From contig CBDFMZ010000001.1 in assembly GCA_965249865.1 (NCBI GenBank), positions 40,202 to 104,201 on the forward strand: 64,000 nt of DNA, read 5' to 3'. The position numbers and the translations under genes are program-made. The notes under the pieces were generated by a model. It did no database searches, was not told where the DNA came from, and was given only the letters and a program-made list of their open reading frames with translations. Shown here piece by piece: positions 1 to 64,000 of this stretch (the first letter of the stretch is position 1; every line of letters starts with the position of its first letter). This DNA is from Acidobacteriota bacterium (GTDB lineage: Bacteria; Acidobacteriota; UBA6911; RPQK01; CBDFMZ01).

Positions 1-1
1 A

Positions 2-481
2 CAGCTCGTAGACAAAATAAGCCCGCTTTGGTTTCACCGAATCGATGAACAGACGCGCCATATCCACTGCGGCATCAAAGGCATCTTGTGAGAAGTTGCG
101 CTGATCATGGTGATTCAGGCTCTCTGCAGCATACGATCCCACGGTATCAATGGCGCAACGAGCGTCCAGCTCATCGGCCAGAGCAAGACTTTCTGTGACC
201 TTCTCACGATTCGCTTTTGCTTGGTCGGGATCGGGGTCCAGCAGATTCGTCCAACACTGCACCTCAGCAATGACAACGTCTTCAGCTGCGAACGCTTTCG
301 TGATGTCCCGGATCCGGTCAGTGTCCTTGATGTCCACCTGCGGGGCATAGGCTGCACGATATCCCTTCTCTCTGTGCTTACGCGCCAGTGCGAACACGTC
401 GCGAACTGCGGAGCCGTGGCTCTGGCTGGCTCCCGGGCCAGCCGCCTCATCCATAAAGACAGGTCCTCCCAGACGAATCAT
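2..481 (-). CDS. Sugar phosphate isomerase/epimerase (AP endonuclease 2 / TIM-barrel family), 5' part only, runs off the window
   Basis: Not in the ORF track (no stop in window). Manual translation from ATG at 481, which overlaps the upstream stop (ATGA): MIRLGGPVF...LARKHREKGYRAAYAP...AFAAEDVVIAEVQCWTNLLDPDPDQAKANREKVTESLALADELDARCAIDTVGS. Open to the edge, with a TIM-barrel isomerase-like pattern. Confidence 0.65.
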   Translation of the reverse strand, partial: MIRLGGPVFMDEAAGPGASQSHGSAVRDVFALARKHREKGYRAAYAPQVDIKDTDRIRDITKAFAAEDVVIAEVQCWTNLLDPDPDQAKANREKVTESLALADELDARCAIDTVGSYAAESLNHHDQRNFSQDAFDAAVDMARLFIDSVKPKRAYFVYEL

Positions 482-1425
482 GGTTGCTCTCTCCTTTCTG
501 CTACTGCCGGGACCTGAGCGCGCAGATACTCGGAGACACCAGAGACATCATGGTCTTCAAACCCCTGACTGGATGCTTTCTCGAGCACTGCAACGTTACT
601 CATTGCCTGCGGCAACGGTGTCTGCAACTGTTGGGCCAACTCGAGAATAAGGTGCAGATCTTTCTCCGCCAGAGAGAGACGCAACGCCACTGGGACTTCT
701 CCGGGCCGTTCGAAGGCCTCACGCCGATAGTGCACGAAGGGTGCAGCGATGGCACTACAAGCGAAGATCTTGTAAGCCATTAGTCGATCGATGCCTGCGC
801 GTTCAGCCAGGATCAGTCCCTCTGACAAGGCTTGGTTGAGGCCATAGATGATGGTGTTGACGGCAAGCTTCATGGCTGCACCCGTTCCGAGCGGCCCCAC
901 GTGGAAAACGTGACTACCCAGTAAGGCCAGGATCGGTTCAACACGTTCGATATCCTGGGGTTGTCCACCGGCCATAATTGTGAGCTGGGCCGCCTCGGCC
1001 ATGGCTACGCTTCCCGAAACCGGAGCGTCCACTAGGGTGCATTGTACTTCCTCGATTTGCTGTGCGAGGCGCTCCACCGTTTTCGGGCCGACGGTACTCA
1101 TCTCTACAGCGACCATCCCCGGGCACATTCCGGCCGCCAGACCATCGGCCCCTTCGTAAACATCCTGGAGGGCCTGACAGTCAGAGACCATAGTCAGCAC
1201 GACCTGGGATCGTGTCGCTACCTCCGCTGGGCTGGTGCAGACCGTAATCGCGGCCTCCTCCACCCACTTGTTTGCCAGAGCTTCCGCCTTGGCTCGGGTC
1301 CGGTTGTATAGAGAAAGCAAGTAGCCAGCCTTTGCCAGGTTGGCGGCCATGCGCTGCCCCATATTTCCGATACCAACGAACCCCACTGAGGTGATCGCCT
1401 CGACTCTCTGAGCACTCAGTTTCAT
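478..1425 (-). CDS. NAD(P)-dependent oxidoreductase, 3-hydroxyisobutyrate/tartronate semialdehyde dehydrogenase family
   Basis: Rossmann GFVGIGNMG, DAPVSGS, catalytic MKLAVN lysine motif, typical C-terminal domain. Confidence 0.9.
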   Translation of the reverse strand: MKLSAQRVEAITSVGFVGIGNMGQRMAANLAKAGYLLSLYNRTRAKAEALANKWVEEAAITVCTSPAEVATRSQVVLTMVSDCQALQDVYEGADGLAAGMCPGMVAVEMSTVGPKTVERLAQQIEEVQCTLVDAPVSGSVAMAEAAQLTIMAGGQPQDIERVEPILALLGSHVFHVGPLGTGAAMKLAVNTIIYGLNQALSEGLILAERAGIDRLMAYKIFACSAIAAPFVHYRREAFERPGEVPVALRLSLAEKDLHLILELAQQLQTPLPQAMSNVAVLEKASSQGFEDHDVSGVSEYLRAQVPAVAERREQP

Positions 1426-1615
1426 ATGTTCAACTCATCCTTGTGATTAAAAAGAACGCCACCATCGTACCACTCGATTGTATTAGAGACGAGAAAAGAG
1501 AGTCAAAGAGAGTCAAGAAGGGGGATTTCTGAAACTGGACTCCGGTATTTCTCTGAGAGAGTTAAAACCTGTTTTCCCATTGCAGCCCCTGGTAAACGTC
1601 CCGCGTCTGGCGTTG

Positions 1616-1675
1616 CAAGCGCCGTGGACCCAGATGCCAGACATGCTGATCGAGGTGAAGTTGAGTCATCGTCGA
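1616..1675 (+). repeat. Copy C of a dispersed, diverged intergenic repeat
   Basis: 41/60 ungapped identity by manual alignment to the reverse complement of 35440-35499; shares caagcg, gatgcca and gagtc.tc.tcga anchors with 38005-38064. Confidence 0.55.
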
Positions 1676-1777
1676 CGAGGAGCAAAACAGAAAGTGGTGC
1701 CTCTCTCCCTGCCACCCTATCCTCCCTATCAAAAGCATTGACACATTCCGCTGTCCCACAGTATTCTAAAGCTCCCA

Positions 1778-2650
1778 ATGGCAAGAGCTTGCTCCTCGAA
1801 GAAATGGGAACTGGGATTACAGGGTGCGCTAACGATGGATTGTACTCTATCCCAGGAGATCGCTATCGCGAAAAGTCTGGATTATGACTGGCTTGAACTC
1901 AGGGATTGGAAACTGGAGGCTTTTCTCCGCGAACGACCGATGGAGGACCTGCTGACGCGATTTGAAGAAGCGGGAGTCAGACCTCTCAGTATTGCCGCCC
2001 TTGAACTCGGTTCCCTCGGTCCTGGTCCCGATCGCGACAGAATGAGTGAACGGCATGAATGGTATTTTCAGATGGCGCGGGACACGGGGTGCAAGTACCA
2101 GGAGGTAGTCCATTTTGGCCAGATGCCCAAGAATCTACCCGCTGAGAAGATCAAGCAGCTCACGGTTGCTGACCTGAGATATGTGTCTGATTTGGCTGCC
2201 AGATACGAGGTGATGGTGGTTTATGAATTCCTGGGTTCAAAAGAACTTCCTATCCATAACATTGTGGACACGATGGACATCCTCCATCAGGCGGACCGCG
2301 ACAATCTGACCTGGGTCTTTGATTTTTATCAATTCCACTCCTCCGATCGGTCGCTTGAAGCTCTCGTTAGCTCTGATGTGGACACACTGAGTGTCGTCCA
2401 TATGTGCGATGCAAAGGATTTACCCTACGAACAATTGGCACCACCAAACAGTGAGCGCCTCTTTCCGGGAGATGGTGTTTGTGAGACGGCAGAGATCCTG
2501 AAAATATTGTCTGACATGGGCTATCAAGGGCCATTTGTCATCGAGCTATATAACAACGAGTACATGGCGATGGGGCCCGAAGGATTCGCACGTGTTGCAA
2601 AGGAAAAAATGCTGGAAGTCCTCGACAAATACTTCCAACCGCAAGTGTGA
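1778..2650 (+). CDS. Sugar phosphate isomerase/epimerase, IolI (2-keto-myo-inositol isomerase)-like
   Basis: YDWLELRDWKL, VYEFLG, VFDFYQFH, VHMCD, PGDG and VIELYN match the metal-binding pattern of B. subtilis IolI (E, D-x2-H, H-x2-D, E). The true start may be slightly downstream. Confidence 0.8.
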   Translation: MARACSSKKWELGLQGALTMDCTLSQEIAIAKSLDYDWLELRDWKLEAFLRERPMEDLLTRFEEAGVRPLSIAALELGSLGPGPDRDRMSERHEWYFQMARDTGCKYQEVVHFGQMPKNLPAEKIKQLTVADLRYVSDLAARYEVMVVYEFLGSKELPIHNIVDTMDILHQADRDNLTWVFDFYQFHSSDRSLEALVSSDVDTLSVVHMCDAKDLPYEQLAPPNSERLFPGDGVCETAEILKILSDMGYQGPFVIELYNNEYMAMGPEGFARVAKEKMLEVLDKYFQPQV

Positions 2651-3030
2651 GAAAACAGTCCATATCAGAAGCGCTTTCTTTTTTACCTGTTTGCTTTTTG
2701 ATCTACTCCTCCCCCACGATGTACAGTGGCATTGCGTTCAACACCGTTACGTGGTCGTCAAAAATGTTGGGGTATGGATAAACCAGAGTACGGAGGGTGG
2801 ATTTCTCTTGTGGGATGTCGGTGTACATACATGATGTCTACGAGGCTTAAGCCGGTTTGAAAACCAGGGTAGGGGTGAGGAAAAGACTCAACCTTATAAA
2901 CGATACATGCTGTCGCACCCGTCTGGCCCTGTTCCATCCCGGAGTCGGTCCTATTTAGGTAGCGGCTACCGGCAGAAGTGAAAACGGGAATCTGCTGACA
3001 AAAGTTTCATATGAGGAGGTTGAATACGAA

Positions 3031-3813
3031 ATGAGATTAGAGGGAAAAACCTGCATCGTTACTGGATCTGCTCAAGGCATTGGAAAAGGTATTGGCTTGC
3101 GGCTGGTCGCCGAGGGCGCAAATGTGGTGTTTGCCGATCTCAATGGCGAGCAAGCGGAAGCTGTCGCATCGGAAGCTCACAGCAAAGGTGGGAAAGCGAT
3201 CTCCGTCTCCGTCGATGTAGCGGACCGGCAAAAGGTGCGATCCATGGTCGAACGGACAGTCTCGGAGTATGGCCAGCTCGACATCCTGTTCAACAACGCG
3301 GGAGTGAACAGGATCCAACCCTTCCTGGAAACCACTGAGGAGAATTGGGACTGGATCATGCGGGTGAACGGTCTGGGAGTCCTGGTCTGTACTCAGGAAG
3401 CAGCCAAACAGATGATTTCCCAAGGAACCGGGGGCAAAATCATCAACACCGCCTCCATCGCCGGTCGGCAAGGTTACGGAAACATCGCCCCCTACTGCGC
3501 CAGCAAGTTCGCTGTGGTAGCTCTGACACAGTCAAGTGCTCGAGCTCTGGCGGAGCACAAAATCACCGTAAACGGATTCTCGCCGGGTGTGGTCAACACT
3601 CCACTATGGAAGGATCTCGATCGGCAGCACATCGAGATCGGGGAGACTTCAGAACCGGGAGAAGCGATGAAGAATTTCGCTGCAGGGATTCTAATGGGAA
3701 GAGTATCGACGCCGGAAGACATTGTGGGACTAGCCGCCTTTCTCGCTTCATCGGACTCGGATTACATCACCGGCCAAGTCATCACGGTCGACGGTGGGAT
3801 GGTGCTCACGTAA
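3031..3813 (+). CDS. Short-chain dehydrogenase/reductase (acetoin reductase / polyol dehydrogenase-like)
   Basis: TGSAQGIG, NNAG, YCASK, PGVVNTPLW; strong RBS (GAGGAGG). Confidence 0.9.
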   Translation: MRLEGKTCIVTGSAQGIGKGIGLRLVAEGANVVFADLNGEQAEAVASEAHSKGGKAISVSVDVADRQKVRSMVERTVSEYGQLDILFNNAGVNRIQPFLETTEENWDWIMRVNGLGVLVCTQEAAKQMISQGTGGKIINTASIAGRQGYGNIAPYCASKFAVVALTQSSARALAEHKITVNGFSPGVVNTPLWKDLDRQHIEIGETSEPGEAMKNFAAGILMGRVSTPEDIVGLAAFLASSDSDYITGQVITVDGGMVLT

Positions 3814-3879
3814 ACCGATCGGGACTACGACGACAAGACTACGTGTCGGTATTTCACAATGAAGACTTCCGAGGAACCT

Positions 3880-4893
3880 ATGACGCAATCTAAAAGCCTT
3901 CGCTCCAAACAGAGGAAAAGGAAGAAAGTATCCACTGTCAAGCCTGAGCAGTGGCTACGCATTTATCGGCAGATGTTGAAGATTCGGGTATTTGAAGAAA
4001 ACGTTAACGAGCTGTACACCAGTGCTAAAATGCCGGGTTTGGCTCACTTGTATGCTGGTCAAGAGGCCGTGGCAGTGGGCGTGTGCGAGGCTATTCGGCG
4101 CGATGACTACATTACTAGCACTCATCGGGGCCACGGTCACTGCCTGGCCAAAGGGGCAAAGCTGGATCGCATGTTTTCCGAACTCCTGGGCAAGGAAGCG
4201 GGTTATTGCCGGGGCAAAGGAGGTTCAATGCACATTGCTGACCAGGAGACGGGGAACCTGGGCGCAAATGCCATTGTAGGGGGCAGTACCGCCATCGCGG
4301 CTGGGGCAGCTCTTTCCAGCAAAATGCGTGGAACCGACCAGATAACGGTGTGCTTTTTTGGCGAAGGGGCTCTGGGCCAAGGGCTGTTGTACGAAACGTT
4401 GAACATGGCCCAACTGTGGAAACTTCCGGTGATTTACGTGTGCGAGAACAATCTCTACAATGAGTACACTCATCACTCTGAGTCAACCGCTGGCGACATG
4501 AAGGCAAGGGCGGAGGCTTTCGGAATACACGCTGAAGAAATCAATGGTCAGGACGTGCGTGTCGTTTACCAAACCATGTTGGGCTTAGCTGAACAGACTC
4601 GTCACGGTGAGGGGCCAGCATTCCTACTGTGTCAGACCTATCGCTATCATGGACACCACGTAGGGGATATTGACCGAGCTTATCGCTCAAAGGAAGAGGA
4701 GCGGAAGTGGAAAACAACACACGATCCACTGAAGCTGTTAGCTCAATGGCTAACCAAAGCGAAACTGACTGACTCAGAGCAGTTAGAACATTTCGAGAAG
4801 GAGGTGCGATCTGAGGTGGCAGCAGCGGTTGAACTAGCCATGAATGCACCCTATCCGAAACTGAGTGAGGTGGACATGCATGTCTACGCCTAG
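3880..4893 (+). CDS. TPP-dependent dehydrogenase E1 alpha subunit (AcoA/PdhA-like)
   Basis: HLYAGQEA, THRGHGH, GKGGSMH, TPP motif GEGA...CENN, TYRYHGHHVGD. Confidence 0.9.
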   Translation: MTQSKSLRSKQRKRKKVSTVKPEQWLRIYRQMLKIRVFEENVNELYTSAKMPGLAHLYAGQEAVAVGVCEAIRRDDYITSTHRGHGHCLAKGAKLDRMFSELLGKEAGYCRGKGGSMHIADQETGNLGANAIVGGSTAIAAGAALSSKMRGTDQITVCFFGEGALGQGLLYETLNMAQLWKLPVIYVCENNLYNEYTHHSESTAGDMKARAEAFGIHAEEINGQDVRVVYQTMLGLAEQTRHGEGPAFLLCQTYRYHGHHVGDIDRAYRSKEEERKWKTTHDPLKLLAQWLTKAKLTDSEQLEHFEKEVRSEVAAAVELAMNAPYPKLSEVDMHVYA

Positions 4894-5908
4894 AACCGAG
4901 TTAAAACAAGACACTGCCCGGAAGGAGCGAGAGATTACCTTCGGTCAGGCTGTCAATGAAGCCCTCGCTGAGGAGATGCAGCGGGATCCACGCGTCTTCA
5001 TTGTGGGTGAGGATGTGGCAGAAGCCGGAACACCTTTCAAAGTTCTCATCGGCTTGGTGGATCGATTTGGAACGGAGCGGGTGATTGACTCACCCATCTC
5101 TGAAGCGGGCATCACCGGCCTAGCCGTAGGGGCTGCCATCACCGGTATGCGTCCGGTGGTGGACATTATGTTTGGCGATTTCATTACCCTCACCATGGAC
5201 CAAATGGTGAATCAGGCTGCCAAGACCCATTATATGTCGGGCGGCAAACTCTCCGTTCCCATGGTCATGCGTACCACACTTGGTGCTACCCGCCGCTCGG
5301 CAGCACAACACTCCCAATCGCTGTATGCTTGGTTTAGCCACGTTCCGGGCCTGAAGGTGGTTCTACCTTCAACTCCCTATGATGCCAAAGGTTTACTCAA
5401 AACCGCCATTCGTGACGACAATCCGGTAGCTTTCTTTGAGGACAAGGTCATGTTTTCGCTCAAGGGTCTGGTGCCAGAGGGTGATTACACCATTCCCTTT
5501 GGAGTTGCCGACATCAAGCGAGCCGGTAAAGACATCACGATTGTTGCGACAAGCAGTATGGTTCAGGTTGCCTTGGCGGCAGCGGAGCGGTTGGAAGAAG
5601 CAAGAATCAGTGCAGAAGTGATTGACCCACGAACGACCTTCCCTCTCGATAAGCATACCCTGATCGACTCGGCTAAAAAGACCAGCCGGGCTCTCGTGGT
5701 AGACGAAGGCTACCAACGCTACGGGGTCACAGGTGAGATCGCCTCTGTTATCGCCGATGGGGCTTTTTACTATCTGGACGCGCCGGTCAAACGAATGGGC
5801 GCAATGGATGTGCCTGTACCTTTTTCGCCCGTATTAGAAGATTTGACAGTGCCCACTCCAAAATCTGTGACTGAAATGGCCAAAAACCTGTGTGGCCAGA
5901 AAGAGTGA
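4880..5908 (+). CDS. TPP-dependent dehydrogenase E1 beta subunit (AcoB/PdhB-like)
   Basis: GEDV, DSPISEAG, GMRPVVDIMFGDF, QHSQ, PGLKVVLP; overlaps the E1 alpha stop. Confidence 0.92.
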   Translation: MSTPRTELKQDTARKEREITFGQAVNEALAEEMQRDPRVFIVGEDVAEAGTPFKVLIGLVDRFGTERVIDSPISEAGITGLAVGAAITGMRPVVDIMFGDFITLTMDQMVNQAAKTHYMSGGKLSVPMVMRTTLGATRRSAAQHSQSLYAWFSHVPGLKVVLPSTPYDAKGLLKTAIRDDNPVAFFEDKVMFSLKGLVPEGDYTIPFGVADIKRAGKDITIVATSSMVQVALAAAERLEEARISAEVIDPRTTFPLDKHTLIDSAKKTSRALVVDEGYQRYGVTGEIASVIADGAFYYLDAPVKRMGAMDVPVPFSPVLEDLTVPTPKSVTEMAKNLCGQKE

Positions 5909-6303
5909 GAGAGTCAGCTCCACAGTACTCACGTGCAAGGACCAGCTGTTCCTCTTAACCACAAGACGACTAGGTAACACTTGTACACTATAACGACCCC
6001 ACTTCGAATTTAGTCTCCCCAACTTTATGAGACACTATGAGGAAGGGACAATTCATCAATAAGAGCTTCACGTCTTTCTGGGAGCGCACTATAATGTTTT
6101 GATAGTGATAATCTGATGATGCAGTCATTAATTGGTTGCACCAATATAGTAAATGTTTGCTGAAAGATCTGGCGAGACGAGATTAGGTAATGACGAGGAG
6201 GCGATGCAGTGGTTTGTCTGACTCGCCCCCGGTTGCCCGTTGAGCATGGAGTCATATCGATATTAATCTAAACTGGATTTTCACACTTTGAAGGAGGAGG
6301 ATC

Positions 6304-7614
6304 ATGGGACGCAACACTTACGGCCTCATGGCTGTGGATTGGGAAGAGCGGGTCAATTTCGAGCGACTTCGCAATGAGCGCTTGGCACGGGCCAAGAAGC
6401 TTCTGAAGGAATCGGAGCTGGGTGCATTGCTGTGCTTCGACATGAATAATGTTCGTTATATCACGGCCACCCATATAGGCACTTGGGCCGTAGACAAACT
6501 GGTTCGCTTCACTTTGTTGCCCCAGAACGATGAGCCGATCCTGTGGGACTTCGGCTCGGCAGCAAGACATCACACGCTCTATTGCCCGTGGTTAGGTGAT
6601 GGACGTTCTCGTGCCGGCATCTCCACTTTGCGGGGAGCGATGTCTCCCCACTCCGGCCAAGCTGAAGATGTAGCCCGCAAGATTCGAATTGAACTGGAAG
6701 AACGTGGTTTATTGAACCAGCCAATTGGGGTGGATGTGGTGGAACCACCGGTCTTGTTTGCCCTTCAAAAAGAGGGTATCCAAGTCTTAGACGGGCAACA
6801 GCTAATGCAGAACGCCCGGATGATTAAAACTCAGGACGAGATCACACTACTCAACACAGCCTGTATGATGGTCGATGCAGCTTACGAAGAACTTTACCGG
6901 ACCATGAGGCCCGGCATGCGGGAGAACGAATGTGTTGGTCTGGTGAACAAAGTATTGTACGACTTGGGGTCAGAACATGTGGAGGGTGTCAATGCGATCT
7001 CCGGTGAGCGTTGCAACCCACACCCTCACGTTTATACCGATCGTGTTCTACGACCGGGTGACCCGGCTTACTTCGACTTGATCCACGCCTATATGGGCTA
7101 TCGGACCTGCTATTACCGTACTTTTGCGATAGGCAGTGCCTCCCAGGCTCAGGTAGATGCTTATAAACGCTGTCGTGACTACCTAGATGCATCCCTTAGC
7201 CTGATCAAACCCGGGGCCACCACCGCGGAGGTAGTCAAGGTTTGGCCGAAGGCGGAAGAGTTTGGTTTTCCCAACGAAGAATCCTGCTTCGCGCTGCAGT
7301 ACGGCCATGGGGTAGGACTCTCCGTTTGGGAGAAACCAGTCTTCAGTCGAATGGTTTCGCTCGACCATCCCGAAGTTATCGAAGAGGGTATGGTGTTTGC
7401 CCTCGAGACTTTTTGGCCAGCAACGGATGGCTGGTCGGCGGCGAGAATCGAAGAAGAATTGGTGGTTACTCAGGACGGTTGTGATGTTATAACTCGCTTC
7501 CCGGCGGAGGAACTGATGGTAGCGGGTCGCCGTTACTACACCGCAGGGGGTCCTCTGAATACCACCCGTGAAATCCAGGCCCATTTGAATAGGCCGAAGG
7601 CCAACGAGCCTTAA
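6304..7614 (+). CDS. M24 (Xaa-Pro peptidase / creatinase) fold hydrolase with an altered metal site
   Basis: Creatinase-like N-domain plus pita-bread domain: FD...GYRTCYYRTF, GHGVG, ALET, RIEE; strong RBS. Confidence 0.85.
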   Translation: MGRNTYGLMAVDWEERVNFERLRNERLARAKKLLKESELGALLCFDMNNVRYITATHIGTWAVDKLVRFTLLPQNDEPILWDFGSAARHHTLYCPWLGDGRSRAGISTLRGAMSPHSGQAEDVARKIRIELEERGLLNQPIGVDVVEPPVLFALQKEGIQVLDGQQLMQNARMIKTQDEITLLNTACMMVDAAYEELYRTMRPGMRENECVGLVNKVLYDLGSEHVEGVNAISGERCNPHPHVYTDRVLRPGDPAYFDLIHAYMGYRTCYYRTFAIGSASQAQVDAYKRCRDYLDASLSLIKPGATTAEVVKVWPKAEEFGFPNEESCFALQYGHGVGLSVWEKPVFSRMVSLDHPEVIEEGMVFALETFWPATDGWSAARIEEELVVTQDGCDVITRFPAEELMVAGRRYYTAGGPLNTTREIQAHLNRPKANEP

Positions 7615-7908
7615 CGGCCGAGCCCAAACCGGGGGTGAAAAGGTCCAGTTCTGAGAGTTCGCTTGAGAATGCGATGCCTTGAAGGAGCCGGAACTCGAAA
7701 CGTAAAGCAAGTTTGCTCACAATCTCAGCGTGTTGACAGTAGTTCAACGAAACCAAGATCAAAGTGAGTCTTCCGAATCCAGTACCAGGCAACGCTCAAT
7801 GCGCGATTCTGAAGAGACCCTCTGGTTCTTGCCGCTAGCGGTAATCGAGGTCAACGGACCCGGCAGGAGACTGCCGTAGCGCCCGCAGTCACCAAAGGAG
7901 CTTAGGAT

Positions 7909-9210
7909 TTGCCAACAAACATTATAATGCCTGCGCTTGGAATGGCGCAGGAAACCGGAATAATTCTGAAATGGTTCAAGGCTGAAGGTGAGACAGTAAG
8001 CAAGGGAGAGCCCTTGATCGAGGTCGAGACGGACAAAATCGCGGTTGAGCTCGAAGCTCCCGCCTCAGGCCGACTGGCCAATGTGACTGCCTCGGTCGGT
8101 GACGAAGTGGCAGTTGGCGTGGTGATTGGTAAGATTCTGGCTCCGGGAGAACTGACATCGAAACCTCCTGAGCCAGTTTCAGCTCTTTCCGTTCAGCCGC
8201 CCGCACCGGATTCCAAGGCAAGTTCAACAACGGCAAAGGTTTCGGTCACCACCTCGGCACAGCGCAGCGCGGATGAGTGCGAAGTAGCCCTTGAACGGGC
8301 AAGGTCTCAGGAAGATTGTGTCGACAAAACGGACATGCTGGACTATTCGAACAAACAGTCGTCAGAAACATCTGCCAGCCCTAGACCGGGGCGCAGTCTA
8401 GCCTCACCAAAGGCTCGACGCCTGGCAGTTGAGCGCGGGATCGAGATTACAGAGATCGACGGGAGTGGACCGGCCGGCGCGGTGCTGGTTGCCGACATCT
8501 TGGGGGCGGGAAGAATGCTTACTCCAGTCCTCAAACCGCAGACCCTAACGCTGAGCCAGACCTGGCGAGTGATGGCTGAACGGACCACACAAAGCTGGAC
8601 TCATGTACCCCACTTCTATCTGCTCCGTGAGGTGAACGCGAGCCGCTTAATTATCTGGCGCGAAAAGGTCCAGAAACAACTCCCAGAGAAAATAAGTTAC
8701 ACCGATTTATTGCTGAAACTGGTAGCAGTCTCCTTGAGGAGACATCCGCAAGTCAATTCCCAGTGGCAGGATGGGACAATCGCCCTCCTTGACGAAGTCA
8801 ATGTGGGACTGGCAGTGGCCATCGAGGAGGGACTTATTGTCCCAGTTATTGGCCGGACCGACGAGCTCAGTCTGAGCGAGATTGCTGCACGTCGACAAGA
8901 GCTCGTTCGCGCCGCCCAGTCCGGAATGCTGCGGCTAGAGGACATCAGCGGCGGAACCTTTACTCTCAGCAACCTAGGTATGTACGAGGTAGATGCCTTC
9001 AGTGCCATTGTTAACCCGCCGCAGGCCGCCATCCTGGCCGTAGGCCGCATCGCCCAGCGTGTCGTCCCTGTGAACGGCCAGCCCGCTATCCAACCAATGA
9101 TGATGCTTACCCTGTCCTGTGATCACCGTGTAGTGGATGGAGCACGAGGAGCACAATTTTTACAAACCTTGGTCGATCAGATAGAGGAACCGCCAGGGGT
9201 TTTTGACTGA
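7909..9210 (+). CDS. Dihydrolipoamide acyltransferase E2 (AcoC/PdhC-like)
   Basis: Lipoyl domain ETDK, E3-binding ASPKARRLA, catalytic DHRVVDG; TTG start with RBS AAGGAG. Confidence 0.92.
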   Translation: MPTNIIMPALGMAQETGIILKWFKAEGETVSKGEPLIEVETDKIAVELEAPASGRLANVTASVGDEVAVGVVIGKILAPGELTSKPPEPVSALSVQPPAPDSKASSTTAKVSVTTSAQRSADECEVALERARSQEDCVDKTDMLDYSNKQSSETSASPRPGRSLASPKARRLAVERGIEITEIDGSGPAGAVLVADILGAGRMLTPVLKPQTLTLSQTWRVMAERTTQSWTHVPHFYLLREVNASRLIIWREKVQKQLPEKISYTDLLLKLVAVSLRRHPQVNSQWQDGTIALLDEVNVGLAVAIEEGLIVPVIGRTDELSLSEIAARRQELVRAAQSGMLRLEDISGGTFTLSNLGMYEVDAFSAIVNPPQAAILAVGRIAQRVVPVNGQPAIQPMMMLTLSCDHRVVDGARGAQFLQTLVDQIEEPPGVFD

Positions 9211-9299
9211 GAAGTCGGATGTTCGAAAACACTCTGTGGCTCCTTCGAGGTTCTGCAAGGTCCCAGCCGGAGGTCTGTCGGAAAGTCAGCTACGTGCAG

Positions 9300-9535
9300 C
9301 TAGGCAGCACGGCCCCATGGCCCCCTAGTTGAGGCAGGCTCTCAAACATCTGAGAACTATCCCCCCGTTGAAAAAAAACAAGCCACTGCCCAGCAGGGGA
9401 TTTCCCATCTCCCTCTCCACGGTGGGTCGAATCCTGCGACATCTCCAGAGCCGGACAGAGTTGCTGAAACCTCACCGACGCACAATTTCTGTGTCACGAC
9501 ACCGCGGCAAACACCCCTATGTAATACGCAAAATT
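9300..9535 (+). mobile_element. Degenerate IS481-family transposase fragment (HTH region)
   Basis: Broken frames give LVEAGSQTSENYP..EKK then GFPISLSTVGRILRHL...RRTISVSRHRGKHPYVIRK, resembling the S.STVGRIL...RPYAVRK segment of IS481-type transposases; no catalytic core follows. Confidence 0.55.
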
Positions 9536-9696
9536 CGTCAGCATCGGGCTACCCAACAAGAACCCTCCGCGGGTCTCACATATAGTGAACCAGTACAACA
9601 ACTTGCGGTTTCCACGCCACTAGTGATAGCATAAGCTCACCACGCCGCTATGGTGATACTCAAGAGACTACGTAAGATCCAGTAAGGGATTGTTCC

Positions 9697-10683
9697 TTGC
9701 TGACAGTGTTTGGGATAGGAGAAACTATGAGTTTTCAAAGACTGTGCATGGCAAGTATATTGTTCTATCTGAGCTTATTTCATGATTCTCTCTGGGGAGC
9801 CATCATGAGAGGGAAAGTAACGGATGAGTCGGGCGCTCCCATTGCCGGAGTCCAGATGACCTTTGCAGACATGTATTCAAAAAGGGTCTACAAGATGAAG
9901 ACGAACAAAAGTGGCGACTATGTGCACGGGGGAGTCAATGCGAGGGGAAAGTATATGGTCACGGTCGAGAAGGAAGGCTACCAGGCGACAGGTCGTCAAA
10001 ATCTGACAGTTCACTACGACTTACCAAATGTTCTTAACTTTCAGTTGAGAGTCGGCGATAGAGGCCTACTCGATTTTGAGGTGCCCCTCGAAGAACGTCT
10101 CCGGAAGCAGCAAGATGCCAAGAAGGCACTTGCGGCTCAGAAAGCCTTGATTGAGGCTACCAGGATGATGAAGGCAAGCTCAACACTTGAGGCTTCAGGT
10201 AAGACCACCGAAGCTATTGTAAAATTGGAAGAAGCGGTGGCAGTCAAGCCAGATGCAGTCCAGGCCTGGGTGAAACTCGGACAGCTTCGGCTCAAACTCA
10301 AGTTCTATAATCCGGCTATCGAAGCCATCCAGAAAGCGATCTCGTTCCAGCCTGACAATCCAAGTCTTCGTGAACAACTAGGGAAAGTTTACTCCGCCCA
10401 GGGACAAGGCAAAGAAGCGAAAAAGCAGTATGCCCAGAGCCATTTCCTGTCAGCCAAAGCGTTGATCAACCAGAACAAAAACAAGGAAGCGCTTGAAATA
10501 CTTGAGAAAACCCTGGAAGTCGACGCCAAGCACGCCGAGGCCTACTATGAACTGGGAGTTATCTTGATTAGCCTCGGTCGGATTGACGACGGTCTAAATC
10601 GTTTGAAAAGGTACCAAAAGCTGTCTCCCAATGGACTAAACATTGAGACTGCACAGGCTTTGCTTCAACAGCTGGGAAAGTAG
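9697..10683 (+). CDS. Secreted carboxypeptidase-regulatory-like domain plus TPR protein
   Basis: Signal peptide, GKVTDESGAPIAGV beta-sandwich start, several TPR helices (AWVKLG, AYYELGVIL). Confidence 0.8.
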   Translation: MLTVFGIGETMSFQRLCMASILFYLSLFHDSLWGAIMRGKVTDESGAPIAGVQMTFADMYSKRVYKMKTNKSGDYVHGGVNARGKYMVTVEKEGYQATGRQNLTVHYDLPNVLNFQLRVGDRGLLDFEVPLEERLRKQQDAKKALAAQKALIEATRMMKASSTLEASGKTTEAIVKLEEAVAVKPDAVQAWVKLGQLRLKLKFYNPAIEAIQKAISFQPDNPSLREQLGKVYSAQGQGKEAKKQYAQSHFLSAKALINQNKNKEALEILEKTLEVDAKHAEAYYELGVILISLGRIDDGLNRLKRYQKLSPNGLNIETAQALLQQLGK

Positions 10684-11157
10684 CCCACAGATCAGAGCAG
10701 GGTAATCTCCCGGAGCCCCCATTTGAGATCATTCAACGGGCGCTCGTACCCTCACCTTTCTTCAGGCCATTGGTCACGCGAATTCTCGTCGTGATTTTTT
10801 TGCCAGATCTCCTCCGGTCTGGTGTCTGACCCATCACGGTCCGGAGTGATGTGGTGCAGAATGCGTTTGTAACGTCCTCTATTTTCCATGGCCTCACCCA
10901 GTCAGGCAGTAGTGACATGCATAAAAAGATCATTCGGACACCATGTGTAGCGGTAGGCGAAGTGCACTTGTATTGACTACTCCAGCATTGAGCTGACCGT
11001 AGAATGTATAAGTGCATCTACAACCTGCCCAAATAGAAGCTACATTAATCCACTTCCGGGTTTAAAAAAACATACCTTATCCGCACCCAAACACACACAA
11101 TGTGATTAACTTAGCTAGCAGGGAAAACGTTAAAACTAATACAATCAAGGGGAAGCG

Positions 11158-11232
<75 letters not shown>

Positions 11233-11640
11233 TCTACTTAACTCATATTAGGATGGCAGAAATCACCTTGTCAACCGCTAGCAGCCTGGCAGCCCACGGC
11301 AAGTCACGTACTGGCGCCAAGGATCCGTAGTCGCCTCAAACTGTAGCCCGTCGCGCTAGCAACAAGATGACACTAATTCCTGACTCAGGACACTATTGTC
11401 CTGTCTCTCGGAACTTCTCTCTTTTTTTCCTCAAACGTTATAGTTCCAGTGCCCCGCTCGCTCAGCGTGTTGAAGTTGGGAAACATAACTGGCAAGGCGA
11501 CGTCAAGAGCGAAAGAAGTACAGTACCGAGTGACAATGCAAAGCTGTCACCATCAGCTGCAAATGAAGAGGGAGGAATCAACGGTAAACAGCCCAAACCC
11601 TTAACGGGTTTATTGCAGATCAAACCTACCGACTCTAGGA

Positions 11641-11945
11641 CACTGGGGAGAATAGTTTGCACTGCGGCATCTGAAGAGCTTGGGATGAGAAGTTGTGGTT
11701 ATAGCGGCGAGGTGGATCTGGTCGCTTACGACGAAAAAAAATCGGTTTTGTGAAGGCGAAAACACGGCGGATACCTAGGCCGTTCTCCCCAGAAGAGATC
11801 GTCGACATCGGGAAGGAACGGAAAAACTAAACAATTGGCTATGGATTTTGTGCATAGGTCATAAAATTACAGATACGCCGCTGTGTTTTGATGTCATCAC
11901 TATCGAAACCGAAGACACACGCAACTTTTGGCTTCGGCCATTTCT
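11641..11945 (+). pseudogene. yraN: YraN (UPF0102) family nuclease pseudogene
   Basis: Across frameshifts and a stop: LGR...GEVDLVAYD / FVKAKTRR...PEEIVDIGKERK..QLAMDF / TDTPLCFDVITIE, collinear with YraN GEIDL..D...FVEVKTR...RFDV. Confidence 0.7.
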
Positions 11946-11986
11946 CTCTGAGCAGCTGAGAAGTGTGATCCCAGCGGTGGCAGCCA

Positions 11987-13318
11987 TTACATGGCTGCTG
12001 AGACGCGGCGCATGATACGCATACCCGCTCGAATTTCATTTTCCGTAATGGTCAGTGCTGTCCTGAAACGGATCGAGCGTTCTCCACAAGGCAAAATCAG
12101 GAGATGCTGCTCGAAAAGTTTCTCTCGAAAGCGTTTTCGAACGGCTTCGTCGGGGAGATCGAAAGCACAAAAAAGGCCTAAGCCTCGAGCATTTGAAATC
12201 TTCGAGGGAAATTCCTCCTCAAGCTGCCGCAGCTCTTCGAGCAAGATGCGACCCATCTTTCGAGAGTGCGCTAGCACTCCCTCCTTTTCATAGATTTCAA
12301 GGTACAATTTGCAGCGAACCATGTCGATAAGATTGCCTCCCCAAGTCGAATTGAGCCGGCCGGACACGTGGAAGATGTTATTCGGTATTTCGTCAATCCG
12401 TTGACTGACCAGCATTCCACAAACCTGTGATTTCTTTCCGAAGACCAGAACGTCAGGTTTTACATAGTGTTCAAAGGCCCACATACGACCGGTCGCGCCA
12501 AATCCCGTTTGGACTTCGTCGTAAATGAACAGGATCTCGTCTTCGTCACAGATGTGCCGCAGCTCATGGTGGAACTCGGGCCGAAAATGATTGTCTCCTC
12601 CTTCGCCTTGGATCGGTTCTAAGATCAGGCAGGCGATATCGTGTGGATCTCGCTCAATCACAGATCGAATCTGCGACAAGGCCTCCTGCTCAATCTGCTT
12701 TACCTGTTCCAAGTGCTCCCCTCTCAGTGGGAAATGGCAGGTGGGATTAACTATCCGGGGCCAATTAAACTTGGGGAAATACTGGGTCTTACGAGGGTCT
12801 GTGCTGTCAGTTAGGGACAATGTATAGCCAGATCGGCCATGAAAAGCCTGACGGAAGTGGATGACCTTAGAACCTTTTTCGGATCTTATCCCTCGAGCCA
12901 AGTTCTTTCGGACTTTCCAGTCGAACGCTGTCTTCAACGCGTTCTCGACAGCCAGAGCTCCTCCCTCGATAAAGAACATGTATTTCATAAAGTTGGGTTT
13001 CGCCCACCACGCGAAGCTCTCAACGAATTCTGCCATTTCTCGCGAATACACGTCGGAATTGGAGGGTTTGTGAATCGCCAGCCTTCCGAGCTCCTCTACA
13101 ACCTCCTTGGCAATCAACCGAGGATGGTTGTAGCCCAAAGGACAGGTGGAATAGAAGGCAAAGAAGTCGAGGAAAAACTCCTTCCGTTTGGTGTCATAGA
13201 GATAAGCTCCATGACTCTTCTCAAAATCCACGACAACGTCTATGCCATCAGCAACCATATACCGGCCTATGGTGCCATGTACTTGAGCTGCGTCAATGTT
13301 CAACCGACCTTTTTCCAT
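11987..13318 (-). CDS. lat: L-lysine 6-transaminase (class III PLP aminotransferase)
   Basis: FFIEGGALAVENALK.AFDWK, AFHGRSGYTLSLT, EPIQGEGGDNHF, DEVQTG, GKK(PLP), STWGG. Confidence 0.88.
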   Translation of the reverse strand: MEKGRLNIDAAQVHGTIGRYMVADGIDVVVDFEKSHGAYLYDTKRKEFFLDFFAFYSTCPLGYNHPRLIAKEVVEELGRLAIHKPSNSDVYSREMAEFVESFAWWAKPNFMKYMFFIEGGALAVENALKTAFDWKVRKNLARGIRSEKGSKVIHFRQAFHGRSGYTLSLTDSTDPRKTQYFPKFNWPRIVNPTCHFPLRGEHLEQVKQIEQEALSQIRSVIERDPHDIACLILEPIQGEGGDNHFRPEFHHELRHICDEDEILFIYDEVQTGFGATGRMWAFEHYVKPDVLVFGKKSQVCGMLVSQRIDEIPNNIFHVSGRLNSTWGGNLIDMVRCKLYLEIYEKEGVLAHSRKMGRILLEELRQLEEEFPSKISNARGLGLFCAFDLPDEAVRKRFREKLFEQHLLILPCGERSIRFRTALTITENEIRAGMRIMRRVSAAM

Positions 13319-14694
13319 CGCGTCCCTTGTCGAGTATCTTCCAAGATAACCCCCCGCCGGGAAAGAAGAGTTCGAATTTCGTCGGCTCGCTGATAGTCGC
13401 GCTTGCGTCTCGCCTCAGTCCGTTTCGTGATCAAGTGCATGATCTCCTCCTGGTCCACTTTGGGCTCATCGACCTGCCAGACGTCAAAAACCTGATTGAC
13501 ATCAAAAACCAATTCTAGAATTTCATCACGATTGACAGTTCCAACCTCCTTACGTTCCAGCAAAATGTTGCTTTTCCGGATCAGCCCGAAGAAAGCAGCC
13601 AGGGCAGCAGAAGTGTTTAGGTCATCGTCAAGCCTCGCCTCAAAACCCGCACGGGCTTTGGAAATTTGTTGTGTCAACTGAAGATTTTCCGGCTGATTTT
13701 CAGGAATCTCACGAACCCGCAAAAGGAAATCATTGACACGTTGAAGTGCTGACTTCGCCTGACGAAGGGTTGCCGCAGTGAAATTAAGCTGTTTGCGATA
13801 ATGCACAGCCAGCAAAAGGTAGCGGATCGCAGCCGGGTCATGGCCTCGATCGATCAAGTCCCTGAGTGTGAGAATGTTACCAAGCGACTTCGACATTTTC
13901 TCCCCATCAATAATCAGATGAGCACTGTGAACCCAGGTACGGACAAAAGGTTTCTCCGTGGCCCCTTCGCTTTGAGTAATCTCGTTTTCATGATGAGGAA
14001 AAATTAGGTCTACTCCTCCACAATGGATGTCAAAACTCCCGCCCAGATATTTCATGCTCATGGCCGAACATTCGATATGCCAACCGGGTCGACCTGGTCC
14101 CATTGGTGAATCCCAGTAGGCTTCCCCCGGTTTTCGGCTTTTCCACAGAACAAAATCACGAGGATTCTCCTTCGAGTAAGAATCCTCGTCAATACGACCT
14201 TCGAGTTTCATCTCGGAGAGATCCATATGGGAAAGCTTTCCATACTGTGGAAAACGGTCAATTCGAAAGTACGTTGAACCTTCAGTCTCATAGGTGTAGC
14301 CCTTCTCACGCAATGTGAGGATGAGCTGGATCATCTCCTCGATATGGTCAGTGGCACGAGGCATGAATTCCGGGCGTTGGATGTGGAGTGTCTGCATGTC
14401 CTCAAAGAATGCCTCAGTATAACGACCCGTGTAGTCGTCGATCGAAAGATCTGCTTCGCCTGCATTGTGAATGATCCGGTCGTCCACGTCGGTTATGTTC
14501 ATGACGTGTCTTATGCCAAAACCCTTGTACTGTATCCAACGTCGCAAGAGATCTTGGAAAACGAAGGTGCGAAAGTTCCCGATGTGGACAAAGTCATAAA
14601 CGGTGGGGCCGCAGGTGTACAAGGTAACTTCCTGTCCCTTTAGGGGGCGAAGTTCTTCCACACGCTGCGTAAGAGAATTATGTAACCTCAGCAT
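13300..14694 (-). CDS. cysS: Cysteine--tRNA ligase
   Basis: [36 protein letters not shown]. Confidence 0.98.
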
Positions 14695-14767
14695 CGCTCT
14701 AGCACAAAAGGGACGATGTTAGCTGATATCCGCCGGACGGGCAAACCATCCACGGTGTCTTATTCGT

Positions 14768-16372
14768 TTACTCGTTTCTCTGCGGGGTAATCTCGACCAA
14801 ATAGAGATTTCCCAGATGTCGAATGAGGTTCGGTTCAAACGATGACTCGAGCTCCTTCCCGCCTGGTTCTTGGGTCAAAATGTAGTAGCGGGATTGGGGA
14901 TGCATCAAACAATAGTCACGCAGAGTTTTCAGGTCTGGTACAGCCTCTTTGGTCGTACAGTAGTCAGTGTAATACTGGGCGGTGTGGTGAAAATAGCGGT
15001 AGAGGATAAGAGGCTGCTCGCATGAAGTCAGGGCGTTAGCCGCAACGGAAAGATCACGTGCCGAATGGTAATCGTCGACGATAGGAGCGGCTTTCCAGTA
15101 GGCCAATGCAGTGAACGACGTGATAGCGACGACCAAGCACAAAAAGAGATGAAGTGGTTGATGTCTACGAAACTCCCGTTGTGCACCAACCATACCCCCC
15201 AACAACGGAAAAGCCAGCAGACCCCCAACCGGCAGTGCTCCATAAATAAAATGGAATCCGAATGTCAGTGCCCCGATGATCACTAAACCCGCGGCAGCCG
15301 CAGCGATTAGCTCTATTTTCATGGACCGAAAGGCAACCTGATTACTCTCCAGATAGCGGTTCCACTCCAGACCCACAATCACGGCCAGGGCCGGAATAAC
15401 CGGTAGGATGTAGCCCGCTAGTTTGCTTTCACTCAAAGAGAAAAAGAGCAAAGGGACTGCCACCCACAACCAAAGAAACAGCTCTGGATCGCTTTCTTCT
15501 TGCAGCCAAACCAGGCCCGAGCGCCACATGCGCACTAGAGATGATCCCAGAAAGAACACCCAGGGGAAAAAACCGAAAATGAGGATGACCAGGTAAAACC
15601 AGAGAGGCTGCCGGTGATGGTGGATGTCTGTCAGAAAGCGTGCTAGATGATGATTAACCCAAAAGGTAGCCACGAAATTTGGCCCGTTTTCCAACCAAAC
15701 TTGCCAAAACCAAGGAACCGCCAGCGAAAAAAAGACCAACAGGCCGAGAAGGGTTTGTTGCCATCTCCAAAGATATTTTTGTCTGAACCAGAAGTAGAAG
15801 AGGAAAACGCCACCAAACAGGACGATGGCCACCGGCCCCTTTACCAGGACAGCCGATGCGAGTGCAATGCCCCCACTCAGTCCCCACCAAACAGATTTCG
15901 ATCGAGTGGCGCAAAAGCCCGAGATCATTGCTGCCGTTAGCATTGCTGTCAGGGGCATGTCCATGCTGGCTGCACGCCCGTAGAGAAAAAACAGCCCCGA
16001 GGTCGGCAGGATCAAAACCGTAAACAGAGCAGCCCACCACCCTGCTAGATGCAAAGCTAACAGACCGACCAGTAGCGTCGTCAGTGCCGCAAGGAGCGCG
16101 ACGGGAAAACGAGCCGCCCATTCACTCACTCCGAAACACTGGAAACTGGTCGCTACCAGCCAATACAAGAGGGGAGGCTTCTCCAGCCAAGGCCGAGAAT
16201 TGAGAGTCGGAGTAAGATAATTACTCCCCAGATTCATCTCCTCGGCAACGCGCGCGTAACGAGGTTCATCGCCACCAATGAAAGCCAGATTACCGAGCTG
16301 ATAGAAAAAGGCCAGGTAGAGAACGATAGCGCAGAAAATAAGAAGAGACCAACGGATGGACACAGAGGCCAT
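14768..16372 (-). CDS. ArnT/PMT-like (GT39/GT83) membrane glycosyltransferase
   Basis: DEPRYA, WLEKPPL, RAASMD, KGPVA, SKLAGYILP and many TM helices; ATG at 16372 preferred over the ORF-track start 16444. Confidence 0.85.
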   Translation of the reverse strand: MASVSIRWSLLIFCAIVLYLAFFYQLGNLAFIGGDEPRYARVAEEMNLGSNYLTPTLNSRPWLEKPPLLYWLVATSFQCFGVSEWAARFPVALLAALTTLLVGLLALHLAGWWAALFTVLILPTSGLFFLYGRAASMDMPLTAMLTAAMISGFCATRSKSVWWGLSGGIALASAVLVKGPVAIVLFGGVFLFYFWFRQKYLWRWQQTLLGLLVFFSLAVPWFWQVWLENGPNFVATFWVNHHLARFLTDIHHHRQPLWFYLVILIFGFFPWVFFLGSSLVRMWRSGLVWLQEESDPELFLWLWVAVPLLFFSLSESKLAGYILPVIPALAVIVGLEWNRYLESNQVAFRSMKIELIAAAAAGLVIIGALTFGFHFIYGALPVGGLLAFPLLGGMVGAQREFRRHQPLHLFLCLVVAITSFTALAYWKAAPIVDDYHSARDLSVAANALTSCEQPLILYRYFHHTAQYYTDYCTTKEAVPDLKTLRDYCLMHPQSRYYILTQEPGGKELESSFEPNLIRHLGNLYLVEITPQRNE

Positions 16373-16377
16373 TTGAC

Positions 16378-16428
16378 AGGCAAACGAAAGGAGTTTCAGT
16401 TCTAAACTGAAACTCCTTTCGTTTGCCT
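16378..16428. repeat. Perfect 24-bp inverted repeat (3-nt loop) between groEL and the ArnT-like gene
   Basis: AGGCAAACGAAAGGAGTTTCAGTT-CTA-AACTGAAACTCCTTTCGTTTGCCT; arms are exact reverse complements. Confidence 0.95.
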
Positions 16429-16483
16429 CGCTTGCTGCAGGCAAAGTGCGCCGAACGGAAAGGCGTCGCGCTGCACTTTCAGG

Positions 16484-18488
<2,005 letters not shown>

Positions 18489-18572
18489 CGTTCTGCGCTC
18501 CTTTCCCTTCTAGTGCGTGTTTAAGACTGAAATGTAAATCCCTTTATTTACAACTACTTATTGCGAGCTTAA

Positions 18573-18627
18573 CCAGCGTTCCCTCACGAGGAGTGCTACT
18601 ATAGCAACACTCTTGAGCCGACGTCAA
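18573..18627 (-). promoter_or_regulatory. groESL sigma70-type promoter with a degenerate CIRCE (HrcA operator)
   Basis: Minus strand TTGACG-18 nt-TATAGT, overlapped and followed by GTAGCACTC-N9-GAACGCTGG (CIRCE consensus TTAGCACTC-N9-GAGTGCTAA; 8/9 left arm, 5/9 right arm). Confidence 0.6.
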
Positions 18628-18702
18628 TAGTATATAAGATGCTTTCACTGCTGATGCAAGTTTCCCTTGCTTGTCTGGGATCATCTACTAAAATCTCAAG
18701 GC

Positions 18703-19618
18703 ATGAATGAGCAAAAACAAACAGGTTTGCAGACACTGACACTGAAGGGAATTTCCAAGTGGAACCAAGGTAAGGTACGGGAGATTTTTGAGCTACAGGA
18801 CGACCTCCTTCTCATGGTCGCCACGGATCGAATTTCTGCCTTTGACGTAATTCTCCCCAACACCATACCTCGGAAAGGCGAGGTATTAACCCAGCTCTCC
18901 GTTTTCTGGTTTGATCAGATTGATCAAATCACCACTCACCACTTCGTCTCTGCCCAAATCGAAGACTTCCCGATTCCTCTGCAATCCTTCCGGGAGGAAT
19001 TGGTGGGTCGCTCCATGTTGGTGCGTAAGTGCCGTCCCTTACCGATCGAGTGCGTGGTACGAGGCTACTTGGCCGGATCGGGCTGGAAGGAATACCGGGA
19101 GACCGGCACGGTTTGTGGGATTAAGCTTCCGGTTGGGCTGTCTGAATCCGATGAGTTGCCCGAACCTATCTTTTCCCCTGCCACTAAGGCAGTCACAGGT
19201 CACGATGAGAATATCACCTTCGAGCAAGCCACTCAGTTGGTCGGAATTGAACTCGCTGAAAGAGTGCGTGACATCAGTCTCCGCATCTACAATCGGGCCC
19301 GGGACTATGCGCGACAGCGCGAGATTATTATTTGCGACACTAAATTTGAGTTCGGTCAAAACAACTCCCAACTCCTCCTAATCGATGAAGTCTTAACTCC
19401 GGATTCCTCACGCTTCTGGCCTGCTGATCGTTACAACCCCGGAAAACCTCAGCCTTCCTTTGACAAACAGTTTATTAGAGACTATTTACAGAAGACTTGA
19501 GTGGGACAAGAATCCTCCGGCTCCGGAGCTACCCGAATCCATTATTCAAAAAACCTCTGAGCTGTACGTTGATGCCTACCGCCGACTGACGGGAAGGGAA
19601 TTGAACGGAAGGGCATGA
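18703..19618 (+). pseudogene. purC: SAICAR synthetase with a +1 frameshift near 19495 (pseudogene or assembly error)
   Basis: [47 protein letters not shown] in frame 1 until TGA at 19498-19500; the conserved tail WDKNPPAPELP...YVDAYRRLTG continues in another frame to 19618. Confidence 0.9.
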
Positions 19619-19955
19619 TGGCGGCTAGCCCTTGCTTGTTTTTTTACGAAGGTTTTTTCACGATCAGTAATGCCGGGGTCCCTGCAGAAAAAAGGACTCC
19701 GTTAAAAACATCTATTTCGGTCATTTAACAATTAAGTTTGGAACCGGCAGCTCAAACTGCCCCCCGCTTCTAATTTAACCGTGCGGGAGGAAGTCTCAGG
19801 AGATTGAACGGTGAAAAAGAGTGGATGGAGAAAATCGGCGGAGTCTTCAGGCACCGAAACTGCGATCTTGCGTTTCAAGTCATCCTGACCAAAAAAAACT
19901 GGACCCTTAAATCTGAAACTTTTATACCCAATACTTACACCTTTCCAAACACCAG

Positions 19956-20528
19956 ATGAAATATCTCAACTTTTTTGACCTGATGGCTGTTGTGGTCTTA
20001 GCTGTGTCTGTCTTCAGTGCGATGTTCAAAGGCCTGACAATTGAGTTGTTCTCGCTGGTTGCTGCAGTAGGAGGGTTTTTTCTAGCCGTTTGTTTTTATT
20101 CCGATGCTGCTCATTTTTTTTCTAGAATGGACCTTAACCCAGTGTTGTCGAGTTTTCTTGGTTTTGTGGCAATTCTCCTTTCGGTTATCGTGGCAGGATC
20201 AGGCCTGGCGCTTATCATGAACAGAGCCATCGGAAAGCTTGGTCTGAACTGGATCGATCATCTCTTGGGTGGGATATTTGGCTTAGCACGTGGATGGCTA
20301 ATCGTGACCGCCCTCTTTCTGGCTTTCCGCGCTTTTCCGATCCGGAACGATCTGCTCTCCCAGTCACGCTTAGCCGAGTTCTTCTTGACTGGCGCCCGCG
20401 CGGTCGCAGCTCTGACACCGGAACAATTTGAAAAACAGTTTCACGCAGGCTACCAGAAGCTTTATCAGATGTGGATTGAACAGACTACTGAAGCATATGA
20501 ACCAGTCTCAGACAAGACTAAAAATTAA
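19956..20528 (+). CDS. cvpA: CvpA (colicin V production) family membrane protein
   Basis: KGLTIELFSL, four TM segments, DHLLGGIFGLARG; usual neighbour of purine genes. Confidence 0.85.
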   Translation: MKYLNFFDLMAVVVLAVSVFSAMFKGLTIELFSLVAAVGGFFLAVCFYSDAAHFFSRMDLNPVLSSFLGFVAILLSVIVAGSGLALIMNRAIGKLGLNWIDHLLGGIFGLARGWLIVTALFLAFRAFPIRNDLLSQSRLAEFFLTGARAVAALTPEQFEKQFHAGYQKLYQMWIEQTTEAYEPVSDKTKN

Positions 20529-20766
20529 AAACATTTTAGAATCCGTCATAGGCGAAATGGTGGACAAAGGAATTTTTTGGCATGAAGCCCTGGCAGAATT
20601 TGAAAAGCTCTTCATCCTCCGCGTCCTCCAACAGAGCAATGGGAAACTCAGTCAGGCCGCTGACACTATGGGAGTGCATCGAAACACTCTGTCGAAGAAG
20701 ATCCGCGAGCACGCCATCGAAAAACAGCGATCGAAGAACAAACAAAGAGCTGGAGCGCGGATCTGA
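20497..20766 (+). CDS. Small Fis-type helix-turn-helix protein
   Basis: FEKLFILRVLQQSNGKLSQAADTMGVHRNTLSKKI (HTH_8 pattern); ATG at 20497. Confidence 0.8.
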   Translation: MNQSQTRLKIKNILESVIGEMVDKGIFWHEALAEFEKLFILRVLQQSNGKLSQAADTMGVHRNTLSKKIREHAIEKQRSKNKQRAGARI

Positions 20767-20793
20767 AACCAGGATTCTTTCCCTCCAAGGAGT

Positions 20794-23700
20794 TTAAAAC
20801 CGCGCGGAGACAACCTGCGAAACACCTGCTTCTTCCATGCTGACTCCATAGAAGGCATCGGCTACCTCCAGGGTTCGCTTGTTGTGAGTGATGATGATGA
20901 ACTGCGTTTTTTGACTCATCTCCCGGACCAGGGCGGAAAAACGACTGACATTAGCATCATCCAAGGATGCGTCTACCTCATCGAGGACACAAAACTGGCT
21001 GGGACGATAGGTGAAAAGACCCATTAATAGAGCAAGTACCGTAATAGCCTTTTCACCCCCAGACAATAACATCACATTTTGAAGTTTTTTTCCGGGCGGC
21101 TGGGCGGAAATATCTATCCCACTTTCCAAGAGATCCTCCTCATCCAGCAATTGCATTCGGCATTCTCCCCCCCCCAAAAGTTTCTGGAAAATCTCTCGGA
21201 AGTGAACATTGACACTTTCGAATGTTTGTCGAAATTTTTCACAACTGCGCCGGTTGATTTCCTGGATGACACGAGTAGTGTCCGCAATGGATTGCTCGAT
21301 GTCCTGACGTTGGCCTCTCAGGAAATCGTAGCGCTCTTCATTTTCCTGGTATTCCTTTAGGGCGGTCATATTAATCGGTCCGAACTCGTCAAGACGAGCT
21401 TTCAGCCGGTGGTGGGACTCGAGGATGTCTTCCCCAGAGATAACGGGCAAGTCCACTGCTTCAACCAGCTGCCTCACAGGAAGTTCCAACTGTTCAAGAC
21501 ATTGCCGATCAAGGTTTTGGAGTTGTGTTTCGAAGCGGGCTCTTTCCACATCCAGCTCTGCACGTTGCTCTTGTAATTCCGCTGTTCGGTCACGCAGCTG
21601 GGCCAGCTGACCCTCAATTTCCAAATGAGCTTCTTTCCATCCTTCATAGGCCTCTTCTTGGGCTCGCACACTCATCTCAAGCTGGCTTGCTTGCCTTCGG
21701 TTCTTTTTCAGGCTCGATTTCAAGTCGCTTAGTTTCCCCTGAATCGCGCAGAGTCGTTCCTGGCTTTCAGCGTGCGTGAGCCGCTTCGCCGCCTGACGGG
21801 TTTCGAGTTCGCACCGCTGCTCTTCAACGCGTTTCAAGGTATGGTTCAGTGCACGGTGACGCTCCTCCAAGACCTTATGGTCGGAAGCGAGTAAATGAAG
21901 CTGCTCTTGGACTTTTCCGAATTCTGACTGGAGTCGATGTAAAGATCCCTCCGTCTTGGAAAGCATTCCCCTGACTTCTCTGTGGGAGGAGTTTTTCTCC
22001 ACCAGCTCTGCTTTGACTTGCTGGACCCTTTCCTTTTGCTGGTGACAGTCCTGATCAAGTTGACTCAACTCGTTTTCAAGCACCTTCAAAGCTTGATCTT
22101 GCCGCTGTTTCTCACCTTCCCACTGCTCCTGCTGATGAACAAAACCGATGATCTCTTTCTCCAATTGGTACAAAGCATCTTGGTTCCTGGCAAAACGATG
22201 GGAGACCTTCTCCAATTCTTCCCGCTGGCGCTGTTGATCTTTTCGCAGGCTCTCTAGTGATTTTTCGAACCGGGCAACATTCGCTTCTAGTGTTTTTTTT
22301 TGCCGTTTCAAACTTAGCAGTCCAAGTTTTTTCGATGAGGAGACTGAGGCCGAAAGCAGGCCCCGAGGGGCGAGAACTTCACCTTCCAAGGTCAGAAAGG
22401 TGCTTTCCGGATAACTGTGTGCCAGTTCAAATGCCCGCCCCAAATCAGAAACTACGACAGCTTCCGCTCTTTGCGGGAGTACACGGTGAAATGCCTCTTG
22501 CACCTCCGGCTTCATGCGTAACAACTCACTTAAGGTGCCCTTAACCCCTTTCTGCTTGCAAAGAGACAAGAGTTGTTTTTGGTCGTAAGTCGGGCCGAAT
22601 CCGTTGGAGGAATTAAGACTCAAGAACGTGCACTTACCGCTCTTAAGGCACTTTAGCTCCGAAAGACCACGAAGGGCCTCGTCCAAAGAATCCACCAAAA
22701 GATACTCCAGTTCCTTGTCTAGAAACTCCTCCACCAATTTCTCATATTCCGGGCTGATTTCGATAAAGTCAGCTAAAGTGCCGTCGGTATGAACGCCCTG
22801 GTTTCGGCTAAGATGGTTCAAAAATTCCTGAACTCCCTCACTATACTGGGAGTGATTTAGCTCGACTTCTTGGAGCGATTGTAGTCGTTCCCGCTGGGCG
22901 ACAAGCTGATTTTTAGATTCAACCACTCGTTCGTTAGCTTCTCCAAGTTGGGTTTGTAGGTCTTCTTTTTCCTTTTCCTGTGCTTGCAGGTTCCTCCGCA
23001 GTTTTCCCAAGTGAGTTCGTTTCAGATTGATCTCGCGCTTTTTCTCTTGCAGCCGAGTCCCACTTTCCTCAAGCTTCAAGAGATGGCTTGATCGTTCTTC
23101 TTCCAGACGCTTTCGCCGATAAAGTGCCGTTTCAAGATGCTGCTTCAACTGATCTTGTAGGTTTCGACGGGATTCCATCTCTGCAGACAAACCGACGAAT
23201 CGACCCCGCAACTTCTCCAACTCTCCTTCAACTTGCTCTAACTCGGATGGATAGTGTTCGACCAGTTCTGATTGTCCTTCTAAGGCAGCTCTCACCTTTT
23301 TTTCTTCTTTCTCAAGCCGCTCTTTTTCCACCTGCAGACAACCGGTCTCTTCCACAACTCTTTCTAAAGCTTGGCTCATGACTCGACATTCCGCGGCGTT
23401 GCCTTCGAGTTGTTGTTGCGTGGTTTCGATTTGTTCATCCTGATACCGGATCGAATTCTCAGCGCGATCAACTGCCAGGACCATTTCCGAGTGCCGCTGG
23501 CGGAGCTCGGCTAAAAGCGCTTCCAGCTGATCCCTTTTGACAAAGCTTTCATGGTGGGTTTTTCCGTGTACAACACGTTTCTGATCCAGCTCTTCCTGAG
23601 TGGTTTTCAGGATCCCCAGCTCCTTAGCCAAAATCTGCAGCTGGATCTGTAGTTGTTGGGCTTCCAGTGCAAACCTGTGTTGCTGGACCTGGCGAAATTC

Positions 23701-24405
23701 TTCTGTGATCTCGCGGTAGCGACGGGCTTTTGTGGCCTGGCGCTTGAGGGAACGCAGCTGTCGCTCCACTTCAACAATGATGTCATTAACGCGCAGCAAG
23801 TTCTGCTCCGTCATTCCCAACTTGAGTTCGGCATTGCGGCGTCGGTTCTTGTAGCCAGTGATACCAGCTGCTTCCTCAATAAGGGCCCGTCGATCCAGCG
23901 GCTTGGTGCTCAGAAAAGACTCGATTTGACCCTGGGCAATCAACGCATAAGAGACAAACTGTAGACCGGCGTCCTCCAGAAACCGATGGATGTCTTTTAA
24001 TCGGCAGCGACGCTGATTGATCGAATAAATGCTTTCACCCGAGCAATAGAGCTTGCGAGTAATCTCCAGTGTCTCTCCGTTGAACTCCTTTCCATCTAGT
24101 AAGATTGCCCTTTTCGGATCACGACAAATGGTCAGGCTGACCTCTGCGAAACCAGAAGATCTCCGTTTCTCAGTCCCGCTGAAAATCACATCCTCCATTT
24201 TTTCCCCACGCAAGTCGCGGGCCGTCTGCACACCGAGAACCCAGCCAAGAGCGTCGGAAAGATTCGATTTTCCGCAGCCGTTCGGTCCAATGATAGCCGT
24301 GACTCGATCCTTAAAAACAAGGCGTGTCTTCCTCGGAAAAGATTTAAAACCAATCAGTTCTAGCGAATCAAACATAGGCAAATCTAGCGAATCAAACATA
24401 GGCAA
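20794..24405 (-). CDS. smc: Chromosome segregation protein SMC
   Basis: GFKSF, Walker A GPNGCGKSN, coiled coils, hinge, LSGGE signature, VLDEVD Walker B. Confidence 0.97.
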   Translation of the reverse strand: MPMFDSLDLPMFDSLELIGFKSFPRKTRLVFKDRVTAIIGPNGCGKSNLSDALGWVLGVQTARDLRGEKMEDVIFSGTEKRRSSGFAEVSLTICRDPKRAILLDGKEFNGETLEITRKLYCSGESIYSINQRRCRLKDIHRFLEDAGLQFVSYALIAQGQIESFLSTKPLDRRALIEEAAGITGYKNRRRNAELKLGMTEQNLLRVNDIIVEVERQLRSLKRQATKARRYREITEEFRQVQQHRFALEAQQLQIQLQILAKELGILKTTQEELDQKRVVHGKTHHESFVKRDQLEALLAELRQRHSEMVLAVDRAENSIRYQDEQIETTQQQLEGNAAECRVMSQALERVVEETGCLQVEKERLEKEEKKVRAALEGQSELVEHYPSELEQVEGELEKLRGRFVGLSAEMESRRNLQDQLKQHLETALYRRKRLEEERSSHLLKLEESGTRLQEKKREINLKRTHLGKLRRNLQAQEKEKEDLQTQLGEANERVVESKNQLVAQRERLQSLQEVELNHSQYSEGVQEFLNHLSRNQGVHTDGTLADFIEISPEYEKLVEEFLDKELEYLLVDSLDEALRGLSELKCLKSGKCTFLSLNSSNGFGPTYDQKQLLSLCKQKGVKGTLSELLRMKPEVQEAFHRVLPQRAEAVVVSDLGRAFELAHSYPESTFLTLEGEVLAPRGLLSASVSSSKKLGLLSLKRQKKTLEANVARFEKSLESLRKDQQRQREELEKVSHRFARNQDALYQLEKEIIGFVHQQEQWEGEKQRQDQALKVLENELSQLDQDCHQQKERVQQVKAELVEKNSSHREVRGMLSKTEGSLHRLQSEFGKVQEQLHLLASDHKVLEERHRALNHTLKRVEEQRCELETRQAAKRLTHAESQERLCAIQGKLSDLKSSLKKNRRQASQLEMSVRAQEEAYEGWKEAHLEIEGQLAQLRDRTAELQEQRAELDVERARFETQLQNLDRQCLEQLELPVRQLVEAVDLPVISGEDILESHHRLKARLDEFGPINMTALKEYQENEERYDFLRGQRQDIEQSIADTTRVIQEINRRSCEKFRQTFESVNVHFREIFQKLLGGGECRMQLLDEEDLLESGIDISAQPPGKKLQNVMLLSGGEKAITVLALLMGLFTYRPSQFCVLDEVDASLDDANVSRFSALVREMSQKTQFIIITHNKRTLEVADAFYGVSMEEAGVSQVVSARF

Positions 24406-24406
24406 A
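24359..24406. repeat. Exact 24-bp tandem duplication over the smc start
   Basis: TCTAGCGAATCAAACATAGGCAAA x2; in frame (LPMFDSLD-LPMFDSLE). Confidence 0.95.
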
Positions 24407-24618
24407 CGAATAAAACCCCGACTTAAGAGAGAACGAATCTAACCAACCACGCTTTCCAACCTGCAATGTGCGAATCTTATGATGAACCACTGACAAAACC
24501 CTCAGGGTTCCATGGGATGCCCCTGCAAAGTCTGACAAGCACCTCGGGGTAACAGGAGAATTGGCGTTGTTGACGGGAGAAATCCTCGATCGGTATACTA
24601 TTTCGTGCGTACGCAGCA

Positions 24619-26472
24619 TTGAAAATGAGTATTGTAGAGTGGGTTGGATTTTTCGAAATCAGACGTCGATGGTTTGGCATTGCTATGGTGGTGTTCATGC
24701 TTCGACCAGCTCTCCTCTATAGCCAATCGGCCGAATTCTACCCCTTAGACCTGATCAAACCCGGACAAAAAGGTTATGGGAAAACCGTTTTTGAAGGAAC
24801 CACCATTGAAACTTTTGACGTCGAGTTCCTGGGAGTCCTGAAGAACGTTGGACCGAAGCAGGATATGATCTTGGGACGGTTCTTCAGTGATCGATTGAAA
24901 CACACCGGGATATTTGGCGGGATGAGCGGTAGCCCCGTTTACGTGGAAGACAAGTTAGTGGGGGCAGTCGCCTATAGTTTCACGTTTGCCAAAGAACCCA
25001 TCGCGGGCATTACTCCCATACGAGAGATTATTGAGATCTTCCAGGAAAAGCCACCCAGAGCCACTCGGAATTCGCAAAAACGGGATCTGGATGCGATCTA
25101 CCAGATATCTGATTTCAAGACTCTCAATTTATTGCCGAACTTCAAAACAATGCAACTCGAAGTCGAATCTCGTTACGGGAGGGCTAACAATGGAGAATTC
25201 AGACCCATTGCAACGCCACTGAACCTTTCGGGTTTTTCCCCTCAGTCCATTCAATACTTTGCTCCTCAGTTCATGGCATTGGACCTAGTATCTGTACGCG
25301 GTCTAGGGAGTGGCAGGATCGATCACTATAAAGACGCTCCGGTCGCTCCGGGCTCGACGATCAGTGTCCAGCTGGTGAGAGGGGATATGGATGTGAGTGC
25401 CAGTGGCACTGTGACTTACGTCAGCAACAACAAAATTTATGCCTTTGGCCACTCCTTCCTCAACATAGGTTATACGAACATGCCGCTCAGTAAGGCAGCA
25501 GTATTGACCATCATCCCCAGCTTGATGAGCAGCCAGAAGGTCTCGGCAACAACGGAATTAATCGGCAGCATCAAACAAGACCGAGCGACAGGTATTCTGG
25601 GAATTCGAGGTGAAAACCCCAGACTGATACCGGTTAGGCTGCGATTACTGACCAGCCGGAATGAACTCAGAGAGTCTAACTATGAGGTGATGACCGACAA
25701 TTTCCTGACCCCCTTTTTGATGGCTTTCACCGTGCACAATAGCATTGTCTCTTCAGAACGGGTCATTGGGGAACAGACTCTGAAAATTAAATGTACGATT
25801 TCGGTCAAAGGACAATCCGACGTGAACTTTGAAAGAAGCGTTTCGGACCTTACTAACACATCGGTCCTTGCAGCTTTGACCGCCTCCTCACCCGTTAATG
25901 CCCTGTTGAACAGCGGCTTTGAAGACGTGGTGATTGAAAAAATCGACATGGAAATCACGGCCATCGAGCAAACCCGAGAAGCCAGTTTGGAAATGGTTTG
26001 GCAGGATAAACTGGAGGCGAAGGCGGGTGAGGAAGTGAATTTGACGGTGTTCTTGCGGAAACTAAACGGGAAAATCCTTACTAAAAAATATCCCGTGAGA
26101 ATTCCCGAGGAGATCAACCCGGGTCCCTTGAAAATTCTGGTGGGAGATGGCCTCTCCTTGATCAAACTTGACCTCGAAGATGATTCGCAGGAGTTTGAGC
26201 CCGAGAATTTGCATCAGCTCATCAAAGCCATCAACAACCTGAAAAAGAATGACCGCCTTTACATCCGTCTCTTCCGTGAGAAACCCGGAGTGATTGTCAA
26301 CGGGGAAGGATTGCCTGATCTTCCCCCTTCTGTCCTAGCCTTCTACAATGCTGAGAAAACTTCAGGTGGGGTAAAGTTCATTAGGAAGGTTATTTATGCC
26401 GAGTATGAGCTCCTTCCAGTGGATTGTGTCCTAAAAGGCCACAAGGTAATCAAGGTTAATATTAAGAGTTAG
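24619..26472 (+). CDS. SpoIVB peptidase S55 domain protein (secreted)
   Basis: Signal peptide, GYGKTVFEG, GMSGSPVY..KLVGAV, PIAGITPI, AFGH. Confidence 0.85.
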   Translation: MKMSIVEWVGFFEIRRRWFGIAMVVFMLRPALLYSQSAEFYPLDLIKPGQKGYGKTVFEGTTIETFDVEFLGVLKNVGPKQDMILGRFFSDRLKHTGIFGGMSGSPVYVEDKLVGAVAYSFTFAKEPIAGITPIREIIEIFQEKPPRATRNSQKRDLDAIYQISDFKTLNLLPNFKTMQLEVESRYGRANNGEFRPIATPLNLSGFSPQSIQYFAPQFMALDLVSVRGLGSGRIDHYKDAPVAPGSTISVQLVRGDMDVSASGTVTYVSNNKIYAFGHSFLNIGYTNMPLSKAAVLTIIPSLMSSQKVSATTELIGSIKQDRATGILGIRGENPRLIPVRLRLLTSRNELRESNYEVMTDNFLTPFLMAFTVHNSIVSSERVIGEQTLKIKCTISVKGQSDVNFERSVSDLTNTSVLAALTASSPVNALLNSGFEDVVIEKIDMEITAIEQTREASLEMVWQDKLEAKAGEEVNLTVFLRKLNGKILTKKYPVRIPEEINPGPLKILVGDGLSLIKLDLEDDSQEFEPENLHQLIKAINNLKKNDRLYIRLFREKPGVIVNGEGLPDLPPSVLAFYNAEKTSGGVKFIRKVIYAEYELLPVDCVLKGHKVIKVNIKS

Positions 26473-26705
26473 TGATCGACCAAGGTCTCCGTTCCCCGTA
26501 TACCATCTGATCTACAACTCGACTCAAACTTCTTTGGGTGGTCTGGAGCTTGTGTGATTTCAACCTTGACTCCCGCAAATGGTTGCTACGAAAATTCCCT
26601 CATGAAGCACTTGATGAAAACTTCTTTCATCGTTGAGAACCTGCTGGCTCCAGTCTCCAATACCTACTTGCGGATGACCAGGCACCTCAACCCTCCGGAG
26701 AACAT

Positions 26706-28907
26706 TTGCACATGAACAAACCTATTCTTTTTTTGATCTTCTTGGTTATTTTTTCAGGTTCAACACATCTCTCTCTACAGGCTATCCAACCTGCAAGCTG
26801 GACGATTTCCACCCAAGGAGAGTTTGTCAAAGGGGACTTGAAAGGGGTTTCCTTGACTAGCGACGGAACACTCGTCCTGGCACCTAAATTTCAACAGGTA
26901 CTGGATACGGAGGAGAGTTTAATCTATGCCGCAATCATAGACAGGAGCGGCACAGTTTACCTGGGAACCGGCAACAACGGAAAGATTTTTCAGGTCACCC
27001 CGAGCGGTCAAGGCCGGGAATGGGCAAAATTGAAGGAGTCAGGCGTCTACGCCCTGGCAGTGGACACGCAAAACCGCCTCTATGCTGGAACTTCACCCGA
27101 CGGTAGGATATATCGATTCGACAACCAGGGCCAGCCGGTGGTTTTCTTTGATCCTCAGGAAAAATATATCTGGTCGCTTACCGCCGGTTTCCAAAACAAC
27201 CTTTTCGCCGGAACGGGTCCCAAAGGAATCATCTACAAGGTCAATCCGTCCGGAGAAGGGAGTGTTTACTATGACAGCAAAGAAACCCACATCGTCAGCC
27301 TGAAATGGGATTTAAACCGTAATCTACTGGCTGGCGGCGCACCGGGCGCTCTCTTGTTTCGAATCTCTCCCACCGGAAAGCCTTTTGTTTTGTACGACTC
27401 GCCTCTGGAAGAAATCAAAGCTATTGAAGTTGACCGCTACGGGAATATCTATGTTGCGGCTTTAGCCAGAACAGAGGGCTCTGACAAGCCTTCTCGTTCT
27501 CAACCGGCTAAGAAGAATCAGAAAACCATAAAGGGTGAGAGCAGGGTGCAAATTGCTTCTAGCCCCACCCGCGGGAAAAAACTCGAGATTTACAAGATAG
27601 ACAAAGAAAACCTGGTCGAAACTCTTTACGCCTCCGGTGATGAACTCGCCTTTGATCTTCTCATCCGCAGTGATGGACACCTATTGGTAGCGACCGGAAA
27701 CAAGGGTCGGATTCTTTCCATCGACCCCCACAAATTTGTTACTTTTCTCGTGCAAAGTTCAGAAGAACAGGTGACGCAATTGTTAGAGCAGGAAGGAAGA
27801 ATCTATGCAACGACAAGCAACCTAGCCAAGCTGTTCCAACTTCTTCCTCAAGCTTCCACTCAGGGTATTTATGAGTCTAGTGTTCTCGATGCCAAGATGT
27901 CGGCCTCCTGGGGACGAATTCGTTGGCATGTCAAAAACCCGACCAATCCAGAAATCAAGGTCTTCACTCGTTCAGGAAACGCCGAGACCCCCGACCCGAC
28001 TTGGAGTGCTTGGAGCGGACCTCATCAAGATCCAAAGGGTAGCCCGATCAACAGTCCTACAGCCCAATACTTGCAGTGGAAGATCGAATTTCCTGAAAGA
28101 GGGAGACCAGCCTCAGTGATTTCCCGGTCTAATGCCCTGGACTCTCTTACTGTCACTTACATCCAAAAGAATGTGGCTCCTCGACTAATCTCCCTCACGG
28201 TGCATCCGCAAGGAATTGCCTTTGCCCAGTATCCGCCCACAACCCCTCCAGCTGGCGCTTCGCTGGGTGGCCCTCGCGACAGTCACCTTCGATCTCTTCC
28301 CCGATCGATTCGCAATTTGGACAAACCTACCATCAAGCCACTCCGTCGTAACCTTCACATTCCAGGCACCCGAAGCATTTCCTGGGTTGGGGAAGATCCC
28401 AACCAGGACGATCTCGTCTATTCGATTTACTATCGGAGCCAAGAGGAAAATGTCTGGAAGCTTCTGCAGGATAACCAGACCAAGTCCTATTACACCATGG
28501 ACGGGGTCAGCTTTCCAGACGACACGTACCTCGTCAGAGTCGTGGTCTCCGACAAAGTGAGCAATCCACCCAATCAGACTCGACAAAGCGAACTAATCAG
28601 CAAACCCTTTGTAATCGCCAATTCCTCCCCCTCCATCCAATTCTCTGCTGCACAAGTCGAGCAAAACAAGGTGAATCTGAGTTTTACCACCCGCACTTTG
28701 GTCAGTGACGTCTACCAAACTGACTATTCGGTTAACGGAGACGAGTGGACTGTGATCTTTCCTCGCGATGGGATCGCCGACAGCGGAAAGGAAGAGTACT
28801 ATCTGAGCATCAATGGTTTAAAACTTGGAGAAAACGTGATCAGTGTGCGGGTAGTGGACTCAGTGGGAAACATTGGGACAGGGAAAACGCTGGTCATAGT
28901 CCGATGA
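26706..28907 (+). CDS. Secreted beta-propeller protein with C-terminal Ig/Fn3-like domains
   Basis: Repeated blades (VYLGTGNNGKIF, LYAGTSPDGRIY, LFAGTGPKGIIY), WGRIRW, C-terminal DG.Y..RV..SD and VRVVDSVGN. Confidence 0.7.
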   Translation: MHMNKPILFLIFLVIFSGSTHLSLQAIQPASWTISTQGEFVKGDLKGVSLTSDGTLVLAPKFQQVLDTEESLIYAAIIDRSGTVYLGTGNNGKIFQVTPSGQGREWAKLKESGVYALAVDTQNRLYAGTSPDGRIYRFDNQGQPVVFFDPQEKYIWSLTAGFQNNLFAGTGPKGIIYKVNPSGEGSVYYDSKETHIVSLKWDLNRNLLAGGAPGALLFRISPTGKPFVLYDSPLEEIKAIEVDRYGNIYVAALARTEGSDKPSRSQPAKKNQKTIKGESRVQIASSPTRGKKLEIYKIDKENLVETLYASGDELAFDLLIRSDGHLLVATGNKGRILSIDPHKFVTFLVQSSEEQVTQLLEQEGRIYATTSNLAKLFQLLPQASTQGIYESSVLDAKMSASWGRIRWHVKNPTNPEIKVFTRSGNAETPDPTWSAWSGPHQDPKGSPINSPTAQYLQWKIEFPERGRPASVISRSNALDSLTVTYIQKNVAPRLISLTVHPQGIAFAQYPPTTPPAGASLGGPRDSHLRSLPRSIRNLDKPTIKPLRRNLHIPGTRSISWVGEDPNQDDLVYSIYYRSQEENVWKLLQDNQTKSYYTMDGVSFPDDTYLVRVVVSDKVSNPPNQTRQSELISKPFVIANSSPSIQFSAAQVEQNKVNLSFTTRTLVSDVYQTDYSVNGDEWTVIFPRDGIADSGKEEYYLSINGLKLGENVISVRVVDSVGNIGTGKTLVIVR

Positions 28908-29268
28908 TTCGGAGACGTAATGCAACCAGCTGGTTGTCCTGATTTCACCTCGTCGGCCCAAGTTAGAATTTTCCCAGGCGAAAGAGCGGTTGTGTTACTC
29001 GGGCTCAATGCACAAACGATGGTTCGGTGCTATCGGCTATTTTGGGTACTCGCTGTGGAACGATGCCCAAGTGTCGAAGAGATGTGATTGTCCTCTTTAC
29101 CGCTCTGATCAAGCGAAGCTGGTAAGAAGTGAAGCGAGAATTTGTCCAGCTAAAATCTCCTCCACTGAAAAAGAGCACACAATATTGGTAACAGTTCAAT
29201 TTTCAAAATGGTGGTTGTCCAACTGGACAAGCCTTCATTGATGTTTTGGTTAACGATTAGTCCCATTT

Positions 29269-30333
29269 TCAACCTTCTGCAAAGTACAACTTCCAGGCCT
29301 TACTGAAGAGAAGATTGACTTTTCCTTCTCGAACAAGCAAGAAACAGACGGCCAAATCCCTGGATTCAGCCCAGGGGATCCCTTTTTCCGGTCCCATCAC
29401 GTAAAGAGCTGTGGAAAGAATGTCAGCCACCAGAGCACTAGCATTCCATACCGTTACCGAGCCCTGGAACTTAGCCGGCAGGCCGCTGCGTGGATCCAAT
29501 ATGTGTCCTAGCCGTCCATCGGAAGCTTGCAGGTCTCGCTCTGACCCTCCGCTTGTTGCCAACGAACCACCTGAAAGTTTTACCCGTAATAGTGGCTGAT
29601 CGCGTAGGATCGGATGAGCTACCTCGACTTGCCACAATTTCGCTTGTGGCAAGCCATAGGCTATCACCTGGCCTCCTAAATCAACCAGCCAAGCAGTCGA
29701 GTCATTGGCGGCCGCACAGCCACGAACCCGATCCAACGCCTCTCCCTTACCAAAAGCTCCCACGTCGATCGTCACCTCGCTTGTCCGTGTAATCCGGCAC
29801 TGAGAAGCGTCATACTCGAAATGCTGCGCACCAGAACGCTTTCGTGCGGACTGCAGGACTTCTGGCGATGGTCTCCGTCCGCCTTCGCGTAGTCCCCATG
29901 CGTTGACAAGGGGTCCAATAGCAGGATCAAAGGCGGCATCTGTTACCCGCTGCCAAAAAAGAAGATCTCCGAACAGCCGGCAAAAAGACCGTCCCACTGA
30001 GAACGGGATTCCGACCGGTCGTTGGTTCAGACGACTAACCAGGCTGCTGGGACGCCAGGTACTCAGCTGCTCCTCGGTGTCATCGAGGATGCGGACAAAG
30101 GTCTCAAGCTGCTGCAGAGCGCCCTGCCGTTCTGCCGAGTGAGTGATCAGGGTACATAGAGTCCCCATGAGGTAAACTTGGCGGGTCACCTCGACCCCTA
30201 CTCGTGGAGGTGACCCGCCAGTAACGGGAAAGACTAAGACAACGAAAAGGGTCAATAGAACAAAAATCGAAGCCAGTCGTCCAGAACCAGAGGGGATTTG
30301 ACGGCCACTGCGTCGTAAACCAACCTTTCTCAT
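29269..30333 (-). CDS. apbE: FAD:protein FMN transferase (ApbE/Ftp)
   Basis: MGT, FDPAIGPL..AWG, GAFGKG, DLGG, ATSG, GHILDPRSG, ADILSTAL. Confidence 0.92.
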   Translation of the reverse strand: MRKVGLRRSGRQIPSGSGRLASIFVLLTLFVVLVFPVTGGSPPRVGVEVTRQVYLMGTLCTLITHSAERQGALQQLETFVRILDDTEEQLSTWRPSSLVSRLNQRPVGIPFSVGRSFCRLFGDLLFWQRVTDAAFDPAIGPLVNAWGLREGGRRPSPEVLQSARKRSGAQHFEYDASQCRITRTSEVTIDVGAFGKGEALDRVRGCAAANDSTAWLVDLGGQVIAYGLPQAKLWQVEVAHPILRDQPLLRVKLSGGSLATSGGSERDLQASDGRLGHILDPRSGLPAKFQGSVTVWNASALVADILSTALYVMGPEKGIPWAESRDLAVCFLLVREGKVNLLFSKAWKLYFAEG

Positions 30334-30803
30334 ACTGCGTTGGCAATGCGAACTTTTTGCTCCTGTTTCACGCGATTCTTTCTTAAGAGATGGATGCTTA
30401 TGACCTGGTGTAAGAGGTAGGTAATCAGAAAGATCCCGCCGGTTAGAAGGTGTAACAGCAGGCTCACACGATAGACCCAGGTATCCGCTGCCACCTGTAG
30501 GAGGTAGCCTGATAGTACCATCGGAGCAAAACAGATAAGGGCAGCCAGTCCAGACCGGCGATTGGAGTTGGTTCTATCGGAAAGCTTTTGGATGACATGG
30601 GAATAAATCACACCTGCTACGATAAAGATCAAAAGAGGAGACACCATAATGTGTAGGTCCAGGACGAAGGACTGTAATGGATGGTTGACAAGACTGAACG
30701 GGTCACCGTCCTCCATCAGGTATTTCATCCAAAAGTAGAGGACTCCGGTGACTGACACAAGAATGAGCAGAACATGAAAAGACCACTTTTCCCAGCGACT
30801 CAC
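30330..30803 (-). CDS. Four-TM His-rich membrane protein, putative cytochrome b (DUF4405-like)
   Basis: Two similar TM hairpins (SVTG...LH...H and LSG...LH...H) with His51/His69 and His118/His132. Confidence 0.55.
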   Translation of the reverse strand: MSRWEKWSFHVLLILVSVTGVLYFWMKYLMEDGDPFSLVNHPLQSFVLDLHIMVSPLLIFIVAGVIYSHVIQKLSDRTNSNRRSGLAALICFAPMVLSGYLLQVAADTWVYRVSLLLHLLTGGIFLITYLLHQVISIHLLRKNRVKQEQKVRIANAV

Positions 30804-31363
30804 GGCACCCTCTCTGAATGTCTGCGCAACACCCAGTCAACTGCCAGCACTCGCCTGACGGCTTGATTGGTAGCCCTGGCTGTTAGTGTGGCACCGGCTA
30901 TAGACCGGATGCTGCGCTGCAGGTGAAGATCGTTACTGAGTGTTTTGCCGCGGTACTGGCCGTACCAACTGGGTGAAGCCAGATATTCAGCTGGTTCCAA
31001 GAAAGCAGTGGCTTCGATGCGTTTCACCTTCCCTTCTTCATCCAGGCAAATCAGCAGACTTTGTTTTTTGGACCGAACTATGTGAGTGTCCACATAGGCT
31101 CGACCGACGCTCTTGCTACCAATGACTGCCGAATAGCGTGCTATTAGAGCGCTGGGAACGTCGACTTTGGCCAGTAACTCCACCTGCTGGCGTTGCTGGT
31201 CGGTCAAAAACAGCCTCTCCAGCTTAATTGCTGCCCCCGGAAAGGCCGCAGTAAGGGCTTCCTCCCGGCTTAGCAAAGCATTAGCCGTGCCCTCAAGGCA
31301 AGAGAACAAAAGAACAAAGTAAGCAATGCGCCAGCTACGACTCTTCAAACCTTCCACCAACAA
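30800..31363 (-). CDS. Exported FMN-binding domain protein (ApbE substrate)
   Basis: Signal peptide; C-terminal IRSIAGATLT flavinylation-like [ST]GA[ST] motif; F.EP.EY...W..Q..GK pattern. Confidence 0.75.
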   Translation of the reverse strand: MLVEGLKSRSWRIAYFVLLFSCLEGTANALLSREEALTAAFPGAAIKLERLFLTDQQRQQVELLAKVDVPSALIARYSAVIGSKSVGRAYVDTHIVRSKKQSLLICLDEEGKVKRIEATAFLEPAEYLASPSWYGQYRGKTLSNDLHLQRSIRSIAGATLTARATNQAVRRVLAVDWVLRRHSERVP

Positions 31364-31376
31364 ATTCTCTCCTCAT

Positions 31377-32864
31377 TCAAAATGCATAACCCAAAGCGAT
31401 GTTGTACTGATTAAGCCCTGTGGTCGCTTCGTTTCGAGTCCACTGATAATCGGACTTCAGCACGATGTTGTAAATCGGTCGTAGTTCTAAACCCAGTGAA
31501 TGGAAAATGCCGTTTCGAATAGGATTGCCGAAAAATCCCGGGGGAACTTCATCTTGGGTATTGAGTCTTTCGAACCGATAATAAGGGGTCAATCCGATTC
31601 TCTCCGTGTACTGTGATAGTACGTTGTAACCGAACTGTACGTAACCTCCCTGCAGGCTTTCCCCGATCGAGTCCTGACCGATCAGGCTGCGCGCCGCGTT
31701 CAGTTCGGCCACATCATCGAGGGTGGCTCGTGCGTACAAACCTCGAACGTCAAAACCGCGCACTTGTACCTGAGCGTGCAGCTCCCCAATCACGGTCCTA
31801 ACCTTTACATCCGTTCCATTTTGTTCAAACTGATTCTGACCGGAGTTCCCTGTGTAGACAGAACCTCCAAAAAACACGCCGGGTGTGGGAGACACATCTA
31901 GCCGACCTACAAAGGCCAGATCAGAAGCTTTCGCGTTTGAACCTTTCTGACGGCCACCCCGCAAACCATCGGAACTGAAACCACCAGCATCCAGACCATT
32001 AATGAGGTAGACCCGATAGTTAAACATTCCGGTCGAGCCAAGGACACCGAAGCCGTTTTCTCGCCAGGTCGTGGGGATGATCCGCCTCTCTGTCTGAGGT
32101 CTCAAAGTTCCCAAAAGTACGGTCGGCTCGTGAAACTCATTAGTAATACCCATCGGAACCAATAACAATCCTCCACGCAGAGTCAGGTGTGGACTCGCCC
32201 GATAATCGAGATAAGCAAACTCCAGTGAAGCTTCGTTGGCATGTTCTAACTCAATCTCGGAATTGAAAACAAACTTGTCGTTAAACCGATAACCGGTGTA
32301 GATAATGGCCCTCAGAAAATCTAGCTGAGAGCTTTTTTCAATGGCGTCTCCCCTTCCATTCACGGCATCGAAGTTTTGGTAGACCATCTCACCATAACCC
32401 GCAATAGAAACCCCGGTTGACTTGCGGTAGGTTGAGGCCGCCGATGGTGATAAACCTAAAGCTCTCGCTTGGTCAAAAGTCACCTCGATCTCGGGTTCGC
32501 CACTGCGCAGTTTCTCAACTTCTTCGGCAAGCACACCCAATTGCCGGCGAAGTTCTTCGATTTCCATTGTCTTCTCCGTCTCAGCGTGGTGCTTAGCAAA
32601 ACTTTTCTCCTCTTGGGAAGCCAACCGGCTCATCTCCAGACTTTTCAAGCGCTCTTCAAACTCCTGGATCTTGCTCCGCATCGTCTGTTTTTCGTCGGCA
32701 GCCCCGGCAGTTGTCCCCTCTGCCACCAATCCAAAAATTAATGCAAAAAACGCGAGCTTTGATGTTGCCATTCGAACAGTTCGGATCAATGATTTCTTCA
32801 TACTTCTGTCCATCACGGGTCTCCCCGCCAAACCAAGAAGGTGCCGTTGACTCTCTCGAGCCAT
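31377..32864 (-). CDS. Outer-membrane beta-barrel/porin (OprO/P-like) with an N-terminal coiled coil
   Basis: Signal peptide, coiled coil, GYGE.VY.NF, NSEIELEH, EFAYLDY, terminal aromatic LGYAF (BAM signal). The true start may be about 60 nt downstream. Confidence 0.75.
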   Translation of the reverse strand: MARESQRHLLGLAGRPVMDRSMKKSLIRTVRMATSKLAFFALIFGLVAEGTTAGAADEKQTMRSKIQEFEERLKSLEMSRLASQEEKSFAKHHAETEKTMEIEELRRQLGVLAEEVEKLRSGEPEIEVTFDQARALGLSPSAASTYRKSTGVSIAGYGEMVYQNFDAVNGRGDAIEKSSQLDFLRAIIYTGYRFNDKFVFNSEIELEHANEASLEFAYLDYRASPHLTLRGGLLLVPMGITNEFHEPTVLLGTLRPQTERRIIPTTWRENGFGVLGSTGMFNYRVYLINGLDAGGFSSDGLRGGRQKGSNAKASDLAFVGRLDVSPTPGVFFGGSVYTGNSGQNQFEQNGTDVKVRTVIGELHAQVQVRGFDVRGLYARATLDDVAELNAARSLIGQDSIGESLQGGYVQFGYNVLSQYTERIGLTPYYRFERLNTQDEVPPGFFGNPIRNGIFHSLGLELRPIYNIVLKSDYQWTRNEATTGLNQYNIALGYAF

Positions 32865-32983
32865 AGGCGCATACTGGCAACGGCGTTTGGAAATTTACCC
32901 GTTAGCAAAAGCGCCGTTGCTTTGCCCACCAGCGCGTCTCGCCTCCACAAAGCCTCCTGCGATTAACTGGTGTTCATATTACT

Positions 32984-33002
32984 GATATTGAGAATCAATT
33001 TC
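32984..33002. promoter_or_regulatory. Fur box upstream of the porin-FMN-cyt b-apbE operon
   Basis: GATATTGAGAATCAATTTC = 15/19 match to GATAATGATAATCATTATC; lies just downstream of a minus-strand TTGACA-15 nt-TATACT candidate promoter (33013-33039, suboptimal spacing). Confidence 0.65.
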
Positions 33003-33211
33003 AAGATTATCGAGTATAGACTACTCGGGGACATTGTCAAAAAAAGATGAGGCCATTCCATGACTCCGGCCTCTGCAGTAGAAGTTCGAAACCGTGGATA
33101 GAGCTGAAGATAACCTGAGAGGCCAACGTTAAAAACTGACTACTGCAGTCATCTCAGCCAGTGTTTACGCGGTGAGTTGACGGAAATGCGAAGGGGGATC
33201 TTTTGGCAAGC

Positions 33212-34351
33212 TTAGACCTTTGTCACAACGACCGAATTGTTGGCCTTCAAACGAATGGTGATGTTGACCTCGATCGGATCAGTAGCGCCAATGGAAACCT
33301 TGCCGGCATTGAACTTAAACTTGGGAAGGCTGAGGGAATAAGTACCGGGTGGCACCTCGGTTGAAGTCACCCCCACACGGCCCCGGAATTTGATTCGAGA
33401 GGTGGAATAGGTCTTTCCATCCTCCTCGCCTTTCAAGACAAAGCGCAGATTAGCCATTCGGTAAATGTCAAAGGAGTTCCCCGCATCCTTGGAGATCCGG
33501 ATGACCACCCCACGGGGCAGGTGGCGCTGGGCAAATCGCTGTTCGACCCTGGCCATTCGATCACCCATCTGCTCACCCAACCACTGGGCATACTGATCGT
33601 TCGCCTTCATTTCTCGAATAACGTCGTTAATGATCTTCAGTAAGTCCTCGTGAGAAGGATGGACAGCCACTCCGAAGTCCAAGGTGCCCACATTTCCGGG
33701 AACAATTTCCAAAAAATTCGCACCGGGAACCGTGTCCAACGAGTAGGCCGCCATGGAGCGATCATCGATGACGGCATCGACTTCTCCTCGCTTCAACGCC
33801 AAAATAGCGTCATCTAGTGTTTGGTAGCCGATGGAACTGCTGTCGGCAAATTCACGTTTCACCAAGACTTCTATCGCCGTGTCCTCCCGCACTCCGATTT
33901 TGGCTCCCGTGAGCACCGTGTCCCGAAGATCACGGCGAATGGGATTAATAATCAGCCCTAGCTCTGAGGTGTAGTAGGGCTCAGAAAACGCAACCCGCTT
34001 CCGCCGTTCCTCAGTGATACCAAACACCCCCAACACCAAATCCACCTCCCCATTCTCCAAGGCTGGAATCAATCCCTCGTAACTGCGAGTTATCCACTTC
34101 AATTCAATCTCCAGGGTGTTACCAAGCCCACCCACCATGTCCACCAGACGCTGAGCTAACTCCGCATCGGGACCCACCAACTGCTGCTCCTTCTGGTAGA
34201 GAAAGGGCGCTTCAAAAGGCACCGTCCCTACCAAAACCCATCCACCCTTCTTAATTTTGTTCAAGACAGATCCGCCGCAGCCAGCGATCAACCCTGCCAC
34301 AAGCAGTAAAACCAGTGAAGCCGTATTCCGTTTCTTCATAGTCTTTACCAA
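33212..34351 (-). CDS. Polar amino-acid ABC substrate-binding lipoprotein with an extra C-terminal domain
   Basis: Lipobox LIAGC, PFEAPF, G.DAELA, LIPALENGEVD, FSEPYY, GEVDAVI; about 100 aa beta-rich tail. Confidence 0.8.
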   Translation of the reverse strand: MVKTMKKRNTASLVLLLVAGLIAGCGGSVLNKIKKGGWVLVGTVPFEAPFLYQKEQQLVGPDAELAQRLVDMVGGLGNTLEIELKWITRSYEGLIPALENGEVDLVLGVFGITEERRKRVAFSEPYYTSELGLIINPIRRDLRDTVLTGAKIGVREDTAIEVLVKREFADSSSIGYQTLDDAILALKRGEVDAVIDDRSMAAYSLDTVPGANFLEIVPGNVGTLDFGVAVHPSHEDLLKIINDVIREMKANDQYAQWLGEQMGDRMARVEQRFAQRHLPRGVVIRISKDAGNSFDIYRMANLRFVLKGEEDGKTYSTSRIKFRGRVGVTSTEVPPGTYSLSLPKFKFNAGKVSIGATDPIEVNITIRLKANNSVVVTKV

Positions 34352-34620
34352 AACTGAAAGGGAGAGTAAGCGTTTATATCAGAACTCTTCGACGAAGGCA
34401 ATAATGGTATGGGTATTTCACTCCATTATGAACCGCAAGTAATACCACTCGCCCTACCCTACTTAAGTAACACGTTGTTTTGTAAAAGGTCGCTTTGAGC
34501 TGAGATCGCGAAGTGAGATGGGGATACATACCAACGAGCGACAAGGAGATCACCTCACCCTCCCACCTGCCCAGCAGATTGCGGCAGCACCGAACCGCAG
34601 CCTGTTTTCCCTATTTCGAG

Positions 34621-35217
34621 TCAGGCGTAGAAAGGAGTTTCCCCAGTGGTGTGATCGGTGGTGTCGACGACCTCGGCGACTTCGGGGATCAGTTCTTTGA
34701 TCCTAGCTTCGACTCCCTGTTTCAAGGTCACGTCAACCATGCCACAACCATGACATCCACCGCCGAAGCTGATATGGACCTTATTGTCGCTCACACCCAT
34801 CAACTGCATCACCCCCCCATGAGCCGCCACGGCGGGATTCAGTTCAGTATCAATCAACTGTTGTACCCTCTCAGCAATGGAGCCAGCTAAGTCTCCCCGC
34901 GGCCCCTTACCCAAAGTGGGAGTCTCGGGTACGTTGGGATTTGTGAACTTGAAGCCGCTTTTCAAAATCCCTTCCTCAAAATCGACAGTAGATCCGTTCA
35001 GATTCTTCGCACTGTCCGGATCCATTACCACCTCAAACTCACCCGCATTCTCAACCACGTCGTCGGCTCTTTTCTCTTCCTGGCGGATCATTTTCATCCC
35101 AAAGACAAATGCCGCCGTACCATTGGTCTTGGCTTCCAAACGCAGCATAGACGGCGAATCCTGGCTCTTCAAAACAGCCAGGATTTGCCGTTTAGCTTCT
35201 TCCGTTATTGTAATCAT
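34621..35217 (-). CDS. nfuA: Fe/S biogenesis protein NfuA
   Basis: A-type carrier N-domain plus Nfu domain LNPAVAAHGG and GGGCHGCGMVDVTLKQGVE. Confidence 0.9.
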   Translation of the reverse strand: MITITEEAKRQILAVLKSQDSPSMLRLEAKTNGTAAFVFGMKMIRQEEKRADDVVENAGEFEVVMDPDSAKNLNGSTVDFEEGILKSGFKFTNPNVPETPTLGKGPRGDLAGSIAERVQQLIDTELNPAVAAHGGVMQLMGVSDNKVHISFGGGCHGCGMVDVTLKQGVEARIKELIPEVAEVVDTTDHTTGETPFYA

Positions 35218-35343
35218 GGTCCCCCCGACTATCCTTGTCGCAAAAAACTTTCAGTAGTGGAAGTATACCAGATTTGATGGTGAAGTGTGAATTTGCGCTG
35301 GACTCCTCTGGCCCTGTGACAAAGATGGCGATACCTGGGGGGA

Positions 35344-35499
35344 GCATCGGCGACGACGAGCAAAGCCGTCCAGCGGCAGCAAACCTTTGGCGCCCTTCGG
35401 GTAGAGGAGACGCGGACCTCTCTACGGTATAGCTTCTCCTCGATGACGACTCGGCATTGCCTTGATCGGCACCCATGGCATCCGGACCTAAAGCGCTTG
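35344..35499 (-). repeat. Copy A of the dispersed, diverged intergenic repeat
   Basis: Reverse complement aligns to 38005-38157 with 59/79 and 50/61 identities either side of a short divergent segment containing a 3-nt indel (manual alignment). Confidence 0.8.
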
Positions 35500-35763
35500 C
35501 ACGCAACCTGCTGGACTACTTTCACCACGGGCTGTTAGTCTCGAATTAGAAACCGTTGTGCCGGCAATAAATGGCATGTGGTTTTGTGAGCCAGGACAGA
35601 TAGGATCACTTTTTTTAAAAAAACCCAACTTTGCCACCCTTCAGACTTTCCAGGGGTTGACGGCAGGGCAGTTCCTTCTTCATGCTTAGTCCCCTATACC
35701 GCGGGATAAGTGGGTAGTGTCGTTGTGGTCTCTTAAAGGGAACGGCACCGTATGTGAAAGGAA

Positions 35764-37779
35764 ATGAACATAATGCCAGCAACTGCATCCAGCACCGCCT
35801 GGAAGTGTTTCGACACCGTCGTTTGTTTTGCAGCAGGGAAGGTTTTCGACTGCATCCAGTTATTCAATCAATATCGGCCTAATGCTTCTTTCACTCCAAA
35901 GTGGTCCGATAAACCACTATTGAAATCATGGGAGAAATCTAAGCCTAACCTGGGATTTCCTCGTCAGACAGACTCGCTTTGCCCCAAGTGCGTCGTTGAA
36001 ACTCGCGAAAGGATTCTGAAGGGTGAGGAAGACTATCGCATTTTGATCAATGAAAAGGTTGGTGAGATCAAAGCTGAAATAATAGAGCGCAACGGAGAGA
36101 TCTGGATGGTCAAGGACTGTCCACAGCACGGGAGATTTGAAGATCTCATGGCCATCGATTCAGATTTTCTGCATTGGATCGAAGCCAACTTTCCGGGTCG
36201 GGACATTGCTGCCCACAACGACACGGACCTTCACAATCACGGGTCTAGTACCATTCGACACGGAAGAGGTTCAGTGCTCACCGTTGATCTGACCAATCGT
36301 TGCAACATGATGTGTGATCCTTGTTTTATGGATGCTAACCAGGTCGGATTTGTACACGAACTCGAGTGGGAGGAAATCAAGGAGATATTGGATAACTCTT
36401 TGAAAATTAAGCCCAGGCGCCAGATGTCAGTCCAATTTTCAGGGGGTGAGCCGACGCTCTCTCCCCACTTCTTTCGTGCCCTCAAATACGCTCGTAAGAT
36501 CGGCTTCAACAGCGTCCAGTGCGCGACCAACGGCATCGAGTTCGCCAAGAGTAAGGAGTTTACTCGCAAGGCGTTCGAAGCGGGTCTTCGTTATACCTAT
36601 CTGCAATTTGATGGAATCGGGAATGATGCGAACAGCCATCGTAACGTCGGGAACCTGTTTGACGTAAAACTGCGAGCCATTAATAACATTCACGAAGCAG
36701 GTATCGAAATCGTGCTTGTCATCACGCTGGTTAACGACGTGAACAATGATCAAGTAGGTCCCATTATCCGCTTTGCAATGGACAACCCGAAGAAAATCGC
36801 CTTCATCTCCTTCCAGCCAGTTTCTTTTACCGGAAGAGATGAGGCCATCACTGAAGAGCGACGTCTTCGCCAGCGCTATACCCTCTCCCATATGGCCCAA
36901 GATGTGAAGAAGCAGACCGGAATCACTGAGCCAACCCGCGACTGGTTTCCACTTTCATTAATGGGTGCATTTGCAGATTTCGCTGATCTGGTGCACGGCC
37001 CAAACGCTGACTGGGGGCAAGTGAGCTGCGGTTGCCATCCGAACTGTGGTGTGGGAACAGCCCTGATGATTGACAAGGAAACCAAAGAAGCATCACCGGT
37101 TCCCCAATTCTTGAACATTCCGGGACTCGTCAAAGATATGCAAAAGATTACCGATGCAGCCCGCAGTAAATCTTTCTCAAACTTTTTAATGGGCATGGCC
37201 TTGTTGAAGAACTACAAACCCTTTCAGTCTCCTTCCGGCTTGCGCCTATTCGACATCCTAAAAAAGTTTGACAAGAGTTTTGGTCTGACTGGACGGGACT
37301 ATGGTGTGACAGCCAAAGAACGTCGCCAGGATCGTTGGAATTTTCTATTCATTGCCGGTATGTGGTTTCAGGACCTGTTCAATTATGACTTCCGTCGTAC
37401 CGAGATGTGCATCATTCCTTACGCAACTCAGGAAGGTGAGATTTCCTTCTGCGCTTATAACACTGGCCACGGTTGGCGCAACATCATCGAACACATGCAC
37501 ATGAATGCCACTGTCGCGAAATGGTATGAAGCGCACGGCCGCCATGATATTTTTGCTGGCGGCAAGAACGTAAATTTGCAAAGTTATGAAAACTCACTAA
37601 AGATCGACGCTAAGGATGCTGCTCGAGTTAAGCAAGAGAGCAACCTGCCTCAGACGGCTCGTGATGAGAAGCTACTGCGCAGAGAAGCTGCTAAGGAGGC
37701 TTCTCAAGTACACCAGTATTACGAAGAAATGGTCCTGAAGAAGAAGAGAAAAAACGATTTGGTTCAGCTGGGAATGTGA
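35764..37779 (+). CDS. Radical SAM enzyme, tetraether lipid synthase (Tes / GDGT-MAS, MJ0619 family) homolog
   Basis: Rubredoxin-like CPKC...CPQH, TNRCNMMCDPCF (CX3CX2C), QFSGGEPT, ATNG, YLQFDG, FQPVSFTGR, auxiliary CHPNCG and C....TQEGEISFCAYN. Confidence 0.85.
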   Translation: MNIMPATASSTAWKCFDTVVCFAAGKVFDCIQLFNQYRPNASFTPKWSDKPLLKSWEKSKPNLGFPRQTDSLCPKCVVETRERILKGEEDYRILINEKVGEIKAEIIERNGEIWMVKDCPQHGRFEDLMAIDSDFLHWIEANFPGRDIAAHNDTDLHNHGSSTIRHGRGSVLTVDLTNRCNMMCDPCFMDANQVGFVHELEWEEIKEILDNSLKIKPRRQMSVQFSGGEPTLSPHFFRALKYARKIGFNSVQCATNGIEFAKSKEFTRKAFEAGLRYTYLQFDGIGNDANSHRNVGNLFDVKLRAINNIHEAGIEIVLVITLVNDVNNDQVGPIIRFAMDNPKKIAFISFQPVSFTGRDEAITEERRLRQRYTLSHMAQDVKKQTGITEPTRDWFPLSLMGAFADFADLVHGPNADWGQVSCGCHPNCGVGTALMIDKETKEASPVPQFLNIPGLVKDMQKITDAARSKSFSNFLMGMALLKNYKPFQSPSGLRLFDILKKFDKSFGLTGRDYGVTAKERRQDRWNFLFIAGMWFQDLFNYDFRRTEMCIIPYATQEGEISFCAYNTGHGWRNIIEHMHMNATVAKWYEAHGRHDIFAGGKNVNLQSYENSLKIDAKDAARVKQESNLPQTARDEKLLRREAAKEASQVHQYYEEMVLKKKRKNDLVQLGM

Positions 37780-37789
37780 GTTGCTAGCC

Positions 37790-37866
37790 GCCCGTCGTAA
37801 GAATCGCGTGATGTGAGCCTTCGTGTGGCAAACGGGACGGGCTTCGTTTTGGTGTTGCTTCTTTTC
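37790..37866 (+). terminator. Possible terminator hairpin after the Tes-like gene
   Basis: GCCCGTC (37790-37796) / GACGGGC (37836-37842) stem followed by a T-rich tract; the loop is long. Confidence 0.3.
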
Positions 37867-38004
37867 TACGCTCCGACCGTGTCGATTCACCTTAAGACTT
37901 GACGCGAATAACGTGGATCTCGGAGACACTGGAGCGACTCAATTTCCTAGGCCCGTTCTCCAGAACGGTCCCTTTCCACTTTAGCCGCCCGTCGTGACTG
38001 TTCA

Positions 38005-38157
38005 CAAGCGGCCTGGGTTCGGATGCCAAACGTACCAATTGAGACAATACCGAGTCATCGTCGAGGAAACGCTACACCGCAGATGGGACCATGCTGCTAC
38101 CCGAAGGGTGCCCGAGGATTGTGGCCGATGGCCGGCGTTGCTCGTCGGCGCCAATGC
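38005..38157 (+). repeat. Copy B of the dispersed, diverged intergenic repeat
   Basis: About 78% identity over 140 aligned nt to the reverse complement of 35344-35499. Confidence 0.8.
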
Positions 38158-38300
38158 GAGGGTATCGATCCCTCCTCGTGCCTGGCCAGAGACTCCATTA
38201 GACTTTTACTACGAACTGTTAGGCTAGCTCTGGCCACAAACGTCATGGAATTTCGAACCATCGTACTCAATGATCGGTTTAGAAGAAGGGGCCGAATGTC

Positions 38301-38642
38301 ATGACACAGCTGGTTAATAAGAAGTGTGTGCCCTGTCGAGGCGGAGTACCCCCTCTGACCACTGAACAGATCAGACCATTACTGCGAGAGGTAAATAATT
38401 GGAAAGCAGTCAACCATCACCATCTAGAGAGAGAGTTCACATTCCCGGACTTCAAGAAGGCACTTGACTTCGTCAACCGCGTTGGGGAGATCGCCGAGCA
38501 GGAGGACCACCACCCGGACATTTACCTGGCCTGGGGGAAGGTCGAGATCACAATCTGGACACACAAGATCGACGGACTCACGCAGAGCGACTTTATTTTT
38601 GCGGCAAAGGTCGATCAGACCTGGATGACCCAAAAAGAGTGA
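38301..38642 (+). CDS. Pterin-4-alpha-carbinolamine dehydratase
   Basis: CVPCRGG, FTFPDFKKALDFVNRVG..AE..DHHPDI, WTHKIDGLT..DFIFAAK. Confidence 0.93.
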   Translation: MTQLVNKKCVPCRGGVPPLTTEQIRPLLREVNNWKAVNHHHLEREFTFPDFKKALDFVNRVGEIAEQEDHHPDIYLAWGKVEITIWTHKIDGLTQSDFIFAAKVDQTWMTQKE

Positions 38643-38702
38643 AATCAGTTCCGAACTCGTTGGAATATCCCAGCGAGTGCCTAAGTGTTTCGTCTAGTAC
38701 TG

Positions 38703-39069
38703 ATGCGGATTTGTTCCCTTCTTTCCAGTGCTACCAAGGTCGCTTTTTTTGCTTGACCTAGGTGATGACTTGACTATCGACCACGTGACCAACTCCAGCC
38801 GCCAGATTCCCCATCACATCTCGCAAGCAGTACACAGTGGCAGCAGCATCTACGAATTGGATCAGAAACTCCTCCGGGAACTTAGCCCCATTATCATCCT
38901 TACCCAGGAACTCTGCGACGTTTGCGCGATCTCCTAGGACCAGGTTACAAATGCGGTGCGAGTACTCAAAGCACCGTGCAAGGTTCTTTTCCTAGAGCCG
39001 ACTAGCCTTGGCGGCCTTCTCGAGCCGAACAACCGTGTAGGACAGTTTACGCTTATTCCTGAACGGTAA
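38703..39069 (+). pseudogene. BtuF-like cobalamin/iron-siderophore periplasmic binding protein pseudogene
   Basis: MRICSLLSSAT / LDLGDDL / HSGSSIYELD..LLREL.P..ILTQELCDVCAIS*DQV..AVRVL..KVLFLEPTSL; frameshift, internal deletion, in-frame TAG, truncated. Confidence 0.8.
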
Positions 39070-39669
39070 GCCACGCTCATTAAGCATCTAAGAATGCGCG
39101 TTGATCAGGTTACCTAAAAGGTTGAAGACATCGCCTGTCCACCCTCGAGTTTTCGCCCATGGAGTGACTGGAAACCACCTTGTGCGGGTCGTCACAGTTG
39201 GCGGCTGTTGGCAAAGGACAAGTTTACGTGGTCGACGCGCGCCTCCGCCTATTTTAATCGCTCGGGCCCCGCATTGTAGACGGTGTCGAGATTCTGGCCG
39301 GTATTCTACATCCGCAGCTTTTCCCGCGGAAGAAACCACCCAAAGCCTGGCAACGCATGACTGGCCCTCAGCTTAGCAACACGTGATGAAAGTCGTTCCG
39401 AATCGGGCCCCTAGCATCGGGTCCCACGGCGCTTGCCACGCGAACCATGGGTCTTTCACCACTAACTGCTAGCCCGGATTATGCATAAACTGTCTATTGC
39501 ATCGGCAAAATTATCCGTTCTGACTATGAACGTTCGGGAATATTGTGTAACACTTTTTTCCATTCAGACAGCTTCTGAGCGAGCTCGTAGGGCAAGTACA
39601 GAAACCACCTAGGTTCTCATTGCTGATATTCATCATAGCGGCCCAGTAGGGATCGGTCCAAAGTACAAG

Positions 39670-39960
39670 GACCAAACACCTGTTGTTGAGCCTCTCGATT
39701 GGGCACGGGAAATTGCGCAGTCTATTCCTTCAGGGTTAGGTGCATCCGCTCACGACGAGGATTATGCTCGGGATATCCTGGCTGGATCCTCAGCCGGATC
39801 CACCACATCGGTACTCACAAAAGGGGTCCCCTTATCCGTCACAATCGCTTGGGGGAGCCCCTGCTGCCTCACTAGACTGTCACCGACGTTCCCGGTCTGT
39901 ACCATGCGTTGTACGTTCGGTCGACCTCCTCGATGCACTGTACGAGTACGCCTGCAGGGG
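39670..39960 (-). mobile_element. Degenerate IS481-family transposase fragment (integrase core)
   Basis: GLPQAIVTDKGTPF / WWIRLRIQPGYPEHNPRRERMHLTLKE* / AQQQVF matches GLP.AI.TDNG.PF...WW.RLGI...I.PG.P.QNGR.ERMH.TLK. Confidence 0.75.
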
Positions 39961-40030
39961 TCTCAGTCACCACCCCTTGTCAGGTCGGCGTTTTCGCCGC
40001 GTCGCTACGACACCTTATGCATAATCCGGT

Positions 40031-40666
40031 CTAGGGGTGAATCAACCCTCCGCTCGGTACTTCCGAGGCGATTTTGGGATGATTTCGAGTGATGAATCTG
40101 AGATAGTTTTCCCAATCGGACCACTGATCCAGGTGATAACGGATGCCAGCCTCCATAACCTCCAGGCACACTACTAGATCTCCCGTGCGCAGAACAGTAT
40201 CTCGTTCGGAGTCTCCACTTCTTCGCTTTTCTAGAAAACCGCGCAAATCCCTCAATAAGGCCTGAACCAGGGGATTGGAAGAAGTGTATTCATAGAGCAC
40301 TCCCTTCTCCTCTGTTTGGTAGGTCTCCTTCAGCAAAATAATCGCTTCCAGAATATCTTGATCAAAAAAGGAGTGCAGCCTACCTGCGTACAGGACAATA
40401 ACTTCTTCCACACTGCTAACGAGCTCGCCGAATTTCTGGGTGTTATCATACAGCTTCCTGCGGCGGACGGGGTCGTGTTCATGGCTCAATTGACCTATGT
40501 ACTTTTTAGCCACAACATAGCTCTGACCGGATTTCAGATAAACACAATCAGCTGGGCAGGCGATATCAATTACCCGATATTCGCTACAGCATTGTGCACA
40601 GGTGTAGCTCCTTTTTGCTGGGCAAAAACGTTTCCCTTTCCTCTTTCCACACAAAGTACATTTCAC
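40031..40666 (-). CDS. Conserved hypothetical protein with an N-terminal Cys-rich (Zn-finger-like) domain
   Basis: MKCTLCGKRKGKRFCPA...CAQCC...CPADC.YL followed by a helical domain. Confidence 0.7.
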   Translation of the reverse strand: MKCTLCGKRKGKRFCPAKRSYTCAQCCSEYRVIDIACPADCVYLKSGQSYVVAKKYIGQLSHEHDPVRRRKLYDNTQKFGELVSSVEEVIVLYAGRLHSFFDQDILEAIILLKETYQTEEKGVLYEYTSSNPLVQALLRDLRGFLEKRRSGDSERDTVLRTGDLVVCLEVMEAGIRYHLDQWSDWENYLRFITRNHPKIASEVPSGGLIHP

Positions 40667-40758
40667 CTGGTTCGATACCTTTGCATTCCTTTGCGTCCTT
40701 TCACCCGTCAGTATAACCTGGATTCTCTCATAGCAAACATGCGTTATAATCCAGAGGA

Positions 40759-41142
40759 ATGGAAGAAAGGTTTTTCACCGTTCACGAAGCTCGCCGGCTT
40801 CTGCCCGTGATTAAAAGACTCATGGGCAGAACGATTGCGATTTCGAGCCAGTTGGAAGAGTATCGGGAGACGGTTCAACAACTGGCCAAGAAGGCCTCGT
40901 TTAACTCCGGAAGTCCGGAGGGAACGGCCTTCTTAGAAAAATTGATTGCACTCCAGCAATGTCTAACCGAGATCCAAGAAAAGGGTTGCCTGGTCAAAGA
41001 GGTTCGGAACGGGGTGGTCGATTTTCCGCACTTGAAAGATGGACGAGAAGTCTATCTGTGCTGGAAGTACGGCGAAGATGATATTCATTTCTGGCATGAA
41101 GTCGACGCAGGTTTAGCGGGACGAAAACCGCTACTGGACTGA
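40759..41142 (+). CDS. DUF2203 domain protein
   Basis: FFTVHEARRLLP, GVVDFP...GREVYLCWKYGE..I.FWH. Confidence 0.88.
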   Translation: MEERFFTVHEARRLLPVIKRLMGRTIAISSQLEEYRETVQQLAKKASFNSGSPEGTAFLEKLIALQQCLTEIQEKGCLVKEVRNGVVDFPHLKDGREVYLCWKYGEDDIHFWHEVDAGLAGRKPLLD

Positions 41143-41238
41143 ATTATCCCAGTCTAAGGTTCCATAACTGGTGACCGGGTGATGGAACCGGACACCAAAC
41201 TGGATCTTCTTGCCATTACACTGATAGAGGAGTTACCC

Positions 41239-41850
41239 ATGAAACAGAGTCACCGTATCTTGGTACTTTTACTTCTGGGGTTTATCGCCACAGCTTTACT
41301 CGGATGCTTGAGTAGTGAAAAAGAGCAACCCCGCCCATCTTCCTCCGTCACACCCATAGCTGATGTATTACCGGTCTTCGCTTCTTCACTCACCTTCAAG
41401 GCCCCCTCAGAGTGGATCGAGGAATCCCCTGTGTCCCACATGCGCCAGGCTCAGTATCGCTTGCCGCATGCTCAAGGAGACTTGGAAGATGCGGAATTGG
41501 TGGTCTTTTACTTCCAAGGGCAGGGAGGGTCTGTAGAGGCCAATATCGAGCGATGGGTGGGACAGTTTAAAAAATCTGATGGCAGTGCAGCCTCCGATCT
41601 AACCAAAATCATCAATACAAAATCCAAAGGCGTTCCCCTAACCATCGTCGACATTAGTGGAACCTACGTCCCCAGGAGGGGACCGATGATGGCCGCGGAA
41701 GAACCAAAACCCGACTTCCGAATGCTGGCGGCGATTGCCGAAACTACAGGTGGACCCTGGTTTTTTAAACTGACCGGTCCCAAAAATACCATCGCGAAAT
41801 GGAAAGAGAGCTTTTTCTCTTTCCTGAACACGATTGAGCTGGTGAGTTAA
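41239..41850 (+). CDS. Hypothetical lipoprotein
   Basis: Lipobox LLGC; MR.AQY.LP, LVVFYF.GQGGSVEANIERWVGQF, WFFKLTGP. Confidence 0.7.
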   Translation: MKQSHRILVLLLLGFIATALLGCLSSEKEQPRPSSSVTPIADVLPVFASSLTFKAPSEWIEESPVSHMRQAQYRLPHAQGDLEDAELVVFYFQGQGGSVEANIERWVGQFKKSDGSAASDLTKIINTKSKGVPLTIVDISGTYVPRRGPMMAAEEPKPDFRMLAAIAETTGGPWFFKLTGPKNTIAKWKESFFSFLNTIELVS

Positions 41851-41929
41851 GCGCAGGAAAAAAACTCAACTGGCTGCGACTACTCAATAAACGCTGCGCC
41901 ATTTCTCTTCGATAAGATAATCTGAGGAA

Positions 41930-42850
41930 GTGTTCGCTACTTCATCCAAACTGTCGAAGGTGAGAAAAATCAGTATTCTTTGTGGCCTCTTTTTTCTGTT
42001 CGCCTGTGCCTGGGGAAACCCTCTCCCCAATGTGTCCAAATTGGAAGTCTCTCACCAGGCCCGATCGCTTCAACCCGGCGAAGTTGTTTTGATCAATGTT
42101 CGCACACCGATCCCTCTAGAGCACATAAAGGGCCAGGCATTCGGGAAGAGGTTTTACCTTTACCTAACCGATGAAGTAGGAGTATGGAGAGGTCTACTCG
42201 GAATCGATTTGGAAACCGCACCCGGTTTATATCAGGTTGAACTGTTGGGCCGAGGACCAAAAGGACAGACTCTCTCAAACAGTCATGAACTTGTCATTGT
42301 GGGCAAGCGGTTTCCCACACGCCGGCTGACGGTTGCGGAAAAGTTTGTTAATCCTCCTCCGGAGATGCTAAAACGAATCGCTCGAGAGAGCAAAATGACC
42401 TCGGATATATTCAGAAGGGTAAGTCCGGAAAAACTGTGGAATGGGCCTTTTTTCGCTCCGGTTCCCGGCACACCCAGCAGCAGTTTTGGGAAACGCAGCA
42501 TTCTCAACGACAAACCCCGAAGTCCCCATAGCGGAACCGATTTCCGAGCCAACAAAGGAGTCCCTGTGAAAGCTCCTAACCTGGGGAGGGTAGTGCTGGC
42601 TACTGATCTTTACTATTCGGGAAATACCGTGATTCTGGATCACGGACTTGGTTTGTATTCGTATTTTGCCCACTTGTCTCGGATAACCGTGAGGGAGGGG
42701 GAACTGGTTTCGCTGGGAGACGTGATCGGTCACGTCGGCGCCACCGGCCGAGTTACAGGACCTCACCTACATTGGTCTGTACGTCTTTCTCTGGCCCGAG
42801 TGGACCCCCTATCTTTGATGGAAGTTTTGTCTTCAAGCGCCCTTGAATAG
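41930..42850 (+). CDS. M23 family metallopeptidase
   Basis: HSGTD (HxxxD), GNTVILDHG, YFAHLS, GPHLHW (HxH). Confidence 0.92.
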   Translation: MFATSSKLSKVRKISILCGLFFLFACAWGNPLPNVSKLEVSHQARSLQPGEVVLINVRTPIPLEHIKGQAFGKRFYLYLTDEVGVWRGLLGIDLETAPGLYQVELLGRGPKGQTLSNSHELVIVGKRFPTRRLTVAEKFVNPPPEMLKRIARESKMTSDIFRRVSPEKLWNGPFFAPVPGTPSSSFGKRSILNDKPRSPHSGTDFRANKGVPVKAPNLGRVVLATDLYYSGNTVILDHGLGLYSYFAHLSRITVREGELVSLGDVIGHVGATGRVTGPHLHWSVRLSLARVDPLSLMEVLSSSALE

Positions 42851-42923
42851 TCAAGTACCCAATGGGAACAATTGGGCGGGATGCTTCAGATTTCGTGCGG
42901 TGCCACGCAACTTTCACCATGGG

Positions 42924-43664
42924 CTAGTTCCCTACTACCTCGAGAATTATCGCTTCTACTTTTTTCCAGACCATCGGATCGAAATCCATTTTCGTGTGTG
43001 CGGTTCGGAAAATCCTCTTGAACCAGAAGACTTCCGAAAGATCAATAGTTTTGTCCCGGTAGTCAAACTCGAAATTACCGATGATTTCGGTTTTATTGGC
43101 ATCTTCCGGACGTATCTCCGGCTCGCCCCGCACCAACAGGCCGTTCTTCTGGAAAAGATTCGCAGCACGGGCCACGTTTGAAGGAATGATTCCATCATCC
43201 ATCCCCACGCTGTCAATTTGAACTGTCAGCAAGACGGGAATCGCCTTTTCTTTGAGTTGCTTTGCCAGTTTCACTACAGCTGCTCCTCCGAAGCTCTGCC
43301 CATAGAGAATCAGACATACCGAACCCCGCTCCGTTTCATCTAGTTTTCCATCCTGGTTACGGTCGAAGGCTTCACATATCAGCCGTAGGGCTAGTTTCCG
43401 CTTCTTATTCTCCACCGTTTCTACATGAACCTCGGGATAAAGCATCGACCGTAGTTTCAGCGCCAGTTTTCGCACTCCACGTTGTGGATTGTCCCAGGGT
43501 TCTCGACCGCCCATAAACCCAAGGATTAGGAAATGCTGCTGCTGCAACGGGGTCCTGGTAGTGAAATGGTGGTAGCGCTGCCCGTGAAAAAACACACAGC
43601 CGACTCCCACAAAAAAAACGAGGATTAACAAGACTTTCGTCAACTTCTTCGTCCCAAGCTCCAT
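42924..43664 (-). CDS. Hypothetical exported protein with an alpha/beta-hydrolase-like GxSxG motif
   Basis: N-terminal anchor, LYGQSFGG, QIDSV, AHT. Confidence 0.55.
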   Translation of the reverse strand: MELGTKKLTKVLLILVFFVGVGCVFFHGQRYHHFTTRTPLQQQHFLILGFMGGREPWDNPQRGVRKLALKLRSMLYPEVHVETVENKKRKLALRLICEAFDRNQDGKLDETERGSVCLILYGQSFGGAAVVKLAKQLKEKAIPVLLTVQIDSVGMDDGIIPSNVARAANLFQKNGLLVRGEPEIRPEDANKTEIIGNFEFDYRDKTIDLSEVFWFKRIFRTAHTKMDFDPMVWKKVEAIILEVVGN

Positions 43665-43785
43665 GGCAATATCTATTACAGCATACCAAAAAAAAGAATG
43701 AAATCAGCTGGCCAACACACTATCGTGTGCTCGGGGGGAAAACTGAAAATTAGACTTTCAAGAACGATTCCGTAGAATAAAAGCC

Positions 43786-44265
43786 ATGTCGTCCAAAAAA
43801 GAAAAGGCCCTTGAAATCCTAGAGGAAGCAGGTCGATGCCACCGGGACGGAGATATTGAAGGCGCGATTGAAAAATACAAAGAGTCTATCGAACTTCATC
43901 CCACTGCTGACGCCCATACTTTTCTGGGTTGGATGTATAGCTTTCAGGAACGTATCGACGAGGCGATTGAACAGTGCAAAATAGCGATTGAATTAGATCC
44001 GGAGTTTGGCAATCCCTACAACGATATTGGCGTTTATTTGATGCAACAGGACCGACTTGATGAAGCGACACCCTGGCTGCGTCGAGCCATAAAGGCAAAA
44101 CGCTACGAACCCCGGCATTTTCCTCACCTCAATCTAGGGCGTATCTATATGACTCGCAAAGAATATGGAAAAGCTTTAGGAGAATTCCGTCAGGCCGCAA
44201 CTTACGCCCCAGACGACCCCGTCGCCGTCGCTGCTTTTCAGAACTTGGTGGGAAAGCTCAACTAA
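43786..44265 (+). CDS. Tetratricopeptide repeat protein
   Basis: AHTFLGW, AIELDPEFGNPYNDIGVY, PHLNLGRI. Confidence 0.88.
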   Translation: MSSKKEKALEILEEAGRCHRDGDIEGAIEKYKESIELHPTADAHTFLGWMYSFQERIDEAIEQCKIAIELDPEFGNPYNDIGVYLMQQDRLDEATPWLRRAIKAKRYEPRHFPHLNLGRIYMTRKEYGKALGEFRQAATYAPDDPVAVAAFQNLVGKLN

Positions 44266-44303
44266 GTGTTACGTTTCTTGAATATCATGAAACGAAACAC
44301 TTA
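44263..44303. terminator. Hairpin between convergent genes, likely a bidirectional terminator
   Basis: TAAGTGTTACGTTTC...GAAACGAAACACTTA, near-perfect inverted repeat. Confidence 0.55.
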
Positions 44304-44338
44304 TGTAGTTTGCCAAAAGAAATTGTGACCGATGCGAA

Positions 44339-45529
44339 TCAAAGCAAAGTGAGTGCTTTTTTCAGGGCTGAGCTCAGCCCTTTTTCTCGTGTTCCTCCAG
44401 CTCGGGCAAGTCGTGAGTGGCCACCTCCCCGTCCATGGATAAAAGGCGCTGCGACGCGAATCCACTCCGCCATATCATGGGGAAGATCCTTCGAGCAGGC
44501 AAAGATCAGAGTAGGCCGTTCTCCTCGCACACCCAACAGAAGCAAACGGTCCGAGCTGCCCTCGACAACTTTTTGGGCAAGTTTCTCAACTATCTGTCGC
44601 TTTTCCTTGTCCAGAACATCGCAAATGACCTGGGTTCCTTTCCTTTCTTGACTGTCTCTCACCAACCTCTCTGCCTCAGCGTCGAGGAGAACATCTTGCG
44701 TGTTCTCAAGTTTTTCGCGCAGGCTTTGTTCCCTCTCGAAGTGCTCCTCTGCAGCTTCCACCACCTCACAATCAGCCCTGCGATAAAGTCGGGAGAGACG
44801 GTAGATGGCACGGTTTTTCCAGCGATAATCCTGTAAAGCCCGCCAGCCACAGTAGAAGCTAACTCGCGCTTGTTTTTTAACCCGCTCCCAGCGACGAACT
44901 TTAATTACTCCCACCTCTCCTGTCCGCTGACAGTGAGTTCCCCCGCAGGGTGACCAGTCGAACTCCGCAACCTCGACAATGCGGAGCTGGCCTGAAAGCG
45001 AGGAAAGCTTTCGGATCGGTAATTGATCCTGCTCTTTGCTATCAATGAAGTGAACATCAATGGGGCGATTTTCGAAAACCACTTGATTGGCCAGGTCTTC
45101 CGCTTGGTAGATTTCCTCCGTCGTAAGCTCCTCTCTGGACAAATCGATGGTTGAGATTTCTGCCCCAAGATGAAAAGATTCAGTATGGCATCCCAAAAGG
45201 CGAAAGAACGTCTGGGAGAGGATATGCTGACCGGTGTGTTGTTGCATGTGTTCAAAGCGTCGTTTCCAGTCGATCTTTCCCTCGACCGTTGCTCCAACTT
45301 CCGGTCCTTTTCCATCGAGAAAGTGAAGCACCCTTTCTCCTTCCTCAACCACATCGACCACCTTGACCCCCGCCAGCCACCCGCAGTCATGGGGCTGACC
45401 GCCAGAAACAGGATAAAAACAGGTTCGATCCAGTACAACTGTAGTTCTGCCCTGCCGGACAGCTCTTTCAAGAAGTGTTCCGGTAAACTCCTGTTGATAT
45501 GAATCCGTATAATAGAGTTTTTCGGTCAT
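44339..45529 (-). CDS. Alanyl-tRNA editing protein (AlaX-like, tRNA_SAD plus DHHA1)
   Basis: GGQPHD.G, HMQQHTGQH (HxxxH), CGGTH, GGG C-terminal domain. Confidence 0.9.
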   Translation of the reverse strand: MTEKLYYTDSYQQEFTGTLLERAVRQGRTTVVLDRTCFYPVSGGQPHDCGWLAGVKVVDVVEEGERVLHFLDGKGPEVGATVEGKIDWKRRFEHMQQHTGQHILSQTFFRLLGCHTESFHLGAEISTIDLSREELTTEEIYQAEDLANQVVFENRPIDVHFIDSKEQDQLPIRKLSSLSGQLRIVEVAEFDWSPCGGTHCQRTGEVGVIKVRRWERVKKQARVSFYCGWRALQDYRWKNRAIYRLSRLYRRADCEVVEAAEEHFEREQSLREKLENTQDVLLDAEAERLVRDSQERKGTQVICDVLDKEKRQIVEKLAQKVVEGSSDRLLLLGVRGERPTLIFACSKDLPHDMAEWIRVAAPFIHGRGGGHSRLARAGGTREKGLSSALKKALTLL

Positions 45530-45620
45530 AAAGCCTCTCTACCAGAACACCACAAAAAGCACAATAACAGTCAAATTTGCAGTGGTTCGATTCGGGAACG
45601 GAAGTGAGACTTCCGGACAA

Positions 45621-46466
45621 TTAAGAAAACTGAAACCATTTTTGAAAGGTGATGCGGAAAAGGTAGTTGGGCGCGGAGTAGTCTCGTAAGCTCCTGGCCA
45701 TCCCGAAGTTGAATCCCCAACGATGCGGCAGACGATAGCGAAAACCCAGCTCAAGGCTGGGCTCGAAAGGTTTCGAACGGATGGGCTTGGCACCGGAAAA
45801 AGAAACCAATAGAGCATACTTGGAACTTCGGGGGCTGTACTGAGCTCCGACCAGAATGCGCCCCTTATCCACCTCGCTGACCAGAATCGGCTTCGGGTCA
45901 TGGCCACCGACTGTGTAGGCGCCATTGACATGCAAAAGCCAGTTACTCCGCCACCAGGTTATCAGAATTGACGAGGTTCCGTTCCATCTCCCCGTGCTGA
46001 ATCCTCCGCTAGGAACCAGAAGATCCTGGCGAAAGGTAATCGCCGGTGTCGAATGGTCCGCCGCACACAACTGGTAAAGAGCCGAAATAGCGGAATTCGA
46101 AAGTGCCGAAGAGGTTTCCGTTCGAACATTAAAGATCACCGCTTCGAACGCCGTGGCAATTGCCATCCGATTGGTGAGTGCCCAGTAGACTTGCCACGGG
46201 AACTTCGTCGTGGGGAAATCCCCCGAGTCTTCCTCGAATTCCACCCCCCAAAATAGCAATACGCTACCAGCCGAGGCTAGCAAAGCACTTTCTACCAGAA
46301 GAGGATGACGGGTGCGCGTCGCGAGGAAGCTATTCTGGGCCCAAATGGGGATAGAAAACACAAATGGCCACGACAGCAAAAAAAACAGTATTTGAACAAG
46401 AAAACCGGTGCGCCTAAAAGTTTCCATTGACCAGTCTCTGCTCACATAAACCAAACACGACCCCAT
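45621..46466 (-). CDS. Hypothetical protein, possibly an outer-membrane beta-barrel
   Basis: Long ORF with signal-like N-terminus and alternating aromatic strands (LELGFRYRL, LFRITFQKWF). Confidence 0.45.
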   Translation of the reverse strand: MGSCLVYVSRDWSMETFRRTGFLVQILFFLLSWPFVFSIPIWAQNSFLATRTRHPLLVESALLASAGSVLLFWGVEFEEDSGDFPTTKFPWQVYWALTNRMAIATAFEAVIFNVRTETSSALSNSAISALYQLCAADHSTPAITFRQDLLVPSGGFSTGRWNGTSSILITWWRSNWLLHVNGAYTVGGHDPKPILVSEVDKGRILVGAQYSPRSSKYALLVSFSGAKPIRSKPFEPSLELGFRYRLPHRWGFNFGMARSLRDYSAPNYLFRITFQKWFQFS

Positions 46467-46486
46467 ACGTCTTTGAGCACAGGATG

Positions 46487-46948
46487 CTAGCTCAAAAGAT
46501 TGCGCACGATTTTATTGACAACCTTCCCATCCGCAACTCCGTGAATTCTGGGCATTAAAATCTTCATGACAACACCCAAATCTTTGAGGGTACTGGCCCC
46601 GGCTTCCGTGATGGCCTCAGTAGCAAATCGTGCAACTTCGTCCTCAGAGAGTTGGCGTGGCAGGTATTCCTGAATGATTGCCAATTCCGCTGCTTCCTTC
46701 TTCACGAGATCTTCTCGATCAACTTGTCGGTAACTCTCTATGGACTGGCGTTGCTGCTTGGCGTACCCAATAATGACTTCCACAGTCTCCGTATCACTGA
46801 GCTCATAATCAAGCCCCTTCTTGACGCGCAGGTTCACCTGTGCTTCGACTATCTTTGCCCTGACCATTCGCAAGACACTTACGCGGTCTCGCTTCCCAGA
46901 TTTCATGGCACTTTTCAAATCTGAGATGAGACGATCTCTGATCGACAT
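46487..46948 (-). CDS. GatB/YqeY domain protein
   Basis: DLKSAMK, KQQRQSIESY, ELAII.EYLP.QLS, G.VM..LM, ADGK. Confidence 0.9.
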   Translation of the reverse strand: MSIRDRLISDLKSAMKSGKRDRVSVLRMVRAKIVEAQVNLRVKKGLDYELSDTETVEVIIGYAKQQRQSIESYRQVDREDLVKKEAAELAIIQEYLPRQLSEDEVARFATEAITEAGASTLKDLGVVMKILMPRIHGVADGKVVNKIVRNLLS

Positions 46949-47186
46949 GCTCGCTCCTTCACCCGATTGGGTTGAACGATTGAATTTTAAATGCTGAGTT
47001 TGAACTGCGTCAAACCAAGCTGTTAAAACACTCCAGCCATCACCTCAACCATAACCTGCTTTGAAATTCACAATTTATTTGACTAGACTCTATTTCACCA
47101 CCTTTACCGCCCGCACTTTGCAGCGGCACGAACATGGTGATAGCTGACACTTACATAGTGGACCTTCTATTTCACGGAGAACTATT

Positions 47187-47508
47187 ATGTCTAAAATACT
47201 TCATTTCGATGTAGCAATTTAAAAACTGCGAGCGAGCAAAAACGTTCTATCAGGAGGTATTCGGCTGGACGATCTAAAAGTGTGGGCAGACCCACAAGAC
47301 TGAGTAATGATGAGAAACCAGTTTCTAAACACCTCAACGGCCAATTCTGTGTATAGTTTGATCAGTCGATGAATATGGGGCAAAGCTGACGGATAAGAGA
47401 GGCGAATTTATGGTCCCTAAAATAACCATTCCAGAGATCGGCTATAACGCTGCCTGCCAGGACAACGAAGGCATAACTTTTGACCTTTTCGAGCCAGGCG
47501 GTGCATAG
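47187..47508 (+). pseudogene. VOC/glyoxalase family pseudogene
   Basis: RBS GGAG + MSKILHFDVAI* / ERAKTFYQEVFGWTI* / SVDEYGAKLTDKRGEFMVPKITIPEIGYNAACQDNEGITFDLFEP; several stops and a frameshift. Confidence 0.8.
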
Positions 47509-47513
47509 TAATC

Positions 47514-49247
47514 ATGAAGTTATTACCTCCCATCACTCTGCCAAAGAAACAAAACATGAAGAGGATATTTGCGGTGGAATGTTGCCTGACCATAACGCTG
47601 ATTTTTCCCGCCTGCGACGGCGATCATTCACGGGCAATTCCACCAGCGGCTGCCTTGGCCACCATTCGAGACAAAGACCTGGTCGGACACATTAAAACCC
47701 TGGCCTCGGATGATTTTGAGGGCCGCTTTCCCGGCTCGAAAGGGGAAGAAATGACGATCCATTACCTGGCTGAGCATTTCAAGAGTCTGGGCCTGCTCGC
47801 CGGCAATAGCAACGGGACTTACTTTCAAAAAGTTCCTCTTGTTGGAATTACAGCCGACCCAGCTATGCAGCTGGTCTTCAAGAGCTCTCAAAACACTCTA
47901 AAGTTCCGGTACGGTGAGGAATTCATGGCCTGGACCAAACGTGTGACCAAAGAAGCCAACATTCAGGACTCCGAAGTTGTGTTCGTTGGCTACGGCGTAG
48001 TAGCACCCGAGTTTGGGTGGGACGACTTCAAGGGTGTGGACGTCCGAGGCAAAATACTAATCATGCTTGTCAACGACCCTCCCCTTCCCGACCCCAACGA
48101 TTCCTCGAAACTGGCAGAAACTTTCTTCGGTGGAAAGGCTATGACGTATTACGGACGCTGGACCTATAAGTACGAAATGGCAACCCAAAAGGGGGCTCTG
48201 GGCTGCTTCGTCATTCACGAAACCGGTCCGGCAGGCTATCCCTGGGAAGTGGTGGAAGGAAGTTGGAAGGGTGAGCAATTCGATCTGGTTACCCTGGACC
48301 AAAATATGTCTCGGATGGGGGTCGAAGGGTGGCTGACCTATGAATCTGCCCAGACGTTGTTTGATCGGACTGGTTACGACCTAGACACACTCAAGGAAGC
48401 AGCCATGCGAAGCGATTTTACCCCTCTTCCTCTCGGGATACGGGCCTCCCTAACTATTAAGAATGGTCTCCGAATAATCAATTCCCATAACGTCGTCGCT
48501 CGATTAGAAGGCAAAGATCTCATTGACGAACACGTCATCTACATGGCACACTGGGATCACCTCGGCAGAGATCCCACGCTTGAAGGCGATCCGATCTACA
48601 ATGGGGCAGTGGATAATGCCACGGGCGCCGCTGGTCTGCTGGAGTTGGCTGAAGCCTTCCGCAAGCTGAAAACGCCACCCCGCCGCTCTATCCTCTTTCT
48701 GGCAGTGACCGCTGAGGAACAAGGGCTTCTGGGTTCTCGCCATTATGCGGAAACTCCCCTCTATCCACTGGAGAAGACTCTCGCAGCTATCAACATCGAT
48801 GGCCTGAACGAGCTGGGACAGACTCGAGATATCACCATCATCGGGTTTGGAAATTCCACTCTGGATAACCTGATTGAAGCCATCGCCCACGAACAGGGAC
48901 GGGTGGTACGCCCCGATCCGCAACCGGGAAAAGGGTTTTTCTACCGTTCCGATCACTTCGAGTTTGCGAAACGTGGGGTACCGGCCGTCTATCTAAATGA
49001 AGGAGTGGACTTTGTCGGTCGTCCCGACGGATGGGGACTGCAAATGCGGGAGCAGTACACCCGGGAGCGGTATCACAAGCCATCGGATGAATTCAATCCG
49101 AATTGGGATCTGACGGGAATGGTTCAGGACCTGCAGCTCCTTTTCCAGGTGGGCTATCGGGTGGCCAACGCTAACCAGTATCCTGAGTGGATGCCAGGAA
49201 CCGAGTTCAAGTCCCGACGGGAGGCGATGCTGGGAACAGCAAAATAA
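47514..49247 (+). CDS. M28 family peptidase with PA domain
   Basis: LASDDFEGR.PG, FVGYG, YYGRWTYK, AHWDH, NGAVDNATG, AEEQGLLGS, RSDH, YHKPSD; ATG at 47556 is an alternative start. Confidence 0.92.
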   Translation: MKLLPPITLPKKQNMKRIFAVECCLTITLIFPACDGDHSRAIPPAAALATIRDKDLVGHIKTLASDDFEGRFPGSKGEEMTIHYLAEHFKSLGLLAGNSNGTYFQKVPLVGITADPAMQLVFKSSQNTLKFRYGEEFMAWTKRVTKEANIQDSEVVFVGYGVVAPEFGWDDFKGVDVRGKILIMLVNDPPLPDPNDSSKLAETFFGGKAMTYYGRWTYKYEMATQKGALGCFVIHETGPAGYPWEVVEGSWKGEQFDLVTLDQNMSRMGVEGWLTYESAQTLFDRTGYDLDTLKEAAMRSDFTPLPLGIRASLTIKNGLRIINSHNVVARLEGKDLIDEHVIYMAHWDHLGRDPTLEGDPIYNGAVDNATGAAGLLELAEAFRKLKTPPRRSILFLAVTAEEQGLLGSRHYAETPLYPLEKTLAAINIDGLNELGQTRDITIIGFGNSTLDNLIEAIAHEQGRVVRPDPQPGKGFFYRSDHFEFAKRGVPAVYLNEGVDFVGRPDGWGLQMREQYTRERYHKPSDEFNPNWDLTGMVQDLQLLFQVGYRVANANQYPEWMPGTEFKSRREAMLGTAK

Positions 49248-49336
49248 ACTTGCCCGGCTGATTATAGCCATTCACACGGATTAGCTAGACGGAAGTTCGC
49301 TGGGAAGTAAGCACGCGACCTCTTTTCTGCTCAAAC

Positions 49337-50725
49337 TCAAGCAAACAGCTCGCTGATCTCTCCAAACTCCATGAAACCCTTGGGTGAAATGTTTTCGATG
49401 TACTCAAAAGGCCTTCCGGAGAAGGTTTGTGTGATCTTTTTGGTCCAATCGATTCCCATCGCCGAATACATCGTCACCAAAACATCTTCCGGGTAGATAG
49501 AGCGGTTTGCATGCCATCCCGGGTCAATGATCTTCGCTCCCGTCTCCTCCTCGGTGCTCCCCAAGATCTGCCCTCCCCTGACACCGGCGCCGGCAAAAAG
49601 AACCATCGAGGCATAGGGGTAGTGATCACGTCCCTTATTTTCGTTCAATCCTCCTACGGTTCGTCCAAACTCTCCCATACAGGTAATCAGCACCTTGTCG
49701 AGGAGGCGTCTGCCCTGCTCGTCTGTTCTCGACCCTAAATCATCCAGAAGGTTAGACAGCGCAGAGTCGAGGTCTCGACACAGGGTATACTGGTTAGTCT
49801 TGGCCGTCTTATCGTAGGCCTTGCCGTGCAAATCCCAGCCGCCTTGCGATATCAGGATAAACTTGTTTCCCGCATTTTCCTGAACGATGTTTCTGGCAAG
49901 CAGGCAGGCATCACCCACGGTCGAGGAACCGTAACGCTCGCTTTCACTTGAATCGACCTTAAACACTTTAGAAACTCTGGGATGGCCCAACAGGGAATAA
50001 GCGCTTTCATACTTTTGGTTCAGATCACTGAAAATGCGACCACGACGGGGATCCTGCCCCCTCCATGACCCATCCAGATCCTGTAATATTTCCCGCCGTC
50101 TTTGGAACCGAAATTTTTCTTCCTCTGCCACCAAAAAAGGCGGCAGTTCCGAGGTGGTCATGGCCATCGGACCATAGGTCGCCGGCAGCACCCCCGAGCC
50201 CACCAATCTCAGTCCGGCACTGTTGACCACATTCATAGAGATGAAGGGAGGCAAAAAGTCCGACTCTTTCCGCTGGCTAGCAGACTCATAGGCCATCAGA
50301 GCTCCCACAGAAGGAATTTCTTTCACCCGCGCGGGACTGAGAATTCGCCCCGCCTGCACATAATAGCTGCCCCGGGTATGGTCAATTTCCCACGCCTCCA
50401 AAGACCGGACAATGGCGTACTGGTCGGTCCGAGCCGAAAGATTCGGCATCAATCCCACTGGCATCTGGAGTCCAGGTTTAACCGTTCTGATGTCAAAATC
50501 CTCGGGAGTCCATGGCCCCTCTTTCAGGTCAAAGGTGTCGACTTGGCTCGGCCCGCCCGCCAGGAAGAGTAAAATACACACTTCAGCTCCTCCCCGGGGC
50601 TGTACTTTAGCCGCAGCCCGGACATTTTTCGGCTTCAAGATAGGAAGCAAGTGATAGCCTGCCACCCCAACGCTGCCTACCATAAAGAACTCTCGACGGG
50701 TTAGCTCCGGTATTGGTATTGCCAT
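49337..50725 (-). CDS. DUF1501 domain protein (Tat-exported)
   Basis: TRREFF Tat-like motif, LAGGPSQVDTFD, GWDLH, MGEFGRT, GRDH. Confidence 0.88.
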   Translation of the reverse strand: MAIPIPELTRREFFMVGSVGVAGYHLLPILKPKNVRAAAKVQPRGGAEVCILLFLAGGPSQVDTFDLKEGPWTPEDFDIRTVKPGLQMPVGLMPNLSARTDQYAIVRSLEAWEIDHTRGSYYVQAGRILSPARVKEIPSVGALMAYESASQRKESDFLPPFISMNVVNSAGLRLVGSGVLPATYGPMAMTTSELPPFLVAEEEKFRFQRRREILQDLDGSWRGQDPRRGRIFSDLNQKYESAYSLLGHPRVSKVFKVDSSESERYGSSTVGDACLLARNIVQENAGNKFILISQGGWDLHGKAYDKTAKTNQYTLCRDLDSALSNLLDDLGSRTDEQGRRLLDKVLITCMGEFGRTVGGLNENKGRDHYPYASMVLFAGAGVRGGQILGSTEEETGAKIIDPGWHANRSIYPEDVLVTMYSAMGIDWTKKITQTFSGRPFEYIENISPKGFMEFGEISELFA

Positions 50726-50768
50726 AAAGACCTCTCTCCACTGGCACTGCGGTTTAGTACTCAGCACA

Positions 50769-52670
50769 TTAATAGTTGACTACAAACTCTAACTTGTTAA
50801 TGAGAGCCCACTGGATATCTTCTGCTCCTTTGTCCCGGTAGCGCTCGAGATAGCCAACTGACTTTTCAGTCTCCTCCCGAGTTGGGAACCGTGAAAGCGT
50901 CGACAAGTAAATATTCTCCACTAATTGCTCATTACTCAAAGGAGGAGTCTGGCTCAGCAGAGTGTTGATTCGACTCCCCTCGGTGCTAGCTAGCACTTTG
51001 TTCTTGACCACCTCACTGTTCAACATCAATGAAGCCTGAACCACCGAAGGCGTGGTTTCTGCGGCGCCGCTTTTTCGATCACTTCGACCGAAAAAGTCCA
51101 GAAAACGCTTGGTACCCGGCTCCAGTTTATCAAAAGAAGGATCATAAGTCTCCATGATATAGCTGACTTTTTTGTCCGTCCCGGCCACCGATACCTCAGG
51201 AAAAACGTTCGTGGCTTTACTGATGGCATCATAGATCTCCTCTGCGGACAAACGACGTGCAAGTTTGCGAGCAAAGTAGCGATCATAATCCGGCTTCCAG
51301 TCGCTTTCGACACGGGAGGAGAGTTGATAGGCACTGGATTGGGTGATCACTTTCATCAGGTAGCGCAAGTCAAAACCATGTTTCTGGAAATCCTTGGCCA
51401 GTTCCTCTAACAACTCCGGATGTGAAGGCTGGATAGTCCAGGGAGCGGGTGGGGGATTCTGGGGGTCCTGGCGATCCAGGTCCCACGCAAAGGGAGGATC
51501 AACAATCCCTACCGTCATAAAATGTGACCAGAACAAGTTTACCGTCGCCTTGGCAAACTGGAGATCAGAAGTGAGCATTCGGGCCAACTCAACCCTCAGA
51601 TTTGCACCCGACGCAGGCCGCTCTTGAGTAAGCACAAACTGGGGATAGACATCGGCTTTCTTGTTCCGGGCGATTCGCAGCACACTGGGTGAGTCCATGC
51701 TATAACCGTTTCCACCCCCCTGCCAGTGGGACTCCGGCCTCAATGGAGGGCCTTCCAACAAAGCAAATTCCTGAGTGTCGTGCGTAGGCCTGAAAATTCG
51801 AATGTTGCCGAAAAAAGCCGCCTGGCGCCAAAACTCTACACGTTTTTTTTGGGTCAGCCACAGGTTGATTTTCTCTAAATGCCCGGCACCGTCGTGGCAG
51901 GAAATACATTCTAAATTCAGTCCAAGGAAAAGCTTCGTCGCATTCACTGCCATCTCATCGCAGCTATCCTCGTGCATCACGTGACCGTCGAACAAGCCGT
52001 CGGCGTAACTCCGAATCAGGAAATTGGCAGCGCCCCCCACATTCGTACTCACGGTCGTCGCCGTGAGCATGTCCCGAACCATATAATCGTAAGCTATGTT
52101 GTGTTTTAAGTTGTGATAGATATACTGGCGAAACGCGTTGCGGCCTTCCATCCCCTGGATTGGACCATTGTCAAAGAGATCACCAAACCAGTAGCTCCAC
52201 CGAGTTAAAAACGGCTCTTCAACTAACCAGGGACCCTTGGTCGACTCGCAGTGGAGGTTTCCCTGACAGTCCACGTCCGGATACTCAAGACCCAACAAGT
52301 GATCAATGAGCCGGTCTCGTTTATTTGGATCATTGTCAGCCACAAACTCACGGACTCTTTCGTCGTCGGGTATCCGACCCCACAGGTCCAGATAGACCCT
52401 ACGTATGAACTCGGTATGCGTGGATAAACCCGCGTGTGGAATGCCCTCGGCCGCAATCTTGTCGAAAATGTAGTCATCGATGAAATTCTTTCGCTCTACG
52501 GTAAGACGAGTGGTGGAGGGTAGACCCACAGCAACTTCGTCTGTCAGTTGTGTGGCGGAAGGACGACTTTCCTCGGTAGGTTCTGAATGCTTCTCATCGA
52601 GAGAAAACGGCGCTGGGATCGCCAAGGCGGCGGCGCCTACTAAGCACACAATGAGAAGAAAGCGCTTCAT
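50769..52670 (-). CDS. DUF1549 + DUF1553 (PSCyt2/PSD1) domain protein
   Basis: NFIDDYI, EFIRRVYLDL.G.IP, FLGLNLECISCHD, VN.FW..F...GIV.P, SHPELL..LA..F, RRLSAE, LSRFPT. Confidence 0.9.
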   Translation of the reverse strand: MKRFLLIVCLVGAAALAIPAPFSLDEKHSEPTEESRPSATQLTDEVAVGLPSTTRLTVERKNFIDDYIFDKIAAEGIPHAGLSTHTEFIRRVYLDLWGRIPDDERVREFVADNDPNKRDRLIDHLLGLEYPDVDCQGNLHCESTKGPWLVEEPFLTRWSYWFGDLFDNGPIQGMEGRNAFRQYIYHNLKHNIAYDYMVRDMLTATTVSTNVGGAANFLIRSYADGLFDGHVMHEDSCDEMAVNATKLFLGLNLECISCHDGAGHLEKINLWLTQKKRVEFWRQAAFFGNIRIFRPTHDTQEFALLEGPPLRPESHWQGGGNGYSMDSPSVLRIARNKKADVYPQFVLTQERPASGANLRVELARMLTSDLQFAKATVNLFWSHFMTVGIVDPPFAWDLDRQDPQNPPPAPWTIQPSHPELLEELAKDFQKHGFDLRYLMKVITQSSAYQLSSRVESDWKPDYDRYFARKLARRLSAEEIYDAISKATNVFPEVSVAGTDKKVSYIMETYDPSFDKLEPGTKRFLDFFGRSDRKSGAAETTPSVVQASLMLNSEVVKNKVLASTEGSRINTLLSQTPPLSNEQLVENIYLSTLSRFPTREETEKSVGYLERYRDKGAEDIQWALINKLEFVVNY

Positions 52671-53295
52671 TACACCCTATTATAAACTGGTAGAATCCCC
52701 ACTAAGAAGTAAGTTCCTACGAAAAAGGGTAACACCCAAGCGATTCGGGTGTCAAGAATCTGTGCTGGTTCACTAAATACGAGATGGAGGGTTCTAATTG
52801 GGTAGCATGCCCAATGCTGAAGAAACTACAAGGGATTGAGATAATAGATAGCCTGGGATAGACGCACATCTAGCGTGTCAAGCTGAACCAAATCAACCGT
52901 TTAGATAGCCCGATACTGGTGAGGTTTACGTACTACATAGGGGCGTTTGCCACGGCAGCGCGACACAGAAATTGTGCGCCGGTGAGACTCCAGCAACTCT
53001 CTCCGACCCCGGAGATGTTGCGAGGATTAAACCTACCGTGGAGAGAAAGATAGAAAACCCCTGCTGGACCAGCTCGTTTTTCCTCCAATCTCCAGGGTTC
53101 ATTGTTCTTCCCGCATCTTTTTCCTGAGTAGGACCTGTGATCCCTGGATTGTCAAGTGTCCTGTCCCACAAATAACATGCCATTTACGGAGGCAACTGTG
53201 AGCCGAGATCGTGAAGGTAGGAGGAGACAATGTGGTGGTATCGTCCCCTTTTACTACTTCTTCAGCCATTGAGCTTGTTCTGCGGAAGCAGCAGC

Positions 53296-54315
53296 CTACT
53301 TGCTCAAAAGAGGTTCACCTTTCGATGAGGGTGCCTTAGCCAATGCGTGGAGGAAATTACGTACCACTTTCGAAGCGTCCCCTTCCCACTTTGTTTCCGA
53401 GGTCTGGAATCGACCTCCTGCCGAAGTACCATGTCCCCCAGCTTGACCTCCGGGCAAGATCGAAGAGAGTAACCGGCCTGCGTGTGCTTGGGGATCTTTA
53501 CTGCGCACTGAAATGTGGACCATGTGACCGTACCTTGCTAGGCAAATCGACCAACTGACGGTTTTCAGGCGCAGCAGGAAATCGGCGATTTCTGCCACCG
53601 CATCCGGATAGGGCACGGATTCTAAAACTGTGACGACGACGTCTTGGCTGATTATGGAAGTCTTTAGAGCTTCGCTGAGCAGTATGAAGTAATCACGAGA
53701 GAGCAGTGGATGTTCAATCTCACTCAAAAGGCGGTGATTGATTAACGGATAAAGAAACCGGCTGGTGGAGATGTCCGCTCGCGCAGCTTCCGGGCCAAAA
53801 TATTTGGTCTCGGAAGTAATCGCGTAGAAAAGGGCCGTGCTCACCTTGGAACTCATCTTAAGTTTCGCCTCTTGCAGGTAGCTGGCAACAATCGTCGAGG
53901 TCGCGCCATACTGTTCACGCAGGTCCACAAACGGAACGGTCTGGCTCTGGCCCCAGTCCGGATGGTGGTCGATCACCGCAACGGGAATAATCTCAGTGGG
54001 TAAAACATTGTTCCTCCGATTTGGTTGTGTGTCTACCAAGATGACCGAGCCTCGAAAGCCAGGAAAAATCTTTTTCGCCGGAACGAGTGGAATCGCAAGG
54101 GTGGAAACCAGGGCATGATTCTCTGCTCGACCAATAATGCCACTCAGGCCAATTATTGGAGTCCGGCCCAGCTTTCGCCTGATGAGAAAACGGAGACCTG
54201 CTGCGCTAGCCAGTGAGTCGGGATCGGGGTTGTCATGGGGCAGGATAAGTAGACTCCCAGGACAAGAAGAAAGTGCGGCAAGAAATTCCTGCACTTTACT
54301 GGCGCTCTGGCTCAT
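53296..54315 (-). CDS. DHH family phosphoesterase (NrnA/GdpP-like)
   Basis: HDNPDPDSLASA, VDT, IDHH, GATSTI, GGH..AGG. Confidence 0.88.
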   Translation of the reverse strand: MSQSASKVQEFLAALSSCPGSLLILPHDNPDPDSLASAAGLRFLIRRKLGRTPIIGLSGIIGRAENHALVSTLAIPLVPAKKIFPGFRGSVILVDTQPNRRNNVLPTEIIPVAVIDHHPDWGQSQTVPFVDLREQYGATSTIVASYLQEAKLKMSSKVSTALFYAITSETKYFGPEAARADISTSRFLYPLINHRLLSEIEHPLLSRDYFILLSEALKTSIISQDVVVTVLESVPYPDAVAEIADFLLRLKTVSWSICLARYGHMVHISVRSKDPQAHAGRLLSSILPGGQAGGHGTSAGGRFQTSETKWEGDASKVVRNFLHALAKAPSSKGEPLLSK

Positions 54316-54392
54316 TGCTCACAGTTTGGATATTCACCCTAATCCAGCTCCATCGTTGCGCAGACTGTACAATATCTCGTTTGTGAAATTGA

Positions 54393-54660
54393 GTACTAAG
54401 AAAACATGTCCATCGAGAGATTGTACTCGATGACACAGTCTATACCGAGATCCTGATCGTTTTTTTCAACCAACTAGTCCACACACGAAGAAACCGCATG
54501 AATTAAAAATAACCTTAATCCATAGAAGTGAGTGTCTTCCGTCCCATATCTGAGTGTGACTTACCGAGTTGCTATGGGAGTCCTTATCGGTTCGGAACCA
54601 GCCTCAGCAAAGTCTCATCCTGATCGTTTCAGAAGAGCGTGACGAGGTCACTTTGGAAAA
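54393..54660 (+). pseudogene. Possible heavily decayed diadenylate cyclase (CdaA/DisA_N) remnant
   Basis: Fragments in order: LRKHVHREIVLDDTVYTEILIVFFN / YRVAMGV / LILIVSEERDEVTL, resembling LKNYIE.G..LDA.VS..LL..IF / HRAAMG / VIVVSEE.G.ISL; weak similarity. Confidence 0.35.
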
Positions 54661-54837
54661 ACGCGGGCGTATGAGAAAAATTGGAAATCTGAACATACTA
54701 ACCGATTGTGCTGCGGCAGAAAATGCGAACAGAACTTTAGGTTTCGAGACTTGAGTGGAGAAAATACTTTTAAAGGAGTGGAAGCTCAAGGTATGACCCC
54801 CGTTTCCTTGAGCTTGACTGGGAGCAAAGCCTATCGT

Positions 54838-56193
54838 ATGTATAAACTCAAGATTGTGGATTCAGGCGGCTTGAAACTCCGTAGAGATATTGTAACTATT
54901 TTTCACGCGGCTCTAGGGGCGGTGGATCCCATCGTCACCGTGCAACGACACGTTCGTCGCAGAGACAATGGACTGGAGATCCGAGGACATCTGTACGATC
55001 TTTCAGCTTACGAGAAGATCTACGTTGTCGGAGCTGGTAAGGCCTCCGCGGCCATGGCTATGGCGCTAGAAGATCTCCTGGGGAACCGTCTAAAAGCAGG
55101 TGTGGTTAATGTCAAAGTCGGGCACACCCTTCCCTTGAACATCGTGAAAGTCAACGAAGCAAGTCATCCGGTTCCAGATCGGGCTGGTCTACAAGGAACA
55201 AGGGAAGTTATCAAGCTCCTCCGACAAACGGGGAAAAGAGACCTGGTGTTCTGTTTGATTTCGGGCGGTGGATCGGCTCTATTACCCTCACCGGCAGAAG
55301 GGGTGACATTGCAAGACAAGCAGCAACTCACCAGACACCTTATGGAATGTGGTGCCAATATCCACGAGATTAACACACTTCGGAAACATGTCTCTGGTAT
55401 AAAAGGCGGGCGATTGGCCCAACTAGCCTATCCTTCTACCTTGATCTCGCTGATACTTTCCGATGTCATCGGCGATGATCTCGACACCATCGCTTCCGGC
55501 CCAACCGTTCCTGACAGAAGCACCTTTGTCGATTGTCTGCGGATTTTGGAGAAATACCAGGCCAAGGGGCGAATCCCTTCCCAAATTAAGAGTCTTTTAG
55601 AAAAGGGAGCCGCGAGCAAAATTGAAGAAACACCGAAGGAAGACGATCCCGCCTTTCAGCGAACCCAGAATGTCATTATCGCTAGTAATATTCTGGCAGT
55701 GAAGGCTGCCAAAGAAAAAGCCGAAGAACTCGGTTACCACAGTCTGATCCTTTCCAGCATGATTGAAGGAGAGACTCGTGATGTAGCCAAGGTTCACGCA
55801 GCCATCGCCAAAGAGATCCTCAAGAATGGCCATCCACTGCCCGGACCTGCTTGCTTGATTTCTGGAGGGGAAACTACAGTTACTATTCGAGGCCCGGGTT
55901 TAGGCGGCCGCAATCAGGAATTTGCTCTGGCAGCAGCTCTAGAAATTGAAGGGCTCGAGGAGATAGTCCTGTTGAGTGGAGGCACGGATGGTACCGATGG
56001 TCCTACGGACGCCGCCGGAGCAATCGCCGATGGACAGACCATCAAACGAGCCGGTCAGCTCGGATTAGATGCCGAACAGTTTCTGCGACAAAATGACTCC
56101 TACCGATTTTTCCAACCCCTTGGTGACCTGCTGATGACAGGACCGACTCTAACCAACGTAATGGACCTTCGACTAATCCTAACTGGAAATTAG
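54838..56193 (+). CDS. Glycerate 2-kinase (MOFRL/GckA family)
   Basis: GAGKAS, EASHPVPD, LISGGGSALL, LILSDVIGDDL..IASGPT, SGGETTV, GGRNQE, TDGTDGPTDAAGA, TGPT.TNVMD. Confidence 0.95.
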   Translation: MYKLKIVDSGGLKLRRDIVTIFHAALGAVDPIVTVQRHVRRRDNGLEIRGHLYDLSAYEKIYVVGAGKASAAMAMALEDLLGNRLKAGVVNVKVGHTLPLNIVKVNEASHPVPDRAGLQGTREVIKLLRQTGKRDLVFCLISGGGSALLPSPAEGVTLQDKQQLTRHLMECGANIHEINTLRKHVSGIKGGRLAQLAYPSTLISLILSDVIGDDLDTIASGPTVPDRSTFVDCLRILEKYQAKGRIPSQIKSLLEKGAASKIEETPKEDDPAFQRTQNVIIASNILAVKAAKEKAEELGYHSLILSSMIEGETRDVAKVHAAIAKEILKNGHPLPGPACLISGGETTVTIRGPGLGGRNQEFALAAALEIEGLEEIVLLSGGTDGTDGPTDAAGAIADGQTIKRAGQLGLDAEQFLRQNDSYRFFQPLGDLLMTGPTLTNVMDLRLILTGN

Positions 56194-56314
56194 AGGGACG
56201 ACATTAGAGGTGACAGTCTACTCTGTCCCCCTGATTAGTCCTCCTAGTGTATCGTCGAGTGCGTTAGTACTCATTCAAATACTCTCTGGTGGGCGCAGTC
56301 GATCGCATCCGGGC

Positions 56315-56340
56315 GGGCAGAAACACGGGTATGCCCCTAC
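56315..56340 (-). repeat. Single GTAG-type REP-like hairpin
   Basis: Minus strand GTAG-GGGCA-TACCCGTGTTTC-TGCCC. Confidence 0.35.
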
Positions 56341-56581
56341 AATTGCAGTGAGAAATGAGAGGTTATGCCACGATCTCTTTGAGCCCCAATTGACAGCATT
56401 CTGAAACAGACTGAACAAGGAATAGGAAACGATTTTTACGCCTATCACCGCCAGTTTATCTAACTTGCAAGAAAGGCATCAACCCTCTGCTCAGCAGTAA
56501 ATAAGGGAGCAGGTGGAGAAGGAATGGTCCGAATCAAACGCGATTTCCATCACCGAAGGATTTAGAGACCAAAAGGGCTTT

Positions 56582-58220
56582 TTATTTCAGCTCAGCAAAA
56601 CCTTGAGGCGTTCGCACCTCAATCAAGCTGAACTCTGGAGAAGAGATGGCCTCCTCTAGAACAGGCAAAAGCTCTTTCACCGTGGTCACCCTAGCAGCAG
56701 AAAAGCCGTAACTCTCAGCCAGCTTCACAAAGTCAGGATTCACCAGCTCCGTTCCGATCAGTCTCTCTGCAAAGGAGGTCTTCTGTAGCCCCTTCAACAC
56801 TCCCCAAGCGTCATCATTGAATATGACCACGGTGATGTTCAAGCCATACTGGGCAGCAGTGGCCAGCTCCGACATGCAATATTGGAAGCCTCCGTCGCCC
56901 GTGAAACAGACAACCGGCACACCCGGGTTGGCTGCCTTCGCTCCCAATGCAGCAGGTAAGGAGAAGCCTAGGCCAAACCAGCCGTAGGGTTGGAGAAAGG
57001 TGCGCGGATCGTAGACAGGAAAAGCTCTACAAGCATGATTGGCAGCAACGGTGACGTCCCAGCAGGTTACAGTGTCACGAGGCAGTACGCTCCGTACAAG
57101 CCTCCAAGGCTCTAACCTCGTTTGGCAGCTGCTCCAACAGGGCCTGCTTGTTACGGCTGCGTAGCTTGTGTACTTCAGCCTTGTAAGAGTCACCCTTGTA
57201 GACATCTGTGCCTTCCAAGGCGTTCAGGAACTCCCGCAACACCAATCTAGCATTTCCCGCTATTCCCACAGTGGCAGGATAGTTCTTGCCGACAGAGCTC
57301 TCGTCCAGAACAACGTGTATCAGTCTTTCCGGAAGTTTGAGACCTGCTCCGGCGGTATACCAGTAGGGAAAATTCGTACCCAGGGCCAGCACCAGGTCAC
57401 AAGTAGGAATAAACTCGTGCACGAGGTTTCGGCCCCATATCTTCCCACCCAAGACTGTACCCAGGGACAAGGAGTGCTCTTCGCTAAACACCCCTTTGGC
57501 ACCATCTGCCGTCACAACCGGAGCACCCAAAGTCTCGGCCAGAGTTTGCAACTCCTCCGTTCCACCGCTGTAGTTCATCTCTTCACCTGCCCAGAGGACG
57601 GGCTTTCTACACTGTCGTAACTCACGCACCGCCTTCTCAATCTGGTCTTCCGCTGCCATCGAAGGCTCAACATCGATGTACGGAACGGTCGCGATATCAG
57701 CCACTTCACCTAGCAAATCGGTGGGGATCTCCAACTCTATTGGTCGAGGGCGCCGTGTTTGGAAACGTGCGAACGCCTCATCGATTTGGTCAGGAATAGA
57801 CTCCACGCTGTTCACCAAAGTGTTCCAGTCCGTCACGGACCGAAACATCTGTAGTTGGTCCTTGGCCTCATGACCAAGCCCTCGACCCTGACCTAGGAAT
57901 TGCCGCTCTACATTCGTGGTAATCTGAAGGACCGGGGAACTGCCGTGGTAAGCCTCTCCCATCGCATGCATGGAGTTGGCTGCACCCGGACCAGTACTGG
58001 TGAAGACCACTCCGGGCCTACCCGTGGACCGAGCATACCCATCGGCCATAAAACCACACGCTAACTCTGTCCGACCCCCAACGTGACGGAGGTCATTTTG
58101 GGCATCATAGAGCGCATCGAACAGATCCACGGTGTGAAACGATATAATGCCAAAAACTACACGAACTCGGTGGTCCTTTAACCGCTCTACCACAGCCTGT
58201 CCACCCGTCATCTTGGCCAA
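56582..58220 (-). pseudogene. Thiamine pyrophosphate-binding protein (acetolactate synthase-like) split by a +1 frameshift near 57098
   Basis: N-part (VFGI, RTELACGFMADGYAR..GRPGV..TSTGPGAAN) ends ALEA-CTERTAS*; C-part continues VRSVLPRD...GLGFSLPAALGAK...GDGGF...FNDDAWG in the next frame. Confidence 0.85.
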
Positions 58221-58522
58221 TTGCGCCCTCCCTCCTGATTCCGATTTGTGGTATCCCTTATTCTAACACTGCTGTGAGGGCCAGGGTACTGCTTCAGGGT
58301 GTAAAGAAAAGGAGCCTTACTGCTGGCCTCCTACCTTTCCGTGATCGAAGTGGCCGCGACAAATGAGACGCCGCCGTCCTCACCGTTCAAATCGAACTCT
58401 GTGGAGAAAAGACTAAAGAATTACCTTGGCTTCCGTGCTCTGGTCTTCAGGCAACTCGGTATCAAGAGAAACCAGATCAGATTTGACTCCCGAGGGCAGC
58501 TCCTCAACAAACGTTAGCGCAT

Positions 58523-59464
58523 TCATGAAACTGAGTACCGAGCCAGTTTGGCATATTCACGCGCTTGCTCCGCGATATCCACTCCCACCTCTTCGGACCA
58601 GGTGCCGAGCAATTTCCGGTATATGGGACCGGGTTTGCCATCACTGATTTGCTGGAAATTGAAACGGGTGATGGGAATCATACAAGTGGTCGTGCTAGCA
58701 CACCAGGCTTCGTCAGCTTCGCGCACATCATAAGGTTCTAAATCGACCTCGTGTACCGGGATGCTGAGCCGGGTAGCCATTTCCATACAGGCATGGCGGG
58801 AGACGCCACGGAGGATATTGTGGGGTCTGGGTGTAAAAATTTCCCCGCCGCGCGCCAAAAAAAAATTGTTGCCGGTTCCCTCTGTGATGAACCCATGTTC
58901 GTCTGTGAGCAAGGCCGCAGCTCCTTCTTCTATGTGTTCAGCTTCGAGGTCAGCAAGTTTGTAGTAAAGACGGCTGCGGTTTTTTGCCTTGGGATCAATG
59001 TAGCGCGAGGGCACGGATCGCTGTCTGGTAGTTACAAAGTGAGTTCCTTTTTCGTACTTGTCGGCCATGCGGGCCAAATGACGCACCAGGGGAACGACAT
59101 TGATGGTCACGATAGGTGCCGTCCCTTCCTTAACACTCGTGTCATACAGGTCCAGGGCACCGCGGGTGACATTGTGCATGAACTGGAAGTCTAGCTCCCC
59201 TAGGGCCGGCAGGTTACGCTCGATGGTTTCGCGGGTGGCGGCTTCCATCTCTTCTCTGGAGAGGCCACAATCGATTTCCAGGTAATGCATTGACGCATAG
59301 AGACGCTCCAAGTGCTCTCTTAAGCGGTAGGGCTGCTGGTTGAAGGCACGAGTCATTTCGAAGACCATATCTCCGTACATTAGAGCCGAGTCGAAGATCG
59401 AGATACGGGCATCAAGTTCGGGAATGAACTCGCCGTTGAAATAGACAAAACGCTTGGACACCAT
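58523..59464 (-). CDS. Class IV PLP aminotransferase (branched-chain/D-amino acid type)
   Basis: YGDMVFEMTR, HLERLYAS, AK(PLP)NRSR, ITEGTGNNFF, ILRGVSR. Confidence 0.9.
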   Translation of the reverse strand: MVSKRFVYFNGEFIPELDARISIFDSALMYGDMVFEMTRAFNQQPYRLREHLERLYASMHYLEIDCGLSREEMEAATRETIERNLPALGELDFQFMHNVTRGALDLYDTSVKEGTAPIVTINVVPLVRHLARMADKYEKGTHFVTTRQRSVPSRYIDPKAKNRSRLYYKLADLEAEHIEEGAAALLTDEHGFITEGTGNNFFLARGGEIFTPRPHNILRGVSRHACMEMATRLSIPVHEVDLEPYDVREADEAWCASTTTCMIPITRFNFQQISDGKPGPIYRKLLGTWSEEVGVDIAEQAREYAKLARYSVS

Positions 59465-59870
59465 GAGTATAATATAATCAAGTTCCAGGTCAAATCATAG
59501 CCCTGTAGACTCTATCGAAGCCCTACTCGACAGTGAAAACAACCCTCCATCACCAACCAATAAGCTGATACCGTTTCTCTCTCGCCGGGCACCATACGCC
59601 GATGCTTTCATTGGGAATGATGGTCGCCTTGATGCAGCGCATGGCCACTTGTTGGGCACTTTTGGCTGGGGAAATCATTCGCACAACAAGCCATATATCG
59701 ACAATCTAAAATATCTATTAAAGAAGCCTCTGTGCCCCCCCTCATCGATGACGCGACATCTCCTCGATGGTCGCTCGCGAAATCAGTACCGTCACGTTCG
59801 CCACAAACATCATCGTATTCAGGTAACCCCAACACCTACGAGAGATAGTATACTTTCAGCAGGGAGAACC

Positions 59871-62365
59871 GTGAAGGTAGAACAGCTGACAGTGCTTCTT
59901 TTTACCTTCTCTATTGGGGTCGGCAGTCTTTCCACAAACGCTGTCCAAAATAGAAGGTGTTGAGCCCCAACCTTTGGTGGCACAGGCGGTGCGTTTAAAT
60001 GAAGCACTGCCTTTTCTGGGCAGTGGTTTGCAGGCCCAAGATGCCAGGGAAATCAGGGCGTTGAAAGATCTGGCTCCAACCGCCGAACTGGTGATGGGCA
60101 TTCAGGAGATTTTGGACCCGTACTGCCTCGCCATGGTCGAAATCAATCCTGAAGCCCGAGTCAAAGTCCTCCGTGGACCAGCCAGGGCCGAGCTCAGGGT
60201 GGCTGGAAGAGCTCCCTGATCAAGGTCAACAACCGGGCCCAGATTAATTCTAAGCTGGTTGTGGAAAGCCCGAACTCTAAGCCTCTGTTTCACATATCGA
60301 CCGGGGCCAAGCGGATGAAAAAACACAACGCGATCTCACCGGGAGAGGTGGCTAACCGATTTCTCGAACTGGCCCTATATCGACAACCTCCTCTTCACAA
60401 CACCCTTTCGGGCTTGGAGCTTGAATACACCGTTTTGCAAATCTATACACGGGACACAGGGAAACGAGAGGCAAAAATTAGCTTCCACGTGGGTCAGGGA
60501 ACTCAGGACATTGGTTTTCAGAATGCTGTCGATGTCCTGTTTGACTGCCTTCCCTCTGTACCAGTGATTTTCCGGGTAAAGGATCACGACGGCTCGCCCA
60601 CGACTGCCTCTTTTACCATCACAGACGGGATCGAGAGAATCGTTATCAGCCCAGGCCACAGTGCCGGTGGCTCCCACGTGACTAAAGGTGCCGGCCGACT
60701 AACTTGGCACGATCGGCACATTCTTCAAGACCAAAATTACCGTATGAACCTGGCCCTGGAACTTCCTTGGGTTGAAATCGGAGGAGGGCATACGCCGCTG
60801 AAAGTCAAGCACCTGGTGAGAATCTACCTCCTGCCCTCGCGGCGGCTGGCCAGCGATGGTCAATATCCCGACTTCTTCTTTCAAGCCCAAATTTACCGCT
60901 CCGACGGCGAGCACGTGAATCTTCCACCGGGTGTCTATGAAATCAAGTTTACGCGCGGTCCAGAGTATGTGCCTCAAACCAAGCGAGTTACGATTCCCAA
61001 AAACGTCAACCGAGATGAGGTTTCTTTTCAGCTTAAGCGATGGACCAATCTGGCCAAACTAGGTTGGCACAGCGCCGATCATCACGTGCACGCTGCCGGG
61101 TGCAGTCACTACGAGAGTCCTAAGGAAGGCGTTCAGCCCGAGCATATGTGGCGGCAGGCTTTGGGAGAAGATCTCAATGTCGCCTCTGTTCTGAACTGGG
61201 GACCGTGCTGGTACCATCAAAAGCAATTCTTCGAGGGCAAAGTTCATTCCCTGTCGACCGATAAGAATCTGATGAGGTATGACGTGGAGGTCTCTGGTTT
61301 TCCTTCTTCTCATTCCGGCCACCTCTGTCTTTTGAAGCTGAAGGTAGACGACTACCCGGGAACGACTCGGATCGAGTCTTGGTCCAGTTGGACCTTACCC
61401 ATTTTAAAGTGGGCTAAATCGCAAGGAGGTGTGGTCGGTTACGCTCACTCCGGCTGGGGACTTGAACCCATAAAGCCCACTTCGTACTTCCCCAACTTTA
61501 TCATGCCCAAGTTTGACGGCATCGGGGCCAATAAGTACATCGTTACTGTCACCCACGACGCGATAGACTTTTTCTCGACCGGAGACACTCCCCCCCCACC
61601 TGGGAACTCAACATGTGGTATCACACCCTCAATTCAGGTTTTCGAACCCACATCAGCGGGGAAACTGATTTTCCCTGTATTTTTGACGAACGGGTTGGCA
61701 TGGCCCCCACATATGCCAAGTTGGAAGGGAAATTAGATTTCGACTCCTACATCCAAAAAGTCAAACAGGGCCGAAGCTACGTGACAGAAGGAAGGTCTCA
61801 CCTGATCGATTTTTCCGTGAACGGCCTTGAGATGGGAACACACGACAGCGAACTTGCACTAGCATACCCACAAAAGGTCGTGATAGTGGCTAAAGCAGTT
61901 GCGTACTTACCCGAAAACCAGGACGAGATTGGGAAACTAATCGCGTCTCGACCTCAAGACCAACCACCTTACTGGCACCTTGAACGAGCTCGTATAGGCA
62001 AAAGTCGCCGGGTTTCTGTTGAACTGATTGTCAATGGACAGGCTGTCGAAAGGAGGAAAATTATGGCCGGCGGCGGGTGGACCGACATTGCTTTTCAATA
62101 TCCGATTCAGTACTCCAGCTGGGTGGCACTGAGAATACTTCCGAGCTCTCACACCAATCCTGTTTTCGTTGTGGTCGATGGTAAACCAGTTCGTCCTTCG
62201 AAGCGCAGTGCGGAATGGTGCCGTCAAGCAGTGGATCGCTGCTGGGAGATGAAGCATGCTGAAATCCGGACGAAGGAGCGGCCGGCAGCAAAGGCCGCCT
62301 ATGGCAAAGCTCGCCAGGTGTACGATCAGATCATTCGGGAATGCCCAGATACCATTCCGTGGTAG
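59871..62365 (+). pseudogene. CehA/McbA-family (PHP-like) secreted metallohydrolase with three frameshifts
   Basis: Collinear pieces: signal peptide from GTG 59871; IEGVEPQPL..INPEARVK; GWKS.LIKVNN...SADHHVHAAGCSHY...EDLNVA.VL.WGPC; WELNMWYHTLNSGF...SGETDFPCI. Shifts at the T5 run 59899-59903, about 60195, and the C8 run 61590-61597. Confidence 0.8.
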
Positions 62366-62562
62366 AAATGGATCAATGAAGTAAGATCGCAAAAAGTCGA
62401 TTCAAGTGGCGCGGCTTGCACCCGTCCTCGGTTACCCTGGTTAGATATTCCTTGAAACGCCTAAAACGCCCTTTACCTTGGATGTGCCATGACTTAGTTT
62501 TTCACTCTCGTTCAGGTTCTTTAATGCCCCTGCAGATTCCTCAAGAATCATGCAAAAAGTCC

Positions 62563-62591
62563 TTGACAACGTCTTATTGCACACCCAGAAT
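62563..62591 (+). promoter_or_regulatory. Sigma70-type promoter upstream of the IHF/HU gene
   Basis: TTGACA-17 nt-CAGAAT. Confidence 0.5.
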
Positions 62592-62740
62592 GACCCTGGG
62601 TTCCAACTGGTCCAACGATGACTCGGTGACGAGGTTGGCCGAAAGGCTAGCTAAGGTTATAAAGCCTTGATTCTAAAGATCAATTGGAGCCTTTTTACCT
62701 CCATCGGCACCCGCGGGGCTTTCTCCGTAGTAGGAAAACC

Positions 62741-63016
62741 ATGACTAAAGCGCACCTAGTGGACAACGTTGCTAAGAATTCCGGCTTAACCAAAAAAGAT
62801 GCTGAAGTTGTCGTCGAAACCGTTCTCGAAAGTATAGAAGAGGCCTTGAAGTCGGGTGAGAGAGTTGAGCTGAGAGGTTTCGGTAGTTTCCGGCTGCGCG
62901 AAAGGAAACCGCGAATAGGCCGCAACCCAAAGACTGGAGAAACGGTCCAGGTACCTGCCAAAAAAGTTCCCTATTTCAAGCTGGGCAAAAAACTGAGAGA
63001 GCTTATCAATTCCTGA
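62741..63016 (+). CDS. Integration host factor beta / HU family DNA-binding protein
   Basis: MTKAHLV..VA, VELRGFGSF, GRNPKTGE, VPYFK.GK.LRE. Confidence 0.95.
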   Translation: MTKAHLVDNVAKNSGLTKKDAEVVVETVLESIEEALKSGERVELRGFGSFRLRERKPRIGRNPKTGETVQVPAKKVPYFKLGKKLRELINS

Positions 63017-63419
63017 AGTGCCTGGAAAGCGGATACCCGAAATCCGGCGCCAAGTGGCCGTGACTTAGTCTTGATTTCGTAAATCCGGCCGCATCCATAC
63101 CCAGTTTCTCTTAGCCGAAAACAATTCAACTCCCAAGCTAGAGAACTCCGCCCGGAATAAATGGCCGAAGGTTCATCTACCTCTCCTGTTTTTTGACATT
63201 GGTGCTAAAGATCGTTCCGTCTACTCGGTTAGTAGCGCTTCTCCTTCTGAGCGGGTCACCTGTAACTGCTATCCGAAGGTAATTTTATCCCTTCTGAATC
63301 AAAGCTGAACAACCCTTTGCAACCGAGAGAAATTTGACTCAAAACTGAAGAGTTGATAGATTTCGATCATTCAGCGTGGAACAGCTAAAGGAACTCATAA
63401 TTGGAAGGTGATATGAGGA

Positions 63420-64000
63420 ATGTCGATGAAAGTGGATCCCGCTGAGCTCATGAAGGATTCGAAAAATCCGTCTGAAGAAGTGAAATTACCGCGGAGAGAT
63501 TCTAATTTGCTGCTCAAGTTCTTGTCAATCGGCGCTCTGGTTTTAAGTCTTGGAATCATTTTCTTTCTCATAGGGATGAACAAAGAATATGAGCTCCGAG
63601 GGAAGAATCTGAGCGATCAAGTTGCTGAGCTCAGGAGCATGTTAAGCCTAATTGGAGAACGACTAGATGAGGAGCACCAGTCCATTAGTTCTCTGAATGC
63701 AGATGTGGAATTAGTTCAGCAGCGTGTCGGTCTGACCCAAAACGAGATCAAAAGGGCGCGATCGGTGGCCGAACAGCTTCGCAAAGAAGCCGACCAGCTC
63801 CGGAAAGAACAGGAAAAAGACGTACTAGCGCTCACCAATCAACTTCTTCGCAAAGCGGATTCCCAAGAAGTGGTCACCCTGGACAAAAAGTCGGAGGTAA
63901 AGTTTCAGGAGATTGGTAAGCAGATTACGGAAGTTCAAGAAAAAGTGAAAACCAGTCGGAATGAGCTGGAAAAGACGTGGAAGGAGTTATCAGCGGTAGG
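63420..64000 (+). CDS. Membrane-anchored coiled-coil protein, partial (runs off the window)
   Basis: Manual translation from ATG 63420: one TM (FLSIGALVLSLGIIFFLIG) then a long heptad-rich helix; open to the edge. Confidence 0.7.
   Translation, partial: MSMKVDPAELMKDSKNPSEEVKLPRRDSNLLLKFLSIGALVLSLGIIFFLIGMNKEYELRGKNLSDQVAELRSMLSLIGERLDEEHQSISSLNADVELVQQRVGLTQNEIKRARSVAEQLRKEADQLRKEQEKDVLALTNQLLRKADSQEVVTLDKKSEVKFQEIGKQITEVQEKVKTSRNELEKTWKELSAV

What the first reader, a model, noticed from the sequence alone, without database searches (positions are those of the whole stretch)
35764..37779. Bacterial homolog of archaeal tetraether lipid synthase (Tes/GDGT-MAS)
Seen: all hallmark motifs of the MJ0619 family are present, namely the N-terminal CPKC...CPQH metal site, the CX3CX2C radical SAM motif, CHPNCG and C...FCAYN auxiliary cluster ligands, plus N- and C-terminal extensions (671 aa). 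Established: archaeal Tes/GDGT-MAS joins lipid tails by C-C bond formation, and Acidobacteria are the main suspected producers of branched GDGTs and iso-diabolic-acid lipids. The role of bacterial Tes homologs is unresolved. Inference: this organism may make membrane-spanning lipids, which matters for the source of brGDGT paleoclimate proxies.
Basis: partly seen in the sequence, partly recalled or inferred. Interest (0 to 1): 0.75.

Follow-up and report, generated by a model that had tools for sequence, protein, structure and literature searches.

The report
Divergent bacterial Tes-like radical SAM enzyme
This acidobacterial gene encodes a real but divergent relative of the archaeal enzyme that joins lipid tails into membrane-spanning lipids; it belongs to a very common, untested soil-bacterial branch that lacks one of the archaeal enzyme's iron-sulfur clusters, so a role in making brGDGT-type lipids is plausible but unproven and has already been proposed in print.

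Summary
The ORF at 35764-37779 (+) is real. It is 671 aa; the likelier start is 35773, giving 668 aa. It is clearly homologous to GDGT-MAS/Tes: E = 1.5e-67 to PDB 7TOL, and an AlphaFold model matches 7TOM/7TOL with TM 0.87 over the whole crystal structure.

The claim that all hallmark motifs are present is only partly right. The rubredoxin-like site, the radical SAM CX3CX2C motif, the three [Fe4S4]C cysteines, Met439 and Tyr459 are conserved. The CX3CX2CX2H motif of the [Fe4S4]N cluster is absent.

The protein scores 331 bits on NCBIfam's Tes equivalog model (cutoff 450) and is 32% identical to MJ0619. A 100%-bootstrap split places it in a bacterial "long-form" clade apart from validated Tes. 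That clade is large and 70-85% identical across Acidobacteriota and MAGs labelled Gemmatimonadota. It probably includes S. usitatus Acid_2410.

No lipid genes are nearby, and no neighbourhood is conserved.

Most likely function: radical tail-to-tail C-C coupling of iso-branched lipids. This is inferred, not shown. Zeng 2022 and Halamka 2022 already published the hypothesis, and I found no experimental test of any bacterial Tes homolog. It is a new member of a known, uncharacterised kind, of moderate interest.

The parts
35764..37779 (+). Tes/GDGT-MAS-superfamily radical SAM gene, 'long-form' bacterial clade (671 aa; the likelier start is 35773, giving 668 aa)
   Evidence: ORF; Pfam domains; NCBIfam Tes model 331 bits over residues 68-579; PDB 7TOL E = 1.5e-67; AlphaFold pLDDT 86.2 with Foldseek TM 0.87 to 7TOM; start-codon reasoning
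35764..35964 (+). N-terminal extension (residues 1-67), absent from MJ0619; modelled as a long helix (residues 6-35) followed by the conserved W-x-D-K-P-L-L-K-S-W segment
   Evidence: Lies outside the Tes HMM match; conserved across the clade; helix 6-35 has pLDDT above 90; no transmembrane segment
35980..36129 (+). Rubredoxin-like mononuclear iron site, C73-x2-C76 ... C119-x2-H122, with about 22 extra residues between the two halves compared with MJ0619
   Evidence: Pfam Zn_ribbon_HMPTM; C76, C119 and H122 invariant and C73 at 90% or more in alignment A2; site definition from PMC9433317
36214..36270 (+). Cysteine-free, His-rich loop (residues ~151-169) occupying the place of the [Fe4S4]N CX3CX2CX2H motif of GDGT-MAS
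   Evidence: Alignment with MJ0619 and canonical Tes; H151, H157 and H159 invariant in the clade; the only internal low-confidence stretch of the model
36289..36777 (+). Radical SAM core (residues 176-338) with the CX3CX2C motif C180/C184/C187 at 36301-36324; the SAM-contact motif QPVSFTGR follows at residues 351-358
   Evidence: Pfam PF04055 E = 1.7e-19; SAM-binding residues of GDGT-MAS conserved except R210 -> N294
37027..37461 (+). C-terminal auxiliary-cluster and lipid-pocket domain carrying the [Fe4S4]C ligands C428, C549 and C563, plus M533 (= labile Met439) and Y553 (= Tyr459)
   Evidence: Ligand mapping; intact in 227 of 229 clade members; only 21% identical to MJ0619 in this domain
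37501..37779 (+). C-terminal extension (residues 580-671), charged, with a long helix at 632-658
   Evidence: Lies outside the Tes HMM match; composition; model
34621..35217 (-). Divergently transcribed NfuA-like Fe-S carrier gene (Fe-S_biosyn + NifU domains); a possible but weakly supported functional partner
   Evidence: Pfam; adjacent in only 10 of 82 related loci, so the link is tentative

Best explanation
The gene encodes a soluble or peripheral radical SAM enzyme of the Tes/GDGT-MAS superfamily. It belongs to a bacterial 'long-form' clade that keeps three of the four metal sites of the archaeal enzyme: the rubredoxin-like iron, the radical SAM [4Fe-4S] cluster and the C-terminal [Fe4S4]C cluster with its labile Met ligand. 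It has lost the surface [Fe4S4]N cluster and gained N- and C-terminal extensions.

The most likely mechanism, by analogy with GDGT-MAS, runs as follows. SAM is cleaved reductively at the radical SAM cluster. The 5'-deoxyadenosyl radical abstracts a hydrogen from the terminal methyl of a lipid tail bound in a hydrophobic tunnel. The substrate radical is parked as an S-C adduct on [Fe4S4]C. A second SAM-derived radical on a second tail attacks this adduct and forms a C(sp3)-C(sp3) bond.

The probable substrates are iso-branched (iso-C15-type) acyl or alkyl glycerolipids, whose isopropyl terminus is chemically the same as that of phytanyl. The product would be an iso-diabolic-acid-type membrane-spanning lipid, a precursor or core of brGDGTs.

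Shown: family, fold, metal-site inventory, clade placement and distribution. Inferred: substrate, product and physiological role.
For: - Full-length homology to GDGT-MAS: PDB 7TOL E = 1.5e-67 over residues 101-575, and one stretch covering positions 1-482 of the 486-position NCBIfam Tes model.
- An AlphaFold model (pLDDT 86.2, pTM 0.87) matches 7TOM/7TOL with target-normalised TM 0.87 over about 545 columns. All other PDB hits cover only the radical SAM core.
- The catalytic apparatus is conserved: C180/C184/C187; C428/C549/C563 plus M533 (= Met439); Y553 (= Tyr459); SAM contacts F188, G228, Y279, D283, V319, T321, Q351, S354, T356 and R358.
- These sites are intact in 227 of 229 clade members, and mean column identity is 77% across the alignment of 26 clade proteins, so the protein is under strong purifying selection.
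- GDGT-MAS binds bacterial ester phospholipids without head-group specificity, and the S-C adduct on [Fe4S4]C is its demonstrated intermediate (PMC9433317).
- The clade is concentrated in Acidobacteriota lineages known for iso-diabolic acid or brGDGT: Terriglobia including Solibacteraceae, and Blastocatellia/Pyrinomonadaceae. The brGDGT producer S. usitatus has a 714-aa, 30%-identity Tes homolog (Acid_2410) that fits this clade's length and divergence.
Against: - It fails the curated Tes equivalog cutoff (331 vs 450 bits). It is 32% identical to MJ0619 and separated from validated Tes by a 100%-bootstrap split.
- The [Fe4S4]N cluster is missing, and R210 of the SAM site is not conserved.
- The lipid-pocket domain is only 21% identical to MJ0619, and the pocket could not be inspected because no coordinates are exposed.
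- No lipid-biosynthesis gene is adjacent, here or in 82 related loci. The recurring neighbours are lineage-specific housekeeping genes.
- The sister subclade, which includes Terriglobus roseus from the iso-diabolic-acid-rich subdivision 1 (SD1), has lost the [Fe4S4]C cysteines in 117 of 117 members. Tes homologs were reported in only 3 of 14 acidobacteria that make iso-diabolic acid (PMC13159169). Tes-family presence therefore does not track iso-diabolic acid production well.
- Close homologs also occur in MAGs labelled Gemmatimonadota, Eisenbacteria and Vulcanimicrobiota, phyla with no known membrane-spanning lipids.
- No bacterial Tes homolog has been tested (PMC11868695).
Confidence: 0.5

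Rival explanations
1. It uses the same fold and the same radical, cluster-adduct chemistry on lipids but catalyses a different reaction from the first tail-to-tail coupling. Candidates are the second coupling (trialkyl GTGT-type to dialkyl GDGT-type), intramolecular macrocyclisation of one glycerolipid, coupling of ester-linked rather than ether-linked substrates, or coupling of other hydrophobic chains. Labour would be divided with a canonical Tes paralog where both exist, as in S. usitatus (Acid_5929 plus Acid_2410).
For: - S. usitatus carries both a canonical homolog (545 aa, 40% identity) and a long one (714 aa, 30% identity).
- The lipid-pocket domain has diverged to 21% identity while the radical SAM core stays at 44%.
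- GDGT-MAS itself makes both macrocyclic archaeol and GDGT (PMC9433317).
- The clade has its own conserved N- and C-terminal extensions and a His-rich loop.
Against: - No direct evidence points to any particular alternative reaction.
- Whether this window's genome has a canonical Tes paralog is unknown, since only 64 kb is available.
- The terminal-carbon chemistry is the only activity shown for the superfamily.
Confidence: 0.25
2. It acts on a non-lipid substrate, for example a cofactor such as a pterin (the old annotation of MJ0619 as '7,8-dihydro-6-hydroxymethylpterin dimethyltransferase'), or a peptide.
For: - A pterin-4a-carbinolamine dehydratase gene lies downstream at 38301-38642, as it does in the nearest MAGs.
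- JGI labels many clade members as the pterin dimethyltransferase.
- The protein falls outside the Tes equivalog.
Against: - The PCD neighbour is present in only 6 of 82 loci.
- The pterin methylase assignment of MJ0619 could not be reproduced, and the structure argues against it (PMC9433317).
- The whole GDGT-MAS fold, including the C-terminal domain, is retained.
- The [Fe4S4]C/Met/Tyr set that surrounds the lipid terminus is conserved.
Confidence: 0.1
3. It is a decaying or non-catalytic relic of a Tes gene.
For: One metallocluster has been lost. The sister Terriglobus-type clade has lost the catalytic auxiliary cluster as well.
Against: - The 671-codon frame is intact.
- Identity is 70-85% across classes and phyla, with 77% mean column identity.
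- 227 of 229 clade members keep every remaining ligand.
- The model is confident.
Confidence: 0.03

Closest known systems
GDGT-MAS / Tes (M. jannaschii MJ0619, PDB 7TOL/7TOM; M. acetivorans MA_1486)
   Same: - Overall fold (TM 0.87).
- Rubredoxin-like site, radical SAM cluster, [Fe4S4]C ligands, Met439, Tyr459 and most SAM contacts.
- No transmembrane segment.
   Different: - 32% identity, with a separate clade across a 100%-bootstrap split.
- 331 bits against the 450-bit equivalog cutoff.
- No [Fe4S4]N cluster.
- A 22-residue insertion in the rubredoxin domain, a 67-aa N-terminal extension and a 92-aa C-terminal extension.
- The lipid-pocket domain is only 21% identical.
- Bacterial host with fatty-acid lipids.
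S. usitatus Ellin6076 Acid_2410 (Q025C7, 714 aa), the second, distant Tes homolog of a cultured brGDGT producer
   Same: - Its length class and its divergence from archaeal Tes (30% identity, E = 4e-62 to MA_1486; Halamka 2022 Table S6) match the window clade.
- Solibacteraceae members of the clade are 700-713 aa and about 70% identical to the window protein.
   Different: Membership of Acid_2410 in this clade was not verified directly: its sequence was not retrievable and it was not named among the listed hits. It too is uncharacterised.
Canonical bacterial Tes homologs (S. usitatus Acid_5929, 545 aa; Ca. Koribacter versatilis; representatives P0158 and P0166)
   Same: Same superfamily, bacterial, and proposed for brGDGT synthesis (PMC8941075).
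   Different: - They keep the CX3CX2CX2H [Fe4S4]N motif.
- They score 557-593 bits on the Tes model.
- They are 40-45% identical to archaeal Tes and group with MJ0619, not with the window protein.
Terriglobus roseus WP_014786616.1-type proteins (P0129 clade)
   Same: Nearest sister subclade: 41% identity, the same N-terminal extension, and no [Fe4S4]N motif.
   Different: They have lost the three [Fe4S4]C cysteines (0 of 117 intact) and Tyr459. The window protein keeps all of them.
Mss, the bacterial membrane-spanning lipid synthase of Thermotoga maritima and Thermoanaerobacter ethanolicus
   Same: A radical SAM enzyme shown to couple fatty-acid tails into diabolic acids (PMC13159169). This is the reaction proposed here.
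   Different: - It is a different family. No Tes homolog was detected by BLAST in the genomes of the Mss-carrying species, and no mss homolog was found in acidobacterial genomes.
- It has so far been detected only in genomes of anaerobic bacteria.
- No Mss sequence was available for direct comparison.
TrsS radical SAM (seleno)protein (NCBIfam NF045646)
   Same: Second-best profile hit. It shares the N-terminal zinc-ribbon and radical SAM core region (219 bits, residues 101-386).
   Different: The score is far below its 490-bit cutoff, and the match does not extend through the C-terminal domain.

Membership tests
Tes / GDGT-MAS (tetraether lipid synthase, NCBIfam NF045702 equivalog) | Radical SAM CX3CX2C cluster motif | tested here: met
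   C180, C184 and C187; Pfam PF04055 E = 1.7e-19
Tes / GDGT-MAS (tetraether lipid synthase, NCBIfam NF045702 equivalog) | N-terminal rubredoxin-like CX2C...CX2H iron site | tested here: met
   C73, C76, C119 and H122; Pfam Zn_ribbon_HMPTM E = 1.8e-14. The spacer is 42 residues rather than 20.
Tes / GDGT-MAS (tetraether lipid synthase, NCBIfam NF045702 equivalog) | N-terminal auxiliary [Fe4S4]N cluster (CX3CX2C plus His; MJ0619 C73, C77, C80) | tested here: not met
   No cysteine lies between H122 and C180. The aligned positions read gap/H/S/R. The motif is absent in 0 of 229 clade members and present in 17 of the canonical representatives.
Tes / GDGT-MAS (tetraether lipid synthase, NCBIfam NF045702 equivalog) | C-terminal auxiliary [Fe4S4]C cluster: three Cys plus labile Met439, with conserved Tyr459 | tested here: met
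   C428, C549, C563, M533 and Y553; intact in 227 of 229 clade members
Tes / GDGT-MAS (tetraether lipid synthase, NCBIfam NF045702 equivalog) | Profile score at or above the curated equivalog cutoff (450 bits) | tested here: not met
   331 bits. Canonical representatives score 474-593 bits, with three borderline members at 414-447; long-clade members score 171-299 bits.
Tes / GDGT-MAS (tetraether lipid synthase, NCBIfam NF045702 equivalog) | Phylogenetic placement within the clade that contains experimentally validated enzymes | tested here: not met
   Neighbour-joining tree on 492 columns: a 100%-bootstrap split separates the window clade from the group containing MJ0619. The tree is midpoint-rooted only and no maximum-likelihood tree was possible.
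Tes / GDGT-MAS (tetraether lipid synthase, NCBIfam NF045702 equivalog) | Four-domain GDGT-MAS fold, including the C-terminal cluster and lipid-pocket domain | tested here: met
   AlphaFold pLDDT 86.2; Foldseek against 7TOM E = 4.9e-36, TM(target) 0.87, 547 columns. The N-cluster region is the only part that is poorly modelled.
Tes / GDGT-MAS (tetraether lipid synthase, NCBIfam NF045702 equivalog) | Hydrophobic lipid tunnels leading to the 5'-dA site and to [Fe4S4]C | tested here: inconclusive
   Model coordinates are not exposed. The amphipathicity of C-terminal helices 452-465 and 495-506 is high, but no higher than that of radical SAM core helices.
Tes / GDGT-MAS (tetraether lipid synthase, NCBIfam NF045702 equivalog) | Tail-to-tail C(sp3)-C(sp3) coupling activity on glycerolipids | not testable with these tools
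   This needs expression or an in vitro assay. No bacterial Tes homolog has been assayed, according to PMC11868695.
Mss (bacterial membrane-spanning lipid synthase) | Sequence homology to T. maritima or T. ethanolicus Mss | not tested
   No Mss sequence was available. The literature reports no mss homologs in acidobacterial genomes and no Tes homologs in the Mss-carrying organisms (PMC13159169).
TrsS radical SAM (seleno)protein (NF045646) | Profile score at or above the 490-bit cutoff | tested here: not met
   219 bits, partial coverage

The most novel reading that the evidence does not exclude
The 'long-form' clade is intact in [Fe4S4]C, lacks [Fe4S4]N, carries N- and C-terminal extensions, and is 70-85% identical across soil Acidobacteriota and neighbouring phyla. 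It, rather than canonical Tes or Mss, could be the long-sought tail-coupling synthase for iso-diabolic-acid and brGDGT lipids in aerobic soil bacteria. It would work with two [4Fe-4S] clusters instead of three. If so, it would be a specific gene marker for brGDGT producers. The cluster-less Terriglobus-type sister clade would then mark a separate functional shift.
Probability: 0.3. Interest if true: 0.8.

Novelty: new member of a known kind. Interest (0 to 1): 0.4.

Why it matters
brGDGT distributions are widely used as palaeo-temperature and pH proxies, yet the organisms and enzymes that build their membrane-spanning chains are still not settled (PMC13274423). Tes-family genes in Acidobacteria are one of two candidate routes; Mss is the other.

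This gene is one of thousands of near-identical orthologs, so it adds no new kind of candidate. The useful outcome here is a sharper definition of what should be tested. Bacterial 'Tes homologs' are not one group, and this analysis separates three:
- a canonical type with all four metal sites;
- the long form found here, which lacks [Fe4S4]N;
- a Terriglobus-type that has also lost the catalytic [Fe4S4]C cysteines.

Surveys that count 'Tes homologs' by BLAST thresholds mix these three groups, which may blur correlations with lipid data.

Tried and rejected
- **Single-sequence AlphaFold model:** pLDDT 39.6, unusable. Replaced by the model built on a 35-sequence alignment.
- **Exact look-up of the window protein's own contig:** nothing on record.
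- **Gene-neighbourhood inference:** the window's neighbours recur in at most 10 of 82 related loci. De novo clustering of all neighbouring ORFs found only lineage-specific housekeeping sets: surE-pcm-dedA in Pyrinomonadaceae, and queG plus an unknown 407-aa protein in gp2/Acidiferrales. I therefore made no operon-based functional call.
- **Pterin link through the downstream PCD gene:** rejected, since it appears in only 6 of 82 loci and the HMPTM annotation is discredited.
- **Supplementary tables:** those of Zeng 2022 and Sahonero-Canavesi 2022 that list Tes homologs per strain were not held or did not contain the names.
- **Helix amphipathicity as a proxy for a lipid pocket:** it did not discriminate.
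- **Promoter and terminator scans:** no more sites than in shuffled sequence.
- **First tree attempt:** timed out and was redone with vectorised distances.
- **Model coordinates:** not available for pocket analysis.
Full report
**Observation**

The ORF listing shows one ORF at 35764..37779 on the + strand, 671 aa. The identical database protein is called at 668 aa. The AAGGAA Shine-Dalgarno-like element sits directly against 35764 and is better spaced for the ATG at 35773, so 35773 is the likelier start.

Pfam finds Radical_SAM (residues 176-338, E = 1.7e-19) and the HMPTM zinc ribbon (65-130, E = 1.8e-14). The best solved structure by sequence is GDGT-MAS, 7TOL, at E = 1.5e-67 over residues 101-575; the next hit, MoaA, is at 1.9e-08. 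This is not a chance resemblance.

The GDGT-MAS structure paper (PMC9433317) defines four metal sites:
- a rubredoxin-like iron (C9, C12, C33, H36);
- an N-terminal auxiliary [Fe4S4]N cluster (C73, C77, C80 plus a histidine);
- the radical SAM cluster;
- a C-terminal [Fe4S4]C cluster with a labile Met439, next to the strictly conserved Tyr459.

I rebuilt MJ0619 residues 15-480 from the alignment. I aligned it with the window protein, 8 close homologs and 25 full-length representatives from an exhaustive search.

The window protein keeps the rubredoxin-like site, the radical SAM cysteines, the [Fe4S4]C ligands (C428 = MJ C338, C549 = C455, C563 = C470), M533 (= Met439) and Y553 (= Tyr459). It has no cysteine at all where the CX3CX2CX2H [Fe4S4]N motif lies. 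A conserved His-rich loop, HNDxxLHNHGSSTI(R/K)HGRG, takes its place. 'All hallmark motifs present' is therefore only partly true.

Most SAM-contact residues of GDGT-MAS are conserved (F188, G228, Y279, D283, V319, T321, Q351, S354, T356, R358). The exception is R210, which is N294 here.

**Family placement**

On NCBIfam the Tes equivalog model is the top hit, covering residues 68-579 in one stretch, but at 331 bits against a curated cutoff of 450. TrsS is second at 219 bits against 490.

Representatives across the family fall into two groups. The canonical group scores about 474-593 bits (P0158, P0166, P0170), with borderline members at 414-447. The 'long' group scores 171-299 bits (P0121, P0129, P0137, P0146).

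A neighbour-joining tree (492 columns, 100 bootstraps) gives a 100%-supported split. On one side are the window protein, its close homologs and P0121, P0125, P0129, P0137 and P0181. On the other is the group that contains MJ0619. The window protein is 32% identical to MJ0619 overall. By region the identity is 44% in the radical SAM core, 43% in the rubredoxin part, 10% in the former N-cluster domain and 21% in the C-terminal cluster and lipid-pocket domain. The tree is midpoint-rooted, so I can state a separate clade but not its polarity.

**Structure**

A single-sequence AlphaFold run was useless (pLDDT 39.6). With a 35-sequence alignment (A2) the model reached pLDDT 86.2 and pTM 0.87. The only weak internal stretch is about 150-170, exactly where the N-cluster loop used to be. 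The N-terminal extension is modelled confidently as a long helix (residues 6-35), and the C-terminal extension contains a helix at 632-658.

Foldseek against the PDB returns 7TOM and 7TOL first (E = 4.9e-36, target-normalised TM 0.87, about 545 aligned columns). Every other hit (MoaA, viperin, NifB, HydE, BioB and others) covers only the radical SAM core. The protein has no transmembrane segment.

Model coordinates are not exposed, so I could not test the hydrophobic tunnel directly. A helix-amphipathicity proxy did not discriminate.

**How common it is, and where**

More than 8000 database proteins match. The top 120 are 74-85% identical, and the named ones come from Acidobacteriota MAGs. In one-genome-per-species contigs, at least 594 stretches encode a relative. 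Of the 80 best (69-80% identity), about 68 are Acidobacteriota:
- Terriglobia, including Solibacteraceae, Sulfopaludibacter, Acidiferrales, Versatilivorator and gp2;
- Blastocatellia, Pyrinomonadaceae, Chloracidobacterium and Aridibacter;
- gp5 and gp18.

Six are labelled Gemmatimonadota, with single or double cases labelled Eisenbacteria, Vulcanimicrobiota (Ca. Cybelea), Acidimicrobiia, Saccharimonadales and Clostridia. Some of these labels may be binning errors.

The closest contigs (85% identity) are syntenic with the window over at least 20 kb and are Acidobacteriota MAGs, so the source organism is an uncultured acidobacterium.

A ligand census of all retrieved proteins shows that 227 of 229 clade members keep every remaining metal ligand plus Met439 and Tyr459, and none of the 229 has the N-cluster motif. 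This is a functional enzyme under strong constraint, not a relic.

**Sister clade**

P0129 is Terriglobus roseus DSM 18391 WP_014786616.1, from subdivision 1 (SD1). It is 41% identical to the window protein. It and 116 relatives have replaced the three [Fe4S4]C cysteines (patterns such as SSS, RSC, HSC and ASS) and Tyr459 (to Val).

SD1 Acidobacteriaceae are the classic producers of abundant iso-diabolic acid (PMC13274423). Tes homologs were reported in only 3 of 14 iso-diabolic-acid-producing acidobacteria (PMC13159169). Presence of a 'Tes homolog' is therefore not a reliable predictor of membrane-spanning lipids in this phylum. This is the main evidence against a simple reading.

**Genomic context**

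The Tes-like gene is the only ORF in the 64-kb window with a CX3CX2C motif. Its neighbours are an NfuA-like Fe-S carrier, divergently transcribed (34621-35217), and a pterin-4a-carbinolamine dehydratase downstream (38301-38642). Nothing in the window resembles Ger/PlsA, Elb, Grs or other lipid-tailoring genes.

Across 82 related loci, NfuA is adjacent in 10 and PCD in 6. De novo clustering of all neighbouring ORFs found nothing shared by more than 22 loci, and those sets are lineage-specific housekeeping genes. Context therefore neither supports nor contradicts a lipid role.

The NfuA adjacency is suggestive for a multi-cluster radical SAM enzyme whose auxiliary cluster takes part in chemistry. 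From general knowledge, NfuA re-supplies the sacrificial cluster of lipoyl synthase. The adjacency is too poorly conserved to lean on.

**Literature**

Zeng et al. 2022 reported 456 bacterial Tes homologs, including acidobacterial ones, and proposed a role in brGDGT synthesis. They noted two similarity classes: Koribacter at 42% and Solibacter at 40%, against E. aggregans at 32% with E = 4e-61 (PMC8941075).

Halamka et al. 2022 list two homologs in the brGDGT producer S. usitatus: Acid_5929 (545 aa, 40.2%, 1.4e-139) and Acid_2410 (714 aa, 30.1%, 4.2e-62). They propose that one or both couple iso-C15 diethers (PMC10087280).

The window protein matches the second class in length and divergence. 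Solibacteraceae members of its clade are 700-713 aa. I could not retrieve Acid_2410 itself, so this link is inferred.

Sahonero-Canavesi et al. 2022 validated a different radical SAM family, Mss, in Thermotoga and Thermoanaerobacter, and found no mss homologs in Acidobacteria. Papers from 2025-2026 still state that the activity of bacterial Tes homologs is unconfirmed (PMC11868695; PMC13459092).

**Mechanism**

For GDGT-MAS, the following is shown. Two SAM molecules are used per C-C bond. Hydrogen is abstracted from the terminal carbon of a lipid tail held in a hydrophobic tunnel. The first radical is stored as an S-C adduct on [Fe4S4]C. The enzyme binds bacterial ester phospholipids without head-group specificity. 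The roles of the rubredoxin iron and [Fe4S4]N are unknown.

Every element tied to that chemistry is conserved here, and the missing element is the one without an assigned role. The isopropyl terminus of iso-C15 chains is chemically the same as that of phytanyl, a point made in PMC8941075.

The best-supported explanation is therefore tail-to-tail coupling of iso-branched glycerolipids into iso-diabolic-acid-type membrane-spanning lipids (confidence about 0.5). The main rival is a related but different lipid reaction, with labour divided with a canonical paralog (about 0.25). A non-lipid substrate (about 0.1) and a relic (about 0.03) are much less likely.

**Verdict**

The sequence observation is largely correct, but one hallmark cluster motif is absent. 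The protein is a Tes-superfamily member but fails three membership tests for Tes proper: the cutoff score, the clade placement and the [Fe4S4]N motif. It probably works like Tes, but that is inference.

It is one ortholog among thousands of an already noticed, uncharacterised bacterial group, with no informative context in this window. I rate it a new member of a known kind, with interest 0.4.

The added value is the three-way split of bacterial 'Tes homologs': canonical, long-form lacking [Fe4S4]N, and Terriglobus-type lacking [Fe4S4]C as well. Gene-based surveys of brGDGT producers should respect this split.

Noticed in passing
related proteins P0129 and P0389-P0507 (Terriglobus roseus WP_014786616.1 and relatives): The sister subclade of the window protein has systematically replaced the three [Fe4S4]C cysteine ligands (patterns such as SSS, RSC, HSC, ASS) and Tyr459 (to Val), while keeping the radical SAM and rubredoxin-like sites: 0 of 117 are intact. 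These proteins cannot use the GDGT-MAS cluster-adduct mechanism as it is known, yet they occur in an iso-diabolic-acid-rich lineage.
   Followed up: partly
window 36214-36270 (residues ~151-169): A conserved His-rich loop, HNDxxLHNHGSSTI(R/K)HGRG, with H151, H157 and H159 invariant in the clade, replaces the [Fe4S4]N motif. It is the only internal stretch the model places with low confidence. Whether it binds a metal is unknown.
   Followed up: partly
window 3859-9210 (+): E1-alpha, E1-beta and E2 (lipoyl acyltransferase) genes of a 2-oxoacid dehydrogenase complex, with an M24 peptidase gene (6304-7614) between E1-beta and E2. If this is a branched-chain keto-acid dehydrogenase it would supply primers for iso-fatty acids, but its specificity was not tested.
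   Followed up: no
window 29269-32864 (-): An ApbE flavin transferase gene, an FMN_bind-domain gene and two genes without Pfam hits (157 and 495 aa) form a co-oriented cluster that is conserved in the two closest MAG contigs (L001, L002). Its function is unknown.
   Followed up: no
window 37780-38300: The spacer between the Tes-like gene and the PCD gene is about 520 nt here but about 100 nt in the syntenic contigs L001 and L002. It holds a 93-aa ORF (38023-38304) with no Pfam hit and no counterpart in 82 loci, and a weak terminator-like hairpin at 37833-37851.
   Followed up: no
loci L005-L010, L015, L030, L057, L012, L047, L065: Proteins 69-75% identical to the window protein sit in MAGs labelled Gemmatimonadota, Eisenbacteria, Vulcanimicrobiota (Ca. 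Cybelea), Acidimicrobiia, Saccharimonadales and Clostridia. This is as close as the match between acidobacterial classes. It points to horizontal transfer, extreme constraint or binning errors.
   Followed up: no
protein P0125 (601 aa, 47% identical to the window protein): The most basal member of the long clade scores 414 bits on the Tes model, between the two groups. It lacks the N-cluster motif but ends in a Cys-rich tail (…CGSKEERYETAAAGESCGSGCGCH) that could bind another metal centre.
   Followed up: no
window 49337-52670 (-): A DUF1501 gene next to a PSCyt2/DUF1553 (PSD1) gene, a pair of unknown function.
   Followed up: no
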